Assembly: GCA_964624735.1 (NCBI GenBank)
Contig: CAZUXN010000003.1
Span: 1 to 42,696 of the forward strand
Direction of reading: 5' to 3'
Length of the DNA stretch: 42,696 bases
Source of the DNA: Candidatus Woesearchaeota archaeon
GTDB lineage: Archaea; Nanobdellota; Nanobdellia; Pacearchaeales; GW2011-AR1
Shown here: in pieces, positions 1 through 42,696 of the stretch
How the letters are laid out: every line of letters begins with the position of its first letter
Position numbering within the stretch: position 1 is the stretch's first letter
Notes under the pieces: generated by a model
The model's database searches: none
Told to the model about the DNA's origin: nothing
The model's input: only the letters and a program-made list of their open reading frames with translations
Position numbers and translations under genes: made by a program

Positions 1-593
1 TGCCGACGACGGGGCTTGTGAGTTGGTGGAAGTTTGATGGTGATGCGACGGATAGTTGGGGGGATAATGATGGTACGCTGATGGGGGATGCGAATACCGA
101 TGGGAACGTTTTGAATTTGGATGGGGATGGGGATTGGGTGAATTGTGGTGATATTTTAAGGTTTGAAACTGGAGATTTTAGTGTTGCTTTTTGGGTAAAA
201 TATACTTCTGGAACATGGGCGTTTATAACTAAAGGATGGGCAGCTCATGCACTCAATGGTTGGGGTATTTGGCGGAGTGGTGGAGATTCGATTAGTGTTG
301 CTTTACAAGATATATCTGCTTCGGCTTCTTTCCCTATGGTAGATACATGGGCTTTTGTTGTTGTTACTTTTGACCGTGATGATTTTGGGAAGATTTATAT
401 TGATAGTGTTTTGGGAAATAGTTTTGATATTTCTAGCAGACAGACAATTATTGGTACTACAGACTTGTTATTTATTGGTAGGTATGGAACGGTTTCAGAA
501 TTGAAAGGGATATTTGATAATGTGATGATTTATGATAAAGTTCTTTCCGATGATGAAGTGAAGGCGATTTATGAGATTCAGGGGAAGAGTTAG
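1..593 (+). CDS. LamG / concanavalin-A-like lectin domain, C-terminal end of a larger surface protein (5' partial)
   Basis: The frame stays open back to nt 3, so the GTG at 18 is probably internal. WKFDGDATDSWGDNDGTL..GDFSVAFWVK..TWAFVVVTFD..KIYIDS..FIGR..FDNVMIYDKVLSDDEV follows the LamG-type jelly-roll pattern. Confidence 0.7.
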   Translation, partial: PTTGLVSWWKFDGDATDSWGDNDGTLMGDANTDGNVLNLDGDGDWVNCGDILRFETGDFSVAFWVKYTSGTWAFITKGWAAHALNGWGIWRSGGDSISVALQDISASASFPMVDTWAFVVVTFDRDDFGKIYIDSVLGNSFDISSRQTIIGTTDLLFIGRYGTVSELKGIFDNVMIYDKVLSDDEVKAIYEIQGKS

Positions 594-606
594 AGTGGGA
601 AGTAAA

Positions 607-614
607 TTTATAAA
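607..614 (+). promoter_or_regulatory. TATA box TTTATAAA
   Basis: Ends 22 nt before ATG 636. The same box and spacing recur before many genes in this window. Confidence 0.6.
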
Positions 615-635
615 GTAGGTAGTTGTTTTATTGTT

Positions 636-1100
636 ATGAAAGAGGTTGTGAGGAGGTATTTTGGTTGGAAATGGTTTTTGGTTCTTGGGATTTTGGTTGT
701 TTTTATTGGGGGTGGTTGGTTTTTGTTTTTTAGTTATGCGGAGTGTGATAGTTGGGATTGTTTTAATAAAAATTTGAAAGATTGTAGTAAGGTGAAATTT
801 GTTGGGGGGACAGATATGATTTTTGGATACACGATTAAAGGAGTTTCTGATGAGGGGTGTGAGGTTGATGTTGAGCTTTTGCAAGGAGAATTGAATAATC
901 AAGATTCGATTAAGCTGGAACGTCAGAAGATGACTTGTGTTTTGCCGAGGGGTGTTGTGATGATTCCAGAGAGTAATATTGGGAATTGTCATGGATTGTT
1001 GAAAGAGGGTTTGCAGGATTTGGTGATAAAGAAGTTGCATACTTACATTGTTCAGAATCTTGGGCAGATTAATTTGGAGATACTTGAGGTTCCGAGTTAG
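636..1100 (+). CDS. hypothetical membrane-anchored Cys-containing protein
   Basis: 154-aa ORF with an N-terminal hydrophobic anchor (WFLVLGILVVFIGGGWFLFF), 6 Cys in the ectodomain, and a TATA box at the canonical distance. Confidence 0.6.
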   Translation: MKEVVRRYFGWKWFLVLGILVVFIGGGWFLFFSYAECDSWDCFNKNLKDCSKVKFVGGTDMIFGYTIKGVSDEGCEVDVELLQGELNNQDSIKLERQKMTCVLPRGVVMIPESNIGNCHGLLKEGLQDLVIKKLHTYIVQNLGQINLEILEVPS

Positions 1101-1102
1101 GG

Positions 1103-1372
1103 TTATAATTCGAATTCATTGATGAAGCTGATTATCGTTTTGTATTTTTCCAGGAATTGATGTCCTTTGTCGGTGAGAGATGTAGTTTTGTTTTCTTTGT
1201 GGCTGATTTCTTTTATGAGATTTTTGTTTAATAATTCGAAATAATATTCTTTGAATCTTGTGGACGATATATTTGATTGTCTTATTAGCGGAGTTATTTT
1301 TATGGAGTTGCGATTTTCATGAATTATTGAGAGTATGTCTTTTATTATTTCTAATTTTCCTCTTTTTGTCAT
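1103..1372 (-). CDS. winged-helix DNA-binding protein (archaeal HTH_45-like)
   Basis: MTKRGKLEIIKDILSII..IKITPLIRQSNISSTRFKEYYFELLNKNLI..LTDKGHQFLEKY fits the small archaeal wHTH regulator pattern. The ORF extends to 1414, but Met15 (1372) abuts the upstream gene stop. Confidence 0.6.
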   Translation of the reverse strand: MTKRGKLEIIKDILSIIHENRNSIKITPLIRQSNISSTRFKEYYFELLNKNLIKEISHKENKTTSLTDKGHQFLEKYKTIISFINEFEL

Positions 1373-1373
1373 T

Positions 1374-2105
1374 TTAATCGGTTCCGGTATTTTTGATAAC
1401 TCTGTATAAAACAAGTAAAAATACTAATGTAGATGCCAGATAGATAAATAGTTGAAATCCTTGGAAAAATTTTGGAATTAAAGTGTCTATGATATTGAGC
1501 ACCCAGAATAGAGAAAGAAGGATATAAGTCAAGTAAAGATGATGTTTTCTTTTTTTGTTCTTTTTATATTGATGAGAGATTTGAATAATGAAAATGACGA
1601 CGAAAAGCAGGAAAAGATTTAATCCCAAATAAACTATTGGATTTCTTGACAAGATGCTTATCAGGGCGATGATTAGGGCGAGGACATGGAATAAATAAAT
1701 TTTGTGTGGGTTATTATTCCATTTTTGTATTACGCTGTAAAGAAGATAAAAAATTGCCATTGAGCTAAAGTATACAAATAAAAATTGAGTTGTTAATCCT
1801 GTAATTCCAAATGTTATTGGGGAGAGTTCCAGTATTCCATTAATGTCAAAATAAATAACTATGAATTTTATGAATCCCCTGAAGAAATAGGCAATTGCAA
1901 AAAATAAAAATGCTTGTCTGAAATATTTTATTCCTTTGTGTGAGCTTAGTTTGTAAAGTTCTTTGGTGCCAAAGTAGATTATTAAACTGCAAACGATTAT
2001 GATAAATGAATAGAATAATTCTGTCCCTAATCCCAAACCAATTAAGTTGGTTAATTCTTTTTTCCCAATGTTTTTGAAAATAATTCTTCCTGTTGATATG
2101 GGCAT
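1374..2105 (-). CDS. polytopic membrane protein, unknown function
   Basis: 243-aa ORF with about 7 hydrophobic segments and a KKNKKRKHH loop. No recognisable family. Confidence 0.55.
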   Translation of the reverse strand: MPISTGRIIFKNIGKKELTNLIGLGLGTELFYSFIIIVCSLIIYFGTKELYKLSSHKGIKYFRQAFLFFAIAYFFRGFIKFIVIYFDINGILELSPITFGITGLTTQFLFVYFSSMAIFYLLYSVIQKWNNNPHKIYLFHVLALIIALISILSRNPIVYLGLNLFLLFVVIFIIQISHQYKKNKKRKHHLYLTYILLSLFWVLNIIDTLIPKFFQGFQLFIYLASTLVFLLVLYRVIKNTGTD

Positions 2106-2199
2106 TTTATCTTGTATAAGATAGATGTGTGGATTTATAAGAATGATGGACGTAAAATTTAAAGAGATATGTTTAATAATTTGAATTCTATATTTTATT

Positions 2200-2502
2200 A
2201 TGAAAAAACGTTTATTTTTGTTGATTGTTTTGCTGGTTGTTGCTCTGATTTTTTTTGCAAATTTAATTTTTCATTTGGTTTATTTTGTCGAGTTTCATAA
2301 ACATATAACTCCGCTTAATGAGGCAGATAGAGAGAAGGCAATAAATATTCTCAATAAAAATATCGGCGTTGGCGATTATAAAATAAATGGTTTTAATGCT
2401 TATCCGTCGAGGGGCAGGGTTAATGTCGAAGTGATAAACGGGAGTTTGAAGAAGCATTATATTTTGGATTTAAATGAGGAGAGGGTTGTAAAAAAGATAT
2501 GA
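2200..2502 (+). CDS. small N-terminally anchored protein, unknown function
   Basis: 100 aa with a signal/anchor MKKRLFLLIVLLVVALIFF. Has a 4-nt overlap with the next gene. Confidence 0.5.
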   Translation: MKKRLFLLIVLLVVALIFFANLIFHLVYFVEFHKHITPLNEADREKAINILNKNIGVGDYKINGFNAYPSRGRVNVEVINGSLKKHYILDLNEERVVKKI

Positions 2503-3206
2503 GAAGTTCTAAGAAGAAATTTTTATTGTTTCTTATTTTTGTGGTTGTTTCGGTTGTCGTCTGTATTTTGTCCGGATATTTTGGATTGAATTCTTCTTCG
2601 ATAGATTTATTTGTTTCGTTAAATTCTTTTTTTGCGGGGTTTTTGTATTCGCTGGTGTTTATTGTGCTTGCTTCGTTTTCGTTTTCGGTGAGTGTTATGA
2701 CGGGATTGGGTGCGCTGATTTTTCCCCTTCCGGAGCTTGTGGTTTATGCGATGGTTGGAATTCTTGGTAGTTCTGTTGTTGATTTTTATATTGCAAGAAA
2801 ACTTGGGAGAGATTATGTGCAGAAGTATCTTAAGCGACGAGGTGATAGTTTAGAAAAATTTGACGAGGTCGTTGAGAAAAGTCCTTTCAAGACAATTTTT
2901 ATTTTGAGCACGATATTTTTTGTTCCGCCGACGGTTCCAAATTTTCTTGGGGGAATCATGAAAATTAATTTGAGAGATTATTCTTTCGCTACTTTTTTGG
3001 GGAATCTCCCAAATACTTTTTTTACAGTTTATTTAATTAATGGAATAATTTATTCAAATTATTTTCAAATATATTTTTCGATTGTTTGCCTGGTTGTTGT
3101 AACTGCTGTTGCTTTGTTTTTTTATCGAGGGGAAATTGGAGAAATTTTGAGAATTAGTTTCCCGAGAATTTTTGGACGGTTGAGAAATTCAAGTAGTTTG
3201 GTTTAA
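2499..3206 (+). CDS. TVP38/TMEM64 (DedA-related) family membrane protein
   Basis: Multi-TM protein carrying the family-typical FFVPPTVPNFLGGIMKINLRDYSFATFLGNLP segment. Confidence 0.7.
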   Translation: MRSSKKKFLLFLIFVVVSVVVCILSGYFGLNSSSIDLFVSLNSFFAGFLYSLVFIVLASFSFSVSVMTGLGALIFPLPELVVYAMVGILGSSVVDFYIARKLGRDYVQKYLKRRGDSLEKFDEVVEKSPFKTIFILSTIFFVPPTVPNFLGGIMKINLRDYSFATFLGNLPNTFFTVYLINGIIYSNYFQIYFSIVCLVVVTAVALFFYRGEIGEILRISFPRIFGRLRNSSSLV

Positions 3207-3270
3207 ATTTGAATTTTGTTTGTAGATTTTAAGTCCACATTGTTTAAAAATGGGAAATTTATAAAAGAAT

Positions 3271-3981
3271 ATGGAGCCCGTGATTGTTCTTGATGATGTT
3301 TGGAAAAGATACGATATGGGTAAAGCTGGTGGGTTGACAGTTTTAAAGGAAATTGATTTGAAGGTTGAGCGAGGAGAATTTGTCGCTGTTGTTGGTCCGA
3401 GTGGAAGCGGGAAAAGCACGATGGTGAATATGATTGGTGCTCTTGATATTCCTTCTTATGGAACGATTTATCTTGATGAGAAAGATATAGGGAAAATGAA
3501 AGAGTCGTCTTTGGTGAAATTACGAAGTAAGAAAGTTGGATTTATTTTTCAGCAATTTAATTTAATACATACTTTGAGTGCACTCCAGAATGTAATGCTC
3601 CCAATGGAAATTGTTGATACTTCTGAGAAAATTGCGAGAGATAGGGCGACGAAGCTTTTGGTGAAGTTAGGTTTAGGGAACCGTCTTAATCATAAACCGA
3701 ATGAATTATCTGGTGGGCAACAACAAAGAGTTGCGATTGCTCGGAGCTTAGCGAATGACCCTGAAGTTATTCTTGCTGACGAGCCGACTGGAAATCTTGA
3801 TAGCAAGACTGGGAAGTTTGTGATGGATTTTCTTGGGAAATTAAATGGCGAGGGGAAAACTGTTGTGATTGTTACTCATGATTTAAATTTGGTTCAGTAT
3901 GCCAAGAGAGTTATTTATGTGATGGATGGAAGGATTGAGAAAAGTATTAAAAGTAAAGAAACCCATAGGGGGAAGAGATGA
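3271..3981 (+). CDS. ABC transporter ATP-binding protein (MacB/LolD-type)
   Basis: Walker [10 protein letters not shown], signature [15 protein letters not shown], Walker [14 protein letters not shown]-loop VTHD. Confidence 0.95.
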
Positions 3982-4979
3982 GGAGTCGATTTATTTTAAT
4001 TTTTGTGATGTTGTTTTTTTTAATAAATATTATTTCTGCGGAGGAGGTTTTGAATTATTCATATAATTATGATTATGATGGTACTCAGATAACTCAGTTG
4101 AGGTACGAGCCTTATCCTGTAAGTCCGGGAGAATATTTTGATGTCTGGATTAAAGCTTCTTTGGGGAACTCGGTGGATTATGCGAAGTTTGAATTGATTG
4201 ATAGTTTCCCGTTTAGTGTTGATGAAAATGAAAATCCCGTTAGAGAGTATAAGGATGTGAGTTCTTTTGAGGTTGTTATGCATTATAAGATTCGGGTGAG
4301 TAAGGATGCTGTTGAGGGGGAAAATGAACTTAAATTAAAATATATGAATAGTAAATTAAATTCAGGGGTTATTAGTTCTTTTCCGATAGAAGTTTCAAAT
4401 GTACAGACGGATTTTGATTTGGTTGTGCAGGAATCTTCCGGGACGGATGTTTCGATTGCGATTGCGAATACGGGCGTGAATACTGCGAATTCTTTGATAG
4501 TTAGAATTCCGGAGCAGGAAAATTATAGAATTTCGGGGACTAATGGGCAGATGGTTGGGAATCTTGATTCAGGGGATTATACTATTGTTAGTTTTAGTTT
4601 GGCACAAGTCGGGAGGGGTAAGGGAAGTGATTTACAGGTTCAGCTTGATTATACGGATAGTATAGGAGGAAGGAGAAGTGTTGTGAAAAATGTCCAATTC
4701 GTTTCTGCTTCTCCGATAAATATAACTGGGCAAGTTATCGGTGGGAATTTTCAAAGGGGTAGTTTTACGACGACGCAACAGAGTAGTAGTATATTCAAGA
4801 GTTTTTGGTTGGTAATTATTTTTATTGCAGGGGGAGGATATTGGTATCATAGAAAGTATCACGGAAAGATAAAGAAATTATTTTTTGGGTTGAAGTTGGG
4901 GTTGAAAAAAACTGAAGGTGAAAAAAATTCTAAGGGAGTTCCGGATTGGGTTTTGGCTGAAAGGACGAAGAGGAAGTAA
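3978..4979 (+). CDS. exported surface protein with C-terminal TM anchor, encoded between the ABC ATPase and permease
   Basis: N-terminal signal-like segment (FILIFVMLFFLINIISA), beta-rich body, C-terminal TM (FWLVIIFIAGGGYWY) followed by a basic tail. Start and stop overlap or abut the neighbouring genes. Confidence 0.7.
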   Translation: MRSRFILIFVMLFFLINIISAEEVLNYSYNYDYDGTQITQLRYEPYPVSPGEYFDVWIKASLGNSVDYAKFELIDSFPFSVDENENPVREYKDVSSFEVVMHYKIRVSKDAVEGENELKLKYMNSKLNSGVISSFPIEVSNVQTDFDLVVQESSGTDVSIAIANTGVNTANSLIVRIPEQENYRISGTNGQMVGNLDSGDYTIVSFSLAQVGRGKGSDLQVQLDYTDSIGGRRSVVKNVQFVSASPINITGQVIGGNFQRGSFTTTQQSSSIFKSFWLVIIFIAGGGYWYHRKYHGKIKKLFFGLKLGLKKTEGEKNSKGVPDWVLAERTKRK

Positions 4980-4981
4980 TT

Positions 4982-6241
4982 ATGAAAACAAGAAAGGCGT
5001 TTCAACTTTCGCTTAACATGTTGATACATAGTAAGTTGAGAAGTTATCTGACGATTATCGGGATTGTGATTGGGATTGCGGCAGTTGTCTCGATTGTTTC
5101 TGTTAGCCAGGGGGCACAGCAGCAGTTGCAGGAAAGTTTGGGAAATTTGGGAGCGGATGTTTTGACGATTAGTCCTGGTGCTTCGCGGGCGATAGGTTCA
5201 GGAGGAGGGTTTCGAATTCGTATTGATGGCGGGGATTTCGGGGGTTCTTCGTCGTCGGAACAAAAGAACCTTACGACAAAAGATGTAATTGTTTTGAAGG
5301 GGGTTTCAAATATTGAGTTTGTAATGGGGACGGTTTCGGGAAGAGCGGATGTGACTTATTTGAGTAAATCGTCGACGGTAAATGTTGAAGGAGTTAATGC
5401 GGAAGTGTGGAAAGATTTTATCACGACGGGGTTGAGTTCGGGGAGATATTTGATACAAGGGGATTCGAATTCGGTTGTTGTCGGTTATCGTGTCGCGAAT
5501 TCTGTTTTTGATGGGATGCAAATAAACAGGCAGATTACGATAGAGGGGAAAATTTTCAAGATTGTCGGTGTGCTGGAACAGAGCGGGAGTGTTGATTCAA
5601 ATATTTATATGCCGATTTTGATGGCTCGTGACGTTATTGATAATATTGGGGATGAAAAGTTTAGTTCTATTTCTGTAAAAATAAAAGATGTGGATTTGAC
5701 GAATGAGACGGTTACGGAGATAACTCAGAAATTGATGTTGTCTCGTGGGATTCTCCAGACGAAGAATGTTGATTTTAGTGTGTCAAATCCTGCAGAGATT
5801 CAGGCGACGGTTAGTTCTTCGCTTAATTCGATTTCATTATTTTTGGCGGCTATTGCGGCAATTTCCTTGATTGTCGGGGCGGTCGGCATAGCGAATACAA
5901 TGTTTACTTCTGTGATGGAGAAGACGAGAGAGATTGGAATATTGAAGGCGATTGGCGCGCAGAATAAGGATATACTTGTCATATTTTTGTTTAGTTCGGG
6001 TTTGCTGGGACTGATAGGAGGAATTGGTGGGATTATCCTTGGTGTTTTTGGTGCGGGTATTATTGGAAGTTTGGCGAGTGGTTCGTTTGGGAGGTTATCG
6101 TTTAGTTCGACCTATTTTAGTCCGACGTTGATAATTGCGGCGTTTTTACTTTCGATATTTATAGGAATGATTGCGGGGGCGATACCGGCGTATAGGGCGT
6201 CGAGGTTAAAGCCGGTTGATGCGTTGATGAGATATGAATGA
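4982..6241 (+). CDS. ABC transporter permease, FtsX/MacB family
   Basis: N-terminal TM, large extracytoplasmic domain, and a C-terminal FtsX block with the REIGILKAIGA motif and 3 TM segments. Confidence 0.9.
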   Translation: MKTRKAFQLSLNMLIHSKLRSYLTIIGIVIGIAAVVSIVSVSQGAQQQLQESLGNLGADVLTISPGASRAIGSGGGFRIRIDGGDFGGSSSSEQKNLTTKDVIVLKGVSNIEFVMGTVSGRADVTYLSKSSTVNVEGVNAEVWKDFITTGLSSGRYLIQGDSNSVVVGYRVANSVFDGMQINRQITIEGKIFKIVGVLEQSGSVDSNIYMPILMARDVIDNIGDEKFSSISVKIKDVDLTNETVTEITQKLMLSRGILQTKNVDFSVSNPAEIQATVSSSLNSISLFLAAIAAISLIVGAVGIANTMFTSVMEKTREIGILKAIGAQNKDILVIFLFSSGLLGLIGGIGGIILGVFGAGIIGSLASGSFGRLSFSSTYFSPTLIIAAFLLSIFIGMIAGAIPAYRASRLKPVDALMRYE

Positions 6242-6260
6242 TGTTGTGCAAGTGGAAATG

Positions 6261-6268
6261 TTTAAATT
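6261..6268 (+). promoter_or_regulatory. TATA box TTTAAATT
   Basis: Ends 22 nt before ATG 6290. This favours 6290 over the ORF-track start at 6275. Confidence 0.55.
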
Positions 6269-6289
6269 GTTTGTTTGTGTTTTAATTTT

Positions 6290-7117
6290 ATGTCTAAGAT
6301 AAAGTTTGGTCCGACGGGGATTGGGTCGGTTGGGGAGGCGGTTGCGAATTTGGAGATGTATGCTAAGTTAGGGTTTCGGGTGGCGGAGGTTTTGTTTACT
6401 TATGGGGTTTATATTAAAGAGAGGGAGGATGCTTTGAGGATTGGGCGGGTCGCGAAGAAGTTGGGGATTTATCTTTCTGTTCATGCGCCGTATTGGATTA
6501 ATTTGAATTCGAAGGACGAGAAGAAAGTTGAGATGTCGAAGAAGAGGATTTTGAAATGTTGCGAAGTCGCGTCGTGGCTTGGGGCGAAGCGAGTTGTTTT
6601 TCATCCTGGATACTATACTTCGATTTCTTCGAAGTTGAAGTCGCCTGTCGCTGGTCGCCTGTCGCTGGTCGCTGGAGAAAGTTATCAGAAAATTAAAGAG
6701 GGTATAGTTGAGATGATGGAGGTTATTAAGAAAGAGAAGTGGGATGTTGAGTTGTGTCCGGAGGTTATGGGGAAGGTGAATGTTTTTGGATCGATTGATG
6801 AGGTTGGTCGGTTGGTTCGCGAGACTGGGTGTTCTGCTTGTATTGATGTTGCTCATGTTTTGGCGAGGTATGGTTCTTATAAATTTTCTGAGATTGAGAA
6901 GGTGTTTAAGATGGAGAATTGGCATGTGCATTTTTCTGGGATTGAGTTTGGCGAGAAGGGTGAAAAGAAGCATTTGGTGACGCCTTTGTCTGAGTGGAAG
7001 AAGGTGTTGGGGTTTTTGAAGAAGTTGGATAAAGATGTTGTTTTGATTTGTGAAAGCCCCGACGCTGTTTCTGATAGCGTTGTTGGGATGAGAGTTTGGG
7101 ATGAGATGAATGCTTGA
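6290..7117 (+). CDS. nfo: endonuclease IV-like AP endonuclease (xylose-isomerase-like TIM barrel)
   Basis: HAPYWINLNS, RVVFHPGYY, CPEVMGK, CIDVAHV and WHVHFSGIEFGEKGEKKHLV follow the Endo IV metal-ligand block order. Carries an in-frame repeat insert. Confidence 0.7.
   Translation: MSKIKFGPTGIGSVGEAVANLEMYAKLGFRVAEVLFTYGVYIKEREDALRIGRVAKKLGIYLSVHAPYWINLNSKDEKKVEMSKKRILKCCEVASWLGAKRVVFHPGYYTSISSKLKSPVAGRLSLVAGESYQKIKEGIVEMMEVIKKEKWDVELCPEVMGKVNVFGSIDEVGRLVRETGCSACIDVAHVLARYGSYKFSEIEKVFKMENWHVHFSGIEFGEKGEKKHLVTPLSEWKKVLGFLKKLDKDVVLICESPDAVSDSVVGMRVWDEMNA
6617..6674 (+). repeat. hairpin ACTTCGA-N5-TCGAAGT (6617-6635) followed by a 5x 7-nt array GTCGCCT/GTCGCTG (6640-6674), in-frame in the nfo-like gene
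   Basis: Read directly from the sequence. It encodes ..TSISSKLKSPVAGRLSLVAGES.. directly after the conserved FHPGYY block. Confidence 0.9.
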
Positions 7118-7128
7118 GTATAACAATC

Positions 7129-7136
7129 TTTATATA
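7129..7136 (+). promoter_or_regulatory. TATA box TTTATATA
   Basis: Ends 23 nt before ATG 7159. Confidence 0.5.
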
Positions 7137-7158
7137 TAGATGTTGGACCTTTTTGTTT

Positions 7159-7713
7159 ATGATTGAAGCAGTAATTTTTGATGTTGGTGGGGTTTATATG
7201 GAAGGAAGTTTTATAGATTTTGTCAATAGGACTCGTAGGGCATTAGGGATTGATGGTATCTTTCATGCGGACAAAGAGGTGGTTTTCGATTCGGATTATA
7301 ATGCGGGATTGATTTCTGCAGAAGAATGTTTTAGGAAGTATTTTGGTGTTCCTATTTCTGATGAGCAGATGGAGGATCTTTTTGGTATATGGACGACTAC
7401 ATGGAAGCCGACGGATGAAATGTCTGATTTAGTTAAGAGATTAGGGATAAATAATAGACTGGCAATTCTTTCAAATTCTGATGCAGTTAATTCTGCAAAA
7501 TATACAGATATGGGATGGTACGATCCATTTGAGGTTTTAGTTTTGTCTCATGAGGAGGGGATAAATAAGCCTGATAAAAAAATTTATGAGATAGTTTTGG
7601 ACAGGTTGGGTCTGCCTGCTAAGAAATGTGTTTTTATTGATGATCAGATGGATGCATTGGTTTCTGCTAGGGAAATGGGTATGAAAACAATTTTGTATGA
7701 GAATGTTGTATAA
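7159..7713 (+). CDS. HAD-superfamily hydrolase (subfamily IA-like)
   Basis: Motif I variant AVIFDVGGVY, motif II ILSNS, motif IV FIDDQ. The start is placed at Met16 of the ORF (MIEAVIFD) on TATA spacing. Confidence 0.8.
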   Translation: MIEAVIFDVGGVYMEGSFIDFVNRTRRALGIDGIFHADKEVVFDSDYNAGLISAEECFRKYFGVPISDEQMEDLFGIWTTTWKPTDEMSDLVKRLGINNRLAILSNSDAVNSAKYTDMGWYDPFEVLVLSHEEGINKPDKKIYEIVLDRLGLPAKKCVFIDDQMDALVSAREMGMKTILYENVV

Positions 7714-7747
7714 TTGGAAAGAGAATTGGTTGCTTTGGGAGTTGAGA

Positions 7748-8017
7748 TTAATTGATTTGATTTTCTTTTTCTTTCTTCAAATCTTCTTTTTGTTGTTTTT
7801 CTTCTTCGAGCATTCGTGTTCGGAGTTCGGAGATTTTTTCTAGTATACGTTTTGCTTTGTCTGGGGAATCTCTTGCTGTGTTTAGGATGTATAGGATTTT
7901 TCTTAGGATGTCGTCGTAGGATTCGCCTTTTTGTTCTCGGAGTTTTTCAATTCTTAGTTTCGTTTCGTTTAGGAGTTTTATTGTTGTGATTTTCCTGGCT
8001 GTTTTTTTTGTTGTCAT
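7748..8017 (-). CDS. small ribbon-helix-helix-like DNA-binding protein with K/E-rich tail
   Basis: ITTIKLLNETKLRIEKLREQKGESYDDILRKIL resembles the N-terminus of the CDS at 25350 (TIAVKREIRDMINEFGNKGETYSDILVRIV). No partner toxin gene is adjacent. Confidence 0.5.
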   Translation of the reverse strand: MTTKKTARKITTIKLLNETKLRIEKLREQKGESYDDILRKILYILNTARDSPDKAKRILEKISELRTRMLEEEKQQKEDLKKEKENQIN

Positions 8018-8145
8018 TTTTTGTTACTCTTATTTACGATGTTTGGTATACGTGGGTATACTTTTTAAGTCTTTCGTCCTTATAAAATTACAACAATAGT
8101 AAGGTTTAAATAGCTTTCAGTTGTTGGGATTTTAACTAAATTAAT

Positions 8146-9399
8146 ATGGAAAAAATGAAAAGAAATTTGTTTTTAATTCCTTTTGTTGTAGTTATAACTT
8201 TGTTTGTTGTAAGTTTTGTTTCGGCCTTGGGTTATTCTTCGGCTGGGCTTGCGACTGATGTTGATGTGGAATTTAGCGATGTTGCATTAGGAGCTTCGAC
8301 TACTATGGTTGGTAATGTTGGCGATGTTGTTCCTGTACGGGTGACATTTAAGGCTTCTACCGACGAGAGTGACGTTAAGGTTAAGGTTTCTATGGAAGGT
8401 TATCGTGATGACGTTTCTGCTTCGACGAGTAGGTTTGATATTGAAGATAATAATATCTATACCAAGCTTTTGAGTTTGAAATTGCCTTCTGATTCCAGTG
8501 AATTGTCCGAGGAGTATACTCTTTATGTTGAGATTGTTTCTAAGGACGAGAGGACCGAGAAGGAGTATACTATTAGTATTCAGAGAGAATCTTATACTAT
8601 CGAAGTTTTGACTACTGATTATTCTTCGAGAGTTTCGGCTGGAGATATTGTCCCGGTTTCTGTTGTTGTTAAGAACAATGGTTACGATAGGTTGGATGAT
8701 GTTTATGTCAAGGTTTCTATTCCTGCCTTAGCGATTTTTTCGCGAGGGTATGTTGGAGATATGGTTCCTACTGAAGATTGTGTCTTGTACGAAGATGACG
8801 ATAACATTGTTGTGAGCAATTGCGATGATGACGATGAAGATTCCATGGAAGAAATTGTTTTCTTGAAGATTCCTGAGAGCGCCAAGAGTGGTGTTTATGA
8901 GATGGAAATCGAGGCTTACAATAGGGACGCTGAGACCGTTGTTACTAAGTTGATTAGTATTGGCGATTCGACTTCGACCATGGTTTTGGCTGCTGCGAAG
9001 AATAAGGATTTGAATGCTGGAGAGACAGTGACTTATGATTTGGTTATTGTTAATTCCGCAGATAGTATTAGAGTTTTCAATATTGAATCTGTTTCTGGTA
9101 GCGTTTTGAGTGTTTCAGTTCCTTCAGTAGTTACTGTTGGCCCTGATTCCAGCGAGACTGTTGCTATTGCGGTAACTGCGGCTGACGATGCTGCTATTGG
9201 AACTTATACTTTCTCTGTTGGTGTTAATGGTGAGCAAACTGTTTTTGGCGCGAATGTTGTCGGCGAGAGTGTCTCAACATCTGTTGTTGCTTTAACGGTA
9301 GTCCTTGTGATTATCTTTGTTGTGCTCCTTGCTGTTCTGGTTGTTCTTCTTACACGAAAGGAAAAACCGATTGACGAAGTAGAAACTAGTTATTACTAG
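8146..9399 (+). CDS. secreted S-layer/CARDB-like surface protein with C-terminal TM anchor
   Basis: Signal-like N-terminus, repeated beta-rich modules, an acidic run DDDDEDS, and a C-terminal TM (VVALTVVLVIIFVVLLAVLVVLL) followed by TRKEK. Confidence 0.75.
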   Translation: MEKMKRNLFLIPFVVVITLFVVSFVSALGYSSAGLATDVDVEFSDVALGASTTMVGNVGDVVPVRVTFKASTDESDVKVKVSMEGYRDDVSASTSRFDIEDNNIYTKLLSLKLPSDSSELSEEYTLYVEIVSKDERTEKEYTISIQRESYTIEVLTTDYSSRVSAGDIVPVSVVVKNNGYDRLDDVYVKVSIPALAIFSRGYVGDMVPTEDCVLYEDDDNIVVSNCDDDDEDSMEEIVFLKIPESAKSGVYEMEIEAYNRDAETVVTKLISIGDSTSTMVLAAAKNKDLNAGETVTYDLVIVNSADSIRVFNIESVSGSVLSVSVPSVVTVGPDSSETVAIAVTAADDAAIGTYTFSVGVNGEQTVFGANVVGESVSTSVVALTVVLVIIFVVLLAVLVVLLTRKEKPIDEVETSYY

Positions 9400-9408
9400 T
9401 TATATTAA

Positions 9409-9427
9409 TTTTTTATTTTTTATTTTT
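9409..9427 (+). terminator. oligo-T tracts (T6, T6, T5) downstream of the surface-protein gene
   Basis: TTTTTTATTTTTTATTTTT begins 10 nt after the stop at 9399. Archaeal terminators are typically T-runs. Confidence 0.45.
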
Positions 9428-9479
9428 AATATATTTTGAGAGAAGGGGTGGTTTTAAGGTTTGGGTGATTGGAGTGAAG

Positions 9480-9980
9480 ATGAGGAAAGAAATAAGAACG
9501 GCATTGGATTTTTTAGGAGAGATGTATCTTCCGGGTTATTTAACAGTTTGTGGACAGGGAGATTATGTTGGCAGAGACAAAGCATTTTTTGTTTTTAATC
9601 CCGTGGAACCTCAGGTCACTTTACTTTCTGATAAGTATGTGACTCCGAGGGGAACTCATATTATGGTTTCTCAAGCTTCTTATTGTTTTTTTGAGTATAT
9701 AGTTGGGCAAGAGATGTTAAATATTGAAGTTGATGGATTAAGAAATTTGGGATTTGATGGAAGACTTAAGTTAGTTGAATTTAATCAGAAATTTCGTAAA
9801 GAGATTCCTATTTCTCGGGGGTTGCAGGGAAGATTTGATTTAAAGAGATTGAGGGTTGGGACTATGCCTGTGGTTAAAATGGATTTTGATTTTGGAGGAA
9901 GAGCAATTACTGGGAGTCTTACTGCTGTGATTGTTTCGCATCCTGTTCCTCAAACAAATGTAGATATAATGAGGCGTTAA
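9480..9980 (+). CDS. hypothetical protein (possibly hot-dog fold; weak)
   Basis: The ORF is open from GTG 9465. ATG 9480 is preceded by GGAG. There is no secure family match, and the 3' end overlaps the SMC stop by 4 nt. Confidence 0.5.
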   Translation: MRKEIRTALDFLGEMYLPGYLTVCGQGDYVGRDKAFFVFNPVEPQVTLLSDKYVTPRGTHIMVSQASYCFFEYIVGQEMLNIEVDGLRNLGFDGRLKLVEFNQKFRKEIPISRGLQGRFDLKRLRVGTMPVVKMDFDFGGRAITGSLTAVIVSHPVPQTNVDIMRR

Positions 9981-12841
9981 ATTTTTAGGCTGATTATTTT
10001 AGAGATGTTTTCTTGCATGCTTACTCCATATAAATTTGAGGCTTCGGAGATTAGGGTGTCGTTGTGGGTGATGATTATGTATTGGCCGGATGTCATGTAT
10101 TTTTTGATGAGGGCGGCGAGGAGTTCGGAGTTGTGTTTGTCTAGGGCGGCGTCAATTTCGTCGAGGACGTAGAAGCAATAAGGTCTGTATTCTTGGATTG
10201 CGAAGATTAGGGAGAGGGCTACGAGTGTTTTTTCGCCGCCGGAGAGGGATGTGATGTCGAAGTATCGGCCTCGTGAAACTTTTATTAGGATGTTGAGACC
10301 GCCGTCGAATGGGTCTTTTTTGTTTTCGAGTTCGAGGAAGACGGAGCCTTTTCTTGATAGTTGTGAGAAGTTTCTTGTGAAATATTCGTTGATGGCGGTG
10401 AGTGTTATTATGAATGATTTCTTTTTCTTTTTGTCTATTTCGGTTATGATTTTTTGGATTTGTTCTTGTTCGTTTTGGATTGTTTCAACTTTTTCTTGGA
10501 TTAGTTTGACTTGTTCTCCGACAGTGTCGAAGACTTCGAGGGCGCGCATGTTTACGTTGCCTAATCTTGAGATGTTGAATTGTGCTTTTTGGAGTCGTTC
10601 TTTTAGTTGGTCGGTTGGGATTGGGAGTAATTCTATTTGTCCGAATTCTAAGAGCTCTGATTTTATTGAATCTGTTTGGGCAATGAATTGTGCTTTTTGG
10701 ATTTTGTTGTGGTTAATTTTGTCTTCGAAGTTTTTGATTGTGTGTTGTGCTCCGATGATGTCGGTTTCGATTGTTTTTTGTTTATCTTGAACTTCGTTTC
10801 TTTCGTCAAAGAATTTTTGGGCTTTTTCATATAGTGCTTGTTCTTCTATTTCTTTTTTTAGTGCTTGCTTTTCTTTATCTTGCATTGCTACTTTTATTTT
10901 TCTTAGTTCAATTTCAGATTCTTCTACGTCTCTTTCAATTGATTTGAAGTCGACGGATAGTCGGTTTATTTCTTTTCGTTTGACTGTTATTTCGGTGTCA
11001 ACGTCCATGTCTGCGAATGAGAGTTCTTGGAGGGTTAATCTTGTTTCGTCGTAGGTTTCTTCGATGTTTTTTAGTTTTTCATATTCTGATTTTATTAAAT
11101 GAAGTTTTTCGTTTGTCGATGTTAGTTCTTTTTTTGTTTCTTCTTGGTTCTCGGTGATTCGTTTTATTTGTTCTTTCTTTTCTTCGGAGTTGTTTAGTTT
11201 TATCTGGTCGATGTCTAGTTCGTTTAGTTTTACTCTTAGTGTTGATAGTTTTTCTTTGAGATGGTTTGTTTTTGCGTTGTCTTCGAGTCTTGTTTTAGAG
11301 TTTTCTTCTATTTCTTTTTTTGCTGAATCAATTCTTGAGTTTGCCGTCGTAGAGATGTTGTGCTTGTGGTCTTCTTGGACGTTTTGTTTACAGATTGGAC
11401 AGAATTTTAATTGGATGATGTCGTCTTTTAATTTCTCTTCTCTTTCTATATTCATTTCTAGAATAGCGTTTCTTTTTTCTTTTTCTAAGATTTCTTTTTC
11501 TAATTTTGATATTTGTTCAGTTGTTGTTTCGATTTTGTTTTGGGTTTCTGTTTTTAGTTTTTCGTTTTCTTCGATTGACTTTGAGTATTTTATTTCGTGG
11601 AAGAGTGAGGTGATTGTTTGTTCGATGAGTTGGACTTCTTTTGATGATTCGATTAGGAATTTTTCTTTTTGGGATTTTTGGTTTTCTATTGTTGCGAGGT
11701 CGGATTTTAAGATGTAGAATTTTCTTCTTTGTTGCTCAAGTTTGTCGAATTTTTCTTGGAGGATTTTGTGTTGTTCTTGTTGTTCTTTTATTTTTGGGGA
11801 AGGGGTTTGGATTTTTGATATTTCAAGATTTAGGTTTTCGGTTTTGTTTTTTATGTTTCGGATTTTTTCTTTTCCTTGTATTATGTGGTTGTTGAAGTTT
11901 TCGCGTCGGACTTCTAATCCTGCGAGGTCGGCTTTGAGGTCAGATATTTCTCGGTGGAGGACTTCTTGTTCGTTGCTTGTTGATGATTGGATTTGCTTGT
12001 TGATGATTAGGATTTTGTCTTGGAGCTTGTCAACTTGAATGTTTTTTTCGTGGATTATTTTTTTTAGCTTTTCTATTTCCAAATCGTAGTTAGCTATTGT
12101 TTGGTTGATTATGGAGATTTCTTTTTCTTTTTCTTTTTCTTTTTTGGAGAGGAGTGTTGCTTTGCATCTTTTGATTGTTGTTTCGAGTTTTTGGTGAGAG
12201 AGGGCTTCTTGTCTTTCTTTGTCGAGGTTTTTTAGGTAGGATGTTCTTTCTTTTAGGACGGCTGAGACTTCTTTTAGTTTTTCTTCGGTTTTTTCGAGTT
12301 CTCTCAGTGACTTGTGTTTTCGGGTTTCGTAGATTGAGATGCCGGCGACTTCTTCGATTATTTTTCGTCGGTCTTCTGGAGTTGCTTTGACGAGGGATTG
12401 GATTTCGCCTTGGAGGACTATGTTGAATCCGTTTGGGTCGACGCCTGCTTGTGCCATTAGTTCTAAGATTTCTTGTCGGGTTTTTGTTTCTCTGTTTATT
12501 TTGTAGATTGATTGTCCGGTTTTTCGTACTGTTCTTTTGATTGTGATTTCTTTTGAGTCGATGCCGAATGTTTTGTCTGAGTTATCGAAGACGAGTTCTA
12601 CGGATGCTTCGGCTGAGCCTTTGTATATTTTGTTTCCTGAGAATAGTAGGTTTGCGGCTTTTGTGGCCCTTATGCTTTTTATTGAAAGTCTTCCGAGAAC
12701 GAAGCAGAGGGCGTCGGTGATGTTTGATTTTCCGGAGCCGTTTGGTCCGACGATTACGTTCATTGCGTTTTCGAAGGGAATTTCAGTTTTTCGTGCGAAG
12801 GATTTGAATCCGTGCATCACCATTTTTTTTATGTAGGTCAT
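9977..12841 (-). CDS. smc: SMC-family chromosome-organising ATPase with a central CxxC zinc-hook-like motif and no hinge
   Basis: Walker A GPNGSGKSN, FNIVLQGEI, signature LSGGEKTLVALSLIFAIQ, Walker B FYVLDEIDAALD, and about 700 aa of K/E-rich coiled coil. CPIC lies at aa 481-484 of 954. Confidence 0.9.
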   Translation of the reverse strand: MTYIKKMVMHGFKSFARKTEIPFENAMNVIVGPNGSGKSNITDALCFVLGRLSIKSIRATKAANLLFSGNKIYKGSAEASVELVFDNSDKTFGIDSKEITIKRTVRKTGQSIYKINRETKTRQEILELMAQAGVDPNGFNIVLQGEIQSLVKATPEDRRKIIEEVAGISIYETRKHKSLRELEKTEEKLKEVSAVLKERTSYLKNLDKERQEALSHQKLETTIKRCKATLLSKKEKEKEKEISIINQTIANYDLEIEKLKKIIHEKNIQVDKLQDKILIINKQIQSSTSNEQEVLHREISDLKADLAGLEVRRENFNNHIIQGKEKIRNIKNKTENLNLEISKIQTPSPKIKEQQEQHKILQEKFDKLEQQRRKFYILKSDLATIENQKSQKEKFLIESSKEVQLIEQTITSLFHEIKYSKSIEENEKLKTETQNKIETTTEQISKLEKEILEKEKRNAILEMNIEREEKLKDDIIQLKFCPICKQNVQEDHKHNISTTANSRIDSAKKEIEENSKTRLEDNAKTNHLKEKLSTLRVKLNELDIDQIKLNNSEEKKEQIKRITENQEETKKELTSTNEKLHLIKSEYEKLKNIEETYDETRLTLQELSFADMDVDTEITVKRKEINRLSVDFKSIERDVEESEIELRKIKVAMQDKEKQALKKEIEEQALYEKAQKFFDERNEVQDKQKTIETDIIGAQHTIKNFEDKINHNKIQKAQFIAQTDSIKSELLEFGQIELLPIPTDQLKERLQKAQFNISRLGNVNMRALEVFDTVGEQVKLIQEKVETIQNEQEQIQKIITEIDKKKKKSFIITLTAINEYFTRNFSQLSRKGSVFLELENKKDPFDGGLNILIKVSRGRYFDITSLSGGEKTLVALSLIFAIQEYRPYCFYVLDEIDAALDKHNSELLAALIKKYMTSGQYIIITHNDTLISEASNLYGVSMQENISKIISLKI

Positions 12842-12844
12842 TGT

Positions 12845-12879
12845 TTAGGTATTAGGCTTTAGGTATTAGGTGTTAGGAA
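12845..12879 (+). repeat. intergenic 5x 7-nt array TTAGGTA/TTAGGCT/TTAGGTA/TTAGGTG/TTAGGAA
   Basis: Read directly. It starts 4 nt beyond the SMC start codon, in the divergent SMC/Nudix intergenic region. Confidence 0.9.
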
Positions 12880-12913
12880 AGTTGGTTTTTAAGAGTTGTT
12901 GAGTATAATAATT

Positions 12914-12921
12914 TTTATAAA
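12914..12921 (+). promoter_or_regulatory. TATA box TTTATAAA
   Basis: Ends 22 nt before ATG 12943. This favours 12943 over the GTG at 12922. Confidence 0.55.
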
Positions 12922-12942
12922 GTGTTGGTTGTGTGCGTTGAT

Positions 12943-13335
12943 ATGAAAATTGTTGTTGGTGCCGCGATTATTAAGAAGGGCAAGCTTTTGCTTGGGAGAA
13001 AGGGGAATTATTGGATATTTCCCGGCGGGAAGATGGCAGATGTTGATGAGGGAGATGATATAAAATGTCTTTGCAGAGAAGTTGAGGAGGAATTCTCTGG
13101 TACAAAATTGAGGGATGTTATTTATTATAATACATTTGTCAGACAAGCGATTCGTGGCTGGAGCGAAGTGGAAGAAAGAGTTTATCTTGCTAATATTGAT
13201 GGCAAGTTGTGTGGGGTCCGGGAAGGTGATTCTATCTTGGAAGCCAGATGGATTGATGATTTTTCCACTTATAATTTTTCTGAAATTACTTCGATGATTA
13301 TTGATTCGTTGAAAAAGGATGGGTATTTAAAATAA
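12943..13335 (+). CDS. Nudix hydrolase
   Basis: Nudix box GGKMADVDEGDDIKCLCREVEEEFSG (GX5EX7REVXEEXG). Confidence 0.85.
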   Translation: MKIVVGAAIIKKGKLLLGRKGNYWIFPGGKMADVDEGDDIKCLCREVEEEFSGTKLRDVIYYNTFVRQAIRGWSEVEERVYLANIDGKLCGVREGDSILEARWIDDFSTYNFSEITSMIIDSLKKDGYLK

Positions 13336-13980
13336 TTTTTGTTGCTTCTCTTCTCTGAGCTTCTTGATAGTATTCCACGAAAATCTAATCAAGTTTTTGT
13401 ATTTTGGGTTGTTGAAGTTTTCTTTGACGAATTTTATTGTTTTGGGGTCGGCGGGGTAGCCGGAGCCGAAGTCGGTTTTGAGTTGGAGTTTTAGTTTGTG
13501 GATTTCGTCTTCTCGTTTTTCTTTGGCCAGGATTGAGGCAGCGGAGACTACTGGGTGATTTAGGTCGGCTTTGTGTTCGGCTGAGATGGTTATTAGTTTT
13601 TGGTCATTGGTTATTAATTTTTGGACGTCGGTTGTCCAGGATTTGATGTTTACCGAGGGGCAGTCGATTATTACTTTGATTTTTTCGTTTAAGTTTTTCG
13701 TCAGGTGGTTGATTATTTTTGCGGCTTTTTCTGCTTCTAATAGATTTAGGTTTTTGTGTGCGTCGATTTCTTGTGGGGTTGAGAGTTCGATGTGGTGTTG
13801 AAATTGGTTTGATATTTTTTGAGCTATTTCTTTTCTTATGTTTGGGGTTAGGAGCTTGGAGTCTTTTGCTCCCCATTTTTTTATTATTTGTTCGTCTGAT
13901 TTTTTAATTAGGATGCCGGCGAGAATCATTGGGCCGAGAACGGGGCCGCGTCCGGCGTCATCTATTCCGAGGAGTTTCAT
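13327..13980 (-). CDS. rnhB: ribonuclease HII
   Basis: MKLLGIDDAGRGPVLGPM, GAKDSKLL and VSAASILAK are RNase HII catalytic blocks. Length 217 aa. Confidence 0.9.
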   Translation of the reverse strand: MKLLGIDDAGRGPVLGPMILAGILIKKSDEQIIKKWGAKDSKLLTPNIRKEIAQKISNQFQHHIELSTPQEIDAHKNLNLLEAEKAAKIINHLTKNLNEKIKVIIDCPSVNIKSWTTDVQKLITNDQKLITISAEHKADLNHPVVSAASILAKEKREDEIHKLKLQLKTDFGSGYPADPKTIKFVKENFNNPKYKNLIRFSWNTIKKLREEKQQKLF

Positions 13981-14001
13981 AAAGTATAAAGAAGAGAAAG
14001 C

Positions 14002-14009
14002 TTTATAAT
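14002..14009. promoter_or_regulatory. shared bidirectional TATA box TTTATAAT
   Basis: Lies 22 nt from the rnhB ATG (13980, minus strand) and 24 nt from the tRNA 5' end (14033, plus strand). Confidence 0.5.
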
Positions 14010-14032
14010 GGTTTTGAGATAGGTTGGTTTGT

Positions 14033-14149
14033 AGCGGGGTGGAGCAGTCTGGTCAGCTCGGCAGGCCCATAAGTAAACCATAGGTTTTCATTCCTATGCG
14101 TTCGCCTAGGAAACCTGCAGGTCACGTGGTTCAAATCCCGTCCCCGCTA
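14033..14149 (+). tRNA. tRNA with CAU anticodon (Met, or Ile2 if C34 is modified) carrying a ~41-nt intron
   Basis: Acceptor AGCGGGG/CCCCGCT, D arm GAGC..GCTC, anticodon stem GCAGG/CCTGC, loop CCCATAA with CAT at 14068-14070. Intron about 14072-14112 at the canonical 37/38 site, with internal hairpin CATAGG/CCTATG. The T arm needs a bulged U (ACG-U-GG/CCCGT). Confidence 0.8.
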
Positions 14150-14151
14150 TT

Positions 14152-14400
14152 TTAGTAAATTATTCTTTGGATTAGAAGTAGTGCCCACATCGTCGCGTTG
14201 AATGCACAGATGATTCCCGAGAAAATTAAGTTGAGGGATAAGAATGCGACGGAAGATGCGAAGATGCCGATTGTTGTGAGCGCGGAGGTTTGTGTTGTTA
14301 TTGTGGTTTTTTTGTGCTTGAATCCGTGATAGACTTGCGGGACAAGTGCGTAGCTAAATATTAGATTTGCTATTGTTAGGGTTATATCTTGCCAAATCAT
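14152..14400 (-). CDS. PQ-loop / SemiSWEET-like 3-TM mini-transporter
   Basis: 82 aa, 3 hydrophobic helices, LVPQVYHGFKHKK after TM1. The ATG lies 1 nt downstream of the tRNA-Leu 3' end. Confidence 0.55.
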   Translation of the reverse strand: MIWQDITLTIANLIFSYALVPQVYHGFKHKKTTITTQTSALTTIGIFASSVAFLSLNLIFSGIICAFNATMWALLLIQRIIY

Positions 14401-14401
14401 A

Positions 14402-14486
14402 TGTGGGGAGGAGGATTCGAACCCCCGTAAGCAATAAAGCTACAGCCGCTTAAAGGCTGCCCGTTTGGCCGCTCCGGCATCCCCAC
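14402..14486 (-). tRNA. tRNA-Leu (UAA), class II
   Basis: The reverse complement GTGGGGATGCCGGAGCGGCCAAACGGGCAGCCTTTAAGCGGCTGTAGCTTTATTGCTTACGGGGGTTCGAATCCTCCTCCCCACA folds as a cloverleaf with a long variable arm. Anticodon loop TTTAAGC. Confidence 0.9.
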
Positions 14487-14509
14487 GTGTATTCGTGAGT
14501 TTGGAATTA

Positions 14510-14517
14510 CTTATAAA
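14510..14517 (-). promoter_or_regulatory. TATA box (minus-strand TTTATAAG) for tRNA-Leu
   Basis: Lies 24 nt upstream of the tRNA-Leu 5' end at 14486. Confidence 0.5.
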
Positions 14518-14533
14518 GTTTTATATATATATA

Positions 14534-14606
14534 AGCCTCCGGCCGGCTTCAAACCGACGACCTTTTGATTACGAATCAAATGCTCTATCAACTGAGCTAC
14601 GGAGGC
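14534..14606 (-). tRNA. tRNA-Thr (CGU)
   Basis: The reverse complement GCCTCCGTAGCTCAGTTGATAGAGCATTTGATTCGTAATCAAAAGGTCGTCGGTTTGAAGCCGGCCGGAGGCT gives a 73-nt cloverleaf. Anticodon loop TTCGTAA. Confidence 0.9.
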
Positions 14607-14628
14607 TTGGATTTTTGAGGTGGGTTAA

Positions 14629-14638
14629 TTTTATAAAA
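14629..14638. promoter_or_regulatory. perfectly palindromic shared TATA box TTTTATAAAA
   Basis: Lies 23 nt from the tRNA-Thr 5' end (14606, minus strand) and 21 nt from ATG 14659 (plus strand). Confidence 0.55.
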
Positions 14639-14658
14639 GCTTTTGTTTAGGATTGGAA

Positions 14659-14862
14659 ATGGATGGGTTTGATTTGACTAGATTTCAGGAGGAAGGGGAG
14701 GATAGAGATAAGATTCGGAAGATTATGGGGCGAGTTTTGTCGGGGAGGAGTGATTATGAGATTGTGGAGGATGAGAAGGTTGAGAAGGTTTTGAAGTGTG
14801 GGTGTGGTTGGCCGATTGAGGCTGGGGCGAAGTTTTGTTCGGAGTGTGGGGCGAGGTGTTAG
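14659..14862 (+). CDS. small zinc-ribbon protein
   Basis: 67 aa with C-terminal CGCGWPIEAGAKFCSECGARC (CxC..CxxC). The start is set by TATA spacing; the ORF track starts at TTG 14653. Confidence 0.5.
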   Translation: MDGFDLTRFQEEGEDRDKIRKIMGRVLSGRSDYEIVEDEKVEKVLKCGCGWPIEAGAKFCSECGARC

Positions 14863-14892
14863 ATTTAAAACTAAATATTTCTATATGTTTAT

Positions 14893-16686
14893 ATGAGATT
14901 GGCGATTGTTCATAAGGAGAAATGTAAACCGGCAGGATGTGGGCGTGAGTGCAAGAAGTATTGTCCGGTTGAGAAAAAGGAGTTGGATAGTTGCGTGCGT
15001 GTGCGCACGAGTGGGTCGCCGGTCGCCAGTCGCCGGTCGCAGGAAGGGGGGAAAGAAGAAGAGAGTTGGGATGGGGCGAGGATTGATGAGAAGAATTGTG
15101 TTGGGTGTGCGATTTGTGTGAAGCGGTGTCCGTTTGGGGCGATTGATATTGTGAATTTGCCATCGGTGAGCGAAGGTGATTTGGTTTATCGTTATGGCGA
15201 GAATGGGTTTGCTTTGTATGGGTTGCCTATTCCTAAATCTGGGAAGGTTTTGGGATTGTTGGGTCGGAATGGGATTGGGAAGTCGACTGCTATTGAGATT
15301 TTGGCTGGGAAGATTGATGTTGATGTTTCGAAGTTTAAGAGGGGTGAATTGCAGAAATTTTTTTCAAAAATTTTAGCCAGTCGCCAGTCGCTAGTCGCCA
15401 GTCGGGTTAGTTATAAGCCGCAGAATTTGTCGGGGTTGTCGAAGGATGTCGGAGTTATGGAGTTACTGAAACAGAGAGGGAGCGAGGTGGAGATTAAGAT
15501 GTTGGCGAAGAGGTTGAATGTTGAGAATGTTCTTTCTAATAAGATGAATAAGTTGTCGGGTGGGGAGTTGCAGAGGGTTGCGATTTTGGCGGCTTCGCTT
15601 GGTAATGCTGATATTTATTTTTTCGATGAGCCGTTGGCGTTTTTGGATATTAGTGAGAGGCTTCGTGTTAGTGATTTTATTAAGGAGATTGGAAAAGATA
15701 GGACGGTGATTGTTGTTGAGCATGATTTGTTGGTTCTGGATTATTTGACGGATTATTTGAATGTGTTTTATGGGGGACAGGGGGCGTTTGGGATGGTGTC
15801 GGGGATTAAGAGTTCTAAGGAGGGTGTTAATGCTTATTTGAGGGGGTTTTTGAAAGAAGAGAATTTGAGAATTAGGGACAAGGCGTTGAGTTTTAATTTT
15901 ACGAAAAATGTTGCGGTGTTGGGAAAGAAGATTGCGGAGTGGCCTGATTTTAGTTTGAGTTTTGATAGTGGTTTTGAGTTGAGTGTTAGTGGCGGAGAGA
16001 TTAGAGAGAATCATGTGATTGGGATTTTGGGGAAGAATGGGACGGGGAAAACGTCATTCATTCGAGCTCTTGTGGGAGAACTTGAAGTTCGCAAGTCGCA
16101 AGTCGCAAGTCGCAAGTCGCGATTTGATTTGGGGTTGGATGTTAGTTATAAGTCACAGTATTTGTTTAGTGAGAGCGAGGAGTTTGTTCGGGATATTATT
16201 TTTAAAGAGAAGATAAATAAGAAATTGTCGTCGGTGTTTAATCTTGGGGTTTTGGTTGGAAAGAAATTGAAGGAGTTGTCGGGTGGTGAGTTGCAGAGAT
16301 TTAGTGTTGCGAGGTGCTTGGCGAAAGATGCAGATGTTTATTTTTTCGATGAGCCGTCGGCTTATCTGGATGTTGAGGAAAGGATTGTTGTTGCAAAGGT
16401 GATTAAGGATATTATGATAGAGAAGGAAAAGACTGCGTTTGTTGTTGACCATGATTTGCTTCTTGTTTCTTATTTGGCTGATTCGATTATTAATTTTTCG
16501 GGCGAGTCCGGAGTTTATGGAGAGGCGAGCGGGATTAGGAATTTTGAGGATGGAGTTGGCGAGTTGTTGAAGAGTTTGGATGTTACGTTGAGGAAAGATA
16601 GGGAGAGTGGGCGTCCTCGGATTAACAAGAGATGGTCGGTGCTTGATAGGGAGCAGAAGGCGAAAGGGAAGTGGGCGGTGTTTTAA
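14893..16686 (+). CDS. abce1: ABCE1 / RNase L inhibitor-type ribosome-recycling ATPase
   Basis: N-terminal Fe-S Cys clusters CKPAGCGRECKKYCP and CVGCAICVKRCP. Two NBDs with Walker A GRNGIGKST and GKNGTGKTS, and signature LSGGELQR twice. Contains three in-frame repeat inserts. Confidence 0.95.
   Translation: MRLAIVHKEKCKPAGCGRECKKYCPVEKKELDSCVRVRTSGSPVASRRSQEGGKEEESWDGARIDEKNCVGCAICVKRCPFGAIDIVNLPSVSEGDLVYRYGENGFALYGLPIPKSGKVLGLLGRNGIGKSTAIEILAGKIDVDVSKFKRGELQKFFSKILASRQSLVASRVSYKPQNLSGLSKDVGVMELLKQRGSEVEIKMLAKRLNVENVLSNKMNKLSGGELQRVAILAASLGNADIYFFDEPLAFLDISERLRVSDFIKEIGKDRTVIVVEHDLLVLDYLTDYLNVFYGGQGAFGMVSGIKSSKEGVNAYLRGFLKEENLRIRDKALSFNFTKNVAVLGKKIAEWPDFSLSFDSGFELSVSGGEIRENHVIGILGKNGTGKTSFIRALVGELEVRKSQVASRKSRFDLGLDVSYKSQYLFSESEEFVRDIIFKEKINKKLSSVFNLGVLVGKKLKELSGGELQRFSVARCLAKDADVYFFDEPSAYLDVEERIVVAKVIKDIMIEKEKTAFVVDHDLLLVSYLADSIINFSGESGVYGEASGIRNFEDGVGELLKSLDVTLRKDRESGRPRINKRWSVLDREQKAKGKWAVF
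14994..15042 (+). repeat. hairpin CGTGCG-TGTG-CGCACG (14994-15009) followed by a 4x 7-nt array GTCGCCG/GTCGCCA/GTCGCCG/GTCGCAG (15015-15042)
   Basis: Read directly. It encodes ..CVRVRTSGSPVASRRSQ.. between the two Fe-S Cys clusters of ABCE1. Confidence 0.9.
15376..15405 (+). repeat. ~4x 7-nt array GCCAGTC/GCCAGTC/GCTAGTC/GCCAGTC in ABCE1 NBD1
   Basis: Encodes ASRQSLVASR immediately before VSYKPQ. An AT-only 8-bp hairpin (15355-15373) lies just upstream but is probably native sequence. Confidence 0.9.
16078..16120 (+). repeat. palindrome GAACTT-G-AAGTTC (16078-16090) running into a 4x AAGTCGC array (16093-16120) in ABCE1 NBD2
   Basis: Encodes GELEVRKSQVASRKSR, a few codons before VSYKSQ. This is the loop equivalent to the NBD1 array site. 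Confidence 0.9.
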
Positions 16687-16691
16687 GAAGA

Positions 16692-16699
16692 TTTATAAG
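16692..16699 (+). promoter_or_regulatory. TATA box TTTATAAG
   Basis: Ends 21 nt before ATG 16720. Confidence 0.5.
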
Positions 16700-16719
16700 T
16701 CGTGTGATTATATTTTTTT

Positions 16720-16947
16720 ATGATTAAAAATAATATTCATTCTTCGAAGAGCAGGTTGGTTGTTCTTTTGCTTTGTATTTTTTTGGGATTTTTGGGAATT
16801 CATAGATTTTATGTTGGCAAGGCGGGGACGGGTTTTCTTTATCTTATAACTTGTGGATTTGCGGGGATTGGAATTTTTATTGATTTCGTGATGATTCTTG
16901 TGGGAAGTTTTACCGATAAGGGCGGGCGTTTTGTTAAAGAGTGGTAA
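16720..16947 (+). CDS. TM2-domain membrane protein
   Basis: 75 aa. GFLGIHRFYVGKAGTGFLYLITCGFAGIGIFIDF is the TM2-domain signature. Confidence 0.8.
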   Translation: MIKNNIHSSKSRLVVLLLCIFLGFLGIHRFYVGKAGTGFLYLITCGFAGIGIFIDFVMILVGSFTDKGGRFVKEW

Positions 16948-16994
16948 TTTGTTTTAATGGGAAGATTAATAAGTTTGGTTTTCTATTTTGTTTT

Positions 16995-18647
16995 ATGAGG
17001 GAGATTATTGTTAATTTGATTTCGAAGGAAGTCGGGGAGGATGTTTCTAATTTAGTTGAGGTTCCGCCGAAAGAGGAGATGGGGGATTTTGCGTTTCCGT
17101 GTTTTGAGTTGGCGAAGAAGATGAGTAAGTCGCCTGTTGTTATCGCTGAGGATTTTGTTGGGAAGTTTCGGAAGAAGTTGCCCAAGGGTGTTGAGCGGGT
17201 TGATGCAAAAGGGGCTTATGTGAATTTTTTTGTTGATAATAAGATTTTGGCGGAGAGGGTATTTGCCGAGAAGAAGAGGGCTGTGAAGAAGAGAGGGAAG
17301 ATTGTGATTGATATGTCGTCGCCGAATATTGCGAAGCCGTTTGGGATTGGGCATTTGAGGTCGACGATTATCGGGAATTCGATTGGGAAGATTTGCGAGG
17401 CGAATGGGTTTGAAGTTACGAAAATTAATTATCTTGGAGATTGGGGGACGCAGTTTGGGAAGGTTATTTTTGGGTTTAAGAAATGGGGGAGCGAGGTGAA
17501 GTTGAAGAAGAATTCTATCGAGCATTTGTATGAGTTGTATGTTCGGGCTAGTGAGGAGGAGTTTGAGGATGAGACTCGTGAGGAATTTAGGAAGTTGGAG
17601 AGTGGTGACTCTGATAATGTTAAGTTATGGAAGAAGTTTAGGAAGTTGTCGTTGGAAGAGTTTGATGAGATTTATGATTTGCTTGGGGTTAAGTTTGATG
17701 TTGTTAGTGGAGAGAGTTTTTATAATGGAAAGATGGATGGTGTTGTCGAAGAATTAAGGAAGAGGAAATTATTGAAGAAGGATGATGGGGCGGAGATTGT
17801 TGATTTGGAGAGAGATGGGCTTGGGGTTGTGTTAATTCAGAAATCTGATGGGACTTCGCTTTATGTGACGAGGGATTTGGCTGCTGCGATTGATAGGAAA
17901 AAGAAATATAGATTTAATAGGATGATTTATGAGGTTGGGAATGAGCAGGTTTTGCATTTTAAGCAGTTGTTTCGGATTCTTGATAAGATGGGGTATAAAT
18001 GGGCGAAGGATTGTGTTCATGTTGCACATGGTTTGTATTTGGGTGGGGATGGGAAGAAGTTTGCGACGAGGAAGGGGAAGAGTGTTTTTATGAGGGATGT
18101 TTTGAGAGAAGTTATTGAGAAGGCGAGGCTTCGCTTGTCGGGAGTCGGAAGTCGGAAGTCGGAAGTCGGAAAGCTGGAGTTGGATTTGAGGGCGAGGAAG
18201 ATTGCGTTGGCGGCGATTTTTTATGGGGATTTGAAGAATTCACGGGAGAGTAATATGGTTTTTGATGTTGATAGGTTTTTGAGTTTTGAGGGGGACACGG
18301 GGCCATATTTATTGTATTCGTATGCGAGGGCTGCTTCGCTTTTGAGAAAGCGAAGGGGTCGTGGGTCGTGGGTCGTGGGTCGTGGGTTTAATGTTAGTGA
18401 GGTTCGGCTGTTGAAGAAGATTGATTCTTTTAGAGATGTTGTCGTGAGGGCTTATGAGAATTTGGCGCCGAATTTTGTTGCGAATTATTGTTTTGAGTTG
18501 GCGACGTTGTTTAATGAGTTCTATCATTCGTGTCCTGTGATTGGTTCAAATGAAGAAGGATTTAGGTTGAAGTTGGTTAAGAAGTTTAAGGAAGTTTTGG
18601 GAGAGGGGTTGGGTTTGTTGGGGATTGAGACTTTGGAGAGTATGTGA
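16995..18647 (+). CDS. argS: arginine--tRNA ligase
   Basis: SSPNIAKPFGIGHLRSTIIGN (HIGH-equivalent region), GDWGTQFG, SDGTSLYVTRDLAA, and a C-terminal DALR-type anticodon-binding domain. The start is at Met19 of the ORF, 23 nt after a TATA-like ATTAATAA. Carries two repeat inserts. Confidence 0.92.
   Translation: MREIIVNLISKEVGEDVSNLVEVPPKEEMGDFAFPCFELAKKMSKSPVVIAEDFVGKFRKKLPKGVERVDAKGAYVNFFVDNKILAERVFAEKKRAVKKRGKIVIDMSSPNIAKPFGIGHLRSTIIGNSIGKICEANGFEVTKINYLGDWGTQFGKVIFGFKKWGSEVKLKKNSIEHLYELYVRASEEEFEDETREEFRKLESGDSDNVKLWKKFRKLSLEEFDEIYDLLGVKFDVVSGESFYNGKMDGVVEELRKRKLLKKDDGAEIVDLERDGLGVVLIQKSDGTSLYVTRDLAAAIDRKKKYRFNRMIYEVGNEQVLHFKQLFRILDKMGYKWAKDCVHVAHGLYLGGDGKKFATRKGKSVFMRDVLREVIEKARLRLSGVGSRKSEVGKLELDLRARKIALAAIFYGDLKNSRESNMVFDVDRFLSFEGDTGPYLLYSYARAASLLRKRRGRGSWVVGRGFNVSEVRLLKKIDSFRDVVVRAYENLAPNFVANYCFELATLFNEFYHSCPVIGSNEEGFRLKLVKKFKEVLGEGLGLLGIETLESM
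18137..18171 (+). repeat. 5x 7-nt array GTCGGGA + 4x GTCGGAA in argS
   Basis: Encodes SGVGSRKSEVGK. 18143-18171 is identical over 29 nt to 40185-40213 in the pilus platform gene. Confidence 0.92.
18334..18385 (+). repeat. hairpin CTTCGCT-N8-AGCGAAG (18334-18355) followed by 4x GTCGTGG (18358-18385) in argS
   Basis: Encodes ..LLRKRRGRGSWVVGRG.. after the conserved YSYARAASLLRK segment. Confidence 0.9.
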
Positions 18648-19454
18648 TTACTTAACTTGTTTGAAATTTTCCCAGGCGATTTCGAAAAGTTGTTCGAGGG
18701 CTTGGGCGAAGAATTCTGTGTTTAGCCAGACTCCGATGTCGTAGGTAGGGTGGACTTCTCCATCGTTAAGGAGCATGAACATTAGTTGTTCGCTGTCGAC
18801 TATCATAAATCGTGCTCGGAGTGATTCGACGTTTCTTACTTCGGCTACTTTTGAGAAATCTTTTGCTACTTGTTTGTTTTCCTCTGTGATTGGTGCGGCG
18901 ATGCGGATTGCTACGCCTCGTTTTTTTGCTTTTTCTAATGACGGTAAAAGGATTTCAAGTTTTCGGCTTAGTCCGTCTGCGGTTGTTACGAGTGTGATTG
19001 TGTCCTGTGCTTCTCTGACTAACATGTCTAAATGGTTGTAGATGTTTTGTCGGCCCTTGAGTGCCCCAGATAAGTCTGTTGGTTCTATGAATTTAATTCC
19101 GTCCGTGAATAAACTGTTTAATTCTTCAAGGACGTCGTTGCCTTTTAGTTTTTCTAATCTTTTTGATTTTTCGCTTGCGATAGTTACGAGGTTCTTTTTT
19201 ACTCGTTCGATTACTTCTTCTGGTTTTAGTGCGACGAACTTGATTGGTTTGCCGAGTTTCATAACTATGAATCCTTTTTTTTCGAGGGATTCTAAGATGT
19301 CGTATGTTCGGGAACGTGGGACGTCGGAAATTGATGATAATTCACCTGCTGTTGACGTTCCTCTGGATAGGAGTGCTGTCCAAACTTTTACCTCGTAAAG
19401 GTTGAGGTCGAATATTTTTCTTAACCGGCTCAAAAATTCCTCTTTAACAATCAT
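18648..19454 (-). CDS. TrmB-family transcriptional regulator
   Basis: N-terminal wHTH LYEVKVWTALLSRGTSTAGELSSISDVPRSRTYDILESLEKKGFI plus a C-terminal TrmB-type effector domain. Confidence 0.85.
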   Translation of the reverse strand: MIVKEEFLSRLRKIFDLNLYEVKVWTALLSRGTSTAGELSSISDVPRSRTYDILESLEKKGFIVMKLGKPIKFVALKPEEVIERVKKNLVTIASEKSKRLEKLKGNDVLEELNSLFTDGIKFIEPTDLSGALKGRQNIYNHLDMLVREAQDTITLVTTADGLSRKLEILLPSLEKAKKRGVAIRIAAPITEENKQVAKDFSKVAEVRNVESLRARFMIVDSEQLMFMLLNDGEVHPTYDIGVWLNTEFFAQALEQLFEIAWENFKQVK

Positions 19455-19537
19455 ATATATTTCAATGTTGAATAGTATTTAAATGTTTCTTCAAATTGTT
19501 TCGGGGGCGAGGAGTAAAAATGTTTTTATCGACGCTG

Positions 19538-22441
19538 TTATATTTTGTTGAATTTTATAATGAAGGATTTATTTTTTATTTTTCCCTCTTCTAAGTGACT
19601 AAACTTTTTATTTGATTCATCAAATGAGATTGTTTTTGCCCCAACCCTTTTTTGGATGAAGTTGAGTTGTGATTTTATTTTGTCATTGAATTCTGATATT
19701 ATTTCAAGTTCGATTGAATCGGATCTTGAGAGATTTGCCTTTTTTCTTGTTGCCTGAATTTTTCTTGATATTTCTCTTGCGAAGCCTTCGGATTCGAGTT
19801 CGGGGGTGATGTTTGTATCGAGTTTGATTCCCCAATCTTTTTCGTGAGCTTCTTTATATTCTATTTTTTTTATGTTTAGTTCTTCTTTTATAATTTGGTG
19901 TAATTCTTTGCTGAAGTTTTTGTAGTATTTTATTGTTGCTTTGGCGAGTGGCCATTTGATTCCGATTTGGACTTTGTCTCTTTCTCTTAGTCCTTGTGAA
20001 ACTGCCCATTTTATTTGTTCCATTTCTTGTTCGAGTTTTTTGTTGATTAATTTTTGGTTTGCTTTTGGGTAATCTTGAAGGTGGATTGATTTTTTCTTGC
20101 CGTTCATGTCTTGGTATATTTTTTCTGTTACGAATGGGATTATTGGTGCGAGGATTTTTGTTAGTTTTTCAAGGACATATCTTAATGTTTTTCTTGCGGA
20201 TTCGTCATTGGTGTTAAATCTGTCTCGCGAGTTTCTGATGTACCAAGTTGATAGGTTGTCTATGTATTTTTTTATGGATTCGCAGGCTTTTATCGTGTTG
20301 TATTCTTCGAGGGTTTTTTGGATTGTTGCATTTAGAATTTCGGTTTTTGAGATTATCCATTTGTCCATTATATGTTGGCTTGTGGCTTGTGGCTTGTCGC
20401 TTGTCGCTTGGTAGTCTTGGTAGAAGTTTGAGATGTTGTATAGCAGGACTGTGACTTGTTTGTATGTTTCTTGGAGACCTTTTTCTGAGAAGTTGAAATT
20501 TTCGGCGTTCATAACTGGTGATTGGAGCAGGTAAAATCTCAAGGTGTCTGCTCCATATTTGTCTATGACCTTGAGTGGGTCTGGATAGTTTTTTAGTGAT
20601 TTTGACATTTTTTGTCCGTTTTCTGCGAGGATTGTTCCGGTTGTTAGGACGTTTTCAAATGGGATTTTGTCGAAGAGGATTGCTGATAATGTCATCATAT
20701 AATAAAACCACGCTCTGGTTTGTGCGATGTATTCTGATACGAATTGTGCTGGGAAGTGTTTGTTGAAATATTCTTTGTTTTCAAATGGATAATGGAATTG
20801 GGCGAAGGTCATTGCCCCTGATTCGAACCAGCAGTCTAAGACTTCCGGGATTCTTTCATAGGTTTCATTTTCTATTTTTAGTTTTATGTTGTCTAATGTG
20901 TCTTTGTGTAGGTCGACAATCGGCAAAGCCGATTGTGTTTTTGGTTTTTGGTTTTTGGTTTTTGGTGAGCTGTCGATAAGCTCTTCTAATTCTTTTATTG
21001 AACCTACGACTTTTATTTTTCCTGATTTTGATTTCCAGATTGGGATTGCTGTCGCCCAGTATCTGTTTCGCGTGATGTTCCAGTCTGGTGCAGTTGAGAT
21101 GTTGTGTTGCATTCGACCTTCTTTGAGATGTTTTGGGAACCAATTGATTTTGAGGTTTAATTTTAGGAGTTTGTTTTTGATTTTTTGGATGTCGACGAAC
21201 CATGCTGGTAGGGCTCTGTATATTAGTTTTGTGTCACATCTATAGCAGAAAGGGTATTCGTGTTCCATTTTTTTTATTGCGATTGCTTTGCTGGATTTTT
21301 TTAGGTCGATTGCGATTTGTTCATTTGCGTCGTGGACGAATTGTCCTTTATAATCGCTTACTTCTTTTGTAAATTTTCCGTTTTCGTCGACGGGTTGGAC
21401 TATAGGGATGTTGTATTTTTTGCAGATGGCGTTGTCGTCTTCTCCGAATGCCGGTGCTGTGTGAACTATTCCGGTTCCGTCTTCGGCTGTTACGAAGTCG
21501 TCTAGTAAAAATTGGAAAGAGTTTGGGTTGTTTTTGAAGTAGGGGAATATGGGTTCGTATTTTTTGCCTTCGAGTTTTTTGCCTTTTATTTCTTCTGTGA
21601 TTGTGTATTCATCTTTGGATTTATAGAATTTTGGAATTAGTTTTTTTGCGAGGAGATATGTGTTTCCGTCGTCTTTGTCTTTGATGTATGCGTATGTTAG
21701 TTTTGGGTTGACTGTTAGTGCAAGGTTACTCGGGAGAGTCCATGGGGTTGTTGTCCATGCCAAAGCAAAAACTTCGTTTTTGCTTTCGGTGTTCGGTGTT
21801 CGGTGTGTCGGTGTGTCGGAGAGTTTGAATTTCACGACGATGGTCGTGTCTTTTATAATTTTGTAAGAATTGTCCATTGCGATTTCGGATTTTGATAATG
21901 GGGTCGAACATCGTGGACAGTAGAGCAGGATTTTTTCGCCTTCGTATAGGTATCCTTTTTCGTAGAGTTGTTTGAATGCCCACCAGACTGATTCGATGTA
22001 GTTTGTGTCCATTGTTTTGTAGCCGTCTTTGAAATCTACCCATCTTCCGATTTTGTCGATGTATTTTTCCCAGTCGTTGGCGTAGGTCAAAACTTTTGAG
22101 CGGCAGAAATCGTTGAATTTTTTGATGCCTATCTTCTCAATTTCGTCTTTGGAGTTTATGCCGAGTTCTTTTTCTGCGATGTTTTCGATTGGTAGTCCGT
22201 GGCAGTCCCAGCCCCAGTTTCGTTTGACGTATCTGCCTTGCATTGTGAAGAATCTTGGGAAGACGTCTTTTAGCGTCGAGGCTAATAAATGTCCGTAGTG
22301 TGGTAGTCCGGTTGCGAATGGTGGGCCGTCGTAGAAGATGTAGGGTTTTCCTTTTTCTGTTTGCTTTAATGATTTTTCAAATGTCTTGTCTTTCTTCCAG
22401 AATTTTAGGATTTCGTTTTCTGTTTCGGAGATGGATGTCAT
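19538..22441 (-). CDS. ileS: isoleucine--tRNA ligase
   Basis: HIGH motif PHYGHLL, editing-domain signature WTTTPWTLPSN, and KMSKS (GQKMSKSLKNY). Carries three repeat inserts. Confidence 0.95.
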   Translation of the reverse strand: MTSISETENEILKFWKKDKTFEKSLKQTEKGKPYIFYDGPPFATGLPHYGHLLASTLKDVFPRFFTMQGRYVKRNWGWDCHGLPIENIAEKELGINSKDEIEKIGIKKFNDFCRSKVLTYANDWEKYIDKIGRWVDFKDGYKTMDTNYIESVWWAFKQLYEKGYLYEGEKILLYCPRCSTPLSKSEIAMDNSYKIIKDTTIVVKFKLSDTPTHRTPNTESKNEVFALAWTTTPWTLPSNLALTVNPKLTYAYIKDKDDGNTYLLAKKLIPKFYKSKDEYTITEEIKGKKLEGKKYEPIFPYFKNNPNSFQFLLDDFVTAEDGTGIVHTAPAFGEDDNAICKKYNIPIVQPVDENGKFTKEVSDYKGQFVHDANEQIAIDLKKSSKAIAIKKMEHEYPFCYRCDTKLIYRALPAWFVDIQKIKNKLLKLNLKINWFPKHLKEGRMQHNISTAPDWNITRNRYWATAIPIWKSKSGKIKVVGSIKELEELIDSSPKTKNQKPKTQSALPIVDLHKDTLDNIKLKIENETYERIPEVLDCWFESGAMTFAQFHYPFENKEYFNKHFPAQFVSEYIAQTRAWFYYMMTLSAILFDKIPFENVLTTGTILAENGQKMSKSLKNYPDPLKVIDKYGADTLRFYLLQSPVMNAENFNFSEKGLQETYKQVTVLLYNISNFYQDYQATSDKPQATSQHIMDKWIISKTEILNATIQKTLEEYNTIKACESIKKYIDNLSTWYIRNSRDRFNTNDESARKTLRYVLEKLTKILAPIIPFVTEKIYQDMNGKKKSIHLQDYPKANQKLINKKLEQEMEQIKWAVSQGLRERDKVQIGIKWPLAKATIKYYKNFSKELHQIIKEELNIKKIEYKEAHEKDWGIKLDTNITPELESEGFAREISRKIQATRKKANLSRSDSIELEIISEFNDKIKSQLNFIQKRVGAKTISFDESNKKFSHLEEGKIKNKSFIIKFNKI
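20374..20409 (+). repeat. 5x 7-nt array (GTTGGCT)TGTGGCT/TGTGGCT/TGTCGCT/TGTCGCT in ileS (gene on the minus strand)
   Basis: Read on the + strand. It encodes QATSDKPQATSQ on the minus strand. Confidence 0.9.
20916..20964 (+). repeat. hairpin ACAATCGGC-AAA-GCCGATTGT (20916-20936) abutting 4x GTTTTTG (20937-20964) in ileS
   Basis: Perfect 9-bp stem. Together the hairpin and array encode SSPKTKNQKPKTQSALPIV just N-terminal of the DLHKD block. Confidence 0.9.
21762..21819 (+). repeat. hairpin AAAGCAAAAAC-TTC-GTTTTTGCTTT (21762-21786) running into a 7/8-nt array TGTTCGG x2 and TGTGTCGG x2 (to 21819) in ileS
   Basis: Perfect 11-bp stem. The low-coordinate arm encodes VFAL of VFALAWTTTPWT (native), and the other arm encodes ESKN. 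The array encodes TPTHRTPNT. Confidence 0.9.
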
Positions 22442-22503
22442 ATTATGGTTTAGAAAGGTGGATATTTAAGATTATTGTCAAGTATAATAATGCTTAAATA
22501 ATT

Positions 22504-22830
22504 GTGATTTGGTTTTATTTTATGGTAGATGATTTTTTGAGAGTGGCCGACGACGGTATGGTTCATCGATATAAATGTGTTTATGGTGGTTGCTATAAAG
22601 ATGTTGGGAGATATAAGACTAAGGATGGTAATTTTGTTGCTTTGAATGAGGTGACGGGAGAGCTTGATAAAGTCAGAGATAATAGAACGTTTAATATTTG
22701 GGAAAGAGTTGAGGAGTTTAAGCCGGAGGGGAAGGATGTTGGTGCGAGGAGGGATAGTGGGATTATTGATGAGGTTAAGTTGGATTTTTGGAGAAGGCTT
22801 GTTAAGAAGGCGGATTTTGTGCCGAGTTGA
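22504..22830 (+). CDS. hypothetical protein
   Basis: 108-aa ORF (GTG start; alternative ATG at 22522) with composition typical of plus-strand genes here. No family recognised. Confidence 0.45.
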   Translation: MIWFYFMVDDFLRVADDGMVHRYKCVYGGCYKDVGRYKTKDGNFVALNEVTGELDKVRDNRTFNIWERVEEFKPEGKDVGARRDSGIIDEVKLDFWRRLVKKADFVPS

Positions 22831-22838
22831 TAGAATTA

Positions 22839-23057
22839 TTATTTTTTGTTTTGGGATATTCTGCCTATCCAGAGTGTTGCGAGGACTGCGATTATTGTGA
22901 TGGTGATTGCATAAGTTAGCATTGCTGTGATTGAGCTTTGTTCGCCGAAGATTTTTTGAAAGATTTTTTGGATTGCAGAGTTCCAGGCGAGTGCGGTAAT
23001 TAGACCGAATGCGGCGGTGATGAGTGTGGCGAATTTTTCGATGAGTTCTTTTTTCAT
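22839..23057 (-). CDS. small 2-TM membrane protein
   Basis: 72 aa with two hydrophobic helices (ATLITAAFGLITALAW, ITITIIAVLATLWIG). Has a 4-nt overlap with the dph5 stop. Confidence 0.5.
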   Translation of the reverse strand: MKKELIEKFATLITAAFGLITALAWNSAIQKIFQKIFGEQSSITAMLTYAITITIIAVLATLWIGRISQNKK

Positions 23058-23905
23058 TGTTTATTATAGTTGAATATCTTTAAATATTCTTCTTCTAAGA
23101 AGTGAAGCTCGGTTGGGACGATTAGGCAGAATGGTATCCTTATTTGCTGTTCGTTGTCCGCTGTTCGCTTGTCGCTTGCGAGATTTTCTGGGGTATCGTA
23201 GAATATTTTTTGGTTGCTGGTTCCGGCGTTTGATATTGCTATGATTTTTTTTGGGAGGTTTGCCTTTGATTCGCTTAGTTGGTTGATTGCTTTTTTGATT
23301 TCGAGTCCGATGTCGGTTAGGATTAGGGTGTGGGCTTGGATTGATTGGTTTTGTTTGATAACGTCGGCGAAGGATTTTGGTTTGTTAGTGTGTTCTTTCC
23401 AATTTGGCATTGAGGTTGTTTTTCCGAATTTGTAGAGGGATAGGCCGGTTTCTGCGACGGTGGTTAGGATTGATGCGTTGTGGAAGATTTTGTATGGGAT
23501 GTTTTGTTTTTTGGCGGCGAGGATTAGTTGGATGTGTGTTGTTGCAGAGAGGGCGTCGCCGTAAACTAAGAGGGATACCACTTTCGTGGAAGCTTCTTTT
23601 ATTATTTGTTCGTTTTCTACGGCTTCTCTTGAAAGTGGTCGCAGGTCGCAGGTCACAGGTCGCAGGTCGCGGTTTATTGTTTTTTCTAGGTCTTCGATTT
23701 TGTAGGGGAAGTTGACGGTGTAATTTTCGAGATAGATTTTGTCGCAGGTTTTGAGGACATTGATGGCTTCGTCCGTTAGAGAGTTTGCGTTCATGCCAAG
23801 GCCTATCAAAAAAAGGAAACCTTTTTTTGATACTGGTCGCTGGGCCGCTCGGTACACCCCTTTTATTGGGGCGTCGCAGGTCGCTGGTTGCTTGTTTTGT
23901 TTCAT
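23054..23905 (-). CDS. dph5: diphthine synthase
   Basis: FLFLIGLGM.., LLVYGDALSATTH and NASILTTVAETGLSLYKFGKTTS are Dph5 methylase blocks. It has a ~29-aa N-terminal extension and two internal inserts made of 7-nt arrays. Confidence 0.85.
   Translation of the reverse strand: MKQNKQPATCDAPIKGVYRAAQRPVSKKGFLFLIGLGMNANSLTDEAINVLKTCDKIYLENYTVNFPYKIEDLEKTINRDLRPVTCDLRPLSREAVENEQIIKEASTKVVSLLVYGDALSATTHIQLILAAKKQNIPYKIFHNASILTTVAETGLSLYKFGKTTSMPNWKEHTNKPKSFADVIKQNQSIQAHTLILTDIGLEIKKAINQLSESKANLPKKIIAISNAGTSNQKIFYDTPENLASDKRTADNEQQIRIPFCLIVPTELHFLEEEYLKIFNYNKQ
23146..23180 (+). repeat. 5x 7-nt array GCTGTTC/GTTGTCC/GCTGTTC/GCTTGTC/GCTTGCG in dph5
   Basis: Encodes ASDKRTADNEQQ near the C-terminus (gene on the minus strand). 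Confidence 0.85.
23638..23672 (+). repeat. 5x 7-nt array GTCGCAG/GTCGCAG/GTCACAG/GTCGCAG/GTCGCGG in dph5
   Basis: Encodes RDLRPVTCDLRPL. It has the same + strand unit type as the ABCE1 arrays although the gene is on the opposite strand. Confidence 0.92.
23873..23893 (+). repeat. 3x 7-nt array GTCGCAG/GTCGCTG/GTTGCTT in the dph5 N-terminal extension
   Basis: Encodes KQPATCD. Preceded by the imperfect hairpin ACACCCC-N7-GGGGCGT (23854-23874). Confidence 0.8.
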
Positions 23906-23929
23906 GGTTTTTGAAGAGAGGTTGGGGTT

Positions 23930-24172
23930 TTAAGCTTTGTGCCAGATTAAGGTTGTGATGAATGTGAATGTTAGGGTTAGGGCGATTGTCGACTTTGTAG
24001 CTGTTAGCTGGTAGCTGTTAGCTGGTAGAATTAGTATTGTTATTATTGTGATTGATAGGAGGCAGAGGATGACTGGGAAGTATTTGGTGTAGATTTGTTT
24101 TTCGTCTTTTGTTGTTTTTGCGAGGATGATGCCGATGGGGATTGCTAAGATTAGAGTTAAGTATTCTATCAT
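23930..24172 (-). CDS. small 3-TM membrane ORF, about one third built from tandem repeats
   Basis: 80 aa. The C-terminal half (PANSYQLTATKSTIALTLTFTF) is encoded by the repeats at 23959-24028. Whether it is a real gene is uncertain. Confidence 0.4.
   Translation of the reverse strand: MIEYLTLILAIPIGIILAKTTKDEKQIYTKYFPVILCLLSITIITILILPANSYQLTATKSTIALTLTFTFITTLIWHKA
23959..24028 (+). repeat. hexamers TGAATG x2 and TTAGGG x2 (23959-23982) plus 7-nt array GTAGCTG/TTAGCTG x2 with a partial fifth unit GTAG (23997-24028)
   Basis: Read directly from the sequence. Confidence 0.9.
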
Positions 24173-24326
24173 AGGGTTTTGAGGTGGATGTTGTTTTTAA
24201 TGGTTGTGGAAATGGTTAGTGGGAATTTGGGGAGCTTGGAACTGGGGAGGGGGATTTTGGAGAACTTTCTGTTTTCAGATTTACGGCGGTTGTTGGCCTC
24301 CTGCGTGGTGCGTGGGTTTGGGTAAG

Positions 24327-24334
24327 TTTATAAG
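24327..24334 (+). promoter_or_regulatory. TATA box TTTATAAG
   Basis: Ends 22 nt before ATG 24356. This favours MKLVDVHAH over the TTG at 24347. Confidence 0.55.
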
Positions 24335-24355
24335 ATTATTTTTTGTTTGTGTTTA

Positions 24356-25216
24356 ATGAAACTTGTTGATGTGCATGCGCATTTGGAACATTCGAGGTTT
24401 GAGAAGGATTTGGATGAGGTTGTTGATAGGTTTGTCGAGGCTGGCGGGGAGTTGGTTGTTACTAGTGGGGTTAATCCTGAGACGAATCGGAAGGCCTTGG
24501 AGTTGGCTGGAAAATATGATTGTGTTCGGGTTTCGTTTGGGCTTTATCCGATTGATGCTTTAGCTAAGGAGGTTGAGGCGTCGAGTGATTTTTTGAGGGA
24601 GATAAAAAATTTTGATGTTGATGAGGAGTTGGGATGGATTGAGGAGCACAAGGATGATTGTGTTGCGATTGGTGAGGTTGGGTTGGATTATTCGGACGAA
24701 GTTTCGTCCGAAGGTGTCAGGTGTCAGGATTCAGGTGTCAGAATGAGGGAAAAACAGAAGGAGGTTTTTCGGAAGGTGTTGAGGTTGGCGAAGAGGATAG
24801 ATAAGTGTGTGGTTGTTCATTCGAGGAAGGCGGAGGGGGATGCGGTTGAGATTTTGGAGGAGGAGTCCCGGTTAGATAGCGAGCATCAAACGGGACAAGG
24901 GAGATTGAAGGTTGTGATGCATTGTTTTAATGGGCGGAAGAGTTTGATTAAGAGGGGTGTTGAGAATGGGTGGTTTTTTTCGGTACCTCCTGTGATTGTT
25001 AGACTTGAGCATTTTAAGATGTTGGTTTCTCTTGTTCCGCTTGGGCAACTTTTGACTGAGACTGATGCGCCGTATTTGTCTCCGGTTGTTGGGGAGAGGA
25101 ATGAGCCGGCTAATGTTTTTGTGACGTTGAAGGAGATTGCTCGGATTAAAGGTTTGAGTGTTGAGGAGGTTTCTTCTGTGGTGTTTGAGAATTTTGAGAG
25201 GGTGTTTGGGGGTTGA
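24356..25216 (+). CDS. tatD: TatD-family metal-dependent hydrolase/DNase
   Basis: DVHAHL, GEVGLDY, VVHSRKA, HCFNG and ETDAPYL are the TatD metal-ligand blocks. Confidence 0.88.
   Translation: MKLVDVHAHLEHSRFEKDLDEVVDRFVEAGGELVVTSGVNPETNRKALELAGKYDCVRVSFGLYPIDALAKEVEASSDFLREIKNFDVDEELGWIEEHKDDCVAIGEVGLDYSDEVSSEGVRCQDSGVRMREKQKEVFRKVLRLAKRIDKCVVVHSRKAEGDAVEILEEESRLDSEHQTGQGRLKVVMHCFNGRKSLIKRGVENGWFFSVPPVIVRLEHFKMLVSLVPLGQLLTETDAPYLSPVVGERNEPANVFVTLKEIARIKGLSVEEVSSVVFENFERVFGG
24691..24741 (+). repeat. hairpin TTCGGACGAA-GT-TTCGTCCGAA (24691-24712) followed by 4x 7-nt array GTGTCAG/GTGTCAG/GATTCAG/GTGTCAG (24714-24741) in tatD
   Basis: Perfect 10-bp arms starting right after the GLDY codons. 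Encodes SDEVSSEGVRCQDSGVR. Confidence 0.92.
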
Positions 25217-25319
25217 GAATTAGTAGGATGAATATGATGAGTAGGATTTATTTTTTGATTAGTTTTTGGATTTGAGGATATTTTTCTTGGAGGGTTGGTT
25301 TTGGGGATTGGTAGAAAAG

Positions 25320-25327
25320 TTTATAAG
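25320..25327 (+). promoter_or_regulatory. TATA box TTTATAAG
   Basis: Ends 23 nt before ATG 25350. Confidence 0.5.
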
Positions 25328-25349
25328 TATTATAATTATTATAAGGATT

Positions 25350-25559
25350 ATGGAGACGACTACTATTGCGGTGAAGAGGGAAATTAGGGATATGATAAAT
25401 GAGTTTGGGAACAAGGGTGAGACTTATTCTGATATTTTGGTTAGGATAGTTAGTGCTGCGAAGAAGGTTCAGATTAGGGAGTTGTTGATGGATGAAAGTG
25501 GAACTGTTACGGCGGAAGAGGCTCTCAAAGAAGCTAGGAGACGATGGCCAGAGTCATAG
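25350..25559 (+). CDS. ribbon-helix-helix-like antitoxin candidate
   Basis: 69 aa (METTTIAVKREIRDMINEFGNKGETYSDILVRIV..). Has a 16-nt overlap with the next ORF. Confidence 0.5.
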   Translation: METTTIAVKREIRDMINEFGNKGETYSDILVRIVSAAKKVQIRELLMDESGTVTAEEALKEARRRWPES

Positions 25560-25882
25560 TTGACGAGGATTTGGCTGAAAAGATTTATAAGAAATTTAAG
25601 GGAGAATCTGTGAAAATTTTTAGTCTGATTTATTCTATGGAGGGGAGTCCGAAAAAAGGAAAGGTTGTTGGTAGAGTTGGTGGGGTTTTGATTAAGGAGT
25701 TGAAGTGGAAGAATTTTAGATTTTATTTTGTCGTAGATGGATATAGGATAAAGTTTTTTGATGTAGGGAGTTTATGTGATTTAATGATTAGGTTTGTGAG
25801 GATGTCGGATAAGAAGAGTCAGCAGAAAGTTATCGAGGAGATTAAGGTTGTTTTGAGGAAGTTTGGAGAGGAGGAGTTTTAG
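25544..25882 (+). CDS. RelE/ParE-like toxin candidate (weak)
   Basis: 112 aa. LIKELKWKNFRFYFVVDGYRIKFF loosely resembles the RelE/ParE core. Its size and overlap with an RHH gene fit a type II TA pair. Confidence 0.4.
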   Translation: MARVIVDEDLAEKIYKKFKGESVKIFSLIYSMEGSPKKGKVVGRVGGVLIKELKWKNFRFYFVVDGYRIKFFDVGSLCDLMIRFVRMSDKKSQQKVIEEIKVVLRKFGEEEF

Positions 25883-26616
25883 GTTGTGGTTTCCCAAACT
25901 TCGTTGAAGTAGTTTTTGAAGTTGTCTGCAAGGAGTTGCGAGTGAATTAATACTGAGAATATTGTGTCGCCCCATGAGGTGATTAGGATTTTGTCTTTGA
26001 TTATGTCGATGTTTCCTGGGATTGGGAAGTTTACGAATTTTATTTTTAGGAATTTGGCTTGTTTTGCGAACCATGATTTTTTGTAGTCTTTGTTTATTAT
26101 TCCTCGGTTTTTGAGTTTTTTTGATAAGTCAGATATGCTTTTGTAAAAAAGGTCAAACTGTTCTGAATATTCTTCTTTGTATATATTGAAGAATAATATT
26201 TCTTCGTCTTTGGTGGAATTTTTTATTAATTTTTCGTATGCGGTTCTTAGTCCCTTGAGTCCGAGAAATATTTCTGCATCTTGGTTTTGTTCTTTTTGTT
26301 GGAGTTTTTCTAAGTCTGGGAATATTTTACTTAGTGCTTGTTTTTGCAAGGAAAGTTTTCTTTCTTTCTTTTCTATGTGGGTAATGAGGTTGGAAGGAGG
26401 GCCTGCTTTGAAGTATTTGGTTTTTTCTTTTATGATGTAGCTGACGAGTCCTTTTTCTATTAGTCTGTTTAGGATGTCGTAGATGTTTGAGTAGGCGACG
26501 GTGGATTTTTTTACGATTGGTCCGACGGTGGTCGAGCCGAGTTCTGAGAGTGCGAGGTAGACTTTTGCTTCTCCTTCTGTTAGGCTTGTTTTTAGGAGGT
26601 CTAGTATTTTTCCCAT
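25879..26616 (-). CDS. TrmB-family transcriptional regulator
   Basis: N-terminal wHTH LTEGEAKVYLALSELGSTTVGPIVKKSTVAYSNIYDILNRLIEKGLV. Divergent from the MPxCGFNE cluster. Confidence 0.8.
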   Translation of the reverse strand: MGKILDLLKTSLTEGEAKVYLALSELGSTTVGPIVKKSTVAYSNIYDILNRLIEKGLVSYIIKEKTKYFKAGPPSNLITHIEKKERKLSLQKQALSKIFPDLEKLQQKEQNQDAEIFLGLKGLRTAYEKLIKNSTKDEEILFFNIYKEEYSEQFDLFYKSISDLSKKLKNRGIINKDYKKSWFAKQAKFLKIKFVNFPIPGNIDIIKDKILITSWGDTIFSVLIHSQLLADNFKNYFNEVWETTT

Positions 26617-26721
26617 AGTTGTTTCTTTTTTTGTGGTATAAAAACTTTTCTATTGTATACCCTGTGCGGGGGAGAGAATTGTTATAAGGAGAGATTTGAC
26701 TTGGGTGTTTAGGAGAAATAA

Positions 26722-26823
26722 AATGCCATTGTGCGGATTTAATGAGAAGATGCTTGAAGGATTAAGGGAGTTTCATAAGGGATTAGTTGGGCAAAAAGTC
26801 TCTAGGGAATCTGAAGAAAGTAA
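26722..26823 (+). pseudogene. 33-codon truncated paralogue of the two downstream MPxCGFNE genes
   Basis: MPLCGFNEKMLEGLREFHKGLVGQKVSRESEES-stop. The first ~22 aa align with the N-termini of the CDSs at 26847 and 27247, and it has the same GGA..AATAAAATGCC upstream context. Confidence 0.55.
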
Positions 26824-26846
26824 ACTTGAGCTAGAAAGGAAATAAA

Positions 26847-27245
26847 ATGCCATTTTGTGGATTTAATGAAGACATGCTTGAGGGCATGAAGTTGTTCTAT
26901 AGAGGCTTGGTTGAACATGGGATTATTGAACGCTCGAAAAAGAAAAATCAAATGGTTGGAGAAACAATAAATAAGGAAATAGAAGATATGGAAAGATTTC
27001 GGAAGGAACTTCCGGTGATTGAAGATTCGGAAGTAAGAGAATTGATTAGAACTTTAACTGAGTATGCTTGTGCGTTTTACAAATTGATTCAGAGAGAGGG
27101 AGTTGAGAATTATGAAAAACTTATTGAGAAAATAAATAATCTTTACTTTGAAATGGATGATAAGTTTTATTCTGAGTTAGATGGGAAACCGGATGATATG
27201 AAGCAATTGGCTATTTATTTAAATAAAATTTCGAAGGAGATTTAG
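26847..27245 (+). CDS. unknown-function protein, MPxCGFNE family, copy 1
   Basis: 132 aa. Shares MPxCGFNExMxEG, GLxEHG, GETI, GVENYE, MDxKxYxELxG and DDM with the next gene. Confidence 0.7.
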   Translation: MPFCGFNEDMLEGMKLFYRGLVEHGIIERSKKKNQMVGETINKEIEDMERFRKELPVIEDSEVRELIRTLTEYACAFYKLIQREGVENYEKLIEKINNLYFEMDDKFYSELDGKPDDMKQLAIYLNKISKEI

Positions 27246-27246
27246 G

Positions 27247-27639
27247 ATGCCAGTTTGTGGATTTAATGAGAAGATGATTGAAGGTTTATATGGTTTTAGT
27301 GCGGGACTTATTGAGCATGGGCTTAAGTTTAGGGGTGAGAAGAATGGGGAGACTATTGAGCAGGGGATTAAGCGGGAATTGTCTGATATGGCTCGTCTTT
27401 TAGCTGAGGTTCATAAGATTAATGATAGTGCTAAGCGGCTTTTGACGGAAGGGATTGTGAAGTATGCTATGGGGTTTTATATGGTTATGAGAAAGAAAGG
27501 GGTTGAGAATTATGAGAGTGATGTTTCTAAGTTAATGAATTATTTTGAGGCGATGGATGCTAAATATTATGGTGAGCTTGAGGGAAGGGCTGATGATATG
27601 GGTGAGTTGGTTAAATTTTTGGATGGGGTTAAGATTTAG
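27247..27639 (+). CDS. unknown-function protein, MPxCGFNE family, copy 2
   Basis: 130 aa. Starts 1 nt after the copy 1 stop and is a clear paralogue. Confidence 0.7.
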   Translation: MPVCGFNEKMIEGLYGFSAGLIEHGLKFRGEKNGETIEQGIKRELSDMARLLAEVHKINDSAKRLLTEGIVKYAMGFYMVMRKKGVENYESDVSKLMNYFEAMDAKYYGELEGRADDMGELVKFLDGVKI

Positions 27640-27664
27640 GATTTAGAGGTGGTGGGATTATGGG

Positions 27665-28360
27665 ATGGAAGAACAAGAAGAAACAGCTGCCTACGTTTTA
27701 ACTAACTGGGCTGAGGAGGCTAGGACAAATATTATTGAAAATGAGAAAGTTTATGCAGATTCTATTGAGCAGATAAATGGGCAATTGAAAACTTATGGTG
27801 GATTATCTAGATTGGAAGATGATTCTAATAGGTTTGCGTCTAAGTTGAGGGAGAGTGAGGAGAATCTTAAGAATGATTTGGGTGGGAGGAGTTTTTTTAA
27901 GAAGAGGATGGATATTAGGAAGTATTGGGATGTGGGGTTGTTGGGGGAGTTTAAGGATTTTGAAGGGGTGGTTGGTACTAATTATGGGAGGTTTGTTGGG
28001 GATGTTTATGTTAAGTTGGATAAGAAGGGGGATGTTTTGGTTAGTCGGAACGAACGAGTTAATTTTGCTGAGGGGATAGTCGTGCCTGGTATGGTTGGAA
28101 GTTTAGGAGTGATATGTGGCGGGATGATTGGTGGATTTTCTGATGCAGTTGTGAAGGGGTTATTAACTATGGAAAAAGTGGCTATTGAATCAGGTTCTAA
28201 TTCAATATATACTGGGGCAATGGTTGGGGGTATTGGGACGGTAGCCTTTATGTATCATGCGGTGAGGGGGAGGTTTAATACATTTAAGAATTTGTTTTCG
28301 GATGGGGCGGATGATTTAGAGAAAAGAGTTGGTGTTATTCGAGATGTCTTGGTGTGTTAG
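27665..28360 (+). CDS. hypothetical protein with C-terminal glycine-zipper membrane segments
   Basis: 231 aa. Helical N-terminal half, then GMVGSLGVICGGMIGG and GAMVGGIGTVAFMY. Confidence 0.6.
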   Translation: MEEQEETAAYVLTNWAEEARTNIIENEKVYADSIEQINGQLKTYGGLSRLEDDSNRFASKLRESEENLKNDLGGRSFFKKRMDIRKYWDVGLLGEFKDFEGVVGTNYGRFVGDVYVKLDKKGDVLVSRNERVNFAEGIVVPGMVGSLGVICGGMIGGFSDAVVKGLLTMEKVAIESGSNSIYTGAMVGGIGTVAFMYHAVRGRFNTFKNLFSDGADDLEKRVGVIRDVLVC

Positions 28361-28362
28361 TT

Positions 28363-29328
28363 TTATTTTTTGTTGATTGGTTTTTTAATGTTTGGCCATT
28401 TGTCGGTGAGGGTTGGTTCGTTGGATTGGTAGATTATTCCGAGTGGGATTTTGCCGGATTTGGAGTTGTAGTCGAATTCATCGGCGAGTTTTTCTGCGGT
28501 TTGTTTGTCTTTGTTATCTTTTATTTTGTACATTAGTTTGTCTTTGTTGTTGGCGTCGAGGTTGAAGATGAGGCAGTCTTGGATGACTTCGACGAATGAG
28601 AATCCGTTGTGGGCGATTGCTTTTGAGAATGTTTCGACCATGTGCGGGATGTCGCGGGCGTTTGTTCTTGCGATGAATGTTGCGTTTGATGCTAATGCTA
28701 GTTTGATTGGGTTGAATGGTTTGTCTTTGACGCCGAGGGGATTTGCTTTTGAGATGTATCCTTGTTGGGAGGTTGGGGTTGGTTGGCCGGTTGTTAGAGA
28801 GAAGGATTGGTTGTCGTGGAGGATTAGGGTCATGTCGGGGTTGTATTTGAAGGCGTGGATGAAGTGGGCGATTCCTTCGGAGTAGACTCCGCCGTCGCCG
28901 GCGAATGTTATGACTTTGAGGTTCGGGTTTGCGAGCGTTATTCCAATTGCTGTCGGTATTGCGCGGCCGTGGAGGCAGTAGATTCCGGAGAGGTTTAGGT
29001 AGTCGAAGATTTTTGCATGACATCCTATATCTGTCGTCATGCAAAAATCTAGTTCGCTTCGCTGTGAGTTCGCTTCGCTGTGAGTGTCGGCTTTGCCGAC
29101 GAGTTTGCTTTGACTTTGTCGAAGCTGTGAGTTCGACTTGTTAGGATTTGATATTAGGTTTGTTATGGTTTGTTTGACTGCTTCTAATATCATGTGATTT
29201 GGGCAGCCGGGGCACCAGGTCAACTCCGAGGGAGTTGACAGACTGGCTTTGTCTGTCAGACCTCTTCGCTGTGAGACCTCTTCGCTGTGAGACCTCTTCG
29301 TTGTCAGATTGGCTGTTTTTGGGTTCAT
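28363..29328 (-). CDS. korB: 2-oxoacid:ferredoxin oxidoreductase beta subunit
   Basis: WCPGCPNH, DIGCHAK and the TPP motif GDGGVYSEG..HDNQSFSLTTGQ. It has an N-terminal extension and an internal insert, both built from hairpins and 16-nt repeats. Confidence 0.9.
   Translation of the reverse strand: MNPKTANLTTKRSHSEEVSQRRGLTDKASLSTPSELTWCPGCPNHMILEAVKQTITNLISNPNKSNSQLRQSQSKLVGKADTHSEANSQRSELDFCMTTDIGCHAKIFDYLNLSGIYCLHGRAIPTAIGITLANPNLKVITFAGDGGVYSEGIAHFIHAFKYNPDMTLILHDNQSFSLTTGQPTPTSQQGYISKANPLGVKDKPFNPIKLALASNATFIARTNARDIPHMVETFSKAIAHNGFSFVEVIQDCLIFNLDANNKDKLMYKIKDNKDKQTAEKLADEFDYNSKSGKIPLGIIYQSNEPTLTDKWPNIKKPINKK
29007..29137 (+). repeat. 15-bp perfect fold-back (29007-29021 / 29036-29050), 2x 16-mer AGTTCGCTTCGCTGTG (29051-29082), hairpins GTCGGC-TTT-GCCGAC (29086-29100) and GTCGAA-N8-TTCGAC (29118-29137)
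   Basis: Read directly, inside korB. The low-coordinate arm encodes CHAKI of the conserved DIGCHAKIF block. Confidence 0.92.
29219..29318 (+). repeat. hairpins GTCAACTCC-GAG-GGAGTTGAC (29219-29239) and GACAGAC-N7-GTCTGTC (29237-29257), then ~4x 16-mer GTSAGACCTCTTCGCT (29255-29318)
   Basis: Read directly. It forms the first ~36 codons of korB, upstream of WCPGC. Confidence 0.92.
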
Positions 29329-29795
29329 TATATTTTTTTTAACATTTTAGTTTTGAATGGCCTGAAGTTATTTTTAATGCAAAATTTTTCAGCGAGGGAG
29401 TTCCCTGAGACGAATTCCCATAATATAAAATTTGCTTTTACTTCTTTTCCCCATTTTTCAATTTCTAATAAAAGTTTTTTCCCAATTCCTTTTCTTTTGT
29501 ATTTGCTATATATGTCAATTATTTCTATGACTTTTTTGTTTGTTTTGCTTTGTTTGTTTGGGATTATTTCTGCTTGAATAAATCCGCAGATTTTATTGTT
29601 TTTTTCAGCGATTAAAAAAGGTTTATTTTTTGTATTTTTTATTCTGTTTTTTAATCCTGTTTCTAATTCTTTTTTGTTGATTTTTGGGATTTCATTTGGA
29701 AGGTATTTTGAAAATCTAATATTATGTTCAAGCAGTTCTACATATAATGGGATAATTTTTTTGATGTCTTTTTTTATTGCCTTTCTAATTTTCAT
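29328..29795 (-). CDS. GNAT-family N-acetyltransferase
   Basis: Motif A YKRKGIGKKLLLEIEKW. Its start overlaps the korA stop by 4 nt and its stop overlaps the korB start by 1 nt. Confidence 0.85.
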   Translation of the reverse strand: MKIRKAIKKDIKKIIPLYVELLEHNIRFSKYLPNEIPKINKKELETGLKNRIKNTKNKPFLIAEKNNKICGFIQAEIIPNKQSKTNKKVIEIIDIYSKYKRKGIGKKLLLEIEKWGKEVKANFILWEFVSGNSLAEKFCIKNNFRPFKTKMLKKI

Positions 29796-31339
29796 ATTAT
29801 TTCTTTGATTAGTTCGTTTAGTTCGTCGGAGTGGAAGGGGCGGCCGTTGTATTTTAGGAGTCGGTTTTTGATTTTGATTCCGGTTTTTTCTCTGATTAAT
29901 CTGCCGAGTTGTCCGGTGACGTTACATTCTACTAGGATTACTTTGTTTGCGGCTTCGAGTTCTTCTTTAATTTTTGGGGAGAGCGGTTTGCAGTAGAGGA
30001 CTTGGAGGAATTTGGCGTCGAGGTTTTTGATTGCGTCTTTGATTGCGCCGGATGTTGAGCCCCAGCCGATGATTAAGTTTTTTGAGTTTTTGTTGCCGTG
30101 GATTTTTATCATTTCGAAATTTTTCTGGATGTATTTTTTTATGTTTTTGTATTTTTCGACTCGTTTGTTTGCGTTGTCTTCGGTGATTGTGTATGATTCT
30201 GTTGTGTTGCCGAGTTTGTCTGTTTCGTAGGATGATGCTTTGATGATTGATTGTCCCGGGAGTTTTCTTGTAATTTGGATTTTTGTGGTTGGTTTAGGTT
30301 TTGCCGTTGAGGAAAACTCGGATTCGGCGAGGTGTTTGTCCGAGAGGATTATTGAGAGTGTTTGGAATTTTTCGGCGAGGAATAATGCTTCGGAAGTTTT
30401 TTCGATTGTTTCGGTTGGGTTGCTTGGAGCGACGACGATTCGTGGGAATTCGCCGTGTCCTGCTCGGAGTGCGATGTCGAGATCGGCTTGTGCGGTATAA
30501 GTTGGGACTCCCGTCGCTGGTCCGGGTCTTGAGGCTAGGTAGATTGTTAGTGGGATTCCAGATTGTCCTTGTAGGGATAATGTTTCTCCCATTAAATCGA
30601 AGCCGCCGCCTGATGTTCCGATTAGTGTTTTTGCTCCGGCGAATGATGCTCCGATTGCCATGCTACCGACGGCGATTTCATTTTCGGCTTGGAAGACTGT
30701 CATGTTAGCCGTTAGCTGTTGGCCGTTAGCTGTTGGCTTTTGGAGTTTGGCGAGTTCGTGCATTGCGTTTGTTGCTGGGGTCATTGGGTAGGCGATGTAT
30801 AAGTTTATTCCGGAGTTTATTGTTCCTATTGCTATTGCTTGATTTCCTGATAGGATTGTTGTTTTGTTATTTAATTTTTTTAATTGTTGTTTTGTTTCTT
30901 GTGAGTCGAATCCTTTTTTTGCTGAGATAATTGCTTTGTTTGATTCTTTGAATTGAGATTTGATTTCGTTGTTTAATTCTTCGAGAGGGATGCCGAGGAT
31001 TTTTATTAGTGAGCCGGCGAGTGCGATGTTTATATTTCGTCCTTCGTTTTTGAATTTGTCGGCGGTGATTATTATGCCGTCTTTTTTTAGAGCCTGTTTG
31101 TGGATTTTGATTGATTGTTTGTCGAGTGCGATAAGGATGTCTGTTTTTGATTCGTGGGATTCGATTGGTTTGTCGGATATTGTTAGGGCGTTGAAGTTGT
31201 GGCCGCCGCGGATTAAGGATTGATAGTCTCGGTAGTTGAAAGTGAAGTAGCCGTGTTTGGATAGGATGTTTGAGATTATTTGAGAGACTTTATTGATTCC
31301 CTGTCCTGCCTCGCCACCGATTAGGATTGTCAGTTTCAT
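29792..31339 (-). CDS. korA: 2-oxoacid:ferredoxin oxidoreductase alpha subunit (gamma-alpha fusion type)
   Basis: N-terminal gamma-like GGEAGQGINKVS..RGGHN, then the alpha domain GNQAIAIG..AYPMTPAT. Confidence 0.9.
   Translation of the reverse strand: MKLTILIGGEAGQGINKVSQIISNILSKHGYFTFNYRDYQSLIRGGHNFNALTISDKPIESHESKTDILIALDKQSIKIHKQALKKDGIIITADKFKNEGRNINIALAGSLIKILGIPLEELNNEIKSQFKESNKAIISAKKGFDSQETKQQLKKLNNKTTILSGNQAIAIGTINSGINLYIAYPMTPATNAMHELAKLQKPTANGQQLTANMTVFQAENEIAVGSMAIGASFAGAKTLIGTSGGGFDLMGETLSLQGQSGIPLTIYLASRPGPATGVPTYTAQADLDIALRAGHGEFPRIVVAPSNPTETIEKTSEALFLAEKFQTLSIILSDKHLAESEFSSTAKPKPTTKIQITRKLPGQSIIKASSYETDKLGNTTESYTITEDNANKRVEKYKNIKKYIQKNFEMIKIHGNKNSKNLIIGWGSTSGAIKDAIKNLDAKFLQVLYCKPLSPKIKEELEAANKVILVECNVTGQLGRLIREKTGIKIKNRLLKYNGRPFHSDELNELIKEII
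30704..30738 (+). repeat. 5x 7-nt array GTTAGCC/GTTAGCT/GTTGGCC/GTTAGCT/GTTGGCT in korA
   Basis: Encodes KPTANGQQLTAN (gene on the minus strand). Confidence 0.9.
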
Positions 31340-31342
31340 TTT

Positions 31343-33271
31343 TCAGAAGTTTGTGTTGATTATTTTTTTAATTTTGTCGACGGAGTCTGGGTTGATTAAT
31401 GTTGATAATCCTTTTGGTTCTTCGTTGATTAGTAATGCTTTTAAAATTCTTCGCATTATTTTTCCACTTCTTGTTTTTGGGAGGTCGGGGATGAAGAAAA
31501 TTTTTTGCGGTCTTGCCGTCGGTCCGATTTTTATATCGACGGATTTTTTGATTTGTTTTTCTATTTGTTCTGATGGTTTTTCTTTTTTTAGGACTACGAA
31601 TGCGATTGGGACTTGACCTTTTATTTTGTCTGGCATTGGAACGACGGCGCAGTCTCCGACGGATTTGTTGTCGTGAATCGCGTTTTCAACTTCTGCTGTT
31701 GAGAGTCTGTGTCCTGCGACTTTCATTACGTCGTCTGTTCGTCCGGTGATTCTAATTAGTTCGTTTTTGGTGTATGCTCCGTCGCTGGTGTCATACATTG
31801 TTTTGAATTTTTTCCAGTAGGTTTCGATATATTTTTTGTGATTGTTGAAAATTCCATGGAGCATTCCGGGGGCGAATGGACTTTGTTGTACCAAGAATCC
31901 TGGTTTCCCTTTTGGGGTAGATTTTCCCTTTTCATTTACTATTATATGTTTTGTTCCCGGGAAGCTTTTGCCTGAGACCGTTGGGACAAATGGGCCGATT
32001 CCTGGGATTGTGTTGATTAGTGTTCCGCCGGTTTCGGTTTGCCACCATGTGTCTATGATTGGGCATCTTCCGTGGCCTATTTTATTAAAGTACCACATCC
32101 ATGATTCTTTATCGATCGGTTCGCCGACGCTGCCGAGGATTTTTAAAGAGGGCATTTTATATTTATTTATCCATTTTTGATTTTCTTTCATGAACATTCG
32201 GATTGCTGTTGGTGCGGTGTAGAATACGTTGACGTTGTAGTCTTGGATTATTTTCCACCAGCGGCTTGGGTTGGGATATGTTGGTCCGCCTTCATAGATT
32301 AATGATGTTGCGCCGACGAGGAGTGGGCCGTACATTGCGTATGTGTGTCCGGTTATCCAGCCTACGTCTGCGGTGCACCACATTATGTCGTTGCGGTGTA
32401 GGTCGAAATTCCATTTGGTTGTCCAGTATGCCTGGGTTGCGTATCCACCTGTGTCGTGGACAATTCCTTTTGGTTTGCCGGTTGTTCCTGATGTGTAGAG
32501 GATAAACATAGTATCTTCTGAGTTTACTATTTCTGGTTTGCAATATGAGTTTGCTTTTTTTATTTCTGTGTTGAAGTCGAGGAATTTTTTGTTTTTTGTT
32601 TTTTTGCCAATTCTGTTGACTACAATGATTTTTTTTACTGTTGTGTTTTGTGCTGCTTGTTTTGCTTTGTCTATCAGGTTTTCTGGTTTGCCTTTTCTGT
32701 AGTATCCGTCGGAGGTGATTAGGATTTTTGCTTTTCCGTCTTTTATTCGTGTTTTTAGGGCATCGGCTGAAAATGCGCTGAAAACGACAGAATGAATTGC
32801 TCCGATTCGTGTGCATGCGAGCATTGCGATTAGGGCTTGTGGGATCATTGGTAAGTAGATTGATACCACGTCGCCTTTTTTGATTTTGTTTTCTCTTAGG
32901 ACATTTGCAAATTTATTGACTTTGTTGTATAGTTCTCTGTATGTTATTTTTATTGGTTTTTCATTTGTTGGTTCAGGGACCCAGATTATTGCTGTTTTGT
33001 TTGGTTGGTCGAGATGCCGGTCGATACAGTTAATACAGAAGTTTAGTTTCCCTCCTTTGAACCATTGGAAGTATGGGAGTTTTTCTTCGTAAGTTTTATT
33101 CCATTCTTTTTCCCATGTTAGCCCTTCTTTTGCGAGTCGTCCCCAGAATTTTATTGGGTCTTTTGCGGCTTCGTCGTAAATTTTAGCGTCGGTGATGTTC
33201 GCTATTTTTTTCATTTCGTTGCTTGGCCAGAAGATACCTTTCTTTTTTGTGATGTATTTTTTTGTTTTCAT
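31343..33271 (-). CDS. acs: acetyl-CoA synthetase (AMP-forming)
   Basis: YTSGTTGKPKG, WWQTETGG and the C-terminal LPKTRSGKIMRR block. 642 aa with no repeat insert. Confidence 0.95.
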   Translation of the reverse strand: MKTKKYITKKKGIFWPSNEMKKIANITDAKIYDEAAKDPIKFWGRLAKEGLTWEKEWNKTYEEKLPYFQWFKGGKLNFCINCIDRHLDQPNKTAIIWVPEPTNEKPIKITYRELYNKVNKFANVLRENKIKKGDVVSIYLPMIPQALIAMLACTRIGAIHSVVFSAFSADALKTRIKDGKAKILITSDGYYRKGKPENLIDKAKQAAQNTTVKKIIVVNRIGKKTKNKKFLDFNTEIKKANSYCKPEIVNSEDTMFILYTSGTTGKPKGIVHDTGGYATQAYWTTKWNFDLHRNDIMWCTADVGWITGHTYAMYGPLLVGATSLIYEGGPTYPNPSRWWKIIQDYNVNVFYTAPTAIRMFMKENQKWINKYKMPSLKILGSVGEPIDKESWMWYFNKIGHGRCPIIDTWWQTETGGTLINTIPGIGPFVPTVSGKSFPGTKHIIVNEKGKSTPKGKPGFLVQQSPFAPGMLHGIFNNHKKYIETYWKKFKTMYDTSDGAYTKNELIRITGRTDDVMKVAGHRLSTAEVENAIHDNKSVGDCAVVPMPDKIKGQVPIAFVVLKKEKPSEQIEKQIKKSVDIKIGPTARPQKIFFIPDLPKTRSGKIMRRILKALLINEEPKGLSTLINPDSVDKIKKIINTNF

Positions 33272-33290
33272 TTTATAAAGAATTTTTCAT

Positions 33291-33893
33291 TTAGTCTTTG
33301 TCTATGAATTTTTGTTTTTCTTTTGTTCCTTTATACCAGAGCATTTTTGTGTAGCCGGTGTTGTCTATCCAGTCGGTATCTATTTCAAGTGTCTTTAATA
33401 TTTCTCTAATTTTTTTTCGTGCTTTGTCGATTTCTTGAGGCTGGCATAGATATTCTATTTCCATAAACCATCCGAGGTGTTTTACATTGTTTAATTCTAT
33501 GGAAGCGATTTTATCTTTTTTGTATTTGTAGGTTTCGTTGTATTTTATTTTTTTGACCCATTCTTTGAATCCGAGGTCTTTGAATAATTCCAGGAGGTCT
33601 TTGACTTGTTCTTTGCCTTTGAGTTTGAATTCGAATTCTTGTTTTATGACGATGTCTTTGGTCCAAAATTTTGTTAGATGTTTTTTGAAGTTGATTTCGA
33701 ATTCATCTTTGGTGGCTCGAATTCTGAATGCCTTTTTTGGATAACATCTTTTTATTTTCCTTCTTATTGCGAAGTAGTCGTCTTTTTTTACGCCTTTCTT
33801 TTCGAACCTTGCAATTTGTTTTATTTTTTCTCTTAAAGAATTAATTTCTTCGTTGGGGATTTTTACTTTTGTTTCTACTTCGAGCCAGACCAT
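33291..33893 (-). CDS. CYTH-domain protein (class IV adenylate cyclase / triphosphate tunnel enzyme family)
   Basis: N-terminal VWLEVETKVKI (ExExK motif), ~200 aa with alternating basic/acidic beta-strand pattern. Confidence 0.7.
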   Translation of the reverse strand: MVWLEVETKVKIPNEEINSLREKIKQIARFEKKGVKKDDYFAIRRKIKRCYPKKAFRIRATKDEFEINFKKHLTKFWTKDIVIKQEFEFKLKGKEQVKDLLELFKDLGFKEWVKKIKYNETYKYKKDKIASIELNNVKHLGWFMEIEYLCQPQEIDKARKKIREILKTLEIDTDWIDNTGYTKMLWYKGTKEKQKFIDKD

Positions 33894-33942
33894 GTTCGCC
33901 TCTGATGTATTAAATTGAGTTTGTTTATAAAAGTTTGCGAGG

Positions 33943-34236
33943 TTAGATTAAGCCTTCTTCGTCGATGCCGGTGTCTTCATTGTCTGTTGTCGAGGGTTGA
34001 GAAGTTGGTTTTTGTGTTTGATTGTTTAAGTCGCTTTGGTTTATTGAGTTTATTATTTTTTTGAATTCGTCGAATTTTTCGGCGCGGATTCGGACGCCGG
34101 CTTTTGTGAATCCGGTGTAGCTTTCTGATTTTACAAATTCTCGGATTGTTAGTCCTTGGTTTCCTCCGAAGTCATCTATTCGTATGACGATGTCTGTTTC
34201 GTTGTTCTTTTTTATTTTGCCGATGTCTTTTTCCAT
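33943..34236 (-). CDS. PC4/YdbC-like ssDNA-binding protein (tentative)
   Basis: ETDIVIRIDDFGGNQGLTIREFVKSESYTGFTKAGVRIRAEKFDEFKKII fits the PC4-type pattern. Acidic/polar tail. Confidence 0.45.
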   Translation of the reverse strand: MEKDIGKIKKNNETDIVIRIDDFGGNQGLTIREFVKSESYTGFTKAGVRIRAEKFDEFKKIINSINQSDLNNQTQKPTSQPSTTDNEDTGIDEEGLI

Positions 34237-34282
34237 TGTTTGTTAAAATGTTTTTTATTTATAAGTATTTGTATAATTAATA

Positions 34283-34363
34283 CGCCCACAGCAGGAATCG
34301 AACCTGCGAGCCCCGAAGGGCCCGGATTAGCAATCCGGTGCAATACCATTATGCGATGTGGGC
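34283..34363 (-). tRNA. tRNA-Ser (GCU), class II
   Basis: The reverse complement GCCCACATCGCATAATGGTATTGCACCGGATTGCTAATCCGGGCCCTTCGGGGCTCGCAGGTTCGATTCCTGCTGTGGGCG has anticodon loop TTGCTAA and a 14-nt variable arm. Confidence 0.88.
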
Positions 34364-34416
34364 ATTAATTTAACAGAATATTTTAAGAATTTAAAGGTTT
34401 GTGTTTAATTTTATTT

Positions 34417-34764
34417 TTAATTATATAAGAGAATACTTGCTACCATATAAATGTGTAAAAGAACCCAGCAAAAGTTTGCTAAAATAATTGGTTTATTTTT
34501 AGTAAAGACTCCTAAGAGAAGCCAGAAAAAAGATATGATTAAATATGAAATCCAGGTTATTAATGAAAATCCTGTTACCAGATGGGTTGTCCATATTCTG
34601 TATACTTGAGGAAGAGTCATAATTGGTCCGATTATTGCAAAAAAATAAACTGTTCTTTTTAGAAATTTTGCAATTCTTTTTTGGACTGTTTTTGGTAAGG
34701 AGTCTTTTAGATAATAGTTTACATATTCATAAAATACTTTTTCTAATTTGTTTTTTATTCTCAT
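34417..34764 (-). CDS. PQ-loop-like small membrane protein
   Basis: 115 aa. IIGPIMTLPQVYRIWTTH plus 3 TM. It is the only gene between the two copies of the tRNA-Ser 5' segment. Confidence 0.55.
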   Translation of the reverse strand: MRIKNKLEKVFYEYVNYYLKDSLPKTVQKRIAKFLKRTVYFFAIIGPIMTLPQVYRIWTTHLVTGFSLITWISYLIISFFWLLLGVFTKNKPIILANFCWVLLHIYMVASILLYN

Positions 34765-34810
34765 CTTGGTATAGTTTATTTTTTATGGTGTTGAATCGGT
34801 GATTTCGCGT

Positions 34811-34831
34811 AATACCATTATGCGATGTGGG
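34811..34831 (-). repeat. 21-bp exact direct copy of tRNA-Ser positions 2-22 (copy of 34342-34362)
   Basis: AATACCATTATGCGATGTGGG occurs at 34342-34362 and at 34811-34831. A TATA-like CTTATAAAG lies 24 nt upstream (minus-strand sense) of the distal copy. Confidence 0.9.
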
Positions 34832-34904
34832 TATAAATTCTTTAGAGCGGAACTCTTATAAAGTATTGCCTTTGGCAATTCATGAATAAATTTTCTTCGA
34901 AAAA

Positions 34905-34912
34905 TTTATAAA
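34905..34912 (+). promoter_or_regulatory. TATA box TTTATAAA for SRP RNA
   Basis: Ends 22 nt before the predicted RNA 5' end at 34934. Confidence 0.55.
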
Positions 34913-34933
34913 GGTTTTGTTAGTTTGTTTTTT

Positions 34934-35189
34934 GTAGGCAGGTCGGCGAGTTAGCCCCTCGCTATTCGCAAACGGGCTTTATGGCGGACTGCAAGGCAAG
35001 GCGTGAGATGAAGCTTTCGATGTTGTCGGTTTGACGTTGAGGTTTTGTCCTTTTTGATCTTGCCTTGATGAAGTGGGTCAGGTCGGGAACGAAGCAGCCC
35101 TAAGTTAAGGTTTGGGTGCTTAAAGGGTCGCAGAGCTGAGAAGAATTGATAACCTCTCGGTTGTGGATTTGAGCAACTTGCTGGCCTAC
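34934..35189 (+). ncRNA. signal recognition particle (7S) RNA
   Basis: Helix-8 signature GGGTCAGGTCGGGAACGAAGCAGCCC at 35075-35100. The 5' GTAGGC pairs with the 3' GCCTAC (35184-35189). The ends are approximate. Confidence 0.75.
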
Positions 35190-35214
35190 TTGAAAATCGG
35201 AGATTTTCAAGTGG

Positions 35215-35249
35215 AGTTGGGTAGTGGGGGTTGGGTTGTAGGGTTGGGT
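35215..35249 (+). repeat. intergenic G-rich 5x 7-nt array AGTTGGG/TAGTGGG/GGTTGGG/TTGTAGG/GTTGGGT
   Basis: Read directly. Five G3+ runs with 2-5-nt spacers give G-quadruplex potential. It ends 4 nt before the pilin-operon TATA box. Confidence 0.85.
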
Positions 35250-35252
35250 AAT

Positions 35253-35260
35253 TTTATAAA
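35253..35260 (+). promoter_or_regulatory. TATA box TTTATAAA
   Basis: Ends 22 nt before ATG 35282. Confidence 0.6.
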
Positions 35261-35281
35261 GTATTGAGTTGTTGAGTTGGT

Positions 35282-35878
35282 ATGGTGATGAGCAAGAGGG
35301 GGCAGTTTTTTTTGTTGGCAGCTGTTGTGATTTCGGTTGTTGTGATTAGCCTCGGGGTGACGACGAATAGGGCAGTTGTAAAAAAAGAGCCGGTGAATTT
35401 TTATGATTTTAGTTATGAGGTTGAGAGAGAGGCAGGGGAAGTTTTGGATTATGAAATTTATAGTGATATCGATGGTGGGAGTTTGGATGAGTTTGTGCAG
35501 TTATTGGCGACGGAAATTCGAGACAGAGACCCCGATGCGAATTTTATGTTTATTTATGGGGATAATACGGAGATGAATTTGAGGAATTATGGGGCGGCTG
35601 AAGCTTTTGCCGGGGGGACTCTGGTTCCTGGGGCGAGCGAGGGTGTTATTAGTACTATTTGTATTGGTGGGTATTGTCAGGATGTGAATGAAGTGATAAG
35701 TGATTTTGATGAGGGGGTTGGGTATATTCAGTTAGATGAATCAGACATGGCGGGGAGTGATGATATTGTGGTGACGGTTGAAGGGCATGATTTTTCGTTT
35801 CCAATTTCGAGGCATCGGCAAGTTATTTTTGTAATACAAAAGGGGGTGGGTGATGAAAGTTTCGTTTCTGTTGGGTAA
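35282..35878 (+). CDS. type IV pilin-like protein (class III signal peptide)
   Basis: MVMSKRGQ/FFLLAAVVISVVVISLGV: a basic stretch, then G-Q and a hydrophobic helix, which is a prepilin-peptidase-type N-terminus. Confidence 0.65.
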   Translation: MVMSKRGQFFLLAAVVISVVVISLGVTTNRAVVKKEPVNFYDFSYEVEREAGEVLDYEIYSDIDGGSLDEFVQLLATEIRDRDPDANFMFIYGDNTEMNLRNYGAAEAFAGGTLVPGASEGVISTICIGGYCQDVNEVISDFDEGVGYIQLDESDMAGSDDIVVTVEGHDFSFPISRHRQVIFVIQKGVGDESFVSVG

Positions 35879-36353
35879 GGACAAGAGCGCGTTGAGTAAT
35901 ATGGTGGGTTATGTTTTGTTGATTTCGATTACGGTTGGGTTGTCTATTTTGGTTTATAATTGGTTGAGATTTTATGTTGGCGAGGGAGATGTCGATAAAT
36001 GTTCTGAAGGGGTTAATATTATTATTAAGAGTTATGAGTGTTATTCGTCGAATGAGTTTGGGTCTGGTAGGTTGGCAGTTACTTTGAAAAATAAAGGAAG
36101 GTTTACAATTGACGGGTATATATTGAGGGTTCATGATAGACCGGGGGTTGATTTTGGGTTTTATGTTTTTGACGAGAATGGGACGACGGTTGTGCCAGGG
36201 GAAGAATATGAAAAAACTTATGAGTTTAGTGATTATAGTTTTGATGGATACAATTTGAGTACTGTGACATTTGTTGAAATTCAGCCGTTCATGAAAGATG
36301 GAGATAAAATAAGTTGCAAATCTTACGCGTCGCAGGATGTTTTGTGTTATTAG
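35853..36353 (+). CDS. archaeal pilin-like protein (divergent Pilin_N-type N-terminus)
   Basis: ..KSALSNMVGYVLLISITVGLSILVYNW.. resembles the archaeal pilin N-terminal helix. It overlaps the upstream gene by ~26 nt. The ORF track starts at GTG 35850. Confidence 0.5.
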   Translation: MKVSFLLGKDKSALSNMVGYVLLISITVGLSILVYNWLRFYVGEGDVDKCSEGVNIIIKSYECYSSNEFGSGRLAVTLKNKGRFTIDGYILRVHDRPGVDFGFYVFDENGTTVVPGEEYEKTYEFSDYSFDGYNLSTVTFVEIQPFMKDGDKISCKSYASQDVLCY

Positions 36354-36378
36354 TAATGGTAGATGTTTGTGGGGTATA

Positions 36379-36386
36379 TTTATAAA
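36379..36386 (+). promoter_or_regulatory. TATA box TTTATAAA
   Basis: Ends 21 nt before ATG 36407. Confidence 0.6.
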
Positions 36387-36406
36387 TTGTAAAGATATGT
36401 AATTGT

Positions 36407-36859
36407 ATGAAAAGGGTGGTTGGTGGCCGTGGGCTTTCGCCGGTGATAGCGAGCGTGTTGATGATTTTGTTGGTTTTGGTTTTGGCGGCTTTGATTTTTT
36501 TGTGGGCGCGTGGTTTTATTAGTGAGCAGATTGAAAAGTTTGGGAAGCCGATTGGAGAGTTGTGTGGGTCGGTTGATTTTGAAGTCCAGAGGATAGGTAG
36601 TGATTTGGAGGTTATTAACCGAGGTGATGTTGATATCCGTCATTTGGATATAAAAATGTTTAGGGGAGGGGATTCGGAAGTTGAGAAATTTAATTTTCAG
36701 ATTGATGCTGGGGAGTCTGTTAGAAAGAGTGCTGTTTTGACAATGAAGAATAATGAGTTGCCCGACGAGATAATTATTTATCCTGCTTTGGTTGGTAATG
36801 TGAAGGGAGGTAGTTCTAACAAGGTATTCACTTGTATGGATGCTGGAAGGACTTTGTAA
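36407..36859 (+). CDS. archaeal type IV pilin (Pilin_N / DUF1628-type)
   Basis: MKRVVGGRGLSPVIASVLMILLVLVLAALIFLW is the canonical RG-[LV]-SPVI pilin N-terminus. Confidence 0.75.
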   Translation: MKRVVGGRGLSPVIASVLMILLVLVLAALIFLWARGFISEQIEKFGKPIGELCGSVDFEVQRIGSDLEVINRGDVDIRHLDIKMFRGGDSEVEKFNFQIDAGESVRKSAVLTMKNNELPDEIIIYPALVGNVKGGSSNKVFTCMDAGRTL

Positions 36860-36870
36860 ATGGTGGTTAT

Positions 36871-36972
36871 GAAAGTAACTTTAGAAAAGTTCCAATCGCA
36901 AAATATTCAAAGAAATTTTGTGAAAGTAACTTTAGAAAAGTTCCAATCGCAAAATATTCAAAGAAATTTTGT
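36871..36972 (+). repeat. perfect 2x 51-bp tandem duplication upstream of the pilin gene at 36987
   Basis: GAAAGTAACTTTAGAAAAGTTCCAATCGCAAAATATTCAAAGAAATTTTGT occurs at 36871-36921 and 36922-36972, followed by a partial GAAAG. Each unit has the inverted repeats AACTTT-AGA-AAAGTT and CAAAAT-N10-ATTTTG. Confidence 0.95.
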
Positions 36973-36986
36973 GAAAGGGGGTCGAT

Positions 36987-37487
36987 ATGAATAAAAATAG
37001 AAAAGGGATTAGTCCAGTTGTGGCGACGGTGTTGATAATTTTGATAACTGTTGCGGCGGTTACAATTATTTGGGCGGCTGTAATTCCGATGGTTAGAGAT
37101 AAACTTGGTTCTAGTATGACTTGTTTGGATGCCGTGTCGCAGATTCAATTGTTAAATGGGGGGTATACTTGTAAAGCGAGTAATGACAATAACGTGTCTA
37201 TTCAGATTAAGCGTTTGTCGAAGCCATTTGATTTGGCAGATATTCAGGTTTTGATTTCTTCTGGCGGAGATACTACTACTTTTAGAATTATGGATGACGC
37301 GACAACACTTATCCCGATTGGTGCTAATATTCCTTTGCCTAGTGTTAACGAGGAGAAAGTTTATATTATAAATACTAGTTCGATTGTGGGGACGATTAAT
37401 ATGGTTCAGATTGCGTCCATCGTCGGCGTTGGTAGTTCTGAGGAAATTTGTGATGTTTCTGCTACTTTGGTTTTGCAGAATTGTTAA
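36987..37487 (+). CDS. archaeal type IV pilin (Pilin_N / DUF1628-type)
   Basis: MNKNRKGISPVVATVLIILITVAAVTIIWAAV. Confidence 0.75.
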   Translation: MNKNRKGISPVVATVLIILITVAAVTIIWAAVIPMVRDKLGSSMTCLDAVSQIQLLNGGYTCKASNDNNVSIQIKRLSKPFDLADIQVLISSGGDTTTFRIMDDATTLIPIGANIPLPSVNEEKVYIINTSSIVGTINMVQIASIVGVGSSEEICDVSATLVLQNC

Positions 37488-37528
37488 AATAAGCGATTTG
37501 CGTCGGGGTAGGATTTAGTTGAGGTAGT

Positions 37529-37536
37529 TTTATAAA
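37529..37536 (+). promoter_or_regulatory. TATA box TTTATAAA
   Basis: Ends 22 nt before ATG 37558. Confidence 0.6.
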
Positions 37537-37557
37537 GTTATAAGTTGTTTTTGTAGG

Positions 37558-38082
37558 ATGAGGCGATTGAATAGGGTTGGGCAGGTTTGGGTTGAGACTG
37601 TAATTTATACTTTGATAGGTTTGGCTGTTATTGGATTGGTTTTGGCGGCTGCCTTGCCGAAGATAAATGAGAAGAAGGACGAGATTATGATTGAGCAATC
37701 GATTGAGGCACTGGGGAATATTGATGATAAGATTTATGAGGTTCAGAGAGCGTCGGGAAATCGGAGAGTTGTTGATTTAGAAGTGAAGAAGGGGATGTTG
37801 ATTGTTGATATGGAAGCGAATACGATTTTTTGGGAACTTGATTCGAGTTTTGAATATAGTGAGAGCGGGATTTCTATTCCGATTGGAAGATTAAATGTGA
37901 CGACGACTCCAGGGAATCCGTGGAAGATTGAGTTGAAATTATCTTATGATATGGATTTAAAATTTGATGGGAGTAATTTTGGGACCAAGAGAATTGATAT
38001 TTCTCCTACGCCGTATAAGTTTATTATCGAGAACATGGGGAAAGAGAGCGGGAATATTGTTATTAATTTGAGGGAATCTTAA
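37558..38082 (+). CDS. type IV pilin-like protein (class III signal peptide, Glu at +5)
   Basis: MRRLNRVG/QVWVETVIYTLIGLAVIGLVLAAAL. The G-Q..E5 arrangement resembles bacterial T4P and archaeal class III signals. Confidence 0.65.
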   Translation: MRRLNRVGQVWVETVIYTLIGLAVIGLVLAAALPKINEKKDEIMIEQSIEALGNIDDKIYEVQRASGNRRVVDLEVKKGMLIVDMEANTIFWELDSSFEYSESGISIPIGRLNVTTTPGNPWKIELKLSYDMDLKFDGSNFGTKRIDISPTPYKFIIENMGKESGNIVINLRES

Positions 38083-38199
38083 CATTAATAAAGTAAACTT
38101 TCTTTTGTTTTTAATGATATCTAAAATGTCTGAGGTGTTTGATTTTAGATTATGCAATGGTTAAGTCCTTGCTCTTCAAAAATTTAAAGATTTTTTCTG

Positions 38200-42696: not shown

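What the first reader, a model, noticed from the sequence alone, without database searches (positions are those of the whole stretch)
11390..11401. SMC-type heads joined by a coiled coil with a Rad50-like CPIC zinc hook at the exact midpoint, and no hinge domain
The 954-aa protein has SMC-type head motifs: GFKSF..GPNGSGKSN, LQGEI, LSGGEKTLVALSLIFAIQ and FYVLDEIDAALD. It is about 200 aa shorter than canonical SMC, and I see no glycine-rich hinge. Instead residues 481-484 are C-P-I-C (TGTCCAATCTGT on the minus strand, 11390-11401), in the context LKFCPICKQNVQEDHKH. This closely resembles the Rad50 hook (CPVCGRELTDEH in Pyrococcus, from memory). Zinc-hook dimerisation in place of a hinge is known for Rad50 and, as I recall, for crenarchaeal coalescin (ClsN). 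An SMC-head/hook chimera serving as the apparent sole condensin-like gene in a housekeeping block is noteworthy.
Basis: partly seen in the sequence, partly recalled or inferred. Interest (0 to 1): 0.7.

Follow-up and report, generated by a model that had tools for sequence, protein, structure and literature searches.

The report
SMC protein with zinc hook
This small archaeon's chromosome-organising SMC protein has lost the "hinge" that normally joins two SMC molecules and carries instead a zinc-hook motif of the kind known from the DNA-repair protein Rad50, a natural version of a swap so far only made in the laboratory.

Summary
ORF 9977-12841 (-) encodes a 954-aa protein with C-P-I-C at residues 481-484 (nt 11390-11401).

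- **Heads:** they are SMC-type. TIGR02169 scores 510 bits, and Pyrococcus Smc heads match at 1e-99. Rad50 models score 80 bits or less.
- **Hinge:** no hinge domain is detected, while the same models find one in every hinge-type relative tested.
- **Hook conservation:** the CxxC is invariant in all 120 best homologues, in 33 cluster representatives down to 37% identity, and in about 52 species-representative genomes. It always sits at the midpoint.
- **Hook identity:** a profile of the region finds the Pyrococcus Rad50 zinc hook (1L8D) as best PDB hit (E 4e-6). A confident model is a helical hairpin whose best structural match is also 1L8D (TM 0.82).
- **Orthology:** shared gene order (RNase HII upstream) and a head tree (96% bootstrap) place the family inside hinge-type SMCs of related Nanoarchaeia.
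- **Second family:** a separate hook-bearing SMC family exists in Iainarchaeota/Diapherotrites.

I found no paper describing a natural SMC with a zinc hook. An engineered B. subtilis Smc with a Rad50 hook is functional. Still untested are zinc binding, the presence of a kleisin partner, and the absence of a second SMC in the genome. I rate it a new variant of a known kind, with interest about 0.7.

The parts
9977..12841 (-). Whole gene: 954-aa hinge-less SMC with a central zinc hook (stop codon 9977-9979)
   Evidence: ORF list and translation. Pfam SMC_N 3e-55 spanning residues 3-945. TIGR02169 SMC_prok_A 509.6 bits in two stretches.
12338..12841 (-). N-terminal half of the ABC ATPase head (aa 1-168), including Walker A GPNGSGKSN (nt 12722-12748) and Q-loop LQGEI (nt 12401-12415)
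   Evidence: Motif positions. phmmer to Pyrococcus/Bacillus Smc head structures 5XEI, 5XNS, 4I99 and 3ZGX, 1e-99 to 2e-73. Column conservation 0.74 among diverse family members.
11414..12337 (-). N-terminal coiled-coil arm (aa 169-476). The head-proximal 'neck' 169-215 is as conserved as the heads.
   Evidence: AF2 full-length model: long helices 170-288, 291-340, 352-416 and 423-476. Conservation is 0.74 in the neck and 0.45 in the arm.
11375..11413 (-). Apex loop of the coiled-coil hairpin (aa 477-489) carrying the hook. C-P-I-C = aa 481-484 = nt 11390-11401. Extended motif LKFCPICKQNVQEDHKH = nt 11360-11410.
   Evidence: Sequence. Invariant CxxC. Profile hit to the Rad50 hook 1L8D, E 4e-6. 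Pfam Rad50_zn_hook is the top hit of the fragment, E 0.0056, and hits 27/31 family members, best 4e-8. AF2 fragment pLDDT 94.9 as helix-loop-helix. Foldseek top hits 1L8D_B/A, TM 0.82, rmsd 2.4 A.
10472..11374 (-). C-terminal coiled-coil arm (aa 490-790)
   Evidence: AF2 helices 490-588, 593-606, 618-732, 743-760 and 767-828. C-side length is 470 aa (IQR 470-471) across 172 family members.
9980..10471 (-). C-terminal half of the ATPase head (aa 791-954): signature LSGGEKT (nt 10226-10246), Walker B FYVLDEID (nt 10151-10174), D-loop DAALD, H-loop ITHND (nt 10058-10072)
   Evidence: Motif positions. phmmer to Smc C-terminal head constructs 3KTA_B and 1XEW_Y, 1e-32. Conservation 0.75.
13327..13980 (-). 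RNase HII gene upstream on the same strand. This is the conserved neighbour that marks the locus as the SMC locus of the lineage; it is not proposed as a functional partner.
   Evidence: Pfam RNase_HII 3e-42. Upstream of hook-type smc in 42 of 52 loci (same strand in 39), median gap 157 bp. Also next to the hinge-type SMC in L004 and the 804-aa hook-less form in L006.

Best explanation
This is the organism's SMC orthologue. The organism is a Pacearchaeota-type DPANN archaeon of class Nanoarchaeia. The roughly 170-residue hinge dimerisation domain has been replaced by a Rad50-type zinc hook of about 12 residues at the tip of otherwise near-full-length arms.

Shown here:
- The heads are SMC-type with every ATPase motif intact.
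- There is no hinge.
- The arms fold back on themselves at a loop that carries an invariant CPxC.
- That loop and its flanking helices resemble the Pyrococcus Rad50 hook in both sequence and predicted structure.
- The gene sits at the same RNase HII-linked locus as the hinge-type SMC of relatives, and branches inside them.

Inferred:
- Two protomers each give two cysteines to one tetrahedrally bound Zn2+. This forms a constitutive tail-to-tail homodimer, as in Rad50.
- ATP-driven engagement and release of the SMC heads then work on DNA as in Smc-ScpA(B) condensin. The hook serves only as the permanent joint.
- The tightly fixed arm lengths (480/470 residues) fit the idea that arm geometry, not the nature of the joint, is what SMC function needs.

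Whether a kleisin closes the heads is unknown.
For: Head identity: TIGR02169 509.6 bits and TIGR02168 504 bits, against Rad50 models at 57-79 bits and ASRP at 85 bits. PDB Smc heads score 1e-99 to 1e-73, against Rad50 heads at 6e-13.

Hinge absent: no SMC_hinge at E<=1. The model does detect hinges in relatives, at 1e-31 to 1e-34 for the four with complete hinges. My own hinge HMM gives 104 hinge, 33 hook and 14 neither, and never both.

Hook:
- The CxxC is invariant.
- It lies in the most conserved 15-residue window of the arms.
- The profile matches 1L8D at E 4e-6, 6ZFF at 1e-5 and the human RAD50 hook 5GOX at 0.036, in register.
- Pfam Rad50_zn_hook hits 27 of 31 members.
- AF2 places the hairpin apex at 477-489 in the full-length model. 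The fragment model has pLDDT 94.9.
- Foldseek ranks 1 and 2 of 350,542 chains are 1L8D, TM 0.82.

Orthology:
- rnhB-smc gene order is shared by hook, hinge and hook-less forms.
- In NJ head trees the Pacearchaeota clade has 192/200 and 191/200 bootstrap support. It is nested among hinge-type Nanoarchaeia/Woesearchaeota SMCs.

Plausibility of function: an engineered B. subtilis Smc carrying the Pyrococcus Rad50 hook supports growth, and still depends on arm length (PMC5344682). The reverse swap works in fission yeast Rad50 (PMC6969161).

Arm lengths are nearly fixed across 172 sequences.
Against: - Zinc binding and dimerisation are inferred, not shown. No multimer model could be run.
- The window's own fragment hits Pfam Rad50_zn_hook only at E 0.0056, below the gathering score. 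The full-length protein gives no hook hit at all.
- The Foldseek E-value is weak (0.067) because the domain is small.
- No ScpA or ScpB was found in the window or within +-10 kb of any hook-type smc. In contrast, 5 of about 13 hinge-type loci fetched have scpA directly downstream.
- A protein search seeded with a Nanoarchaeia ScpA listed no Pacearchaeota hit among its best 120. That search also missed known hinge-type genomes, so it is uninformative.
- Some Pacearchaeota orthologues of about 800 aa have neither hook nor hinge. A covalent-like joint may therefore not be strictly required in this lineage.
- The trees are neighbour-joining on 340 columns only.
Confidence: 0.8

Rival explanations
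1. It is an ordinary archaeal Rad50 (the partner of Mre11 in double-strand-break repair) that has been annotated as SMC.
For: It has a CPxC hook at the coiled-coil apex followed by a Rad50-like x3-[VIL]-x2-[DE]-H pattern. It lacks a hinge. Its length (954 aa) is near that of archaeal Rad50.
Against: - Five Rad50 NCBIfam models score 57-79 bits against cut-offs of 700-1087, while SMC models score 504-510 bits.
- PDB Smc heads match at 1e-99, Rad50 heads at 6e-13.
- The Walker B/D-loop DEIDAALD and the LSGGEKT signature are SMC-type.
- No Mre11 (metallophosphatase) gene lies in the window or in the flanks of relatives.
- The heads nest inside hinge-type SMCs.
Confidence: 0.02
2. It is an accessory SMC-like paralogue that coexists with a canonical SMC elsewhere in the genome. 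Candidates are a coalescin/ASRP-type protein or a defence ATPase such as Lamassu LmuB or MADS mad3.
For: ASRP/ClsN and many LmuB proteins carry zinc hooks (PMC9389158; PMC10586767). PADLOC gives mad3 at 158 bits and LmuB at 68.5 bits. The rest of the genome could not be read, so a second SMC cannot be excluded.
Against: - ASRP scores 85 bits against a cut-off of 300, and SMC_prok_A scores 510 bits.
- The PADLOC scores are generic head similarity, about a third of the SMC score.
- The gene occupies the same rnhB-linked housekeeping locus as the hinge-type SMC of a relative (L004). It is present once per genome in about 52 species representatives.
- No nuclease or effector gene is linked.
- None of the hook-bearing assemblies contributed a hinge-type locus to the 80 best loci of the genome scan, although hinge-type SMCs of other taxa were retrieved by the same patterns.
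Confidence: 0.07
3. The CPxC is not an intermolecular zinc hook. It could be an intramolecular metal or redox site, or simply a tight turn capping the hairpin, with the protein dimerising only through its heads or arms.
For: - Conserved His residues follow the motif in close relatives (C-x2-C-x7-H-x-H), which could in principle make a C2H2-like site.
- Orthologues of about 800 aa in the same clade lack any cysteine at the apex. In the Iainarchaeota family, forms of about 924 aa also lack one. The joint may therefore be dispensable.
- No dimer model or biochemistry is available.
Against: - The His residues are not conserved in deeper members (Y, E or A at the first position). They are absent from the Iainarchaeota family (CPVCENELTGERKD).
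- The same His occurs in Pyrococcus Rad50. There the zinc is bound by four cysteines, two from each chain (bioRxiv 10.1101/2020.06.24.160820).
- Similarity to the Rad50 hook extends over about 80 residues of flanking coiled coil, not only the CxxC.
- Only two cysteines per chain lie near the apex, so one chain alone cannot supply four cysteine ligands for a zinc ion.
Confidence: 0.08

Closest known systems
Prokaryotic Smc of the Smc-ScpAB condensin (TIGR02169/TIGR02168; e.g. Pyrococcus and Bacillus subtilis Smc)
   Same: Head domains with all ATPase motifs, a conserved neck, and roughly 300-residue antiparallel arms. The heads branch inside archaeal SMCs. The gene sits at the same rnhB-linked locus as the hinge-type SMC of relatives.
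   Different: There is no hinge domain (PF06470), so the protein falls below the equivalog cut-off (510 against 729 bits). The apex is a CPxC loop. The arms are about 20-35 residues shorter per strand than in a Woesearchaeota SMC, estimated by length. No linked scpA was found.
Engineered B. subtilis Smc(Zh): Smc with its hinge replaced by the Pyrococcus furiosus Rad50 zinc hook (Burmann et al. 2017, PMC5344682)
   Same: The same architecture: SMC heads and arms joined by a Rad50-type hook. The laboratory chimera supports growth and still needs correct arm length. This fits the near-invariant arm lengths seen here.
   Different: That protein is artificial. This one is a natural, ancient and species-rich family. 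Its hook sequence has diverged within the SMC context (CP[ILVT]C[KR]xx[IV][TS]xEH).
Rad50 / SbcC zinc hook (Pfam PF04423; PDB 1L8D, 6ZFF, 5GOX)
   Same: A CPxC at the apex of an antiparallel coiled coil, followed by a hydrophobic residue and an acidic-His pattern. It is the best sequence-profile and best fold match in the PDB.
   Different: The heads are not Rad50-type. No Mre11 is linked. The arms are SMC-length.
Archaea-specific SMC-related proteins (ASRP: coalescin ClsN, Sph1/Sph2; NF045487)
   Same: Archaeal coiled-coil ABC ATPases with a zinc-hook motif in place of a hinge (PMC9389158).
   Different: The ASRP model (593 positions, so proteins of about 590 aa) scores only 85 bits against a cut-off of 300. 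ASRPs are short proteins and form their own family. This protein is a true SMC by score, tree and gene order.
'Hinge-less' SMC variants of marine Actinobacteria-like sequences (Sussfeld et al. 2025, PMC12153180)
   Same: SMC-type heads and arms with no hinge domain, found by metagenome mining.
   Different: Those sequences are bacterial and were explicitly reported to lack the CXXC motif. Here a conserved zinc hook replaces the hinge. They resemble more closely the hook-less Pacearchaeota forms of about 800 aa and the spirochaete forms noticed in passing.

Membership tests
SMC (prokaryotic Smc, TIGR02169 SMC_prok_A) | ABC ATPase head split between the N and C termini, with Walker A, Q-loop, LSGGxK signature, Walker B DE, D-loop and H-loop | tested here: met
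   Motifs at aa 32-40, 143-147, 866-872, 890-897, 897-901 and 924-928. Smc head structures match at 1e-99 to 1e-73.
SMC (prokaryotic Smc, TIGR02169 SMC_prok_A) | Long intramolecular antiparallel coiled-coil arm (about 300 residues per strand) | tested here: met
   The AF2 model has helices from 170 to 476 and from 490 to 828, with a turn at 477-489. N side is 480 aa and C side 470 aa.
SMC (prokaryotic Smc, TIGR02169 SMC_prok_A) | Central hinge dimerisation domain (Pfam PF06470) | tested here: not met
   No hit at E<=1. Positive controls score 1e-31 to 1e-34. My own hinge HMM is negative for all hook-type sequences.
SMC (prokaryotic Smc, TIGR02169 SMC_prok_A) | Full-length score at or above the curated equivalog cut-off | tested here: not met
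   509.6 bits against a cut-off of 729.4. The match comes in two stretches that skip the hinge part of the model.
SMC (prokaryotic Smc, TIGR02169 SMC_prok_A) | Descent from SMC: heads branch within SMCs and the gene lies at the orthologous locus | tested here: met
   NJ head trees give the clade 191-192/200 support, nested in hinge-type Nanoarchaeia/Woesearchaeota SMCs. rnhB-smc gene order is shared with the hinge-type L004.
SMC (prokaryotic Smc, TIGR02169 SMC_prok_A) | Partner kleisin ScpA (and kite ScpB) in the genome | not testable with these tools
   None in the window or within +-10 kb of 52 hook loci. Whole genomes could not be read, and the ScpA protein search was uninformative.
Rad50 (NF002244, NF003034, NF002572, NF041034, NF041035) | CxxC zinc hook at the apex of the coiled coil | tested here: met
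   Invariant CPxC at the midpoint. Profile hit to 1L8D at E 4e-6. Foldseek top hit is 1L8D.
Rad50 (NF002244, NF003034, NF002572, NF041034, NF041035) | Rad50-type ATPase head (score at or above the model cut-off) | tested here: not met
   57-79 bits against cut-offs of 700-1087. Rad50 head structures match only at 6e-13.
Rad50 (NF002244, NF003034, NF002572, NF041034, NF041035) | Linked or co-occurring Mre11 nuclease | tested here: inconclusive
   No metallophosphatase gene in the window or in the precomputed Pfam lists of flanks L001-L003 and L006. The rest of the genome was not readable.
ASRP / coalescin ClsN (NF045487) | Score at or above the ASRP equivalog cut-off; short (about 590 aa) protein with a zinc hook | tested here: not met
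   84.8 bits against a cut-off of 300. The protein is 954 aa with SMC-length arms. A hook is present, but the family assignment fails.
Defence-system coiled-coil ATPases (Lamassu LmuB, Wadjet JetC, MADS mad3) | Best match to a defence model, plus linkage to effector or partner genes | tested here: not met
   mad3 158 bits, LmuB 68.5 bits and JetC 28.6 bits, all far below the SMC score. The neighbours are housekeeping genes conserved across about 50 species.

The most novel reading that the evidence does not exclude
Replacement of the SMC hinge by a zinc hook has happened at least twice independently in DPANN archaea: once in Pacearchaeota-type Nanoarchaeia and once in Iainarchaeota/Diapherotrites. 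Sublineages of both have gone on to lose even the hook.

If so, nature has repeatedly shown that the hinge-specific activities proposed for SMC motors are dispensable for the cell's main SMC. Those activities are DNA binding, acting as an entry gate, and contact between hinge and head. What would be conserved is a permanent joint plus arms of fixed length. These lineages may even run their SMC without a recognisable kleisin.
Probability: 0.35. Interest if true: 0.85.

Novelty: new variant of a known kind. Interest (0 to 1): 0.7.

Why it matters
The hinge is treated as a defining part of SMC proteins. Reviews draw the line as 'SMC = hinge, Rad50 = zinc hook' (PMC10586767). Models of DNA loading and loop extrusion give the hinge DNA-binding or gate roles.

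The only evidence that an SMC can work with a hook came from one engineered B. subtilis protein. A large, old, natural family of hook-bearing SMCs, found in at least two archaeal lineages at the normal SMC locus, adds several things:
- It is comparative evidence that the joint can be exchanged while arm length is held fixed.
- It provides small natural proteins for structural and single-molecule work.
- It raises a concrete question about which partners such SMCs use.
- It shows that current annotation hides an architectural class. These proteins are labelled 'chromosome segregation protein SMC' or 'AAA family ATPase'.

Tried and rejected
1. A full-length Pfam scan gave no Rad50_zn_hook hit. 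Only the excised apex and the family profile did.
2. BLASTP of the protein against hinge-type SMCs, meant to map exactly which residues were replaced, gave sliding and overlapping coiled-coil alignments. I used length bookkeeping instead, so the estimate of 20-35 residues lost per strand is rough.
3. The search for the kleisin:
   - ScpA/ScpB seeds were recovered next to hinge-type smc genes in L072, L082, L086, L085 and L070.
   - HMMs built from them found nothing in the window or in any hook locus.
   - A database search with the Nanoarchaeia ScpA listed only its 120 best hits. None was labelled Pacearchaeota, and none sat on a contig with the length of a hook-SMC contig.
   - The list also lacked the contigs of hinge-type genomes known to have ScpA, so the test says nothing either way.
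4. Clustering of neighbours across 52 hook loci found no conserved kleisin-sized unknown gene.
5. The first bootstrap run timed out. I redid it with my own NJ code.
7. Nine literature searches and look-ups in eleven papers found no natural SMC with a zinc hook. Subscription-only papers were not searchable.
8. No multimer prediction was available, so the interchain zinc site was not modelled.


Full report
**The observation**

The minus-strand ORF 9977..12841 encodes 954 residues. Bases 11401 to 11390 read TGT CCA ATC TGT, which is C-P-I-C at residues 481-484 within LKFCPICKQNVQEDHKH. The protein has five cysteines in all. The two in the motif divide it into 480 and 470 residues.

**What the heads are**

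Pfam gives SMC_N at 3e-55 across residues 3-945. NCBIfam gives SMC_prok_A at 509.6 bits and SMC_prok_B at 504 bits. The archaea-specific SMC-related protein model scores 85 bits and five Rad50 models score 57-79 bits. Against PDB sequences, Pyrococcus and Bacillus Smc head constructs score 1e-99 to 1e-73, and Rad50 heads at best 6e-13. PADLOC defence models reach 158 bits (mad3) and 68.5 bits (LmuB), well below the SMC score. The heads are SMC heads.

**No hinge**

SMC_hinge is absent even at E<=1. The SMC_prok_A score stays under its 729-bit cut-off because the match comes in two stretches that skip the middle of the model. The negative result is meaningful. Pfam finds the hinge at 1e-31 to 1e-34 in the related proteins with complete hinges, of 943-1140 aa.

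I built a hinge HMM from those proteins and ran it on the window's protein plus the 150 best 50%-identity cluster representatives. It sorted them into 104 with a hinge, 33 with a central CPxC and 14 with neither. No protein had both.

**The hook is real and conserved**

- All 120 closest database homologues (66-88% identity, nearly all 946-954 aa) keep the CxxC at the same position. The consensus is C-P-[IVT]-C-K-Q-x-V-x-x-x-H-K.
- In a 50-sequence alignment, the only invariant residues between positions 420 and 540 are E455, A459, C481 and C484.
- The motif persists in representatives down to 37% identity, always at fraction 0.47-0.50 of the length.
- It is present in about 52 species-representative genomes, labelled Pacearchaeota, Woesearchaeota, Nanoarchaeota or Nanoarchaeia.
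- Among 24 diverse members, the hook core is the most conserved 15-residue window anywhere in the arms: 0.63 against an arm mean of 0.45.

**The hook is Rad50-like**

The window's own 72-residue apex gives Rad50_zn_hook as its best Pfam hit, at E 0.0056 and below the gathering score. Of 31 diverse family apex fragments, 27 hit that model, the best at 4e-8.

A profile of the 31 fragments was searched against all PDB sequences. It finds the Pyrococcus furiosus Rad50 hook 1L8D first (E 4e-6, 80 aligned residues). Consensus iCPlCkqkiteehkk lies over KCPVCGRELTDEHRE. Next come 6ZFF (1e-5) and the human RAD50 hook 5GOX (0.036).

AlphaFold2 on the full protein (mean pLDDT 72; arms 70-90, heads poor) shows helix 423-476, a loop at 477-489 with the CPIC, then helix 490-588. 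The 84-residue apex modelled with the family alignment reaches pLDDT 94.9 as helix-loop-helix. Foldseek against 350,542 PDB chains puts 1L8D chains B and A first, with TM 0.82, rmsd 2.4 A and probability 1.00. The E-value is a weak 0.067, as expected for so small a fold.

**It is the SMC orthologue, not an extra paralogue**

- RNase HII lies just upstream in the window and upstream of hook-type smc in 42 of 52 loci (same strand in 39), with a median gap of 157 bp.
- The same linkage holds for divergent hook forms (L002, L003) and a hinge-type relative (L004).
- It also holds for an 804-aa form with neither hook nor hinge (L006). That locus shares AP endonuclease 2, HAD hydrolase, oxidoreductase, TatD and diphthine synthase genes with the window.
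- In neighbour-joining trees of the two head halves (340-346 columns), the hook-type sequences group with four hook-less forms of about 800 aa. This clade has 192/200 and 191/200 bootstrap support.
- The clade's nearest neighbours are hinge-type SMCs of Nanoarchaeia and Woesearchaeota.

The simplest reading is that the hinge was replaced by a hook in the ancestor of this clade. The apex was later lost, with about 75 residues per arm, in some descendants.

**A second family**

The genome scan also returned an Iainarchaeum MAG (L071). After removal of an intein in the P-loop, its SMC is 1014 aa with KTSCPVCENELTGERKD at the centre. SMC_prok_A scores 525 bits, Rad50 models at most 116 bits, Pfam Rad50_zn_hook 3e-4, and there is no hinge.

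Its 120 best homologues are labelled Diapherotrites, Iainarchaeum or Micrarchaeota, and include archaeon GW2011_AR10 on a 1.24-Mb contig. They comprise 100 hook forms, 20 with neither feature and none with a hinge.

This family is monophyletic in 200/200 replicates. It never joins the Pacearchaeota clade (0/200). Mean head distance is 1.16 between the two hook clades, against 0.71 between Pacearchaeota hook forms and Woesearchaeota hinge forms. Two independent replacements are the most economical account. A neighbour-joining tree on short alignments is not decisive, however.

**How it most likely works**

Shown: an SMC ATPase with intact catalytic motifs, a neck as conserved as the heads (0.74), arms of almost invariant length (N side 480, IQR 477-480; C side 470, IQR 470-471; n=172), and a Rad50-like CPxC turn at the tip.

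Inferred: two chains share one Zn2+ through four cysteines, giving a permanent joint. ATP-dependent head engagement then acts on DNA as in Smc-ScpAB.

The inference rests on two sets of results:
- In Rad50 hook structures, two cysteines from each monomer coordinate the zinc.
- A B. subtilis Smc carrying the Pyrococcus hook supports growth and still shows the arm-length dependence of the wild type (PMC5344682). The reverse swap works in fission yeast Rad50 (PMC6969161).

An intramolecular Cys2His2 site is unlikely. The histidines are not conserved in deeper members and are absent from the Iainarchaeota family.

**What remains open**

No ScpA, ScpB, Mre11, Rad50 or second SMC is encoded in the 42.7-kb window or within 10 kb of any hook-type smc. 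By contrast, scpA follows smc directly in five of about thirteen hinge-type loci fetched. Whole genomes were not readable, and the one ScpA database search was uninformative. The partner question and the 'sole SMC' claim therefore stand untested.

**Comparison with what is known**

Reviews define SMC proteins by the hinge and Rad50 by the hook (PMC10586767). Zinc hooks are described for Rad50/SbcC, for ASRP/ClsN (PMC9389158) and for many LmuB proteins. 'Hinge-less' SMCs were reported from marine bacteria in 2025, but explicitly without a CXXC motif (PMC12153180).

Nine full-text searches and eleven papers gave no description of a natural SMC with a zinc hook. Public records call these proteins 'chromosome segregation protein SMC' or 'AAA family ATPase'.

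I class this as a new variant of a known kind. Both modules are known; their natural combination in the cell's SMC is not.

**Verdict**

The structural interpretation is supported. I put the orthologue-with-hook explanation at about 0.8 confidence and interest at 0.7.

Noticed in passing
window 1-42696 (whole window); also L001: There is an extreme, uniform strand asymmetry. GC skew is +0.41 and AT skew -0.24 over 42.7 kb, and skew is positive in every 2-kb window whatever the gene orientation. Third-codon-position GC skew is +0.77 in plus-strand genes and -0.69 in minus-strand genes. The two sets of proteins differ sharply in composition: Val 10.1% against 3.9%, and Lys 7.3% against 12.6%. 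A relative on a 569-kb contig (L001) shows the same magnitude. Most other Pacearchaeota loci do not. One literature search surfaced nothing relevant in its top 15 listed papers (none had a GC-skew hit).
   Followed up: partly
L006:10001-12415 (P0284); also P0142, P0143, P0144, P0147: Some Pacearchaeota carry an SMC orthologue of about 780-804 aa with neither hinge nor CxxC and about 75 fewer residues per arm. It sits at the same RNase HII-linked locus and nests inside the hook clade. How it dimerises is unknown.
   Followed up: partly
L071:10001-12835 and proteins P0411-P0530: A second hook-bearing, hinge-less SMC family exists in Iainarchaeota/Diapherotrites, with some members labelled Micrarchaeota. 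Its motif is CP[VTI]C[DE]xx[LI]. Typical length is 985-1030 aa, with 806-aa short-arm hook forms and forms of about 924 aa with no hook. It is separate from the Pacearchaeota clade in head trees.
   Followed up: yes
L068, L069, L074, L075, L078, L083 (match at 10001 to about 12770 in each): Spirochaete and Leptospirales SMC-like proteins of about 917-991 aa align end to end with the query at 24-28% identity. They have no central CxxC, and the one checked (L068) has no Pfam SMC_hinge. This may be another hinge-less bacterial SMC type.
   Followed up: partly
P0112, P0126, P0130, L038, L044, L048, L071, P0411, P0420, P0436: Many hook-type SMC genes in both families are 1476-1565 aa, about 500 aa longer than their relatives. 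The extra residues lie before the hook, and the precomputed Pfam hits where listed are LAGLIDADG/intein families. In L071, where I read the sequence, the intein interrupts the Walker A P-loop, right after GSNASGK.
   Followed up: no
window 34932-35191 (+): The SRP RNA matches the archaeal model at 84.8 bits, below its gathering score of 96.5, with about 40 model positions missing. The default scan reported only its core (35046-35132) as 'bacterial small SRP'. This looks like a reduced archaeal SRP RNA.
   Followed up: partly
window 41296-41709 (+): A gene for a '23S rRNA-intervening sequence protein' (four-helix bundle, PF05635, 2.9e-37) sits between two T2SSF-type membrane genes. These belong to a type IV pilus-like cluster at 35282-42523 that also holds pilin-like genes and a T2SSE ATPase.
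   Followed up: no
window 10251-10790, 11154-11717, 11742-12038, 12537-12836 (+): Long ORFs lie antisense to the SMC gene, and their translations are rich in Phe, Ser and Leu. They are most likely by-products of the skewed composition and the Lys/Glu-rich coiled-coil coding sequence, not genes.
   Followed up: no
L026:6290-9145 and L027:10001-12856: One MAG (CAZOAN01) holds two full-length hook-type smc copies on different contigs, with identical hook segments. This could be assembly redundancy, strain mixture or a true duplication.
   Followed up: no
L070, L080, L085 (match at 10001 to about 12480): Short 'mini' SMCs of about 830 aa keep a normal hinge but have much shorter arms. One is from an Aenigmatarchaeota MAG and two from unclassified archaeal MAGs (L070, L085). 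Two of the three (L070, L085) have scpA directly downstream.
   Followed up: no
window 26847-27245 and 27247-27639 (+): Two adjacent paralogous genes of about 130 aa, both starting MPxCGFNE, have no Pfam family.
   Followed up: no

What the first reader, a model, noticed from the sequence alone, without database searches (positions are those of the whole stretch)
14994..16120. ABCE1 carries three arrays, two of them at structurally equivalent loops of NBD1 and NBD2
Array 1 (hairpin 14994-15009 plus GTCGCCR x4) lengthens the linker between the two Fe-S Cys clusters. Array 2 (15376-15405, peptide ASRQSLVASR) ends right before VSYKPQ in NBD1. Array 3 (palindrome 16078-16090 plus AAGTCGC x4, peptide VRKSQVASRKSR) lies a few codons before VSYKSQ in NBD2. 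These are two independent insertions of the same unit family at the same loop in duplicated domains. That suggests either a preferred target or strong filtering for one permissive surface loop in a universally conserved ribosome-recycling factor.
Basis: partly seen in the sequence, partly recalled or inferred. Interest (0 to 1): 0.65.

Follow-up and report, generated by a model that had tools for sequence, protein, structure and literature searches.

The report
Hairpin-plus-heptamer inserts in archaeal ABCE1
The ribosome-recycling gene ABCE1 of this small (DPANN) archaeon does carry three in-frame 7-base repeat arrays, each behind a small DNA hairpin, but they are local examples of a genome-wide, lineage-specific kind of insert that piles up again and again in the same few tolerant surface loops.

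Summary
ORF 14893-16686 (+) is an intact ABCE1 and carries three period-7 arrays at the stated coordinates. Each abuts a perfect inverted repeat on its 5' side.

The arrays are not special to ABCE1. The window holds about 15 period-7 arrays, and none of any other period from 4 to 12 at the same threshold. Fourteen lie inside conserved genes on both strands.

Eight of the 15 have a hairpin directly 5' on the G-rich (+) strand, whatever the gene's orientation. Strongly GC-skewed Pacearchaeota/Woesearchaeota relatives show the same module. Weakly skewed relatives and unrelated bacterial heptamer arrays do not.

Against array-free orthologs, arrays 2 and 3 each add 21 nt and array 1's insert adds 63 nt. 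All three fall in low-confidence parts of the structure model.

The three sites are recurrent hot spots. Among 120 close ABCE1 relatives, 25, 7 and 32 carry inserts there. These have different heptamer units and scatter across the tree. Unrelated insert types use the same sites.

"Structurally equivalent loops" is only approximately right. Both arrays lie between the Walker A helix and the Q-loop strand, but at opposite ends. Array 2 ends the NBD1-only helix-loop-helix.

Best reading: a strand-linked mutational process whose products survive only in permissive loops.

The parts
14893..16686 (+). ABCE1 (RLI) gene, 597 aa, intact. Both Walker A motifs, both Q-loops, both LSGGELQR signatures and eight Fe-S cysteines are present.
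14994..15009 (+). Hairpin 1, CGTGCG.TGTG.CGCACG (stem 6, loop 4). The 5' arm overlaps the conserved Cys34-Val codons.
15014..15040 (+). Array 1, GGTCGCC x3.9, peptide GSPVASRRSQ. It is part of a 21-aa insert (residues 38-58, nt 15004-15066) between the two Fe-S Cys motifs. pLDDT is below 50 at residues 43-56.
15355..15373 (+). Hairpin 2, AAATTTTT.TTC.AAAAATTT (stem 8, loop 3). The 5' arm covers the Q-K-F-F codons, including the change of the otherwise >=90% conserved Tyr to Phe156 (TAT to TTT).
15376..15404 (+). Array 2, GCCAGTC x4.1, peptide ASRQSLVASR (residues 162-171). It lies at the end of HLH helix 2 of NBD1, directly before strand VSYK and the Q-loop. Net +21 nt against orthologs.
16078..16090 (+). 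Palindrome 3, GAACTT.G.AAGTTC. It overlaps the G-E-L-E codons at the end of the NBD2 Walker A helix.
16089..16120 (+). Array 3, TCGCAAG x4.6 (perfect), peptide VRKSQVASRKSR (residues 399-410). It lies after the NBD2 Walker A helix, six residues before VSYKSQ. Net +21 nt against array-free orthologs.
6617..6675 (+). Same module in an AP-endonuclease-2/TIM-barrel gene: hairpin ACTTCGA.TTTCT.TCGAAGT followed by GTCGCCT/GTCGCTG x5.
18137..18171 (+). Heptamer array GTCGGAA x5 in ArgRS, with no hairpin. A degenerate array sits at the same place in L001.
18334..18387 (+). Module in ArgRS: hairpin CTTCGCTTT.TGAG.AAAGCGAAG followed by GGGTCGT x4.6. It is orthologous to GGGCCGT x4.6 in L001. It replaces native codons, with a net change of +3 nt.
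20376..20410 (+). Heptamer array TGGCTTG/TCGCTTG x5 inside the minus-strand IleRS gene.
20916..20966 (+). Module inside minus-strand IleRS: hairpin ACAATCGGC.AAA.GCCGATTGT followed by GTTTTTG x4.3. The hairpin is 5' on the + strand, which is 3' in gene sense.
21762..21819 (+). Module inside minus-strand IleRS: hairpin with stem 11 (AAAGCAAAAAC.TTC.GTTTTTGCTTT) followed by TTCGGTG x4.7.
23637..23670 (+). Heptamer array GGTCGCA x4.9 in a minus-strand TP_methylase gene.
23997..24028 (+). Array GTAGCTG/TTAGCTG x4.6 in a minus-strand 80-aa ORF.
24691..24741 (+). Module in the TatD gene: hairpin TTCGGACGAA.GT.TTCGTCCGAA followed by AGGTGTC x4.3.
30704..30743 (+). Array GTTAGCC/GTTGGCC x5 in a minus-strand POR gene.
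40180..40214 (+). Array TCGGAAG x5 (perfect) in a T2SSF-family gene.
12845..12877 (+). The only intergenic period-7 array, TTAGGTA x4.7.

Best explanation
The three ABCE1 arrays are ordinary members of a genome-wide, lineage-specific class of DNA-level insert. The module is a short perfect hairpin followed directly, on the G-rich strand, by four to five copies of a 7-nt unit.

Proposed origin (inferred): local reiterative (slipped or template-switched) DNA synthesis next to a hairpin, during replication or repair. This would happen in a lineage whose replication is extremely strand-asymmetric. The product partly overwrites and partly lengthens the native sequence.

Proposed fate (inferred): because 7 is not a multiple of 3, the array is read in all three frames in turn and gives a 7-aa-periodic peptide. 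Only events with a net in-frame, stop-free length survive, and only where the protein tolerates extra residues.

In ABCE1 the tolerant places are the linker between the two Fe-S motifs and the variable Walker A to Q-loop connectors of NBD1 and NBD2. The same sites therefore collect arrays, and other inserts, repeatedly in related lineages.

Shown here: the module's anatomy, its strand polarity, its restriction to the skewed lineage, its recurrence at the sites, its in-frame translation into low-confidence loops, and its stability between near-identical genomes.

Inferred only: the enzymatic mechanism, why the unit is 7 nt, and why units favour an RGTCGS core.
For: Period specificity: 7-nt arrays only, 8 at a strict threshold against 0 for periods 4-6 and 8-12 in the window. 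In 267 kb of strongly skewed relatives the count is 21 against 1, 2 and 1 for periods 6, 8 and 10. In 175 kb of weakly skewed relatives it is 0.

Location: 14 of 15 arrays lie inside ORFs; eight of those ORFs were scanned against Pfam and seven matched a family. They occur on both strands.

Hairpin polarity:
- A hairpin with stem >=6 abuts the 5' side on the + strand in 8 of 15 window arrays. The background is 5.5% of random 47-nt windows.
- In the survey the count is 10 of 21 upstream and 0 of 21 downstream.
- The polarity holds inside minus-strand IleRS in the window (20916, 21762) and in L069 and L070.
- Of 12 perfect hairpins with stem >=8 in the window (2.8 expected), 5 are followed by 7-nt arrays. 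Two of the listed downstream sequences (after 29236 and 35188) coincide with 16-nt and 13-nt arrays.
- Control: 124 GTCG-phase heptamer arrays from unrelated bacteria show no polarity, 11 upstream against 15 downstream.

Skew: GC skew is +0.14 to +0.61 across the whole window.

ABCE1 sites:
- Net +21, +21 and +63 nt against array-free orthologs.
- pLDDT is lowest at the three arrays and the inter-NBD linker.
- Recurrent inserts with different units sit at the same three sites in L001, L005, L018, L075, L082, L149 and L151.
- Insert-bearing genes scatter on the tree.
- Inserts occur in 25, 7 and 32 of 120 relatives.
- A ~54-nt element and a 10-mer array use the same sites.

Biochemical precedent: archaeal PolB and PolD slip in vitro on hairpin-bearing ssDNA templates (PMC4134008). 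Hairpin-state elongation of tandem repeats by T. litoralis polymerase is reported by Ogata & Miura 2000, cited in PMC13061963.
Against: - No mechanism tested explains the fixed 7-nt unit or the 4-5 copies.
- Net length changes are 3, 9, 21, 30, 39, 42, 45 and 63 nt. A simple '1 to 4 copies' slippage (+21) is therefore not general.
- Units are strongly enriched for GTCG: 8 of 15 against a 3.4% background. Plain local slippage does not predict this.
- A peptide-hydropathy filter did not reach significance: P 0.12 and 0.39.
- 7 of 15 window arrays have no adjacent hairpin.
- The three ABCE1 hairpins are thermodynamically unremarkable taken singly.
- Stems include substitutions in otherwise conserved codons: Tyr156 to Phe, and TGT to TGC against the C-depleting bias. 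This hints at selection or correction for perfect stems, which a pure by-product model does not need.
- Polarity relative to replication direction could not be tested. No held locus has a skew switch.
Confidence: 0.55

Rival explanations
1. Targeted insertion. A structure-specific enzyme or small mobile element (for example an HUH or hairpin-recognising transposase, or an integrase making 7-bp staggered cuts) recognises hairpin-forming DNA on one strand. It deposits or duplicates heptamers there. ABCE1 sites recur because their native sequence is hairpin-prone.
For: - Strict one-sided hairpin polarity tied to the DNA strand and not the gene.
- Unit motif preference RGTCGS shared by arrays at all three ABCE1 sites and in several lineages.
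- 'EVR...' and 'EVNE...' junctions at site 3 recur in lineages that are not sisters on the tree.
- A genuinely mobile ~54-nt palindromic element targets the same sites in relatives.
Against: - Hairpin sequences all differ and largely consist of native coding sequence.
- No conserved element ends and no flanking target duplication.
- Arrays often replace native codons instead of inserting cleanly.
- Single-unit steps would frameshift essential genes.
- No transposase or integrase gene was noticed, though the window's ORFs were not systematically scanned for one.
Confidence: 0.17
2. Adaptive function. Either the arrays are contingency (phase-variable) loci that switch genes on and off by gaining or losing 7-nt units, or the encoded peptides are selected functional loops in ABCE1 that tune ribosome contacts.
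For: - A unit length that is not a multiple of 3 inside ORFs is the hallmark of phase-variable SSRs.
- Array 2 sits on the HLH-to-beta8-to-Q-loop path that was proposed to transmit ribosome sensing (PMC7196836).
- Arrays persist at orthologous places between the window and L001.
Against: - The genes are essential housekeeping genes (ABCE1, ArgRS, IleRS), not surface or accessory genes.
- Every array examined inside an ORF leaves the ORF open; the one disrupted ABCE1, L107, carries the ~54-nt element, not an array.
- There are 0 indels between near-identical genomes: L001/L069 at 99.78% over 7.7 kb, and L149/L150.
- Peptide sequences at one site differ completely between lineages, and most relatives lack any insert.
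- The inserts are low-confidence, loop-like regions.
Confidence: 0.1
3. RNA-level element. The hairpin plus repeat acts in the mRNA, for example as a protein-binding, pausing or stability signal.
For: Hairpins are perfect and sometimes maintained by substitutions in conserved codons.
Against: - Polarity follows the DNA strand. In minus-strand genes the mRNA would carry the complement in the reverse order.
- No Rfam family matches.
- Sequences are not conserved between sites.
Confidence: 0.04
4. Assembly or sequencing artefact in a metagenomic contig.
For: The window's own ABCE1 protein is known from a single contig.
Against: The same kind of module, at orthologous places, occurs in independent assemblies from different projects. 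L001 (an NCBI MAG) and L069 (a JGI metagenome contig) are 99.78% identical with identical arrays, and L149 matches L150. Reading frames stay open through every array.
Confidence: 0.02

Closest known systems
Heptanucleotide simple-sequence repeats of bacteria: Xanthomonas/Nostoc GGGNATC repeats (PMC4692102), the three tandemly repetitive heptanucleotides reported in the cyanobacterium Calothrix (cited in PMC4692102), and Beggiatoaceae TAACTGA repeats (PMC4679880)
   Same: Tandem 7-nt units scattered in large numbers through a genome. They are lineage-specific, and copy number clusters around four in both cases.
   Different: Those repeats are over-represented in intergenic DNA and under-represented in coding regions. 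The Xanthomonas type is G-quadruplex-forming. Here 14 of 15 lie inside genes, are translated, mostly lack G-tracts and are coupled to a 5' hairpin with strand polarity. A sample of 124 bacterial heptamer arrays lacks that polarity.
Borg tandem repeats / aaTRs (Schoelmerich et al. 2023, PMC9879509)
   Same: Perfect tandem repeats that arise independently and recently in an archaeal-associated genome. They are absent from relatives, lie inside ORFs and create disordered peptide segments.
   Different: All Borg repeats inside ORFs have unit lengths divisible by three. Here the unit is 7 nt and is read in three frames. These arrays are short (4-5 copies), lie in chromosomal essential genes, and carry a hairpin.
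Rickettsia palindromic elements and other MITEs inserted in frame in protein genes (reviewed in PMC10969869; PMC1779305)
   Same: Selfish or neutral DNA with hairpin potential, inserted in frame into conserved genes and, from my own knowledge of that literature, tolerated at surface loops. Homologous sites are used recurrently.
   Different: RPEs are copies of a conserved 100-150-nt sequence family (my own knowledge). The hairpin-array modules share no sequence beyond a short core and are partly built from native codons. The ~54-nt element seen in relatives is the true RPE-like analogue, and it is absent from the window.
Hairpin-dependent replication slippage by archaeal PolB/PolD (PMC4134008), and hairpin-state elongation of tandem repeats by Thermococcus litoralis polymerase (Ogata & Miura 2000, cited in PMC13061963)
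   Same: Archaeal replicative polymerases misalign at template hairpins and can reiterate short units next to hairpin-forming DNA. This matches the geometry of a hairpin with the repeat directly beside it.
   Different: These are in vitro observations that produce deletions or long repeats of palindromic units. Nothing there predicts a 7-nt unit, 4-5 copies or a genome-wide in vivo footprint.
Phase-variable contingency loci (for example Haemophilus influenzae SSRs, PMC2651432)
   Same: The repeat unit inside an ORF is not a multiple of three.
   Different: No copy-number polymorphism between near-identical genomes, essential housekeeping genes, and always in frame.

Membership tests
ABCE1 / RLI ribosome-recycling ATPase | N-terminal Fe-S domain with two 4-Cys motifs | tested here: met
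   C11/16/20/24 and C69/72/75/79 are present and invariant in the alignment. Pfam finds Fer4_RLI and Fer4.
ABCE1 / RLI ribosome-recycling ATPase | Two ABC nucleotide-binding domains with Walker A, Q-loop, signature and Walker B motifs, plus an NBD1 helix-loop-helix and a hinge | tested here: met
   Full-length phmmer match to 3bk7, 3j15 and 6tmf at E 1e-119 to 1e-131. Foldseek TM 0.85 to ribosome-bound ABCE1. Helices 145-148 and 152-165 form the HLH in the model.
ABCE1 / RLI ribosome-recycling ATPase | Ribosome-splitting activity | not testable with these tools
   Needs biochemistry.
Phase-variable SSR contingency locus | Repeat unit inside an ORF whose length is not a multiple of 3 | tested here: met
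   7-nt units inside ORFs.
Phase-variable SSR contingency locus | Copy number varies between closely related genomes and produces out-of-frame alleles | tested here: not met
   0 indels in L001 vs L069 (99.78%, 7.7 kb, several arrays) and in L149 vs L150. Every array-bearing ORF is open. Read-level variation was not testable.
Borg-type amino-acid tandem repeats | Units inside ORFs are divisible by three | tested here: not met
   The unit is 7 nt. The Borg rule is stated in PMC9879509.
Borg-type amino-acid tandem repeats | The repeats create disordered regions | tested here: inconclusive
   pLDDT is 45-64 at the three arrays. Low confidence is only a proxy for disorder.
MITE / RPE-like in-frame mobile element | Copies share a conserved sequence with terminal inverted repeats | tested here: not met
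   Hairpin and unit sequences differ at every locus. Only a short RGTCGS core recurs.
MITE / RPE-like in-frame mobile element | In-frame insertion into conserved genes at tolerated sites | tested here: met
G-quadruplex-forming heptamer repeats (Xanthomonas/Nostoc type) | At least four G-tracts of three or more G, and an intergenic location | tested here: not met
   The ABCE1 units GTCGCCR, AGTCGCY and AAGTCGC have no G3 tracts. Only the ArgRS array GGGTCGT has them. 14 of 15 arrays are genic.
   hhalign of NBD1 and NBD2 profiles puts array 3 opposite 'DVDVSKFKRG' (the HLH start). It puts array 2 opposite a gap plus 'DL-GL'. Secondary-structure context also differs. No coordinate superposition was possible.

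The most novel reading that the evidence does not exclude
A clade of DPANN archaea with extreme strand asymmetry has a dedicated, strand-specific DNA transaction: hairpin-primed reiterative synthesis by its replication or repair machinery. This keeps writing short 7-nt arrays, and so new 7-aa-periodic peptide loops, into genes across the genome, essential translation factors included. It would be a natural 'loop-insertion mutator', with products sieved by selection. Its polarity would mark the direction of replication.
Probability: 0.3. Interest if true: 0.8.

Novelty: new variant of a known kind. Interest (0 to 1): 0.6.

Why it matters
[quoted passage not shown] This lineage has lengthened it repeatedly at the same three places, which gives a natural map of where the protein tolerates insertions.

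More broadly, the hairpin-plus-heptamer module has one-sided strand polarity, occurs only in strongly GC-skewed genomes and sits inside essential genes. That makes it a clear sequence footprint of an unknown replication or repair behaviour in organisms that cannot yet be cultured.

If the polarity tracks replication direction, it would be a new marker for replichores in DPANN genomes. It would also be a source of new protein loops that arise by mutation pressure rather than selection.

I found no description of it in the searched literature. Those searches covered open-access text only.

Tried and rejected
- Phase variation. Near-identical genome pairs show no indels at arrays. Rejected at consensus level.
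- '1 to 4 copy' slippage as a general rule. It fits +21 nt at ABCE1 sites 2 and 3. It fails for ArgRS (+3, +9) and several relatives (+30, +39, +45).
- Peptide-hydrophilicity filter as the cause of the GTCG preference. Array peptides are only slightly more hydrophilic than random stop-free units (P 0.12 for + genes, 0.39 for - genes). Inconclusive. GTCG units occur in 7 of 8 arrays in + strand genes and 1 of 6 in - strand genes, so a coding-sense effect remains possible.
- Unit derived from the hairpin's 3' arm or from native flanking codons. Suggestive at site 3, where units resemble native GGCAAG. Not general.
- G-quadruplex reading. Only one window array has G3 tracts.
- Known RNA families. 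None at the arrays.
- Lineage specificity of GTCG heptamer arrays. Such arrays are therefore not unique to DPANN. The scan served instead as a control for hairpin polarity.
- Replichore test. No held locus has a GC-skew sign change.
- First MAFFT alignment. It hid the array-2 insertion by shifting a gap upstream. Codon-level comparison corrected this.
- L005 and L107 'frameshifts'. L005 is an intact gene preceded by a partial duplicate of its 5' end. L107 is disrupted at site 3 by the ~54-nt element, not by an array.
Full report
**1. What is there**

The finding lies in ORF 14893-16686 (+), 597 aa. It is ABCE1.
- phmmer gives E 8e-131 to Pyrococcus abyssi ABCE1 (3j15/3bk7) over the full length.
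- Pfam finds Fer4_RLI, Fer4 and two ABC_tran domains.
- An AlphaFold2 model (mean pLDDT 78.9, pTM 0.77) matches ribosome-bound ABCE1 structures at TM 0.85.
- All catalytic motifs and the eight Fe-S cysteines are present and invariant in an alignment with 56 relatives.

- 15014-15040, GGTCGCC x3.9
- 15376-15404, GCCAGTC x4.1
- 16089-16120, TCGCAAG x4.6, perfect

GTCGCNNGTCGC occurs 16 times in the window against 0.00 expected from shuffles. The peptides are GSPVASRRSQ (residues 41-50), ASRQSLVASR (162-171) and VRKSQVASRKSR (399-410).

- 14994-15009, CGTGCG.TGTG.CGCACG
- 16078-16090, GAACTT.G.AAGTTC

**2. The arrays are a genome-wide feature, not an ABCE1 peculiarity**

- The window has about 15 period-7 (or 14) arrays of 27-40 nt. 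At a strict threshold there are 8 of period 7 and none of any period from 4-6 or 8-12.
- Fourteen of the 15 lie inside ORFs on both strands.
- Eight array-bearing ORFs were scanned against Pfam. Seven match a family: an AP-endonuclease-2 TIM barrel, ArgRS (2 arrays), IleRS on the minus strand (3 arrays), a TP_methylase, TatD, POR and a T2SSF protein. The 80-aa ORF 23930-24172 matches none.
- The window has GC 0.39, with GC skew of +0.14 to +0.61 along all 42.7 kb. The skew stays positive through stretches occupied by minus-strand genes.
- The closest ABCE1 relatives are metagenomic Pacearchaeota, Woesearchaeota and Nanoarchaeota (DPANN).
- In 31 non-redundant loci with GC skew of at least 0.25 (267 kb, window included) there are 21 strict period-7 arrays. 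Periods 6, 8 and 10 give 1, 2 and 1. In 22 weakly skewed relatives (175 kb) there are none.

**3. Anatomy: hairpin, then array, with strand polarity**

- Eight of the 15 window arrays have a perfect inverted repeat with a stem of 6-11 bp and a loop of 1-5 nt. It ends from 2 nt inside to 4 nt before the array start, on the 5' side of the + strand. Only 5.5% of random 47-nt windows contain such a stem.
- In the wider survey, 10 of 21 arrays have an upstream hairpin and 0 of 21 a downstream one.
- The polarity follows the DNA strand, not the gene. Two modules (20916-20966 and 21762-21819) lie inside the minus-strand IleRS gene with the hairpin still 5' on the + strand. The same holds for an IleRS array in L069 and L070.
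- Seen from the hairpins: the window has 12 perfect hairpins with stem >=8, against 2.8 expected from a first-order Markov model. Five are followed directly by a 7-nt array. The downstream sequences listed after two more, at 29236 and 35188, coincide with the 16-nt and 13-nt arrays in the repeat-finder table.
- Control: 124 GTCG-phase heptamer arrays from unrelated bacteria have hairpins upstream in 11 cases and downstream in 15. That is background level with no polarity. Their lengths run from 32 to 113 nt, rather than clustering at 27-35 nt.
- DNA folding puts the hairpin in the centroid structure of all six modules tested. The z-scores are -3.5 to -4.8 for the ArgRS and IleRS modules. They are only -0.7 to -1.8 for the three ABCE1 modules. 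The ABCE1 hairpins are convincing only as part of the collective pattern.

**4. Are the ABCE1 arrays insertions?**

Codon-level comparison with array-free orthologs gives these results.
- Site 2 is 21 nt in the orthologs (DSLDGKK) and 42 nt in the window.
- Site 3 is +21 nt: 'ELETSDGKLDL' against 'ELEVRKSQVASRKSRFDL'.
- Site 1 is +63 nt (21 aa) between the Fe-S motifs.

Native codons are partly overwritten, not merely pushed apart. In ArgRS, the array at 18356-18387 replaces about 15 native codons for a net +3 nt. L070 has a different array a few codons away for a net +9 nt.

The hairpin 5' arms overlap conserved codons and carry substitutions that perfect the stem:
- Tyr to Phe156 (TAT to TTT), at a position where at least 90% of relatives have Tyr
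- Cys34 TGT to TGC

In the model, pLDDT is below 50 at residues 43-56 and 166-168. The 10-residue blocks covering the arrays average 45, 54 and 64. These are the lowest values apart from the inter-NBD linker.

**5. Recurrence at the same sites**

Heptamer arrays with different units sit at the same three sites in other lineages:

| Site | Lineage and unit |
|---|---|
| 1 | win GTCGCCG; L001 GACGACA; L005 GTNGCCG; L075 GTCGGTG; L149 GTCGGCA |
| 2 | win AGTCGCC; L149 GGCAATA; L151 GTCGGGA |
| 3 | win GCAAGTC; L001 GTGTCAG; L005 GCAGTCG; L082 AAATTAG; L149 GTGAGCA; L151 GTCGGTA; L018 TCGGAGT |

L070 has a 10-mer array, ACACGGACAA x3, at site 3.

Several of these arrays have their own 5' hairpins, for example L005 CGATACC.TTCG.GGTATCG and L082 CGTCAAC.TTT.GTTGACG.

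On a neighbour-joining tree built from well-occupied alignment columns (at least 90% of sequences), array-bearing genes fall in three subclades. They are interleaved with array-free genes of 562 or 573 aa. For example, L073 has no insert while its sister L075 does.

Among the 120 closest ABCE1 cluster representatives:
- 25 have a longer site 1
- 7 have a longer site 2
- 32 have a longer site 3
- 5 of the 7 with a site-2 insert also have a site-3 insert

Unrelated insert types use the same places. A conserved ~54-nt palindromic element (peptide G.ARGIPSK.GT.VPSSSG) occurs at sites 1 and 3 and near residue 266. Non-repeat inserts occur at site 2. Convergence of different insert types on the same sites argues for a tolerance filter, not the target choice of one mechanism.

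The window and L001 share the non-repeat tail of the site-1 insert (QEGG...W-D/E-GA) but have different heptamer units. Arrays therefore also turn over within an inherited insert.

The ArgRS array is GGGTCGT x4.6 in the window and GGGCCGT x4.6 in L001. L069 carries T in its first unit only. Either unit homogenisation or parallel C-to-T change under the strong mutational bias could explain this.

**6. Structural equivalence**

Profile-profile alignment of NBD1 against NBD2 aligns the Walker A motifs and the VSYK(P/S)Q strands. It places array 3 opposite 'DVDVSKFKRG', which is the start of NBD1's helix-loop-helix. It places array 2 opposite a gap and 'DL-GL'.

In the model:
- Array 2 is the C-terminal turn of helix 152-165 plus the loop into strand 172-175.
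- Array 3 follows the Walker A helix 386-394. It is modelled as a weak beta-hairpin (398-401 and 408-410), six residues before strand 417-420.

The HLH is an NBD1-specific insertion in otherwise superimposable NBDs. Its loop, not its C-terminal end, contacts rRNA h5/h15. The HLH connects to the Q-loop through beta8 (PMC7196836).

So both arrays sit in the same Walker A to Q-loop connector, but at opposite ends, and array 2 is in a part that NBD2 lacks. The literal NBD2 counterpart of site 2, directly before ISYKPQ, carries other inserts in L004, P0025, P0036 and P0093. I could not superpose coordinates or dock the inserts on the ribosome.

**7. Mechanism**

Shown:
- the module's anatomy
- its DNA-strand polarity
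- its restriction to strongly skewed genomes
- in-frame survival
- stability between genomes 99.8-99.9% identical, with 0 indels

Inferred: the arrays arise by reiterative copying next to a hairpin during replication or repair of the strand that carries the hairpin. Long-lived single-stranded DNA would explain both the extreme skew and hairpin extrusion. Selection then keeps only net in-frame, stop-free products in tolerant loops.

Archaeal PolB and PolD are known to slip at template hairpins in vitro (PMC4134008). Hairpin-state elongation of tandem repeats by an archaeal polymerase has been described by Ogata & Miura 2000, cited in PMC13061963.

Unexplained:
- why the unit is 7 nt
- why there are 4-5 copies
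- why units favour RGTCGS: GTCG occurs in 8 of 15 window units against 3.4% background, and in 7 of 8 arrays in + strand genes but 1 of 6 in - strand genes
- why stems are kept perfect

A hydropathy filter was not significant. A hairpin-targeting enzyme or mobile element remains a serious rival.

**8. Comparison with known systems, and novelty**

- Heptanucleotide SSRs are known in Xanthomonas, Nostoc/Calothrix and Beggiatoaceae. They are mainly intergenic.
- Borg tandem repeats create disordered segments inside ORFs, but only with units divisible by three.
- Rickettsia palindromic elements insert in frame into conserved genes, but they are copies of one sequence family.
- Phase-variable SSRs share the non-triplet unit but not the stability or the gene class.

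I found no description of hairpin-coupled, strand-polar heptamer arrays inside essential archaeal genes. Those searches covered open-access text only. I rate this a new variant of a known kind.

**9. Verdict**

The sites are recurrent permissive hot spots, but they are not the same loop.
- The larger result is the genome-wide hairpin-plus-heptamer module.
- Interest 0.6.

Noticed in passing
window 1-42696: GC skew is extreme and uniform (+0.14 to +0.61, G 27.6% against C 11.5% on the + strand), with negative AT skew. It persists through genes on either strand. Close relatives share it. Deeper relatives (L011, L012, L014, L016, L025) do not.
   Followed up: partly
L081 ~3700-3760; L075 ~1450-1510; L107 ~3150-3210 (degenerate copies in L007, L078, L079, L025, L009): A conserved ~54-nt palindromic element, GGCGCCGCACG.GGCATACCCTCT..GGGCAC....GTGCCATC.TCATCGGGC, is inserted in frame (peptide G.ARGIPSK.GT.VPSSSG). 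It sits at ABCE1 sites 1 and 3 and near residue 266 in many relatives, and P0064 has it at both sites 1 and 3. It looks like an RPE-style in-frame mobile element. It is absent from the window.
   Followed up: partly
L107 2037-3774: This ABCE1 copy is disrupted at site 3. The Walker A helix codons are replaced by the ~54-nt element and the frame shifts (stop after 380 aa). It is either a pseudogene or a misassembly.
   Followed up: partly
L005 394-519: A partial duplicate of the first ~25 codons of ABCE1 lies about 120 nt upstream of the intact gene, which starts at 516.
   Followed up: no
window 36870-36977: A perfect 51-nt tandem repeat x2.1 (TRF score 216) lies between two small genes that encode proteins with hydrophobic N-termini, which look pilin-like by eye (no family search was run).
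   Followed up: no
window 29219-29308: Two overlapping perfect hairpins (stems 9 and 8) are followed by a 16-nt array x3.5 (CTGTCAGACCTCTTCG) inside minus-strand ORF 28363-29328. This is the same hairpin-then-repeat layout with a different period.
   Followed up: partly
window 35046-35250: An Rfam SRP RNA hit (35046-35132, + strand) is followed by an 11-bp-stem hairpin (35188-35212) and a 13-nt array x2.6 (35216-35250). The module may lie inside the SRP RNA gene.
   Followed up: no
window 23804-23832: The longest perfect hairpin in the window (stem 13, TATCAAAAAAAGG.AAA.CCTTTTTTTGATA) lies inside the minus-strand TP_methylase gene. It is followed by a degenerate CTGGTCG-like stretch.
   Followed up: no
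window 18356-18387 vs L001 6231-6262 and L069 9231-9262: The orthologous ArgRS array differs by the same T/C change in every unit: GGGTCGT in the window and GGGCCGT in L001. L069 has T in the first unit only. This is either unit homogenisation or parallel C-to-T change.
   Followed up: partly
L152-L271 (genome-contig scan): GTCG-phase heptamer arrays of five or more units are widespread in bacteria such as Acidobacteria, Streptomyces, Xanthomonas, Bacteroidota and Moorena. Their lengths run from 32 to 113 nt and they show no hairpin polarity.
   Followed up: partly

What the first reader, a model, noticed from the sequence alone, without database searches (positions are those of the whole stretch)
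20374..21819. IleRS carries three arrays, two with perfect 9- and 11-bp hairpins; one hairpin arm is the strand preceding WTTTPWT
The three arrays are: 20374-20409, (T)GTGGCT/(T)GTCGCT x5, peptide QATSDKPQATSQ; 20916-20964, ACAATCGGC-AAA-GCCGATTGT plus GTTTTTG x4, peptide SSPKTKNQKPKTQSALPIV before DLHKD; and 21762-21819, AAAGCAAAAAC-TTC-GTTTTTGCTTT plus TGTTCGG/TGTGTCGG units, peptide TPTHRTPNTESKN before VFALAWTTTPWT. The gene is on the minus strand, yet the hairpin-then-array order and the G/T-rich reading are the same on the + strand as in plus-strand genes. On the protein, the inserts therefore lie N-terminal of the duplicated native segment.
Basis: partly seen in the sequence, partly recalled or inferred. 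Interest (0 to 1): 0.65.

Follow-up and report, generated by a model that had tools for sequence, protein, structure and literature searches.

The report
Strand-locked hairpin plus heptamer repeats
The isoleucyl-tRNA synthetase gene of this tiny archaeon (Pacearchaeota group) carries three short 7-base tandem repeats, two of them directly next to perfect DNA hairpins; the same hairpin-then-repeat unit, always pointing the same way on the G-rich DNA strand, sits in many genes of this lineage and looks like a tolerated scar of DNA replication rather than a mobile element.

Summary
IleRS (19538-22441, minus strand) holds three period-7 arrays. Two directly follow perfect 9- and 11-bp hairpins.

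It is one instance of a lineage-wide module. On the locally G-rich strand the order is always: arm matching native codons, 3-5 nt loop, inverted copy of that arm, then 4-5 heptamers.
- A perfect hairpin abuts the 5' end of 17 of 51 arrays and the 3' end of none (random control 0.5%).
- The order is the same for genes on either strand.
- Period 7 is the only enriched period.
- The modules occur in one Pacearchaeota clade, not in equally skewed relatives.
- Array copy number is identical between near-identical strains, yet unit and hairpin sequence differ between species at the same protein loops.
- Hairpins stay perfect through changes on both arms.
- Some modules overwrite native codons with almost no length change.

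Best explanation (confidence about 0.5): strand-specific replication errors, namely fold-back template switching plus hairpin-stalled slippage. Selection then keeps only in-frame, stop-free, hydrophilic products in surface loops.

The excess of heptamer repeats in prokaryotes and hairpin-making template switches are each known. The fused, polar, in-gene module seems undescribed.

The parts
19538..22441 (-). IleRS coding sequence (967 aa), host of the three arrays
   Evidence: ORF and translation. Homologues at 66-85% identity are named isoleucine--tRNA ligase of Pacearchaeota/Nanoarchaeota. PDB IleRS hit at E 1e-217.
20374..20410 (+). Array 1: TGGCTTG x3 + TCGCTTG x2. No hairpin. Encodes QATSDKPQATSQ. 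Replaces a variable loop with no length change relative to close orthologues.
   Evidence: DNA fold z +1.4. The loop lies between predicted helices 653-677 and 691-712. L008 has a decayed copy and L003 has a different heptamer (CTCAGGA) at the same place.
20916..20936 (+). Hairpin 2: ACAATCGGC-aaa-GCCGATTGT, perfect 9 bp
   Evidence: -9.3 kcal/mol, z -4.6. The 5' arm on the + strand is the complement of the P-I-V codons before DLHKD.
20937..20966 (+). Array 2: GTTTTTG x4.3 (gene sense CCAAAAA), directly next to hairpin 2. Net +13 aa relative to L002.
   Evidence: The unit matches the native CCA AAA AAA (P-K-K) of relatives. Gap in 8wnd_A. pLDDT <50 coil at residues 492-507.
21762..21786 (+). 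Hairpin 3: AAAGCAAAAAC-ttc-GTTTTTGCTTT, perfect 11 bp. The 5' arm is the complement of the native V-F-A-L codons before AWTTTPWT.
   Evidence: -10.8 kcal/mol. Orthologues L003, L011 and L005 carry the same hairpin with changes on both arms.
21785..21819 (+). Array 3: TTCGGTG x3 then TGTGTCGG x2. Net +12 aa relative to L002.
   Evidence: pLDDT <50 loop at 211-221 between strands 193-207 and 224-230.
14994..15040 (+). RLI/ABCE1 gene (+): 6-bp hairpin CGTGCG-tgtg-CGCACG, then GGTCGCC x3.9
15355..15404 (+). RLI gene (+): hairpin AAATTTTT-ttc-AAAAATTT, then AGTCGCC x4. The 5' arm is the native Q-K-F-F codons. Net +7 aa.
16078..16120 (+). RLI gene (+): 5-bp hairpin GAACT-tga-AGTTC, then TCGCAAG x4.6. 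Net +7 aa.
18137..18171 (+). ArgRS gene (+): GTCGGAA x5. Overwrites a native loop (+1 aa relative to L002, +2 relative to PDB 1bs2).
18334..18387 (+). ArgRS gene (+): hairpin CTTCGCTTT-tgag-AAAGCGAAG, then GGGTCGT x4.6. The 5' arm is the native S-L-L codons. The 3' arm and array replace native residues (+1 aa).
23804..23858 (+). TP_methylase (diphthine-synthase-like) gene (-): 13-bp hairpin TATCAAAAAAAGG-aaa-CCTTTTTTTGATA, then a degenerate array. L021 has a clean GGGATTC x4 at what appears to be the corresponding site.
23637..23670 (+). TP_methylase gene (-): GGTCGCA x4.9, +11 aa. A further array lies at 23146-23173 (+8 aa).
24691..24741 (+). TatD gene (+): hairpin TTCGGACGA-agtt-TCGTCCGAA, then GGTGTCA x4.3 (+9 aa)
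29219..29308 (+). POR-beta gene (-): hairpin GTCAACTCC-gag-GGAGTTGAC, then 13 nt later a 16-mer array x3.5
40180..40214 (+). T2SSF-like gene (+): TCGGAAG x5, the same unit as in ArgRS
6640..6675 (+). AP-endonuclease-2-fold gene (+): GTCGCCT/GTCGCTG array
30703..30743 (+). POR alpha/gamma gene (-): GTTAGCC/GTTGGCC array
23997..24028 (+). Intergenic array GTAGCTG/TTAGCTG, 32 nt. A second intergenic array lies at 12845-12877.

Best explanation
The arrays and hairpins are scars of a strand-specific replication error process that is very active in one Pacearchaeota clade. Selection then filters the products.

Step 1 (inferred). While the G-rich strand is being made, a stalled 3' end folds back on itself after a 3-5 nt loop. 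It copies 8-13 nt of what it has just synthesised. This creates a perfect hairpin whose 5' arm is native and whose 3' arm is new or overwrites native codons. The G-rich strand is taken to be the leading strand, because G>C, T>A and 58% of coding sequence lies on it. Repeats of this switch keep the two arms identical, which explains the paired changes between species.

Step 2 (inferred). The same G-rich strand is the lagging-strand template, which spends time single-stranded. There the hairpin folds and blocks the polymerase, which arrives from the hairpin's 3' side. The stalled 3' end slips by about 7 nt. This builds and homogenises a heptamer array exactly at the 3' foot of the hairpin.

Step 3. 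Selection keeps only events that are in frame, free of stop codons, hydrophilic in the reading actually used, and located in loops. The observed bias is shown; selection as its cause is inferred.

What is shown: the module anatomy, its polarity, its restriction to one lineage, its recurrence at the same loops, the paired arm changes, its stability between strains, and the overwriting of native codons.

What is inferred: the enzymology, and which strand is the leading one.
For: Polarity and adjacency.
- A perfect stem of >=8 bp ends within -2 to +1 nt of the array's 5' end on the G-rich strand in 17 of 51 arrays. The figure is 0 of 51 at the 3' end and 0.5% at random positions.
- In the non-redundant set with mismatches allowed, the counts are 14-18 of 39 upstream against 1-3 of 39 downstream.
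- Conversely, 8 of the 11 perfect hairpins in the window are followed at once by an array on the + strand.

Independence from gene direction.
- Upstream hairpins occur in 3 of 14 arrays in G-strand genes and 10 of 23 in C-strand genes, always in the same DNA orientation.
- The encoded peptides differ completely by strand.

The 5' arm is native.
- It corresponds to QKFF, GELE and CVRV in RLI, SLL in ArgRS, and VFAL and PIV in IleRS.
- No array-free orthologue has a hairpin at the site before WTTTPWT (stems 3-6).

Renewal of the hairpin.
- WIN, L003 and L011 read AAC/GTT, AGT/ACT and GGT/ACC at three stem positions. L018 and L004 differ by C-G against T-A. All stems are perfect.
- Template switching is known to create and maintain hairpins, including paired changes in a single event (PMC8794818).

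Slippage.
- Period 7 is the only enriched period.
- An excess of heptanucleotide repeats is known in prokaryotes. It has been ascribed to the length of DNA held by the polymerase (Mrazek et al. 2007, as cited in PMC4692102 and PMC4679880).
- A stem-loop ahead of a polymerase stimulates slippage at the motif just 3' of it on the template (PMC5737552).
- FEN1-null yeast shows simple-repeat indels, direct-repeat duplications and palindrome-forming fold-backs together (PMC5677150).

Selection filter.
- 37 of 39 arrays lie in long open frames.
- Arrays in C-strand genes read at a hydropathy of -1.33, against +0.68 if read on the other strand. Eight of 22 would carry stop codons there.
- The IleRS sites are loops.

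The only 4 SNPs between WIN and L023 cluster 17-87 nt 3' of array 2. Three of the four are C/T on the G-rich strand.
Against: - About 55-60% of arrays have no junction hairpin even when mismatches are allowed. Either hairpins decay fully or arrays also arise without them.
- Slippage alone does not explain why arrays replace native sequence with almost no length change (ArgRS +1 aa, IleRS array 1 +0).
- It also does not explain why array length is so uniform: 21-38 nt, mostly 30-35, including two intergenic arrays.
- Units are not random. About 55% contain TCG, with a GTCG+NNN core, and GTCGGAA and GTCGCTT each recur at four or more unrelated sites. Selection for hydrophilic peptides and GC-rich slippage intermediates may explain this, but that was not shown.
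- L002 is nested in the array-rich clade and has equal skew, yet it has no arrays and no excess of weak period-7 tracts. An unidentified lineage factor is therefore needed.
- No contig with a skew reversal was available, so the link to replication direction is inferred from skew and gene-strand bias only.
- Heptamer arrays in phage contigs have no hairpins.
Confidence: 0.5

Rival explanations
1. A single-event aberrant patch synthesis. A gap or break on the G-rich strand is repaired by a low-processivity polymerase, such as a primase-polymerase or a polymerase working like theta-mediated end joining. It first snaps back (making the hairpin arm). It then repeatedly copies a roughly 7-nt template segment by microhomology re-priming (making the array). 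Finally it re-anneals at a variable point downstream. A 40-50 nt patch is thus rewritten in one step.
For: - The new arm and the array form one contiguous block 3' of the native arm.
- Net length change varies from 0 to 39 nt while the rewritten block stays about 40-50 nt. Native codons are overwritten in ArgRS, in IleRS array 1 and at IleRS site 4 of L003 and L011.
- Array length is uniform even in intergenic DNA.
- Copy number is stable between strains, which argues against ongoing stepwise slippage.
- Hairpin offsets differ at one site (0, 4 and 11 nt from the W codon), as expected for independent events.
Against: - No candidate enzyme was identified in the window.
- Arrays at orthologous sites differ by one or two unit substitutions (GTCGTGG, GTCGCGG, GTCGGAA in ArgRS). 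That fits concerted evolution of an inherited array.
- Iterated copying of exactly 7 nt has no shown precedent here. The analogy to theta-mediated end joining comes from memory and was not tested.
Confidence: 0.22
2. The modules are functional, selected single-strand DNA signals that are polar with respect to replication. They could be priming, restart or segregation signals on the lagging-strand template. The hairpin would be kept perfect by selection and the GTCG-core repeats would be a protein recognition array.
For: - Strict strand polarity.
- Hairpins stay perfect across species through paired changes on both arms.
- A restricted unit vocabulary with a GTCG core.
- High density, about one per 2.5 kb.
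- A hairpin with a degenerate array lies at the 3' end of the SRP RNA gene.
Against: - A sister lineage (L002) lives without them.
- Units and stems are not conserved in sequence. More than half of the arrays lack hairpins.
- The choice of unit follows gene orientation and peptide hydropathy, as expected from a protein-level filter.
- Placing signals inside essential enzymes is costly.
- Paired arm changes are equally explained by template switching.
Confidence: 0.1
3. The segments persist because the inserted low-complexity peptides are useful, for example as new disordered linkers like the tandem repeats of Borg elements. Selection on the protein drives their spread.
For: - The peptides are hydrophilic in the frame used, and the sites are loops.
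- The same loops are hit in many lineages.
- There is a precedent in Borg elements (PMC9879509).
Against: - The peptide sequence depends only on which DNA strand codes (T/P/N/K/Q against G/S/R/V/E).
- The DNA-level polarity and the hairpin have no meaning for the protein.
- Intergenic arrays look the same.
- Sister lineages lack them.
- Protein selection explains the filtering, not the origin.
Confidence: 0.06
4. A tiny mobile palindromic element inserts in frame into genes, like Rickettsia palindromic elements or MITEs.
For: In-frame insertions into essential genes at permissive loops, with a palindromic part.
Against: - There is no shared element sequence. Each hairpin is a copy of its own neighbouring codons, and units differ.
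- There are no terminal repeats or target duplications.
- Some modules give no net insertion.
- No transposase was found in the window.
Confidence: 0.03
5. An assembly or amplification artefact.
For: Fold-back chimeras are known artefacts of multiple displacement amplification (from memory).
Against: - Identical modules appear in independent assemblies from different samples and pipelines: JGI, ENA, Logan and NCBI.
- All keep the reading frame.
- Orthologous positions recur across species.
Confidence: 0.01

Closest known systems
Long simple sequence repeats with a heptanucleotide unit in prokaryotes (Mrazek, Guo and Shah 2007; cyanobacterial STRR; Xanthomonas GGGAATC; Beggiatoa TAACTGA)
   Same: Tandem 7-nt units. 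Period 7 is the one over-represented period. A typical length is about 4 units, as in Xanthomonas. Units vary between species at conserved positions. Polymerase slippage is the proposed cause.
   Different: - The known examples are mostly intergenic and vary in length (2-26 units).
- Here 37 of 39 arrays lie inside open reading frames of housekeeping genes.
- Length is uniform and copy number is fixed between strains.
- Orientation is locked to the G-rich strand.
- 35-45% abut a perfect hairpin.
Template-switch (quasipalindrome) mutations: fold-back of a nascent strand that creates or perfects inverted repeats
   Same: One arm is an inverted copy of adjacent sequence. Stems are perfect. Changes spanning several nucleotides on both arms separate relatives. 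The hairpin is absent from outgroup orthologues. A strand bias is known in E. coli.
   Different: Known events are isolated and rare. Here perfect hairpins are about 7-fold enriched genome-wide. They recur at the same loops and are physically joined to a tandem array on one fixed side.
Mutational signature of FEN1 (rad27) deficiency in yeast
   Same: The same three event types occur together: simple-repeat indels, duplications between short direct repeats, and palindrome-forming fold-backs (PMC5677150).
   Different: In yeast the event types are scattered and not fused into one polar module. Whether this clade has an altered flap endonuclease could not be tested. RNase HII in the window is intact.
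Structure-stimulated polymerase slippage (Penno et al. 2017, reverse transcriptases)
   Same: The geometry matches. A stem-loop ahead of the enzyme promotes insertions at the motif immediately 3' of it on the template.
   Different: That work was done in vitro on RNA templates, with additions of one or a few bases. Here the additions are 7-nt units, on DNA, over evolutionary time.
Rickettsia palindromic elements (selfish DNA inside protein-coding genes)
   Same: Palindrome-containing DNA is inserted in frame into essential genes at positions the fold tolerates. The description of these elements is from memory.
   Different: Those elements are a homologous family of 100-150 bp mobile elements. 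These modules are 40-55 nt, share no sequence, and copy their own flank.
Tandem repeats of Borg elements (PMC9879509)
   Same: Archaeal. Perfect, fast-evolving tandem repeats inside genes add disordered peptide segments.
   Different: Borg units within open reading frames are multiples of 3 and have no adjoining hairpin (stated from memory of PMC9879509; only its abstract was seen). Here the unit is 7, so only the total length keeps the frame, and each run of three units cycles through all three frames.

Membership tests
Heptanucleotide simple sequence repeat (LSSR) | Head-to-tail copies of one 7-nt unit, at least 3 copies | tested here: met
   TRF and a lag-7 scan found 12 strict arrays in the window, including the three in IleRS
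Heptanucleotide simple sequence repeat (LSSR) | Period 7 over-represented relative to neighbouring periods and to shuffled sequence | tested here: met
   12 arrays against 0 at periods 4, 5 and 8-15. At a low threshold, 64 against 21 after shuffling.
Heptanucleotide simple sequence repeat (LSSR) | Copy number varies between closely related strains | tested here: not met
   No indel in any array between contigs 99.7-100% identical: L023/WIN, L004/L019/L020/L021, L011/L032
Heptanucleotide simple sequence repeat (LSSR) | Mainly intergenic location | tested here: not met
   37 of 39 non-redundant arrays lie in open frames of at least 300 nt
Template-switch (quasipalindrome) mutation | The new sequence is the reverse complement of adjacent sequence | tested here: met
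   Perfect 8-13 bp arms. The 5' arm on the G strand matches native codons that are conserved in orthologues.
Template-switch (quasipalindrome) mutation | The hairpin is absent from outgroup orthologues, and clustered changes on both arms separate relatives | tested here: met
   Array-free orthologues have stems of only 3-6 bp. WIN, L003 and L011 differ at three paired positions, and L018 and L004 at one.
Template-switch (quasipalindrome) mutation | Arises during replication with a strand bias | not testable with these tools
   Only the correlation with GC skew and independence from gene strand were seen. No contig with a skew reversal was available.
Phase-variable contingency locus | Changes in repeat number switch the reading frame or promoter on and off | tested here: not met
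   The genes are essential housekeeping genes, all arrays are in frame, and copy number is invariant between strains
Mobile palindromic element (RPE or MITE type) | Copies share a conserved element sequence and ends | tested here: not met
   Stems and units differ at every site, and the stems copy local codons
Programmed -1 frameshift signal | A slippery X XXY YYZ heptamer followed 5-9 nt later by an RNA structure, with an alternative frame in use | tested here: not met
   The order relative to the mRNA inverts with gene strand. The conserved protein continues in the zero frame through every array.
Target site of a diversity-generating retroelement (variable repeat plus hairpin) | A template repeat elsewhere, a nearby reverse transcriptase, and adenine-specific differences | tested here: inconclusive
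   An Avd-like ORF lies at 41296-41709. No reverse transcriptase or template repeat was seen in the window, and the targets are loops of many housekeeping genes. The rest of the genome was not available.
CRISPR array | Repeats of 24-40 nt separated by unique spacers | tested here: not met
   Units are 7 nt with no spacers

The most novel reading that the evidence does not exclude
One Pacearchaeota clade has a dedicated DNA-writing activity tied to the replication fork. It could be an altered primase-polymerase, a flap-processing defect or a reverse-transcriptase-like enzyme. It rewrites 40-50 nt patches of the lagging-strand template into 'hairpin plus GTCG-core heptamers'. The resulting single-strand DNA structures are kept because they act as polar replication signals. 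This would also give a mechanistic handle on why heptanucleotide repeats dominate prokaryotic simple repeats.
Probability: 0.15. Interest if true: 0.85.

Novelty: new variant of a known kind. Interest (0 to 1): 0.68.

Why it matters
Three reasons.

1. It gives a concrete, testable geometry for an old puzzle. Heptanucleotide repeats were reported as the most common long simple repeat in prokaryotes in 2007 and remain unexplained. Here the repeat sits at the 3' foot of a hairpin on one replication strand.

2. It shows template switching and slippage acting as a coupled, high-rate process. That process rewrites loops of essential enzymes such as aminoacyl-tRNA synthetases and ABCE1. It adds or replaces 7-13 residues at the same loops again and again in sister species. 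This is a visible route to fast loop evolution in genome-reduced DPANN archaea.

3. Practical points:
- These segments will mislead alignments, phylogenies and insertion-based markers built from universal proteins of DPANN.
- An array-free lineage nested in the clade offers a natural comparison for finding the responsible replication or repair factor.

Tried and rejected
- **Mobile element.** Rejected because copies share no sequence and the stems copy local codons.
- **By-product of extreme GC skew.** Rejected. L002, L008, L034, L035 and L055 have skew of 0.3-0.4 but no period-7 excess.
- **Decayed arrays in L002.** No excess of weak period-7 tracts was found.
- **Hypervariable contingency loci.** Rejected, since there are no indels between strains.
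- **Frameshift signal or RNA-level element.** Rejected because the order follows the DNA strand rather than the transcript. Rfam finds only 3 tRNAs and the SRP RNA in the window.
- **Scan of viral contigs for (AGTCGGA)x3.** This gave 12 contigs, GC 0.41-0.67, rich in heptamer arrays but without hairpins. They were not obviously Pacearchaeota (GC 0.41-0.67, weak skew). They could not serve as a test on the other replichore.
- **More distant IleRS loci (P0083, P0112, P0047).** These were fetched in the hope of finding the gene on the G-rich strand. None qualified. L053 showed the same architecture with a 16-mer unit.
- **AlphaFold model.** Poor overall (pLDDT 64), so it was used only for local loop and secondary-structure context.
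- **Pfam scan of about 40 window ORFs.** No polymerase, primase, reverse transcriptase or transposase was found.
- **Literature searches.** No description of in-gene heptamer-plus-hairpin modules in DPANN was found.

Full report
**1. What is in the sequence**

The ORF at 19538-22441 on the minus strand encodes a 967-aa isoleucyl-tRNA synthetase. Its relatives, at 66-85% identity, come from Pacearchaeota/Nanoarchaeota (DPANN) metagenome genomes. Their usual length is about 940 aa.

- Array 1 lies at 20374-20410: TGGCTTG x3 then TCGCTTG x2.
- Array 2 is hairpin 20916-20936 (ACAATCGGC-aaa-GCCGATTGT) followed without a gap by GTTTTTG x4.3 up to 20966.
- Array 3 is hairpin 21762-21786 (AAAGCAAAAAC-ttc-GTTTTTGCTTT) followed by TTCGGTG/TGTGTCGG units up to 21819.

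In gene sense the arm GTTTTTGCTTT is the V-F-A-L codons directly before A-W-T-T-T-P-W-T. As single-stranded DNA the two hairpins fold at -9.3 and -10.8 kcal/mol. Array 1 has no hairpin.

An independent contig (L023) is 99.87% identical over 3120 nt with no gap. It therefore carries the same copy numbers.

**2. It is not chance**

- With at least 3 copies, the window has 12 arrays of period 7 and none at periods 4, 5 or 8-15.
- At a low TRF threshold, array-bearing genomes have 64 period-7 tracts against 21 after shuffling. Equally skewed array-free relatives have 23 against 20.
- Perfect hairpins (stem >=8) number 25 against 3.4 expected in array-bearing genomes. In the two other groups the counts are 10 against 6.6 and 26 against 17.

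**3. It is not about IleRS**

The whole window has GC skew of +0.13 to +0.61 with T>A. The sign is the same under genes of both strands.

I oriented every array to the locally G-rich strand, using the window and 39 related loci (about 0.5 Mb in total).
- A perfect hairpin ends within -2 to +1 nt of the array's 5' end in 17 of 51 arrays.
- No array has one at its 3' end.
- Random positions give 0.5%.
- In the non-redundant set with mismatches allowed, the counts are 14-18 of 39 against 1-3 of 39.
- Conversely, 8 of the 11 perfect hairpins in the window are followed at once on the + strand by an array. These include a 13-bp stem at 23804 and one followed by a 16-mer array at 29253.

The order is the same in genes coded on the G-rich strand (RLI, ArgRS, TatD) and on the C-rich strand (IleRS, TP_methylase, POR-beta). 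Relative to the protein, the module therefore inverts with gene direction.

The real unit is thus: native arm, 3-5 nt loop, inverted copy, then 4-5 heptamers, read 5' to 3' on the G-rich strand. Arrays are 21-38 nt long, mostly 30-35. Of 39 arrays, 37 lie in long open frames. The window holds about one array per 2.5 kb.

**4. Comparison with orthologues**

In array-free relatives such as L002, which is syntenic and has skew of -0.41, the two hairpin-bearing IleRS segments are simply absent (12 and 13 aa). So are segments in RLI (3, 7 and 7 aa), TP_methylase (11 and 8 aa) and TatD (9 and 10 aa). They are also gaps against solved IleRS 8wnd_A.

The sites are loops.
- Residues 211-221 lie between two predicted strands.
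- Residues 492-507 follow a helix.
- Residues 678-690 join two helices.

The model is poor overall, so only this local reading is used.

In the clearest cases the arm that is 5' on the G-rich strand corresponds to conserved native codons. These are QKFF, GELE and CVRV in RLI, SLL in ArgRS, and VFAL and PIV in IleRS. The 3' arm and the array are new.

Not all modules are insertions.
- IleRS array 1 causes no length change relative to its close orthologues.
- Both ArgRS modules change length by +1 aa relative to L002.
- The ArgRS modules also align without a real gap to yeast ArgRS 1bs2.
- At a fourth IleRS site in L003 and L011, both hairpin arms fall on native positions.

The process can therefore overwrite about 40-50 nt.

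**5. Evolutionary behaviour**

At the site before WTTTPWT, 13 of 32 aligned homologues carry a segment, and the sequences differ. At the DNA level the hairpins sit at three different offsets from the W codon:
- offset 0 in L001;
- offset 4 in WIN, L003, L011 and L005;
- offset 11 in L018 and L004.

This means at least three independent origins. L029 has an array without a hairpin. L053 has a 16-mer array with a 6-bp hairpin.

Within an offset group the stems stay perfect through changes on both arms.
- WIN, L003 and L011 read AAC/GTT, AGT/ACT and GGT/ACC.
- L018 and L004 differ by C-G against T-A.

No array-free orthologue has a hairpin there.

Units at orthologous sites differ by whole-array substitutions, for example GTCGTGG, GTCGCGG and GTCGGAA in ArgRS.

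Between strains 99.7-100% identical, no array differs in length. These are therefore not contingency loci.

On an IleRS neighbour-joining tree the array-rich loci form one clade. The array-free L002 is nested inside it.

**6. Unit vocabulary**

About 55% of units contain TCG, with a core of GTCG plus three variable bases. Their mean GC is 0.56 in a genome of 39% GC. GTCGGAA recurs at four unrelated sites, all in G-strand genes. GTCGCTT recurs at four, all in C-strand genes.

Read in the frame actually used, arrays in C-strand genes have a mean hydropathy of -1.33. Read on the other strand they would score +0.68, and 8 of 22 would contain stop codons. In G-strand genes the TCG and CGG codons supply Ser and Arg on an otherwise hydrophobic G/T-rich strand.

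I read this as a protein-level filter. It may not be the whole explanation.

**7. Mechanism**

The excess of heptanucleotide repeats in prokaryotes is known. It has been ascribed to the length of DNA held by the polymerase. Several further points come from published work.
- Template switching creates and maintains perfect hairpins, including paired changes in one event (PMC8794818).
- A stem-loop ahead of a polymerase stimulates insertions at the motif just 3' of it on the template (PMC5737552).
- FEN1-null yeast shows repeat indels, direct-repeat duplications and palindrome-forming fold-backs together (PMC5677150).

The G-rich, T-rich strand carries 58% of the coding sequence. By the usual rule it is the leading strand. 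It is therefore both the product of leading-strand synthesis and the template of lagging-strand synthesis.

A two-step model fits the polarity.
- Fold-back on the nascent G-rich strand puts the new arm 3' of the native arm.
- The hairpin on the single-stranded lagging-strand template then stalls the polymerase arriving from its 3' side, where slippage builds the array.

The only four SNPs between WIN and L023 cluster 17-87 nt 3' of array 2. Three of them are C/T on the G-rich strand. That suggests local single-strand exposure, but it is a single case.

The main rival is a single-event patch synthesis: snap-back, iterated copying of about 7 nt, then re-annealing downstream. It explains overwriting, uniform length and stability between strains better. 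It explains concerted unit evolution less well.

Other rivals rank lower. These are a functional polar signal, protein-driven selection, a mobile element and an artefact. The reasons are given in the rival list.

**8. Limits**

- No contig with a skew reversal was available, so the link to replication direction is inferred.
- The lineage factor is unknown.
- More than half of the arrays lack a hairpin.
- The GTCG core is not fully explained.

**9. Verdict**

The feature is a new, polar, composite variant of two known mutational products. It is written at high density into essential genes of one DPANN clade.

Noticed in passing
window 1-42696: GC skew is very strong (+0.13 to +0.61 in 2-kb windows) with T>A. 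The sign is the same under genes of both strands. It is lower (0.13-0.3) where genes are on the minus strand.
   Followed up: partly
window 20983-21053, compared with L023: The only 4 differences between the window and an independent 3.1-kb contig cluster in 71 nt, just 3' of array 2. Three of them are C (window) against T (L023) on the G-rich strand. This could be a local deamination or error-prone patch.
   Followed up: partly
window 29051-29085 and 29219-29308; L053:3400-3520 approx.: Period-16 arrays occur in the POR-beta gene, one of them 13 nt after a perfect 9-bp hairpin. A distant relative (P0083) has a 16-mer array plus a 6-bp hairpin at the IleRS site before WTTTPWT. The module is therefore not strictly period 7. 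8-mers also occur at 21807-21819 and in L011.
   Followed up: partly
L041-L052 (IMG/VR contigs): Exact (AGTCGGA)x3 occurs in 12 viral contigs of GC 0.41-0.67. In these contigs period-7 arrays (21-86 nt, up to 9 per 10 kb) are again the dominant tandem period, but without adjoining hairpins. One contig carries ATTGGTC arrays, which resemble (from memory) the cyanobacterial STRR heptamer TTGGTCA.
   Followed up: partly
window 41296-41709: An ORF of the 23S_rRNA_IVP / Avd-like four-helix family lies between two ORFs that each hold one T2SSF domain (39989-41245 and 41687-42523). Avd-like proteins often accompany diversity-generating retroelements. No reverse transcriptase is present in the window.
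   Followed up: no
window 34932-35250: The archaeal SRP RNA gene lies at 34932-35191 (84.8 bits, below Rfam's gathering score of 96.5). A perfect 11-bp hairpin (35188-35212) and a degenerate G-rich period-7 tract start at its 3' end.
   Followed up: partly
window 36870-36977: A perfect 51-bp tandem duplication (2.1 copies, 100% identical) lies between two pilin-like ORFs.
   Followed up: no
window 15014/15374/16089 and 23637/23998/24712: Successive array starts are spaced 360 and 715 nt apart in the RLI gene. They are spaced 361 and 714 nt apart across TP_methylase, an intergenic region and TatD. This is an unexplained coincidence.
   Followed up: no
window 23054-23905 (minus strand): The diphthine-synthase-like methylase is 50 aa longer than its L002 orthologue. 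Part of this appears to be an N-terminal extension (not resolved by the alignment) that contains the 13-bp hairpin module. The true start codon may lie elsewhere.
   Followed up: no
L002:14163-15790: ArgRS of the array-free relative is called as two overlapping ORFs (302 + 247 aa). This could be a frameshift or a sequencing error.
   Followed up: no
L020:10239-10591 compared with L021: Thirty substitutions cluster in 350 nt between otherwise identical contigs. This looks like a recombination patch.
   Followed up: no
L054:12606-12631: A distant, weakly skewed relative (GC 0.30) has a perfect 11-bp AT-only hairpin at the same IleRS loop (before TPELE) where L003 and L011 carry hairpin-array modules, but it has no array.
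   Followed up: no

What the first reader, a model, noticed from the sequence alone, without database searches (positions are those of the whole stretch)
29007..29137. korB: 15-bp perfect fold-back whose one arm is the conserved IGC-motif coding sequence, followed by 16-mer repeats and two more hairpins
AGATTTTTGCATGAC (29007-29021) pairs perfectly with GTCATGCAAAAATCT (29036-29050) across a 14-nt loop. The low-coordinate arm encodes CHAKI(F) of DIGCHAKIF, which I recognise as the conserved KorB block. The other arm reads DFCMT and opens a ~35-aa segment (NKSNSQLRQSQSKLVGKADTHSEANSQRSELDFCMT) absent from the usual WCPGC-to-IGC spacing. That segment consists of 2x AGTTCGCTTCGCTGTG, then GTCGGC-TTT-GCCGAC, then GTCGAA-N8-TTCGAC. 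A 15-bp perfect inverted repeat inside an essential TPP enzyme gene in an AT-rich genome is very unlikely by chance. It is the clearest evidence in the window for an inverted duplication at the junction.
Basis: partly seen in the sequence, partly recalled or inferred. Interest (0 to 1): 0.8.

Follow-up and report, generated by a model that had tools for sequence, protein, structure and literature searches.

The report
Hairpin plus tandem-repeat insert in korB
The perfect fold-back in this archaeal oxidoreductase gene is real, and it is one of many "hairpin next to a short tandem repeat" modules written in frame into essential genes of this genome, always with the same polarity on the DNA strand, which points to a replication-linked template-switching process rather than a feature special to korB.

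Summary
The repeat is the longest perfect one in the 42.7-kb contig, and an independent assembly reproduces the region with 0 mismatches.

DFCMT is not part of the extra segment. It is the native beta-strand (DFAITT in most of the 120 orthologues), and both arms lie at native positions. The real insert is 90 nt at 29051-29140, a net +26 aa. It consists of GACTTG, decayed units, a GC hairpin and 16-nt units whose core AGCGAAGCG contains the d(GCGAAGC) mini-hairpin.

The same module type sits at the korB N-terminus and in korA. Relatives (DPANN archaea) carry it at the same loops and in unrelated housekeeping genes.

Across the window, 16 short arrays, mostly period 7, lie in frame in 10 genes. 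Ten of about 18 arrays examined, including one outside any ORF, have a perfect hairpin just before them on the G-rich strand, whatever the gene orientation.

Close orthologues show that the arm next to the array is often an inverted copy of the conserved arm. This favours snap-back template switching plus reiterative synthesis. That mechanism is inferred, not shown.

The parts
28363..29328 (-). 2-oxoacid:ferredoxin oxidoreductase beta subunit gene (korB/porB-like), 321 aa, carrying two repeat modules
   Evidence: ORF. Pfam TPP_enzyme_C 3.4e-28 and PFO_beta_C. PDB 5b48_B/5b46_B StOFOR beta at 5e-42. 2203 homologues, the closest from DPANN MAGs.
29007..29021 (-). Arm of the 15-bp fold-back distal to the array; encodes (C)HAKI(F) of the conserved DIGCHAKIF block
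   Evidence: Among 120 orthologues C103, K106 and F108 are invariant and I107 is in 116.
29022..29035 (-). 14-nt loop of the fold-back; encodes TTDIG
29036..29050 (-). Arm of the fold-back next to the array; encodes DFCM(T). These are native beta-strand positions (DFAIT in most orthologues), and the sequence is the exact inverted complement of the distal arm.
   Evidence: The canonical DNA (GAT TTC GCA ATC) has only about 5 bp of complementarity, and L081 has 10 bp.
29051..29085 (-). Two perfect 16-nt units (+ strand AGTTCGCTTCGCTGTG; sense ACTCACAGCGAAGCGA), encoding THSEANSQRSEL in two frames. The core AGCGAAGCG contains the d(GCGAAGC) mini-hairpin.
   Evidence: Mini-hairpin: PMC13037366.
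29086..29100 (-). GC hairpin of the module: GTCGGC-TTT-GCCGAC, a weakened form of the family's GGGCGAC-TTT-GTCGCCC
29101..29134 (-). L081 keeps AGTCGAAGCGAAC where W reads AGTCAAAGCAAAC.
29135..29140 (-). Conserved module terminus GACTTG (sense CAAGTC); the far boundary of the 90-nt insert
   Evidence: The same terminus follows the GC hairpin or array in L081, L083 (two sites), L141, L161 and L170, with one-base variants in L086 (AACTTG) and L177 (GACTTA).
29219..29239 (-). 9-bp perfect hairpin GTCAACTCC-GAG-GGAGTTGAC encoding (L)STPSELT just upstream of WCPGC. The arm distal to the array covers the conserved SE.T.
   Evidence: Relatives keep a hairpin here with matched changes on both arms (L083 GTCACTTC/GAAGTGAC).
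29237..29257 (-). Second, overlapping fold-back GACAGAC-TGGCTTT-GTCTGTC between that hairpin and the N-terminal array
   Evidence: Read directly from the sequence.
29253..29308 (-). N-terminal array, 3-3.5 x 16 nt (sense GTCTCACAGCGAAGAG), encoding TTKRSHSEEVSQRRGL; same family as the internal array
   Evidence: pLDDT is below 50 for residues 5-25.
30703..30743 (-). 14-nt (2 x 7) array in korA, +8 aa in the loop ELAK|NQIxN. L002 has a heptamer array at this loop and L082 a 16-mer array.
18334..18387 (+). Hairpin CTTCGCTTT-TGAG-AAAGCGAAG abutting (GGGTCGT)x4.6, inside ArgRS
20916..20966 (-). Hairpin ACAATCGGC-AAA-GCCGATTGT abutting (GTTTTTG)x4.3, inside IleRS. The unit derives from native CCAAAAAAA, and the arm next to the array is a new inverted copy of native LP..I.
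21762..21819 (-). 11-bp hairpin AAAGCAAAAAC-TTC-GTTTTTGCTTT abutting (TTCGGTG)x4.7, inside IleRS. L371 has a different hairpin and a different array at the same site; L372 has neither.
24691..24741 (+). Hairpin TTCGGACGA-AGTT-TCGTCCGAA abutting (AGGTGTC)x4.3, inside TatD; +8/9 aa versus L084
15355..15404 (+). Hairpin AAATTTTT-TTC-AAAAATTT (native QKFFSKI) 2 nt from (GCCAGTC)x4.1, inside ABCE1
14994..15040 (+). Hairpin CGTGCG-TGTG-CGCACG 4 nt from (GGTCGCC)x3.9, inside ABCE1
6617..6675 (+). Hairpin ACTTCGA-TTTCT-TCGAAGT 4 nt from (GTCGCCT GTCGCTG)x2.4

Best explanation
The fold-back and the 16-mers together form one copy of a recurrent module, [perfect hairpin][short tandem array]. This genome and its close DPANN relatives carry such modules in frame in surface loops and N-termini of housekeeping genes.

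On the G-rich strand the order is always: arm on conserved native sequence, loop, arm next to the array, array. This holds whichever strand the gene is on.

The most likely origin is replication-linked template switching. The growing strand copies the native sequence. It then folds back and copies itself, which makes or perfects the hairpin by writing an inverted copy of the conserved arm over the neighbouring, less constrained codons. On its return to the template it stutters, leaving 4-5 copies of a 7-nt unit or about 4.3 copies of a 16-nt unit.

Selection then keeps only products that preserve the reading frame and fall in tolerant loops, and these are translated as disordered, hydrophilic peptide.

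The korB array belongs to a dispersed 16-nt family: GACTTG terminus, GC hairpin, and a core that contains the very stable d(GCGAAGC) mini-hairpin. This family may spread by copy-choice between loci. The korB copy is an old, partly decayed member shared with genome L081.

Shown: the anatomy, the polarity, the hairpin-array association, in-frame insertion at recurrent loops, and native versus derived arms at several sites. Inferred: the replication link, the order of events, the polymerase involved and the way the 16-nt family spreads.
For: (1) Recurrence. There are 16 short arrays, mostly period 7, in frame in 10 genes of the window: korA, korB, IleRS, ArgRS, ABCE1, TatD, a diphthine-synthase-like gene and others.

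(2) Association and polarity. Of about 18 arrays examined in the window, 10 (9 in ORFs and 1 just 3' of the SRP RNA) have a perfect 6-15-bp hairpin 0-13 nt away, always on the low-coordinate side. Six are in or beside + strand genes and four are in - strand genes. In 20 skewed loci of the clade, 16 of 57 arrays have a stem of 6 bp or more within 5 nt on the 5' side of the G-rich strand, against 1.4% of random positions. For stems of 8 bp or more the figures are 13 of 57 against 0.4%, and none of that size lies on the other side.

(3) Hairpin and array appear together. At IleRS loop A, L372 has neither, W has one pair, and L371 has a different array and a different hairpin.

(4) Derived versus native arm. 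At IleRS site B the native sequence CCA AAA AAA ATA GAT becomes (ACCAAAA)n + ACAATCGGC-TTT-GCCGATTGT. The unit comes from native sequence, the far arm is native LP..I, and the near arm is new. In korB the far arm is the conserved CHAKI. The near arm GATTTTTGC is an exact inverted copy of GCAAAAATC, whereas canonical orthologues read GATTTCGCA.

(5) Matched changes on both arms across relatives: N-terminal hairpin GTCAACTC/GAGTTGAC versus GTCACTTC/GAAGTGAC, and L083 GACGCAAAA/TTTTGCGTC.

(6) Translation. Every array keeps its ORF open and in frame. The two korB repeat segments have pLDDT below 50 (residues 5-25 and 64-87).

(7) Copy numbers cluster at 3.9-5.0, with one at 7.7, for period 7 and at 4.0-4.4 for period 16. 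This fits steps of three units, the only in-frame step.

(8) Precedent. Quasipalindrome template-switch mutation in E. coli (PMC7202029), snap-back templated extension and structure-driven end joining (PMC4912351, PMC5728401), and short-range template switching in human genomes (PMC9435742).
Against: (1) Net length changes versus orthologues are roughly 0, +15, +21, +24, +24, +42 and +54 nt. These are not simple multiples of 7, and some arrays overwrite native sequence with no net change (IleRS site C; the korB loop in L002 and L003). Simple slippage is therefore insufficient and the stutter step is not understood.

(2) The 16-nt family has a conserved core, hairpin and terminus in unrelated genes. 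Local copying of native sequence does not explain that.

(3) The korB insert is 97% identical between W and L081 (3 differences in 110 nt) while the gene is about 85% identical. This is odd for neutral, disordered filler.

(4) At the korB junction itself the 15-bp repeat can be reached from the 10-bp ancestral repeat by three ordinary transitions. M at residue 97 occurs in 6 of 120 orthologues and C at residue 96 in 9 of 120, so chance is not excluded at this one site.

(5) About half of the arrays have no perfect hairpin beside them.

(6) Replication direction is inferred from skew only.
Confidence: 0.55

Rival explanations
1. The 16-nt module is a non-autonomous mobile element, a MITE-like selfish repeat comparable to Rickettsia palindromic elements. 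It inserts in frame next to host hairpins and is then amplified locally. The fold-back is its target or a by-product of integration.
For: A conserved terminus (GACTTG), GC hairpin (GGGCGAC-TTT-GTCGCCC) and core (CGCTTCGCT NNN AGWY) occur in unrelated genes: korA, korB, GatD-like, Trm5-like, Bud32-like, PHP-domain and IleRS. L083 has two near-identical copies about 190 nt apart in one gene. The insert is much better conserved than its flanks. In-frame insertion of palindromic repeats into metabolic genes is documented for RPEs (PMC10969869).
Against: No terminal inverted repeats or target-site duplications were seen. No transposase was linked to the modules. The heptamer arrays share the same hairpin adjacency and polarity but have no conserved sequence, and at least one derives from native sequence. 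Different array types hit the same loops. W's 42.7 kb holds 16-nt modules only in korB.
Confidence: 0.25
2. The hairpins and arrays are selected functional elements. They could act at the mRNA level (translational pausing for cofactor or Fe-S insertion, or mRNA stability) or at the DNA level (protein binding or priming sites), and compensatory change maintains them.
For: The region is strongly structured (z about -5.6 to -5.9). Nucleotide conservation of the korB insert is high. Hairpins are kept with matched changes on both arms in relatives. GCGAAGC-type mini-hairpins are reported at priming and origin sites (PMC13037366).
Against: Most orthologues lack the modules: 102 of 120 have the plain WCPGC-to-DIGC spacing of 36 or 32 residues. 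Array sequences differ completely between lineages at the same loop. Polarity follows the DNA strand, not the mRNA. There is no Rfam match. The modules sit in many unrelated genes with no common position relative to start codons or domains.
Confidence: 0.1
3. The 15-bp palindrome is a coincidence of codon choice in two conserved peptides (DFCM and HAKI happen to be codon-wise complements) and has no connection with the neighbouring insert.
For: D/F and K/I codons are natural complements. A 10-bp version exists in L081. The extra 5 bp need only three transitions, at two synonymous sites and one tolerated I/M site.
Against: It is the longest perfect inverted repeat in the contig, and shuffles never exceeded 11 bp. 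It abuts the array at distance 0, as do four other hairpin-array pairs in the window. L082 and L083 have different perfect hairpins at the same junction. The A->C change needs a clustered multi-nucleotide change that produces an exact inverted copy.
Confidence: 0.08
4. Assembly or amplification artefact, for example a chimeric fold-back.
For: Fold-back chimeras are a known artefact of some amplification methods (from general knowledge).
Against: A second assembler gives the identical sequence. A homologous insert is present in other samples and genomes. The ORF is intact and in frame.
Confidence: 0.02

Closest known systems
Quasipalindrome-associated template-switch mutations (E. coli and yeast; PMC7202029, bioRxiv 10.1101/2023.08.09.552703) and short-range template switching in primate genomes (PMC9435742, PMC7954356)
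   Same: An imperfect inverted repeat is made perfect by copying one arm from the other. The result is clustered multi-nucleotide changes without a length change, linked to replication.
   Different: Here the hairpin is systematically followed by a tandem array, with fixed strand polarity. The events are frequent enough to mark many essential genes in 43 kb. None of this has been reported for archaea in the papers I could search.
Snap-back and templated insertions in alternative end joining (Pol theta, SD-MMEJ; PMC4912351, PMC5728401; group II intron-like RTs, bioRxiv 10.1101/2022.03.14.484287)
   Same: A 3' end folds back on itself or slips on a nearby template, leaving inverted and direct repeats at a junction, in iterated rounds.
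   Different: No Pol theta is known in archaea (from general knowledge). The products here are regular arrays with a 7-nt or (9+7k)-nt period and near-constant size, and they are strand-polar, which suggests fork-associated events rather than random breaks.
Rickettsia palindromic elements (RPEs), in-frame MITE-like repeats (PMC10969869 and references therein)
   Same: Short palindromic repeat families are inserted in frame in unrelated metabolic and housekeeping genes and are tolerated at positions compatible with the fold.
   Different: RPEs are about 150 bp with a conserved encoded peptide and no internal tandem array. The elements here are 30-100 nt, built of tandem units read in three frames, sit next to a host-derived hairpin, and are found in archaea.
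d(GCGAAGC) extraordinarily stable DNA mini-hairpin (PMC13037366)
   Same: Every 16-nt unit carries GCGAAGC on the C-rich strand.
   Different: Known from phage origins and priming sites and from in-vitro work, not as the core of coding-region tandem arrays. Whether it forms here is untested.
Heptanucleotide tandem repeats of cyanobacteria (STRR; from memory) and the excess of heptameric repeats noted in bacteria (PMC4692102)
   Same: 7-nt tandem units in several sequence families within one genome.
   Different: As I recall, STRRs are mainly intergenic and not tied to an adjacent hairpin. Here the arrays are inside essential genes.
Perfect tandem repeats of Borg elements that create disordered protein regions (from memory; not retrieved)
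   Same: Fast-evolving perfect tandem repeats inside ORFs add disordered segments.
   Different: As I recall, Borg in-gene repeat units are multiples of three. Here the units are 7 and 16 nt, so one unit is read in three frames and only three-unit steps keep the frame.

Membership tests
2-oxoacid:ferredoxin oxidoreductase beta subunit (KorB/PorB/OFOR-beta) | C-terminal TPP-binding domain with the GDG...N motif | tested here: met
   Pfam TPP_enzyme_C 3.4e-28 over residues 100-248. G144, D145, G146 and N173 are invariant in 120 orthologues.
2-oxoacid:ferredoxin oxidoreductase beta subunit (KorB/PorB/OFOR-beta) | N-terminal WCPGC and DIGC cysteine motifs, and similarity to solved OFOR beta chains | tested here: met
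   WCPGC at residues 38-42 and DIGC at 100-103. 5b48_B at 5e-42; also 6n2n_B and 8ys5_C.
2-oxoacid:ferredoxin oxidoreductase beta subunit (KorB/PorB/OFOR-beta) | Adjacent alpha (gamma-alpha fused) subunit gene | tested here: met
   29792-31339 has POR + POR_N. A GNAT gene lies between alpha and beta, as in relatives. Substrate specificity (2-oxoglutarate versus pyruvate) was not tested.
Quasipalindrome template-switch product | One arm is an inverted copy of the other, and the changes relative to the ancestor are clustered and all increase complementarity | tested here: met
   korB: GATTTCGCA -> GATTTTTGC, the exact complement of GCAAAAATC. W then extends from 10 to 15 bp by 3 changes, all of which increase pairing. 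IleRS sites A and B.
Quasipalindrome template-switch product | Dependence on replication direction or strand | tested here: inconclusive
   Polarity follows the GC-skewed strand in 10 of 10 (window) and 16 of 16 (clade) cases. The replication direction itself is not known.
Simple replication slippage of a native microsatellite | The unit pre-exists in the native sequence | tested here: inconclusive
   Met at IleRS site B (CCAAAAA from CCAAAAAAA). Not met for the 16-nt family, whose core is the same in unrelated genes.
Simple replication slippage of a native microsatellite | The length difference from array-free orthologues is a whole number of units | tested here: not met
   Net changes are about 0, 15, 21, 24, 24, 42, 54 and 78 nt.
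MITE / RPE-like mobile repeat | Dispersed multicopy family with conserved sequence in unrelated loci | tested here: met
   The 16-nt family has a common core, GC hairpin and GACTTG terminus in at least 7 different genes across relatives. This does not hold for the heptamer arrays.
MITE / RPE-like mobile repeat | Terminal inverted repeats and target-site duplication | tested here: not met
   None were seen at the boundaries of korB, korA or the other modules.
MITE / RPE-like mobile repeat | A cognate autonomous element or transposase | not tested
   Only 42.7 kb of the genome is available, and I did not screen it for transposase genes.
Programmed translational bypass elements (T4 gene 60, mitochondrial byps) | The insert is not translated: stop codons or frame breaks are tolerated inside it, with matched take-off and landing codons | tested here: not met
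   All 16 in-gene arrays and both korB modules are stop-free and keep the frame. This is the pattern expected only if they are translated.
Rfam RNA families | A match to a curated covariance model | tested here: not met
   No family reaches threshold in 28363-29328. The only hits in the window are 3 tRNAs and the SRP RNA.

The most novel reading that the evidence does not exclude
A clade of DPANN archaea with extreme strand asymmetry harbours a previously undescribed, strand-polar mutational process: fold-back copying followed by reiterative synthesis with a 7-nt quantum. Array periods are 7, 14, 16 = 9+7 and 23 = 9+14. The process continually writes hairpin-plus-tandem-array modules into essential genes and creates new disordered protein segments. 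One self-propagating 16-nt family is built on the d(GCGAAGC) mini-hairpin. The modules would then be a fossil record of replication direction and of the behaviour of the clade's replisome or primase.
Probability: 0.4. Interest if true: 0.8.

Novelty: new variant of a known kind. Interest (0 to 1): 0.66.

Why it matters
If the reading is right, five things follow.

1. It shows a concrete way in which new peptide segments are added to highly conserved enzymes (aminoacyl-tRNA synthetases, ABCE1, OFOR) in tiny, reduced genomes.
2. It gives a sequence signature that reports strand and probably fork direction in organisms that cannot be cultured.
3. It provides a natural data set, with many independent events and array-free orthologues, for studying template switching and hairpin-induced repeat formation. 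These processes are otherwise studied with reporter genes or in human disease loci.
4. It places the d(GCGAAGC) mini-hairpin inside living genomes as the core of an expanding repeat.
5. It warns that such inserts, which are read in three frames, will mislead alignments, phylogenies and domain annotation of DPANN proteins.

For korB itself the insert is most likely a tolerated passenger in a surface loop, with no role in catalysis.

Tried and rejected
1. Rfam scan of the whole window found nothing in korB.

2. Is a 16-nt period a universal property of AGCGAAGCG arrays? A variable-gap scan of viral contigs showed no preference for 16 nt. The more than 120 metagenome hits with GC 0.29-0.73 were forced to that period by my own pattern. 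The core alone is therefore not diagnostic of one family. Only the subset with GC about 0.4 and skew of -0.3 to -0.5 belongs with this clade.

3. Is the GNAT gene between korA and korB a recent insertion linked to the N-terminal array? Rejected, because the arrangement is conserved in relatives.

4. Is M97 unique to this genome, which would have been strong evidence for templated conversion? Rejected. M occurs in 6 of 120 orthologues.

5. Is the hairpin always pre-existing native sequence? Rejected. L084 (TatD) and L372 (IleRS) have no hairpin at the homologous sites.

6. Is the hairpin always inserted DNA? Also rejected. In korB, ABCE1 site 2 and TatD the arms occupy native positions.

7. Is the heptamer unit related to the adjacent hairpin arm or loop? 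No relation was seen.

8. The AlphaFold model was of limited quality (mean pLDDT 63). I used it only to show low confidence over the two repeat segments and did not send it to a fold search.

9. Literature searches for DPANN or Pacearchaeota with tandem repeats, GC skew or heptanucleotides returned nothing relevant.
Full report
**1. What is at the coordinates**

The minus strand of 28363-29328 encodes a 321-aa beta subunit of a two-subunit 2-oxoacid:ferredoxin oxidoreductase.
- Pfam gives TPP_enzyme_C at 3.4e-28 and PFO_beta_C.
- The best solved relatives are the Sulfolobus OFOR beta chains 5b48_B and 5b46_B, at 5e-42.
- The gene lies downstream of an acetyl-CoA synthetase, a fused gamma-alpha subunit and a GNAT gene. 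Relatives keep the GNAT gene between alpha and beta.
- The closest homologues come from Pacearchaeota, Woesearchaeota and Nanoarchaeota MAGs, that is, DPANN archaea.

- The 15-bp perfect inverted repeat is at 29007-29021 / 29036-29050 with a 14-nt loop.
- The two perfect 16-mers are at 29051-29085.
- GTCGGC-TTT-GCCGAC is at 29086-29100, and GTCGAA-N8-TTCGAC is at 29118-29137.

The 15-bp stem is the longest perfect inverted repeat in the contig. Forty dinucleotide shuffles never gave more than 11 bp. The 146-nt region folds with z = -5.6 as DNA and -5.9 as RNA.

A Logan assembly of SRR9700624 reproduces window 28214-29730 without a mismatch, so the features are not a quirk of one assembler.

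**2. Where the insert really is**

I aligned 120 orthologues.
- The WCPGC-to-DIGC spacing is 36 residues in 88 of them, 32 in 14 and 30 in one. The window has 62.
- The residues at the window's DFCMT positions are D (106/120), F (110), A (104; C in 9), I (111; M in 6) and T (116).

DFCMT is therefore the native beta-strand that leads into DIGC. It is strand 95-99 in the AlphaFold model. It is not the start of the insert.

The PDB alignment shows the same thing: query residues 63->97 face chain residues 36->40.

The extra DNA is 29051-29140, 90 nt covering codons 63-93, a net +26 aa. The model has pLDDT below 50 over residues 64-87 and 5-25.

It has three 16-nt units (sense GTCTCACAGCGAAGAG) at 29253-29308 and encodes an N-terminal extension.

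**3. The insert is a DNA-level repeat family**

I recovered DNA from relatives L081-L085. In all of them, extra residues at these two korB sites are arrays of 16-nt units with the invariant core AGCGAAGCG on the coding, C-rich strand. One N-terminal array has a 23-nt period. Motifs such as SEAN, QRSEL, AKRS and HSEAV are the same unit read in three frames.

On the G-rich strand the module reads:
- host hairpin;
- AGWY (CGCTTCGCT NNN AGWY)n;
- a GC hairpin, GGGCGAC-TTT-GTCGCCC;
- GACTTG.

The window's internal module is a decayed member. It has two perfect units, a weakened GC hairpin, two eroded units and the GACTTG end at 29135-29140. L081 still reads AGTCGAAGCGAAC where the window reads AGTCAAAGCAAAC. 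Those two G->A changes on the coding strand are C->T on the + strand.

The core contains d(GCGAAGC), the classic very stable DNA mini-hairpin. Its Tm is 76.5 C, it resists nucleases, and a related mini-hairpin sequence binds SSB poorly (PMC13037366).

The same family occurs in other genes of related, strongly skewed contigs: korA (L082), GatD-like, Trm5-like, Bud32-like, a PHP-domain gene and IleRS.

Units are 100% identical within an array but differ between orthologous arrays. In the GatD-like gene the variable part is GGTAGTC, GGTAGAC, GGTAGAT or GGTGGGA. The arrays therefore turn over quickly.

Arrays with this core are not confined to the clade, and they have no general 16-nt preference in viruses. 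The core alone does not define one family.

**4. The fold-back is one case of a general architecture**

Tandem Repeats Finder shows the window is full of short, nearly perfect arrays inside ORFs. Most have period 7, 4-5 copies and 27-35 nt. Sixteen arrays lie in frame in ten genes, including IleRS, ArgRS, ABCE1, TatD, a diphthine-synthase-like gene, korA and korB.

Of about 18 arrays examined, ten (nine in ORFs and one just 3' of the SRP RNA) have a perfect hairpin of 6-15 bp 0-13 nt from the array. The hairpin is always on the low-coordinate side. Six cases are in or beside + strand genes and four are in - strand genes.

Five abut at distance 0:
- 18334-18355 | 18356
- 20916-20936 | 20937
- 21762-21786 | 21785
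- 24691-24712 | 24712
- 29007-29050 | 29051

I then took 20 skewed loci of the clade and oriented each with the G-rich strand up.

| Measure | Arrays (n = 57) | Random positions |
|---|---|---|
| Stem of 6 bp or more within 5 nt, 5' side | 16 (28%) | 1.4% |
| Stem of 8 bp or more within 5 nt, 5' side | 13 (23%) | 0.4% |
| Stem of 8 bp or more, other side | 0 | 0.1% |

The only stems on the 3' side are the family-specific GC hairpins of the 16-nt modules.

The + strand of the whole contig is extremely asymmetric: A .23, C .115, G .276, T .377, with GC skew of about +0.1 to +0.65 in every 1-kb window. The closest relatives share this. Module polarity follows this strand, not the direction of transcription.

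**5. What close orthologues show about origin**

IleRS (19538-22441, minus strand) has close relatives with and without modules.

*Site B.* This insert is absent from all but two of the 22 aligned orthologues, and those two carry unrelated inserts. The native sequence TCA/TTA CCR AAA AAA ATA GAT has become TCA CCAAAA(ACCAAAA)3 AC | ACAATCGGC-TTT-GCCGATTGT | C GAC.
- The heptamer comes from native CCAAAAAAA.
- The far arm is the native LP..I.
- The near arm is new and is its inverted complement.

*Site A.*
- L372 has neither array nor hairpin.
- The window has an array plus AAAGCAAAAAC-GAA-GTTTTTGCTTT.
- L371 has a different array, (CCAACTC)4, plus a different hairpin, AGCAATTGC-TAC-GCAATTGCT.
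- In both W and L371 the far arm covers the conserved (V)YAL/AIA residues, and the near arm overwrites less conserved ones.

*Site C.* The array replaces 14 codons with no net length change.

Other genes show similar things.
- TatD: a hairpin on native positions and a +8/9-aa array.
- The diphthine-synthase-like gene: a 13-bp hairpin on the conserved LIGLG next to an N-terminal extension.
- korA: three lineages carry three different arrays in one loop.

In korB itself:
- Canonical DNA reads GAT TTC GCA ATC ... TGC CAC GCA AAA ATC, about 5 bp of complementarity.
- The window's subclade reads GATTTTTGC, the exact inverted copy of GCAAAAATC.
- L082 and L083 instead pair DFC(I/V) with upstream QK codons: ATGCAAAA-atct-TTTTGCAT and GACGCAAAA-atct-TTTTGCGTC.
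- The window pairs DFCM with HAKI.
- L002 and L003 carry heptamer arrays in this same loop with no net length change.

The N-terminal hairpin shows matched changes on both arms between lineages.

**6. Mechanism**

The facts to be explained are:
- short arrays of near-constant size;
- a perfect hairpin at one fixed side;
- polarity tied to the skewed strand;
- a near arm that copies a conserved far arm;
- units sometimes taken from native sequence;
- recurrent hits at the same loops;
- frame always kept.

The best fit is template switching during replication. The strand is copied, folds back and copies itself, which creates or perfects the hairpin. It then stutters as it returns to the template.

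On the G-rich strand the 5'->3' order is far arm, loop, near arm, array. That is the order of synthesis if this strand is the nascent leading strand. The assignment rests on skew only and is an inference.

Copy numbers cluster at about 4-5, with one array at 7.7, for period 7 and at about 4.3 for period 16. This fits selection for three-unit, in-frame steps.

Known analogues are:
- quasipalindrome template-switch mutation (PMC7202029);
- short-range template switching (PMC9435742);
- snap-back templated synthesis in end joining (PMC4912351, PMC5728401).

Three things remain unexplained.
- The 7-nt quantum. Spacers between 9-nt cores are 7 or 14 nt.
- Net length changes that are not multiples of 7.
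- The conserved sequence of the 16-nt family, and its 97% identity between W and L081 against about 85% for the gene.

The last point keeps a mobile-element reading alive (confidence 0.25). That reading resembles Rickettsia palindromic elements (PMC10969869), although I saw no terminal repeats or target duplications.

A functional RNA or DNA element is unlikely, because polarity follows the DNA strand, most orthologues lack the modules, and sequences differ between lineages.

**7. Verdict on the finding**

The palindrome does mark the junction of an insert, and an inverted-copy event is a reasonable origin. However, the DFCMT arm is overwritten native sequence rather than insert. The extra segment is 26-30 aa, not about 35. 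At this one site the last 5 bp could also have arisen by three ordinary transitions, since M97 occurs in 6 of 120 orthologues.

For korB the module is most likely a tolerated, translated, disordered passenger. The wider pattern it exposes is the interesting part. I found no description of it in the searchable literature.

Noticed in passing
window 1-42696: Extreme strand asymmetry over the whole contig: + strand A .23, C .115, G .276, T .377. GC skew is about +0.1 to +0.65 in every 1-kb window whichever strand the genes are on, and it shapes amino-acid usage (G/V/E-rich + strand genes; N/K/T/P/Q-rich - strand genes). The closest relatives (L001-L003, L081-L086) share it; more distant korB loci mostly do not. 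The protein database lists a longest contig of 42696 for a window-encoded protein, so the window appears to be a whole contig.
   Followed up: partly
window 16089-16120, 18137-18171, 20376-20410, 23146-23173, 23637-23670, 40180-40214: In-frame heptamer (or 14-nt) arrays in ABCE1, ArgRS, IleRS, a diphthine-synthase-like gene and a T2SS-F/FlaJ-like gene that have no perfect hairpin beside them. Many units read GTCG(C/G)NN on the + strand. The array at 20376-20410 replaces 14 codons with no net length change relative to orthologues.
   Followed up: partly
window 34932-35250: Archaeal SRP RNA at 34932-35191 (below the Rfam gathering score, E 1.7e-19). It is directly followed by an 11-bp perfect hairpin (35188-35212) and a 13/14-nt tandem array (35216-35250). 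This is a hairpin-array module outside any ORF, at the 3' end of an RNA gene.
   Followed up: partly
window 23804-23832: 13-bp perfect hairpin TATCAAAAAAAGG-AAA-CCTTTTTTTGATA inside the diphthine-synthase-like gene. One arm covers the conserved LIGLG start of the domain. It sits next to a 25-aa N-terminal extension with decayed GCGACCT-like units that is absent in L372.
   Followed up: partly
window 36870-36977: Perfect 51-nt x 2.1 tandem repeat, the largest repeat in the window. It lies between or overlapping small ORFs (36867-37148 minus strand, 36987-37487 plus strand). Its nature is unknown.
   Followed up: no
window 12844-12877 and 23997-24028: Heptamer or 14-mer arrays (TTAGGTA-like; GTAGCTG/GTTAGCTG) that lay in none of the 14 ORFs I checked them against, so they may be intergenic. 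They would be useful for testing whether non-coding arrays escape the three-unit copy-number rule.
   Followed up: no
window 26847-27639: Two adjacent paralogous small ORFs (132 and 130 aa, MPFCGFNE.../MPVCGFNE...). The first has no Pfam match; the second was not scanned. A 231-aa glycine-rich ORF with no Pfam match follows (27665-28360).
   Followed up: no
L082 1786-2720 and L083 3131-3559 (relatives): The spacer between korA and korB is variable. It always holds a GNAT gene, plus a nucleotidyltransferase (NTP_transf_2) pair in L082 or a weak dCMP-deaminase-like ORF in L083.
   Followed up: no
L088-L205 (metagenome hits), L206-L257 (viral hits): 16-nt-period arrays with the AGCGAAGCG core are abundant in unrelated contigs of about 50% GC from a few samples (Ga0302114, Ga0302116, Ga0302138; units such as GAGCAGCAAGCGAAGC). 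They also occur in giant-virus contigs, often in ORFs (SEASSKRSEQQAKRA...). They seem to be a separate repeat family sharing the mini-hairpin core.
   Followed up: partly
window 14402-14606 and 34283-34363: Three tRNA genes on the minus strand. They are the most C-rich stretches of the + strand, which shows that structured RNA genes resist the strand bias.
   Followed up: no
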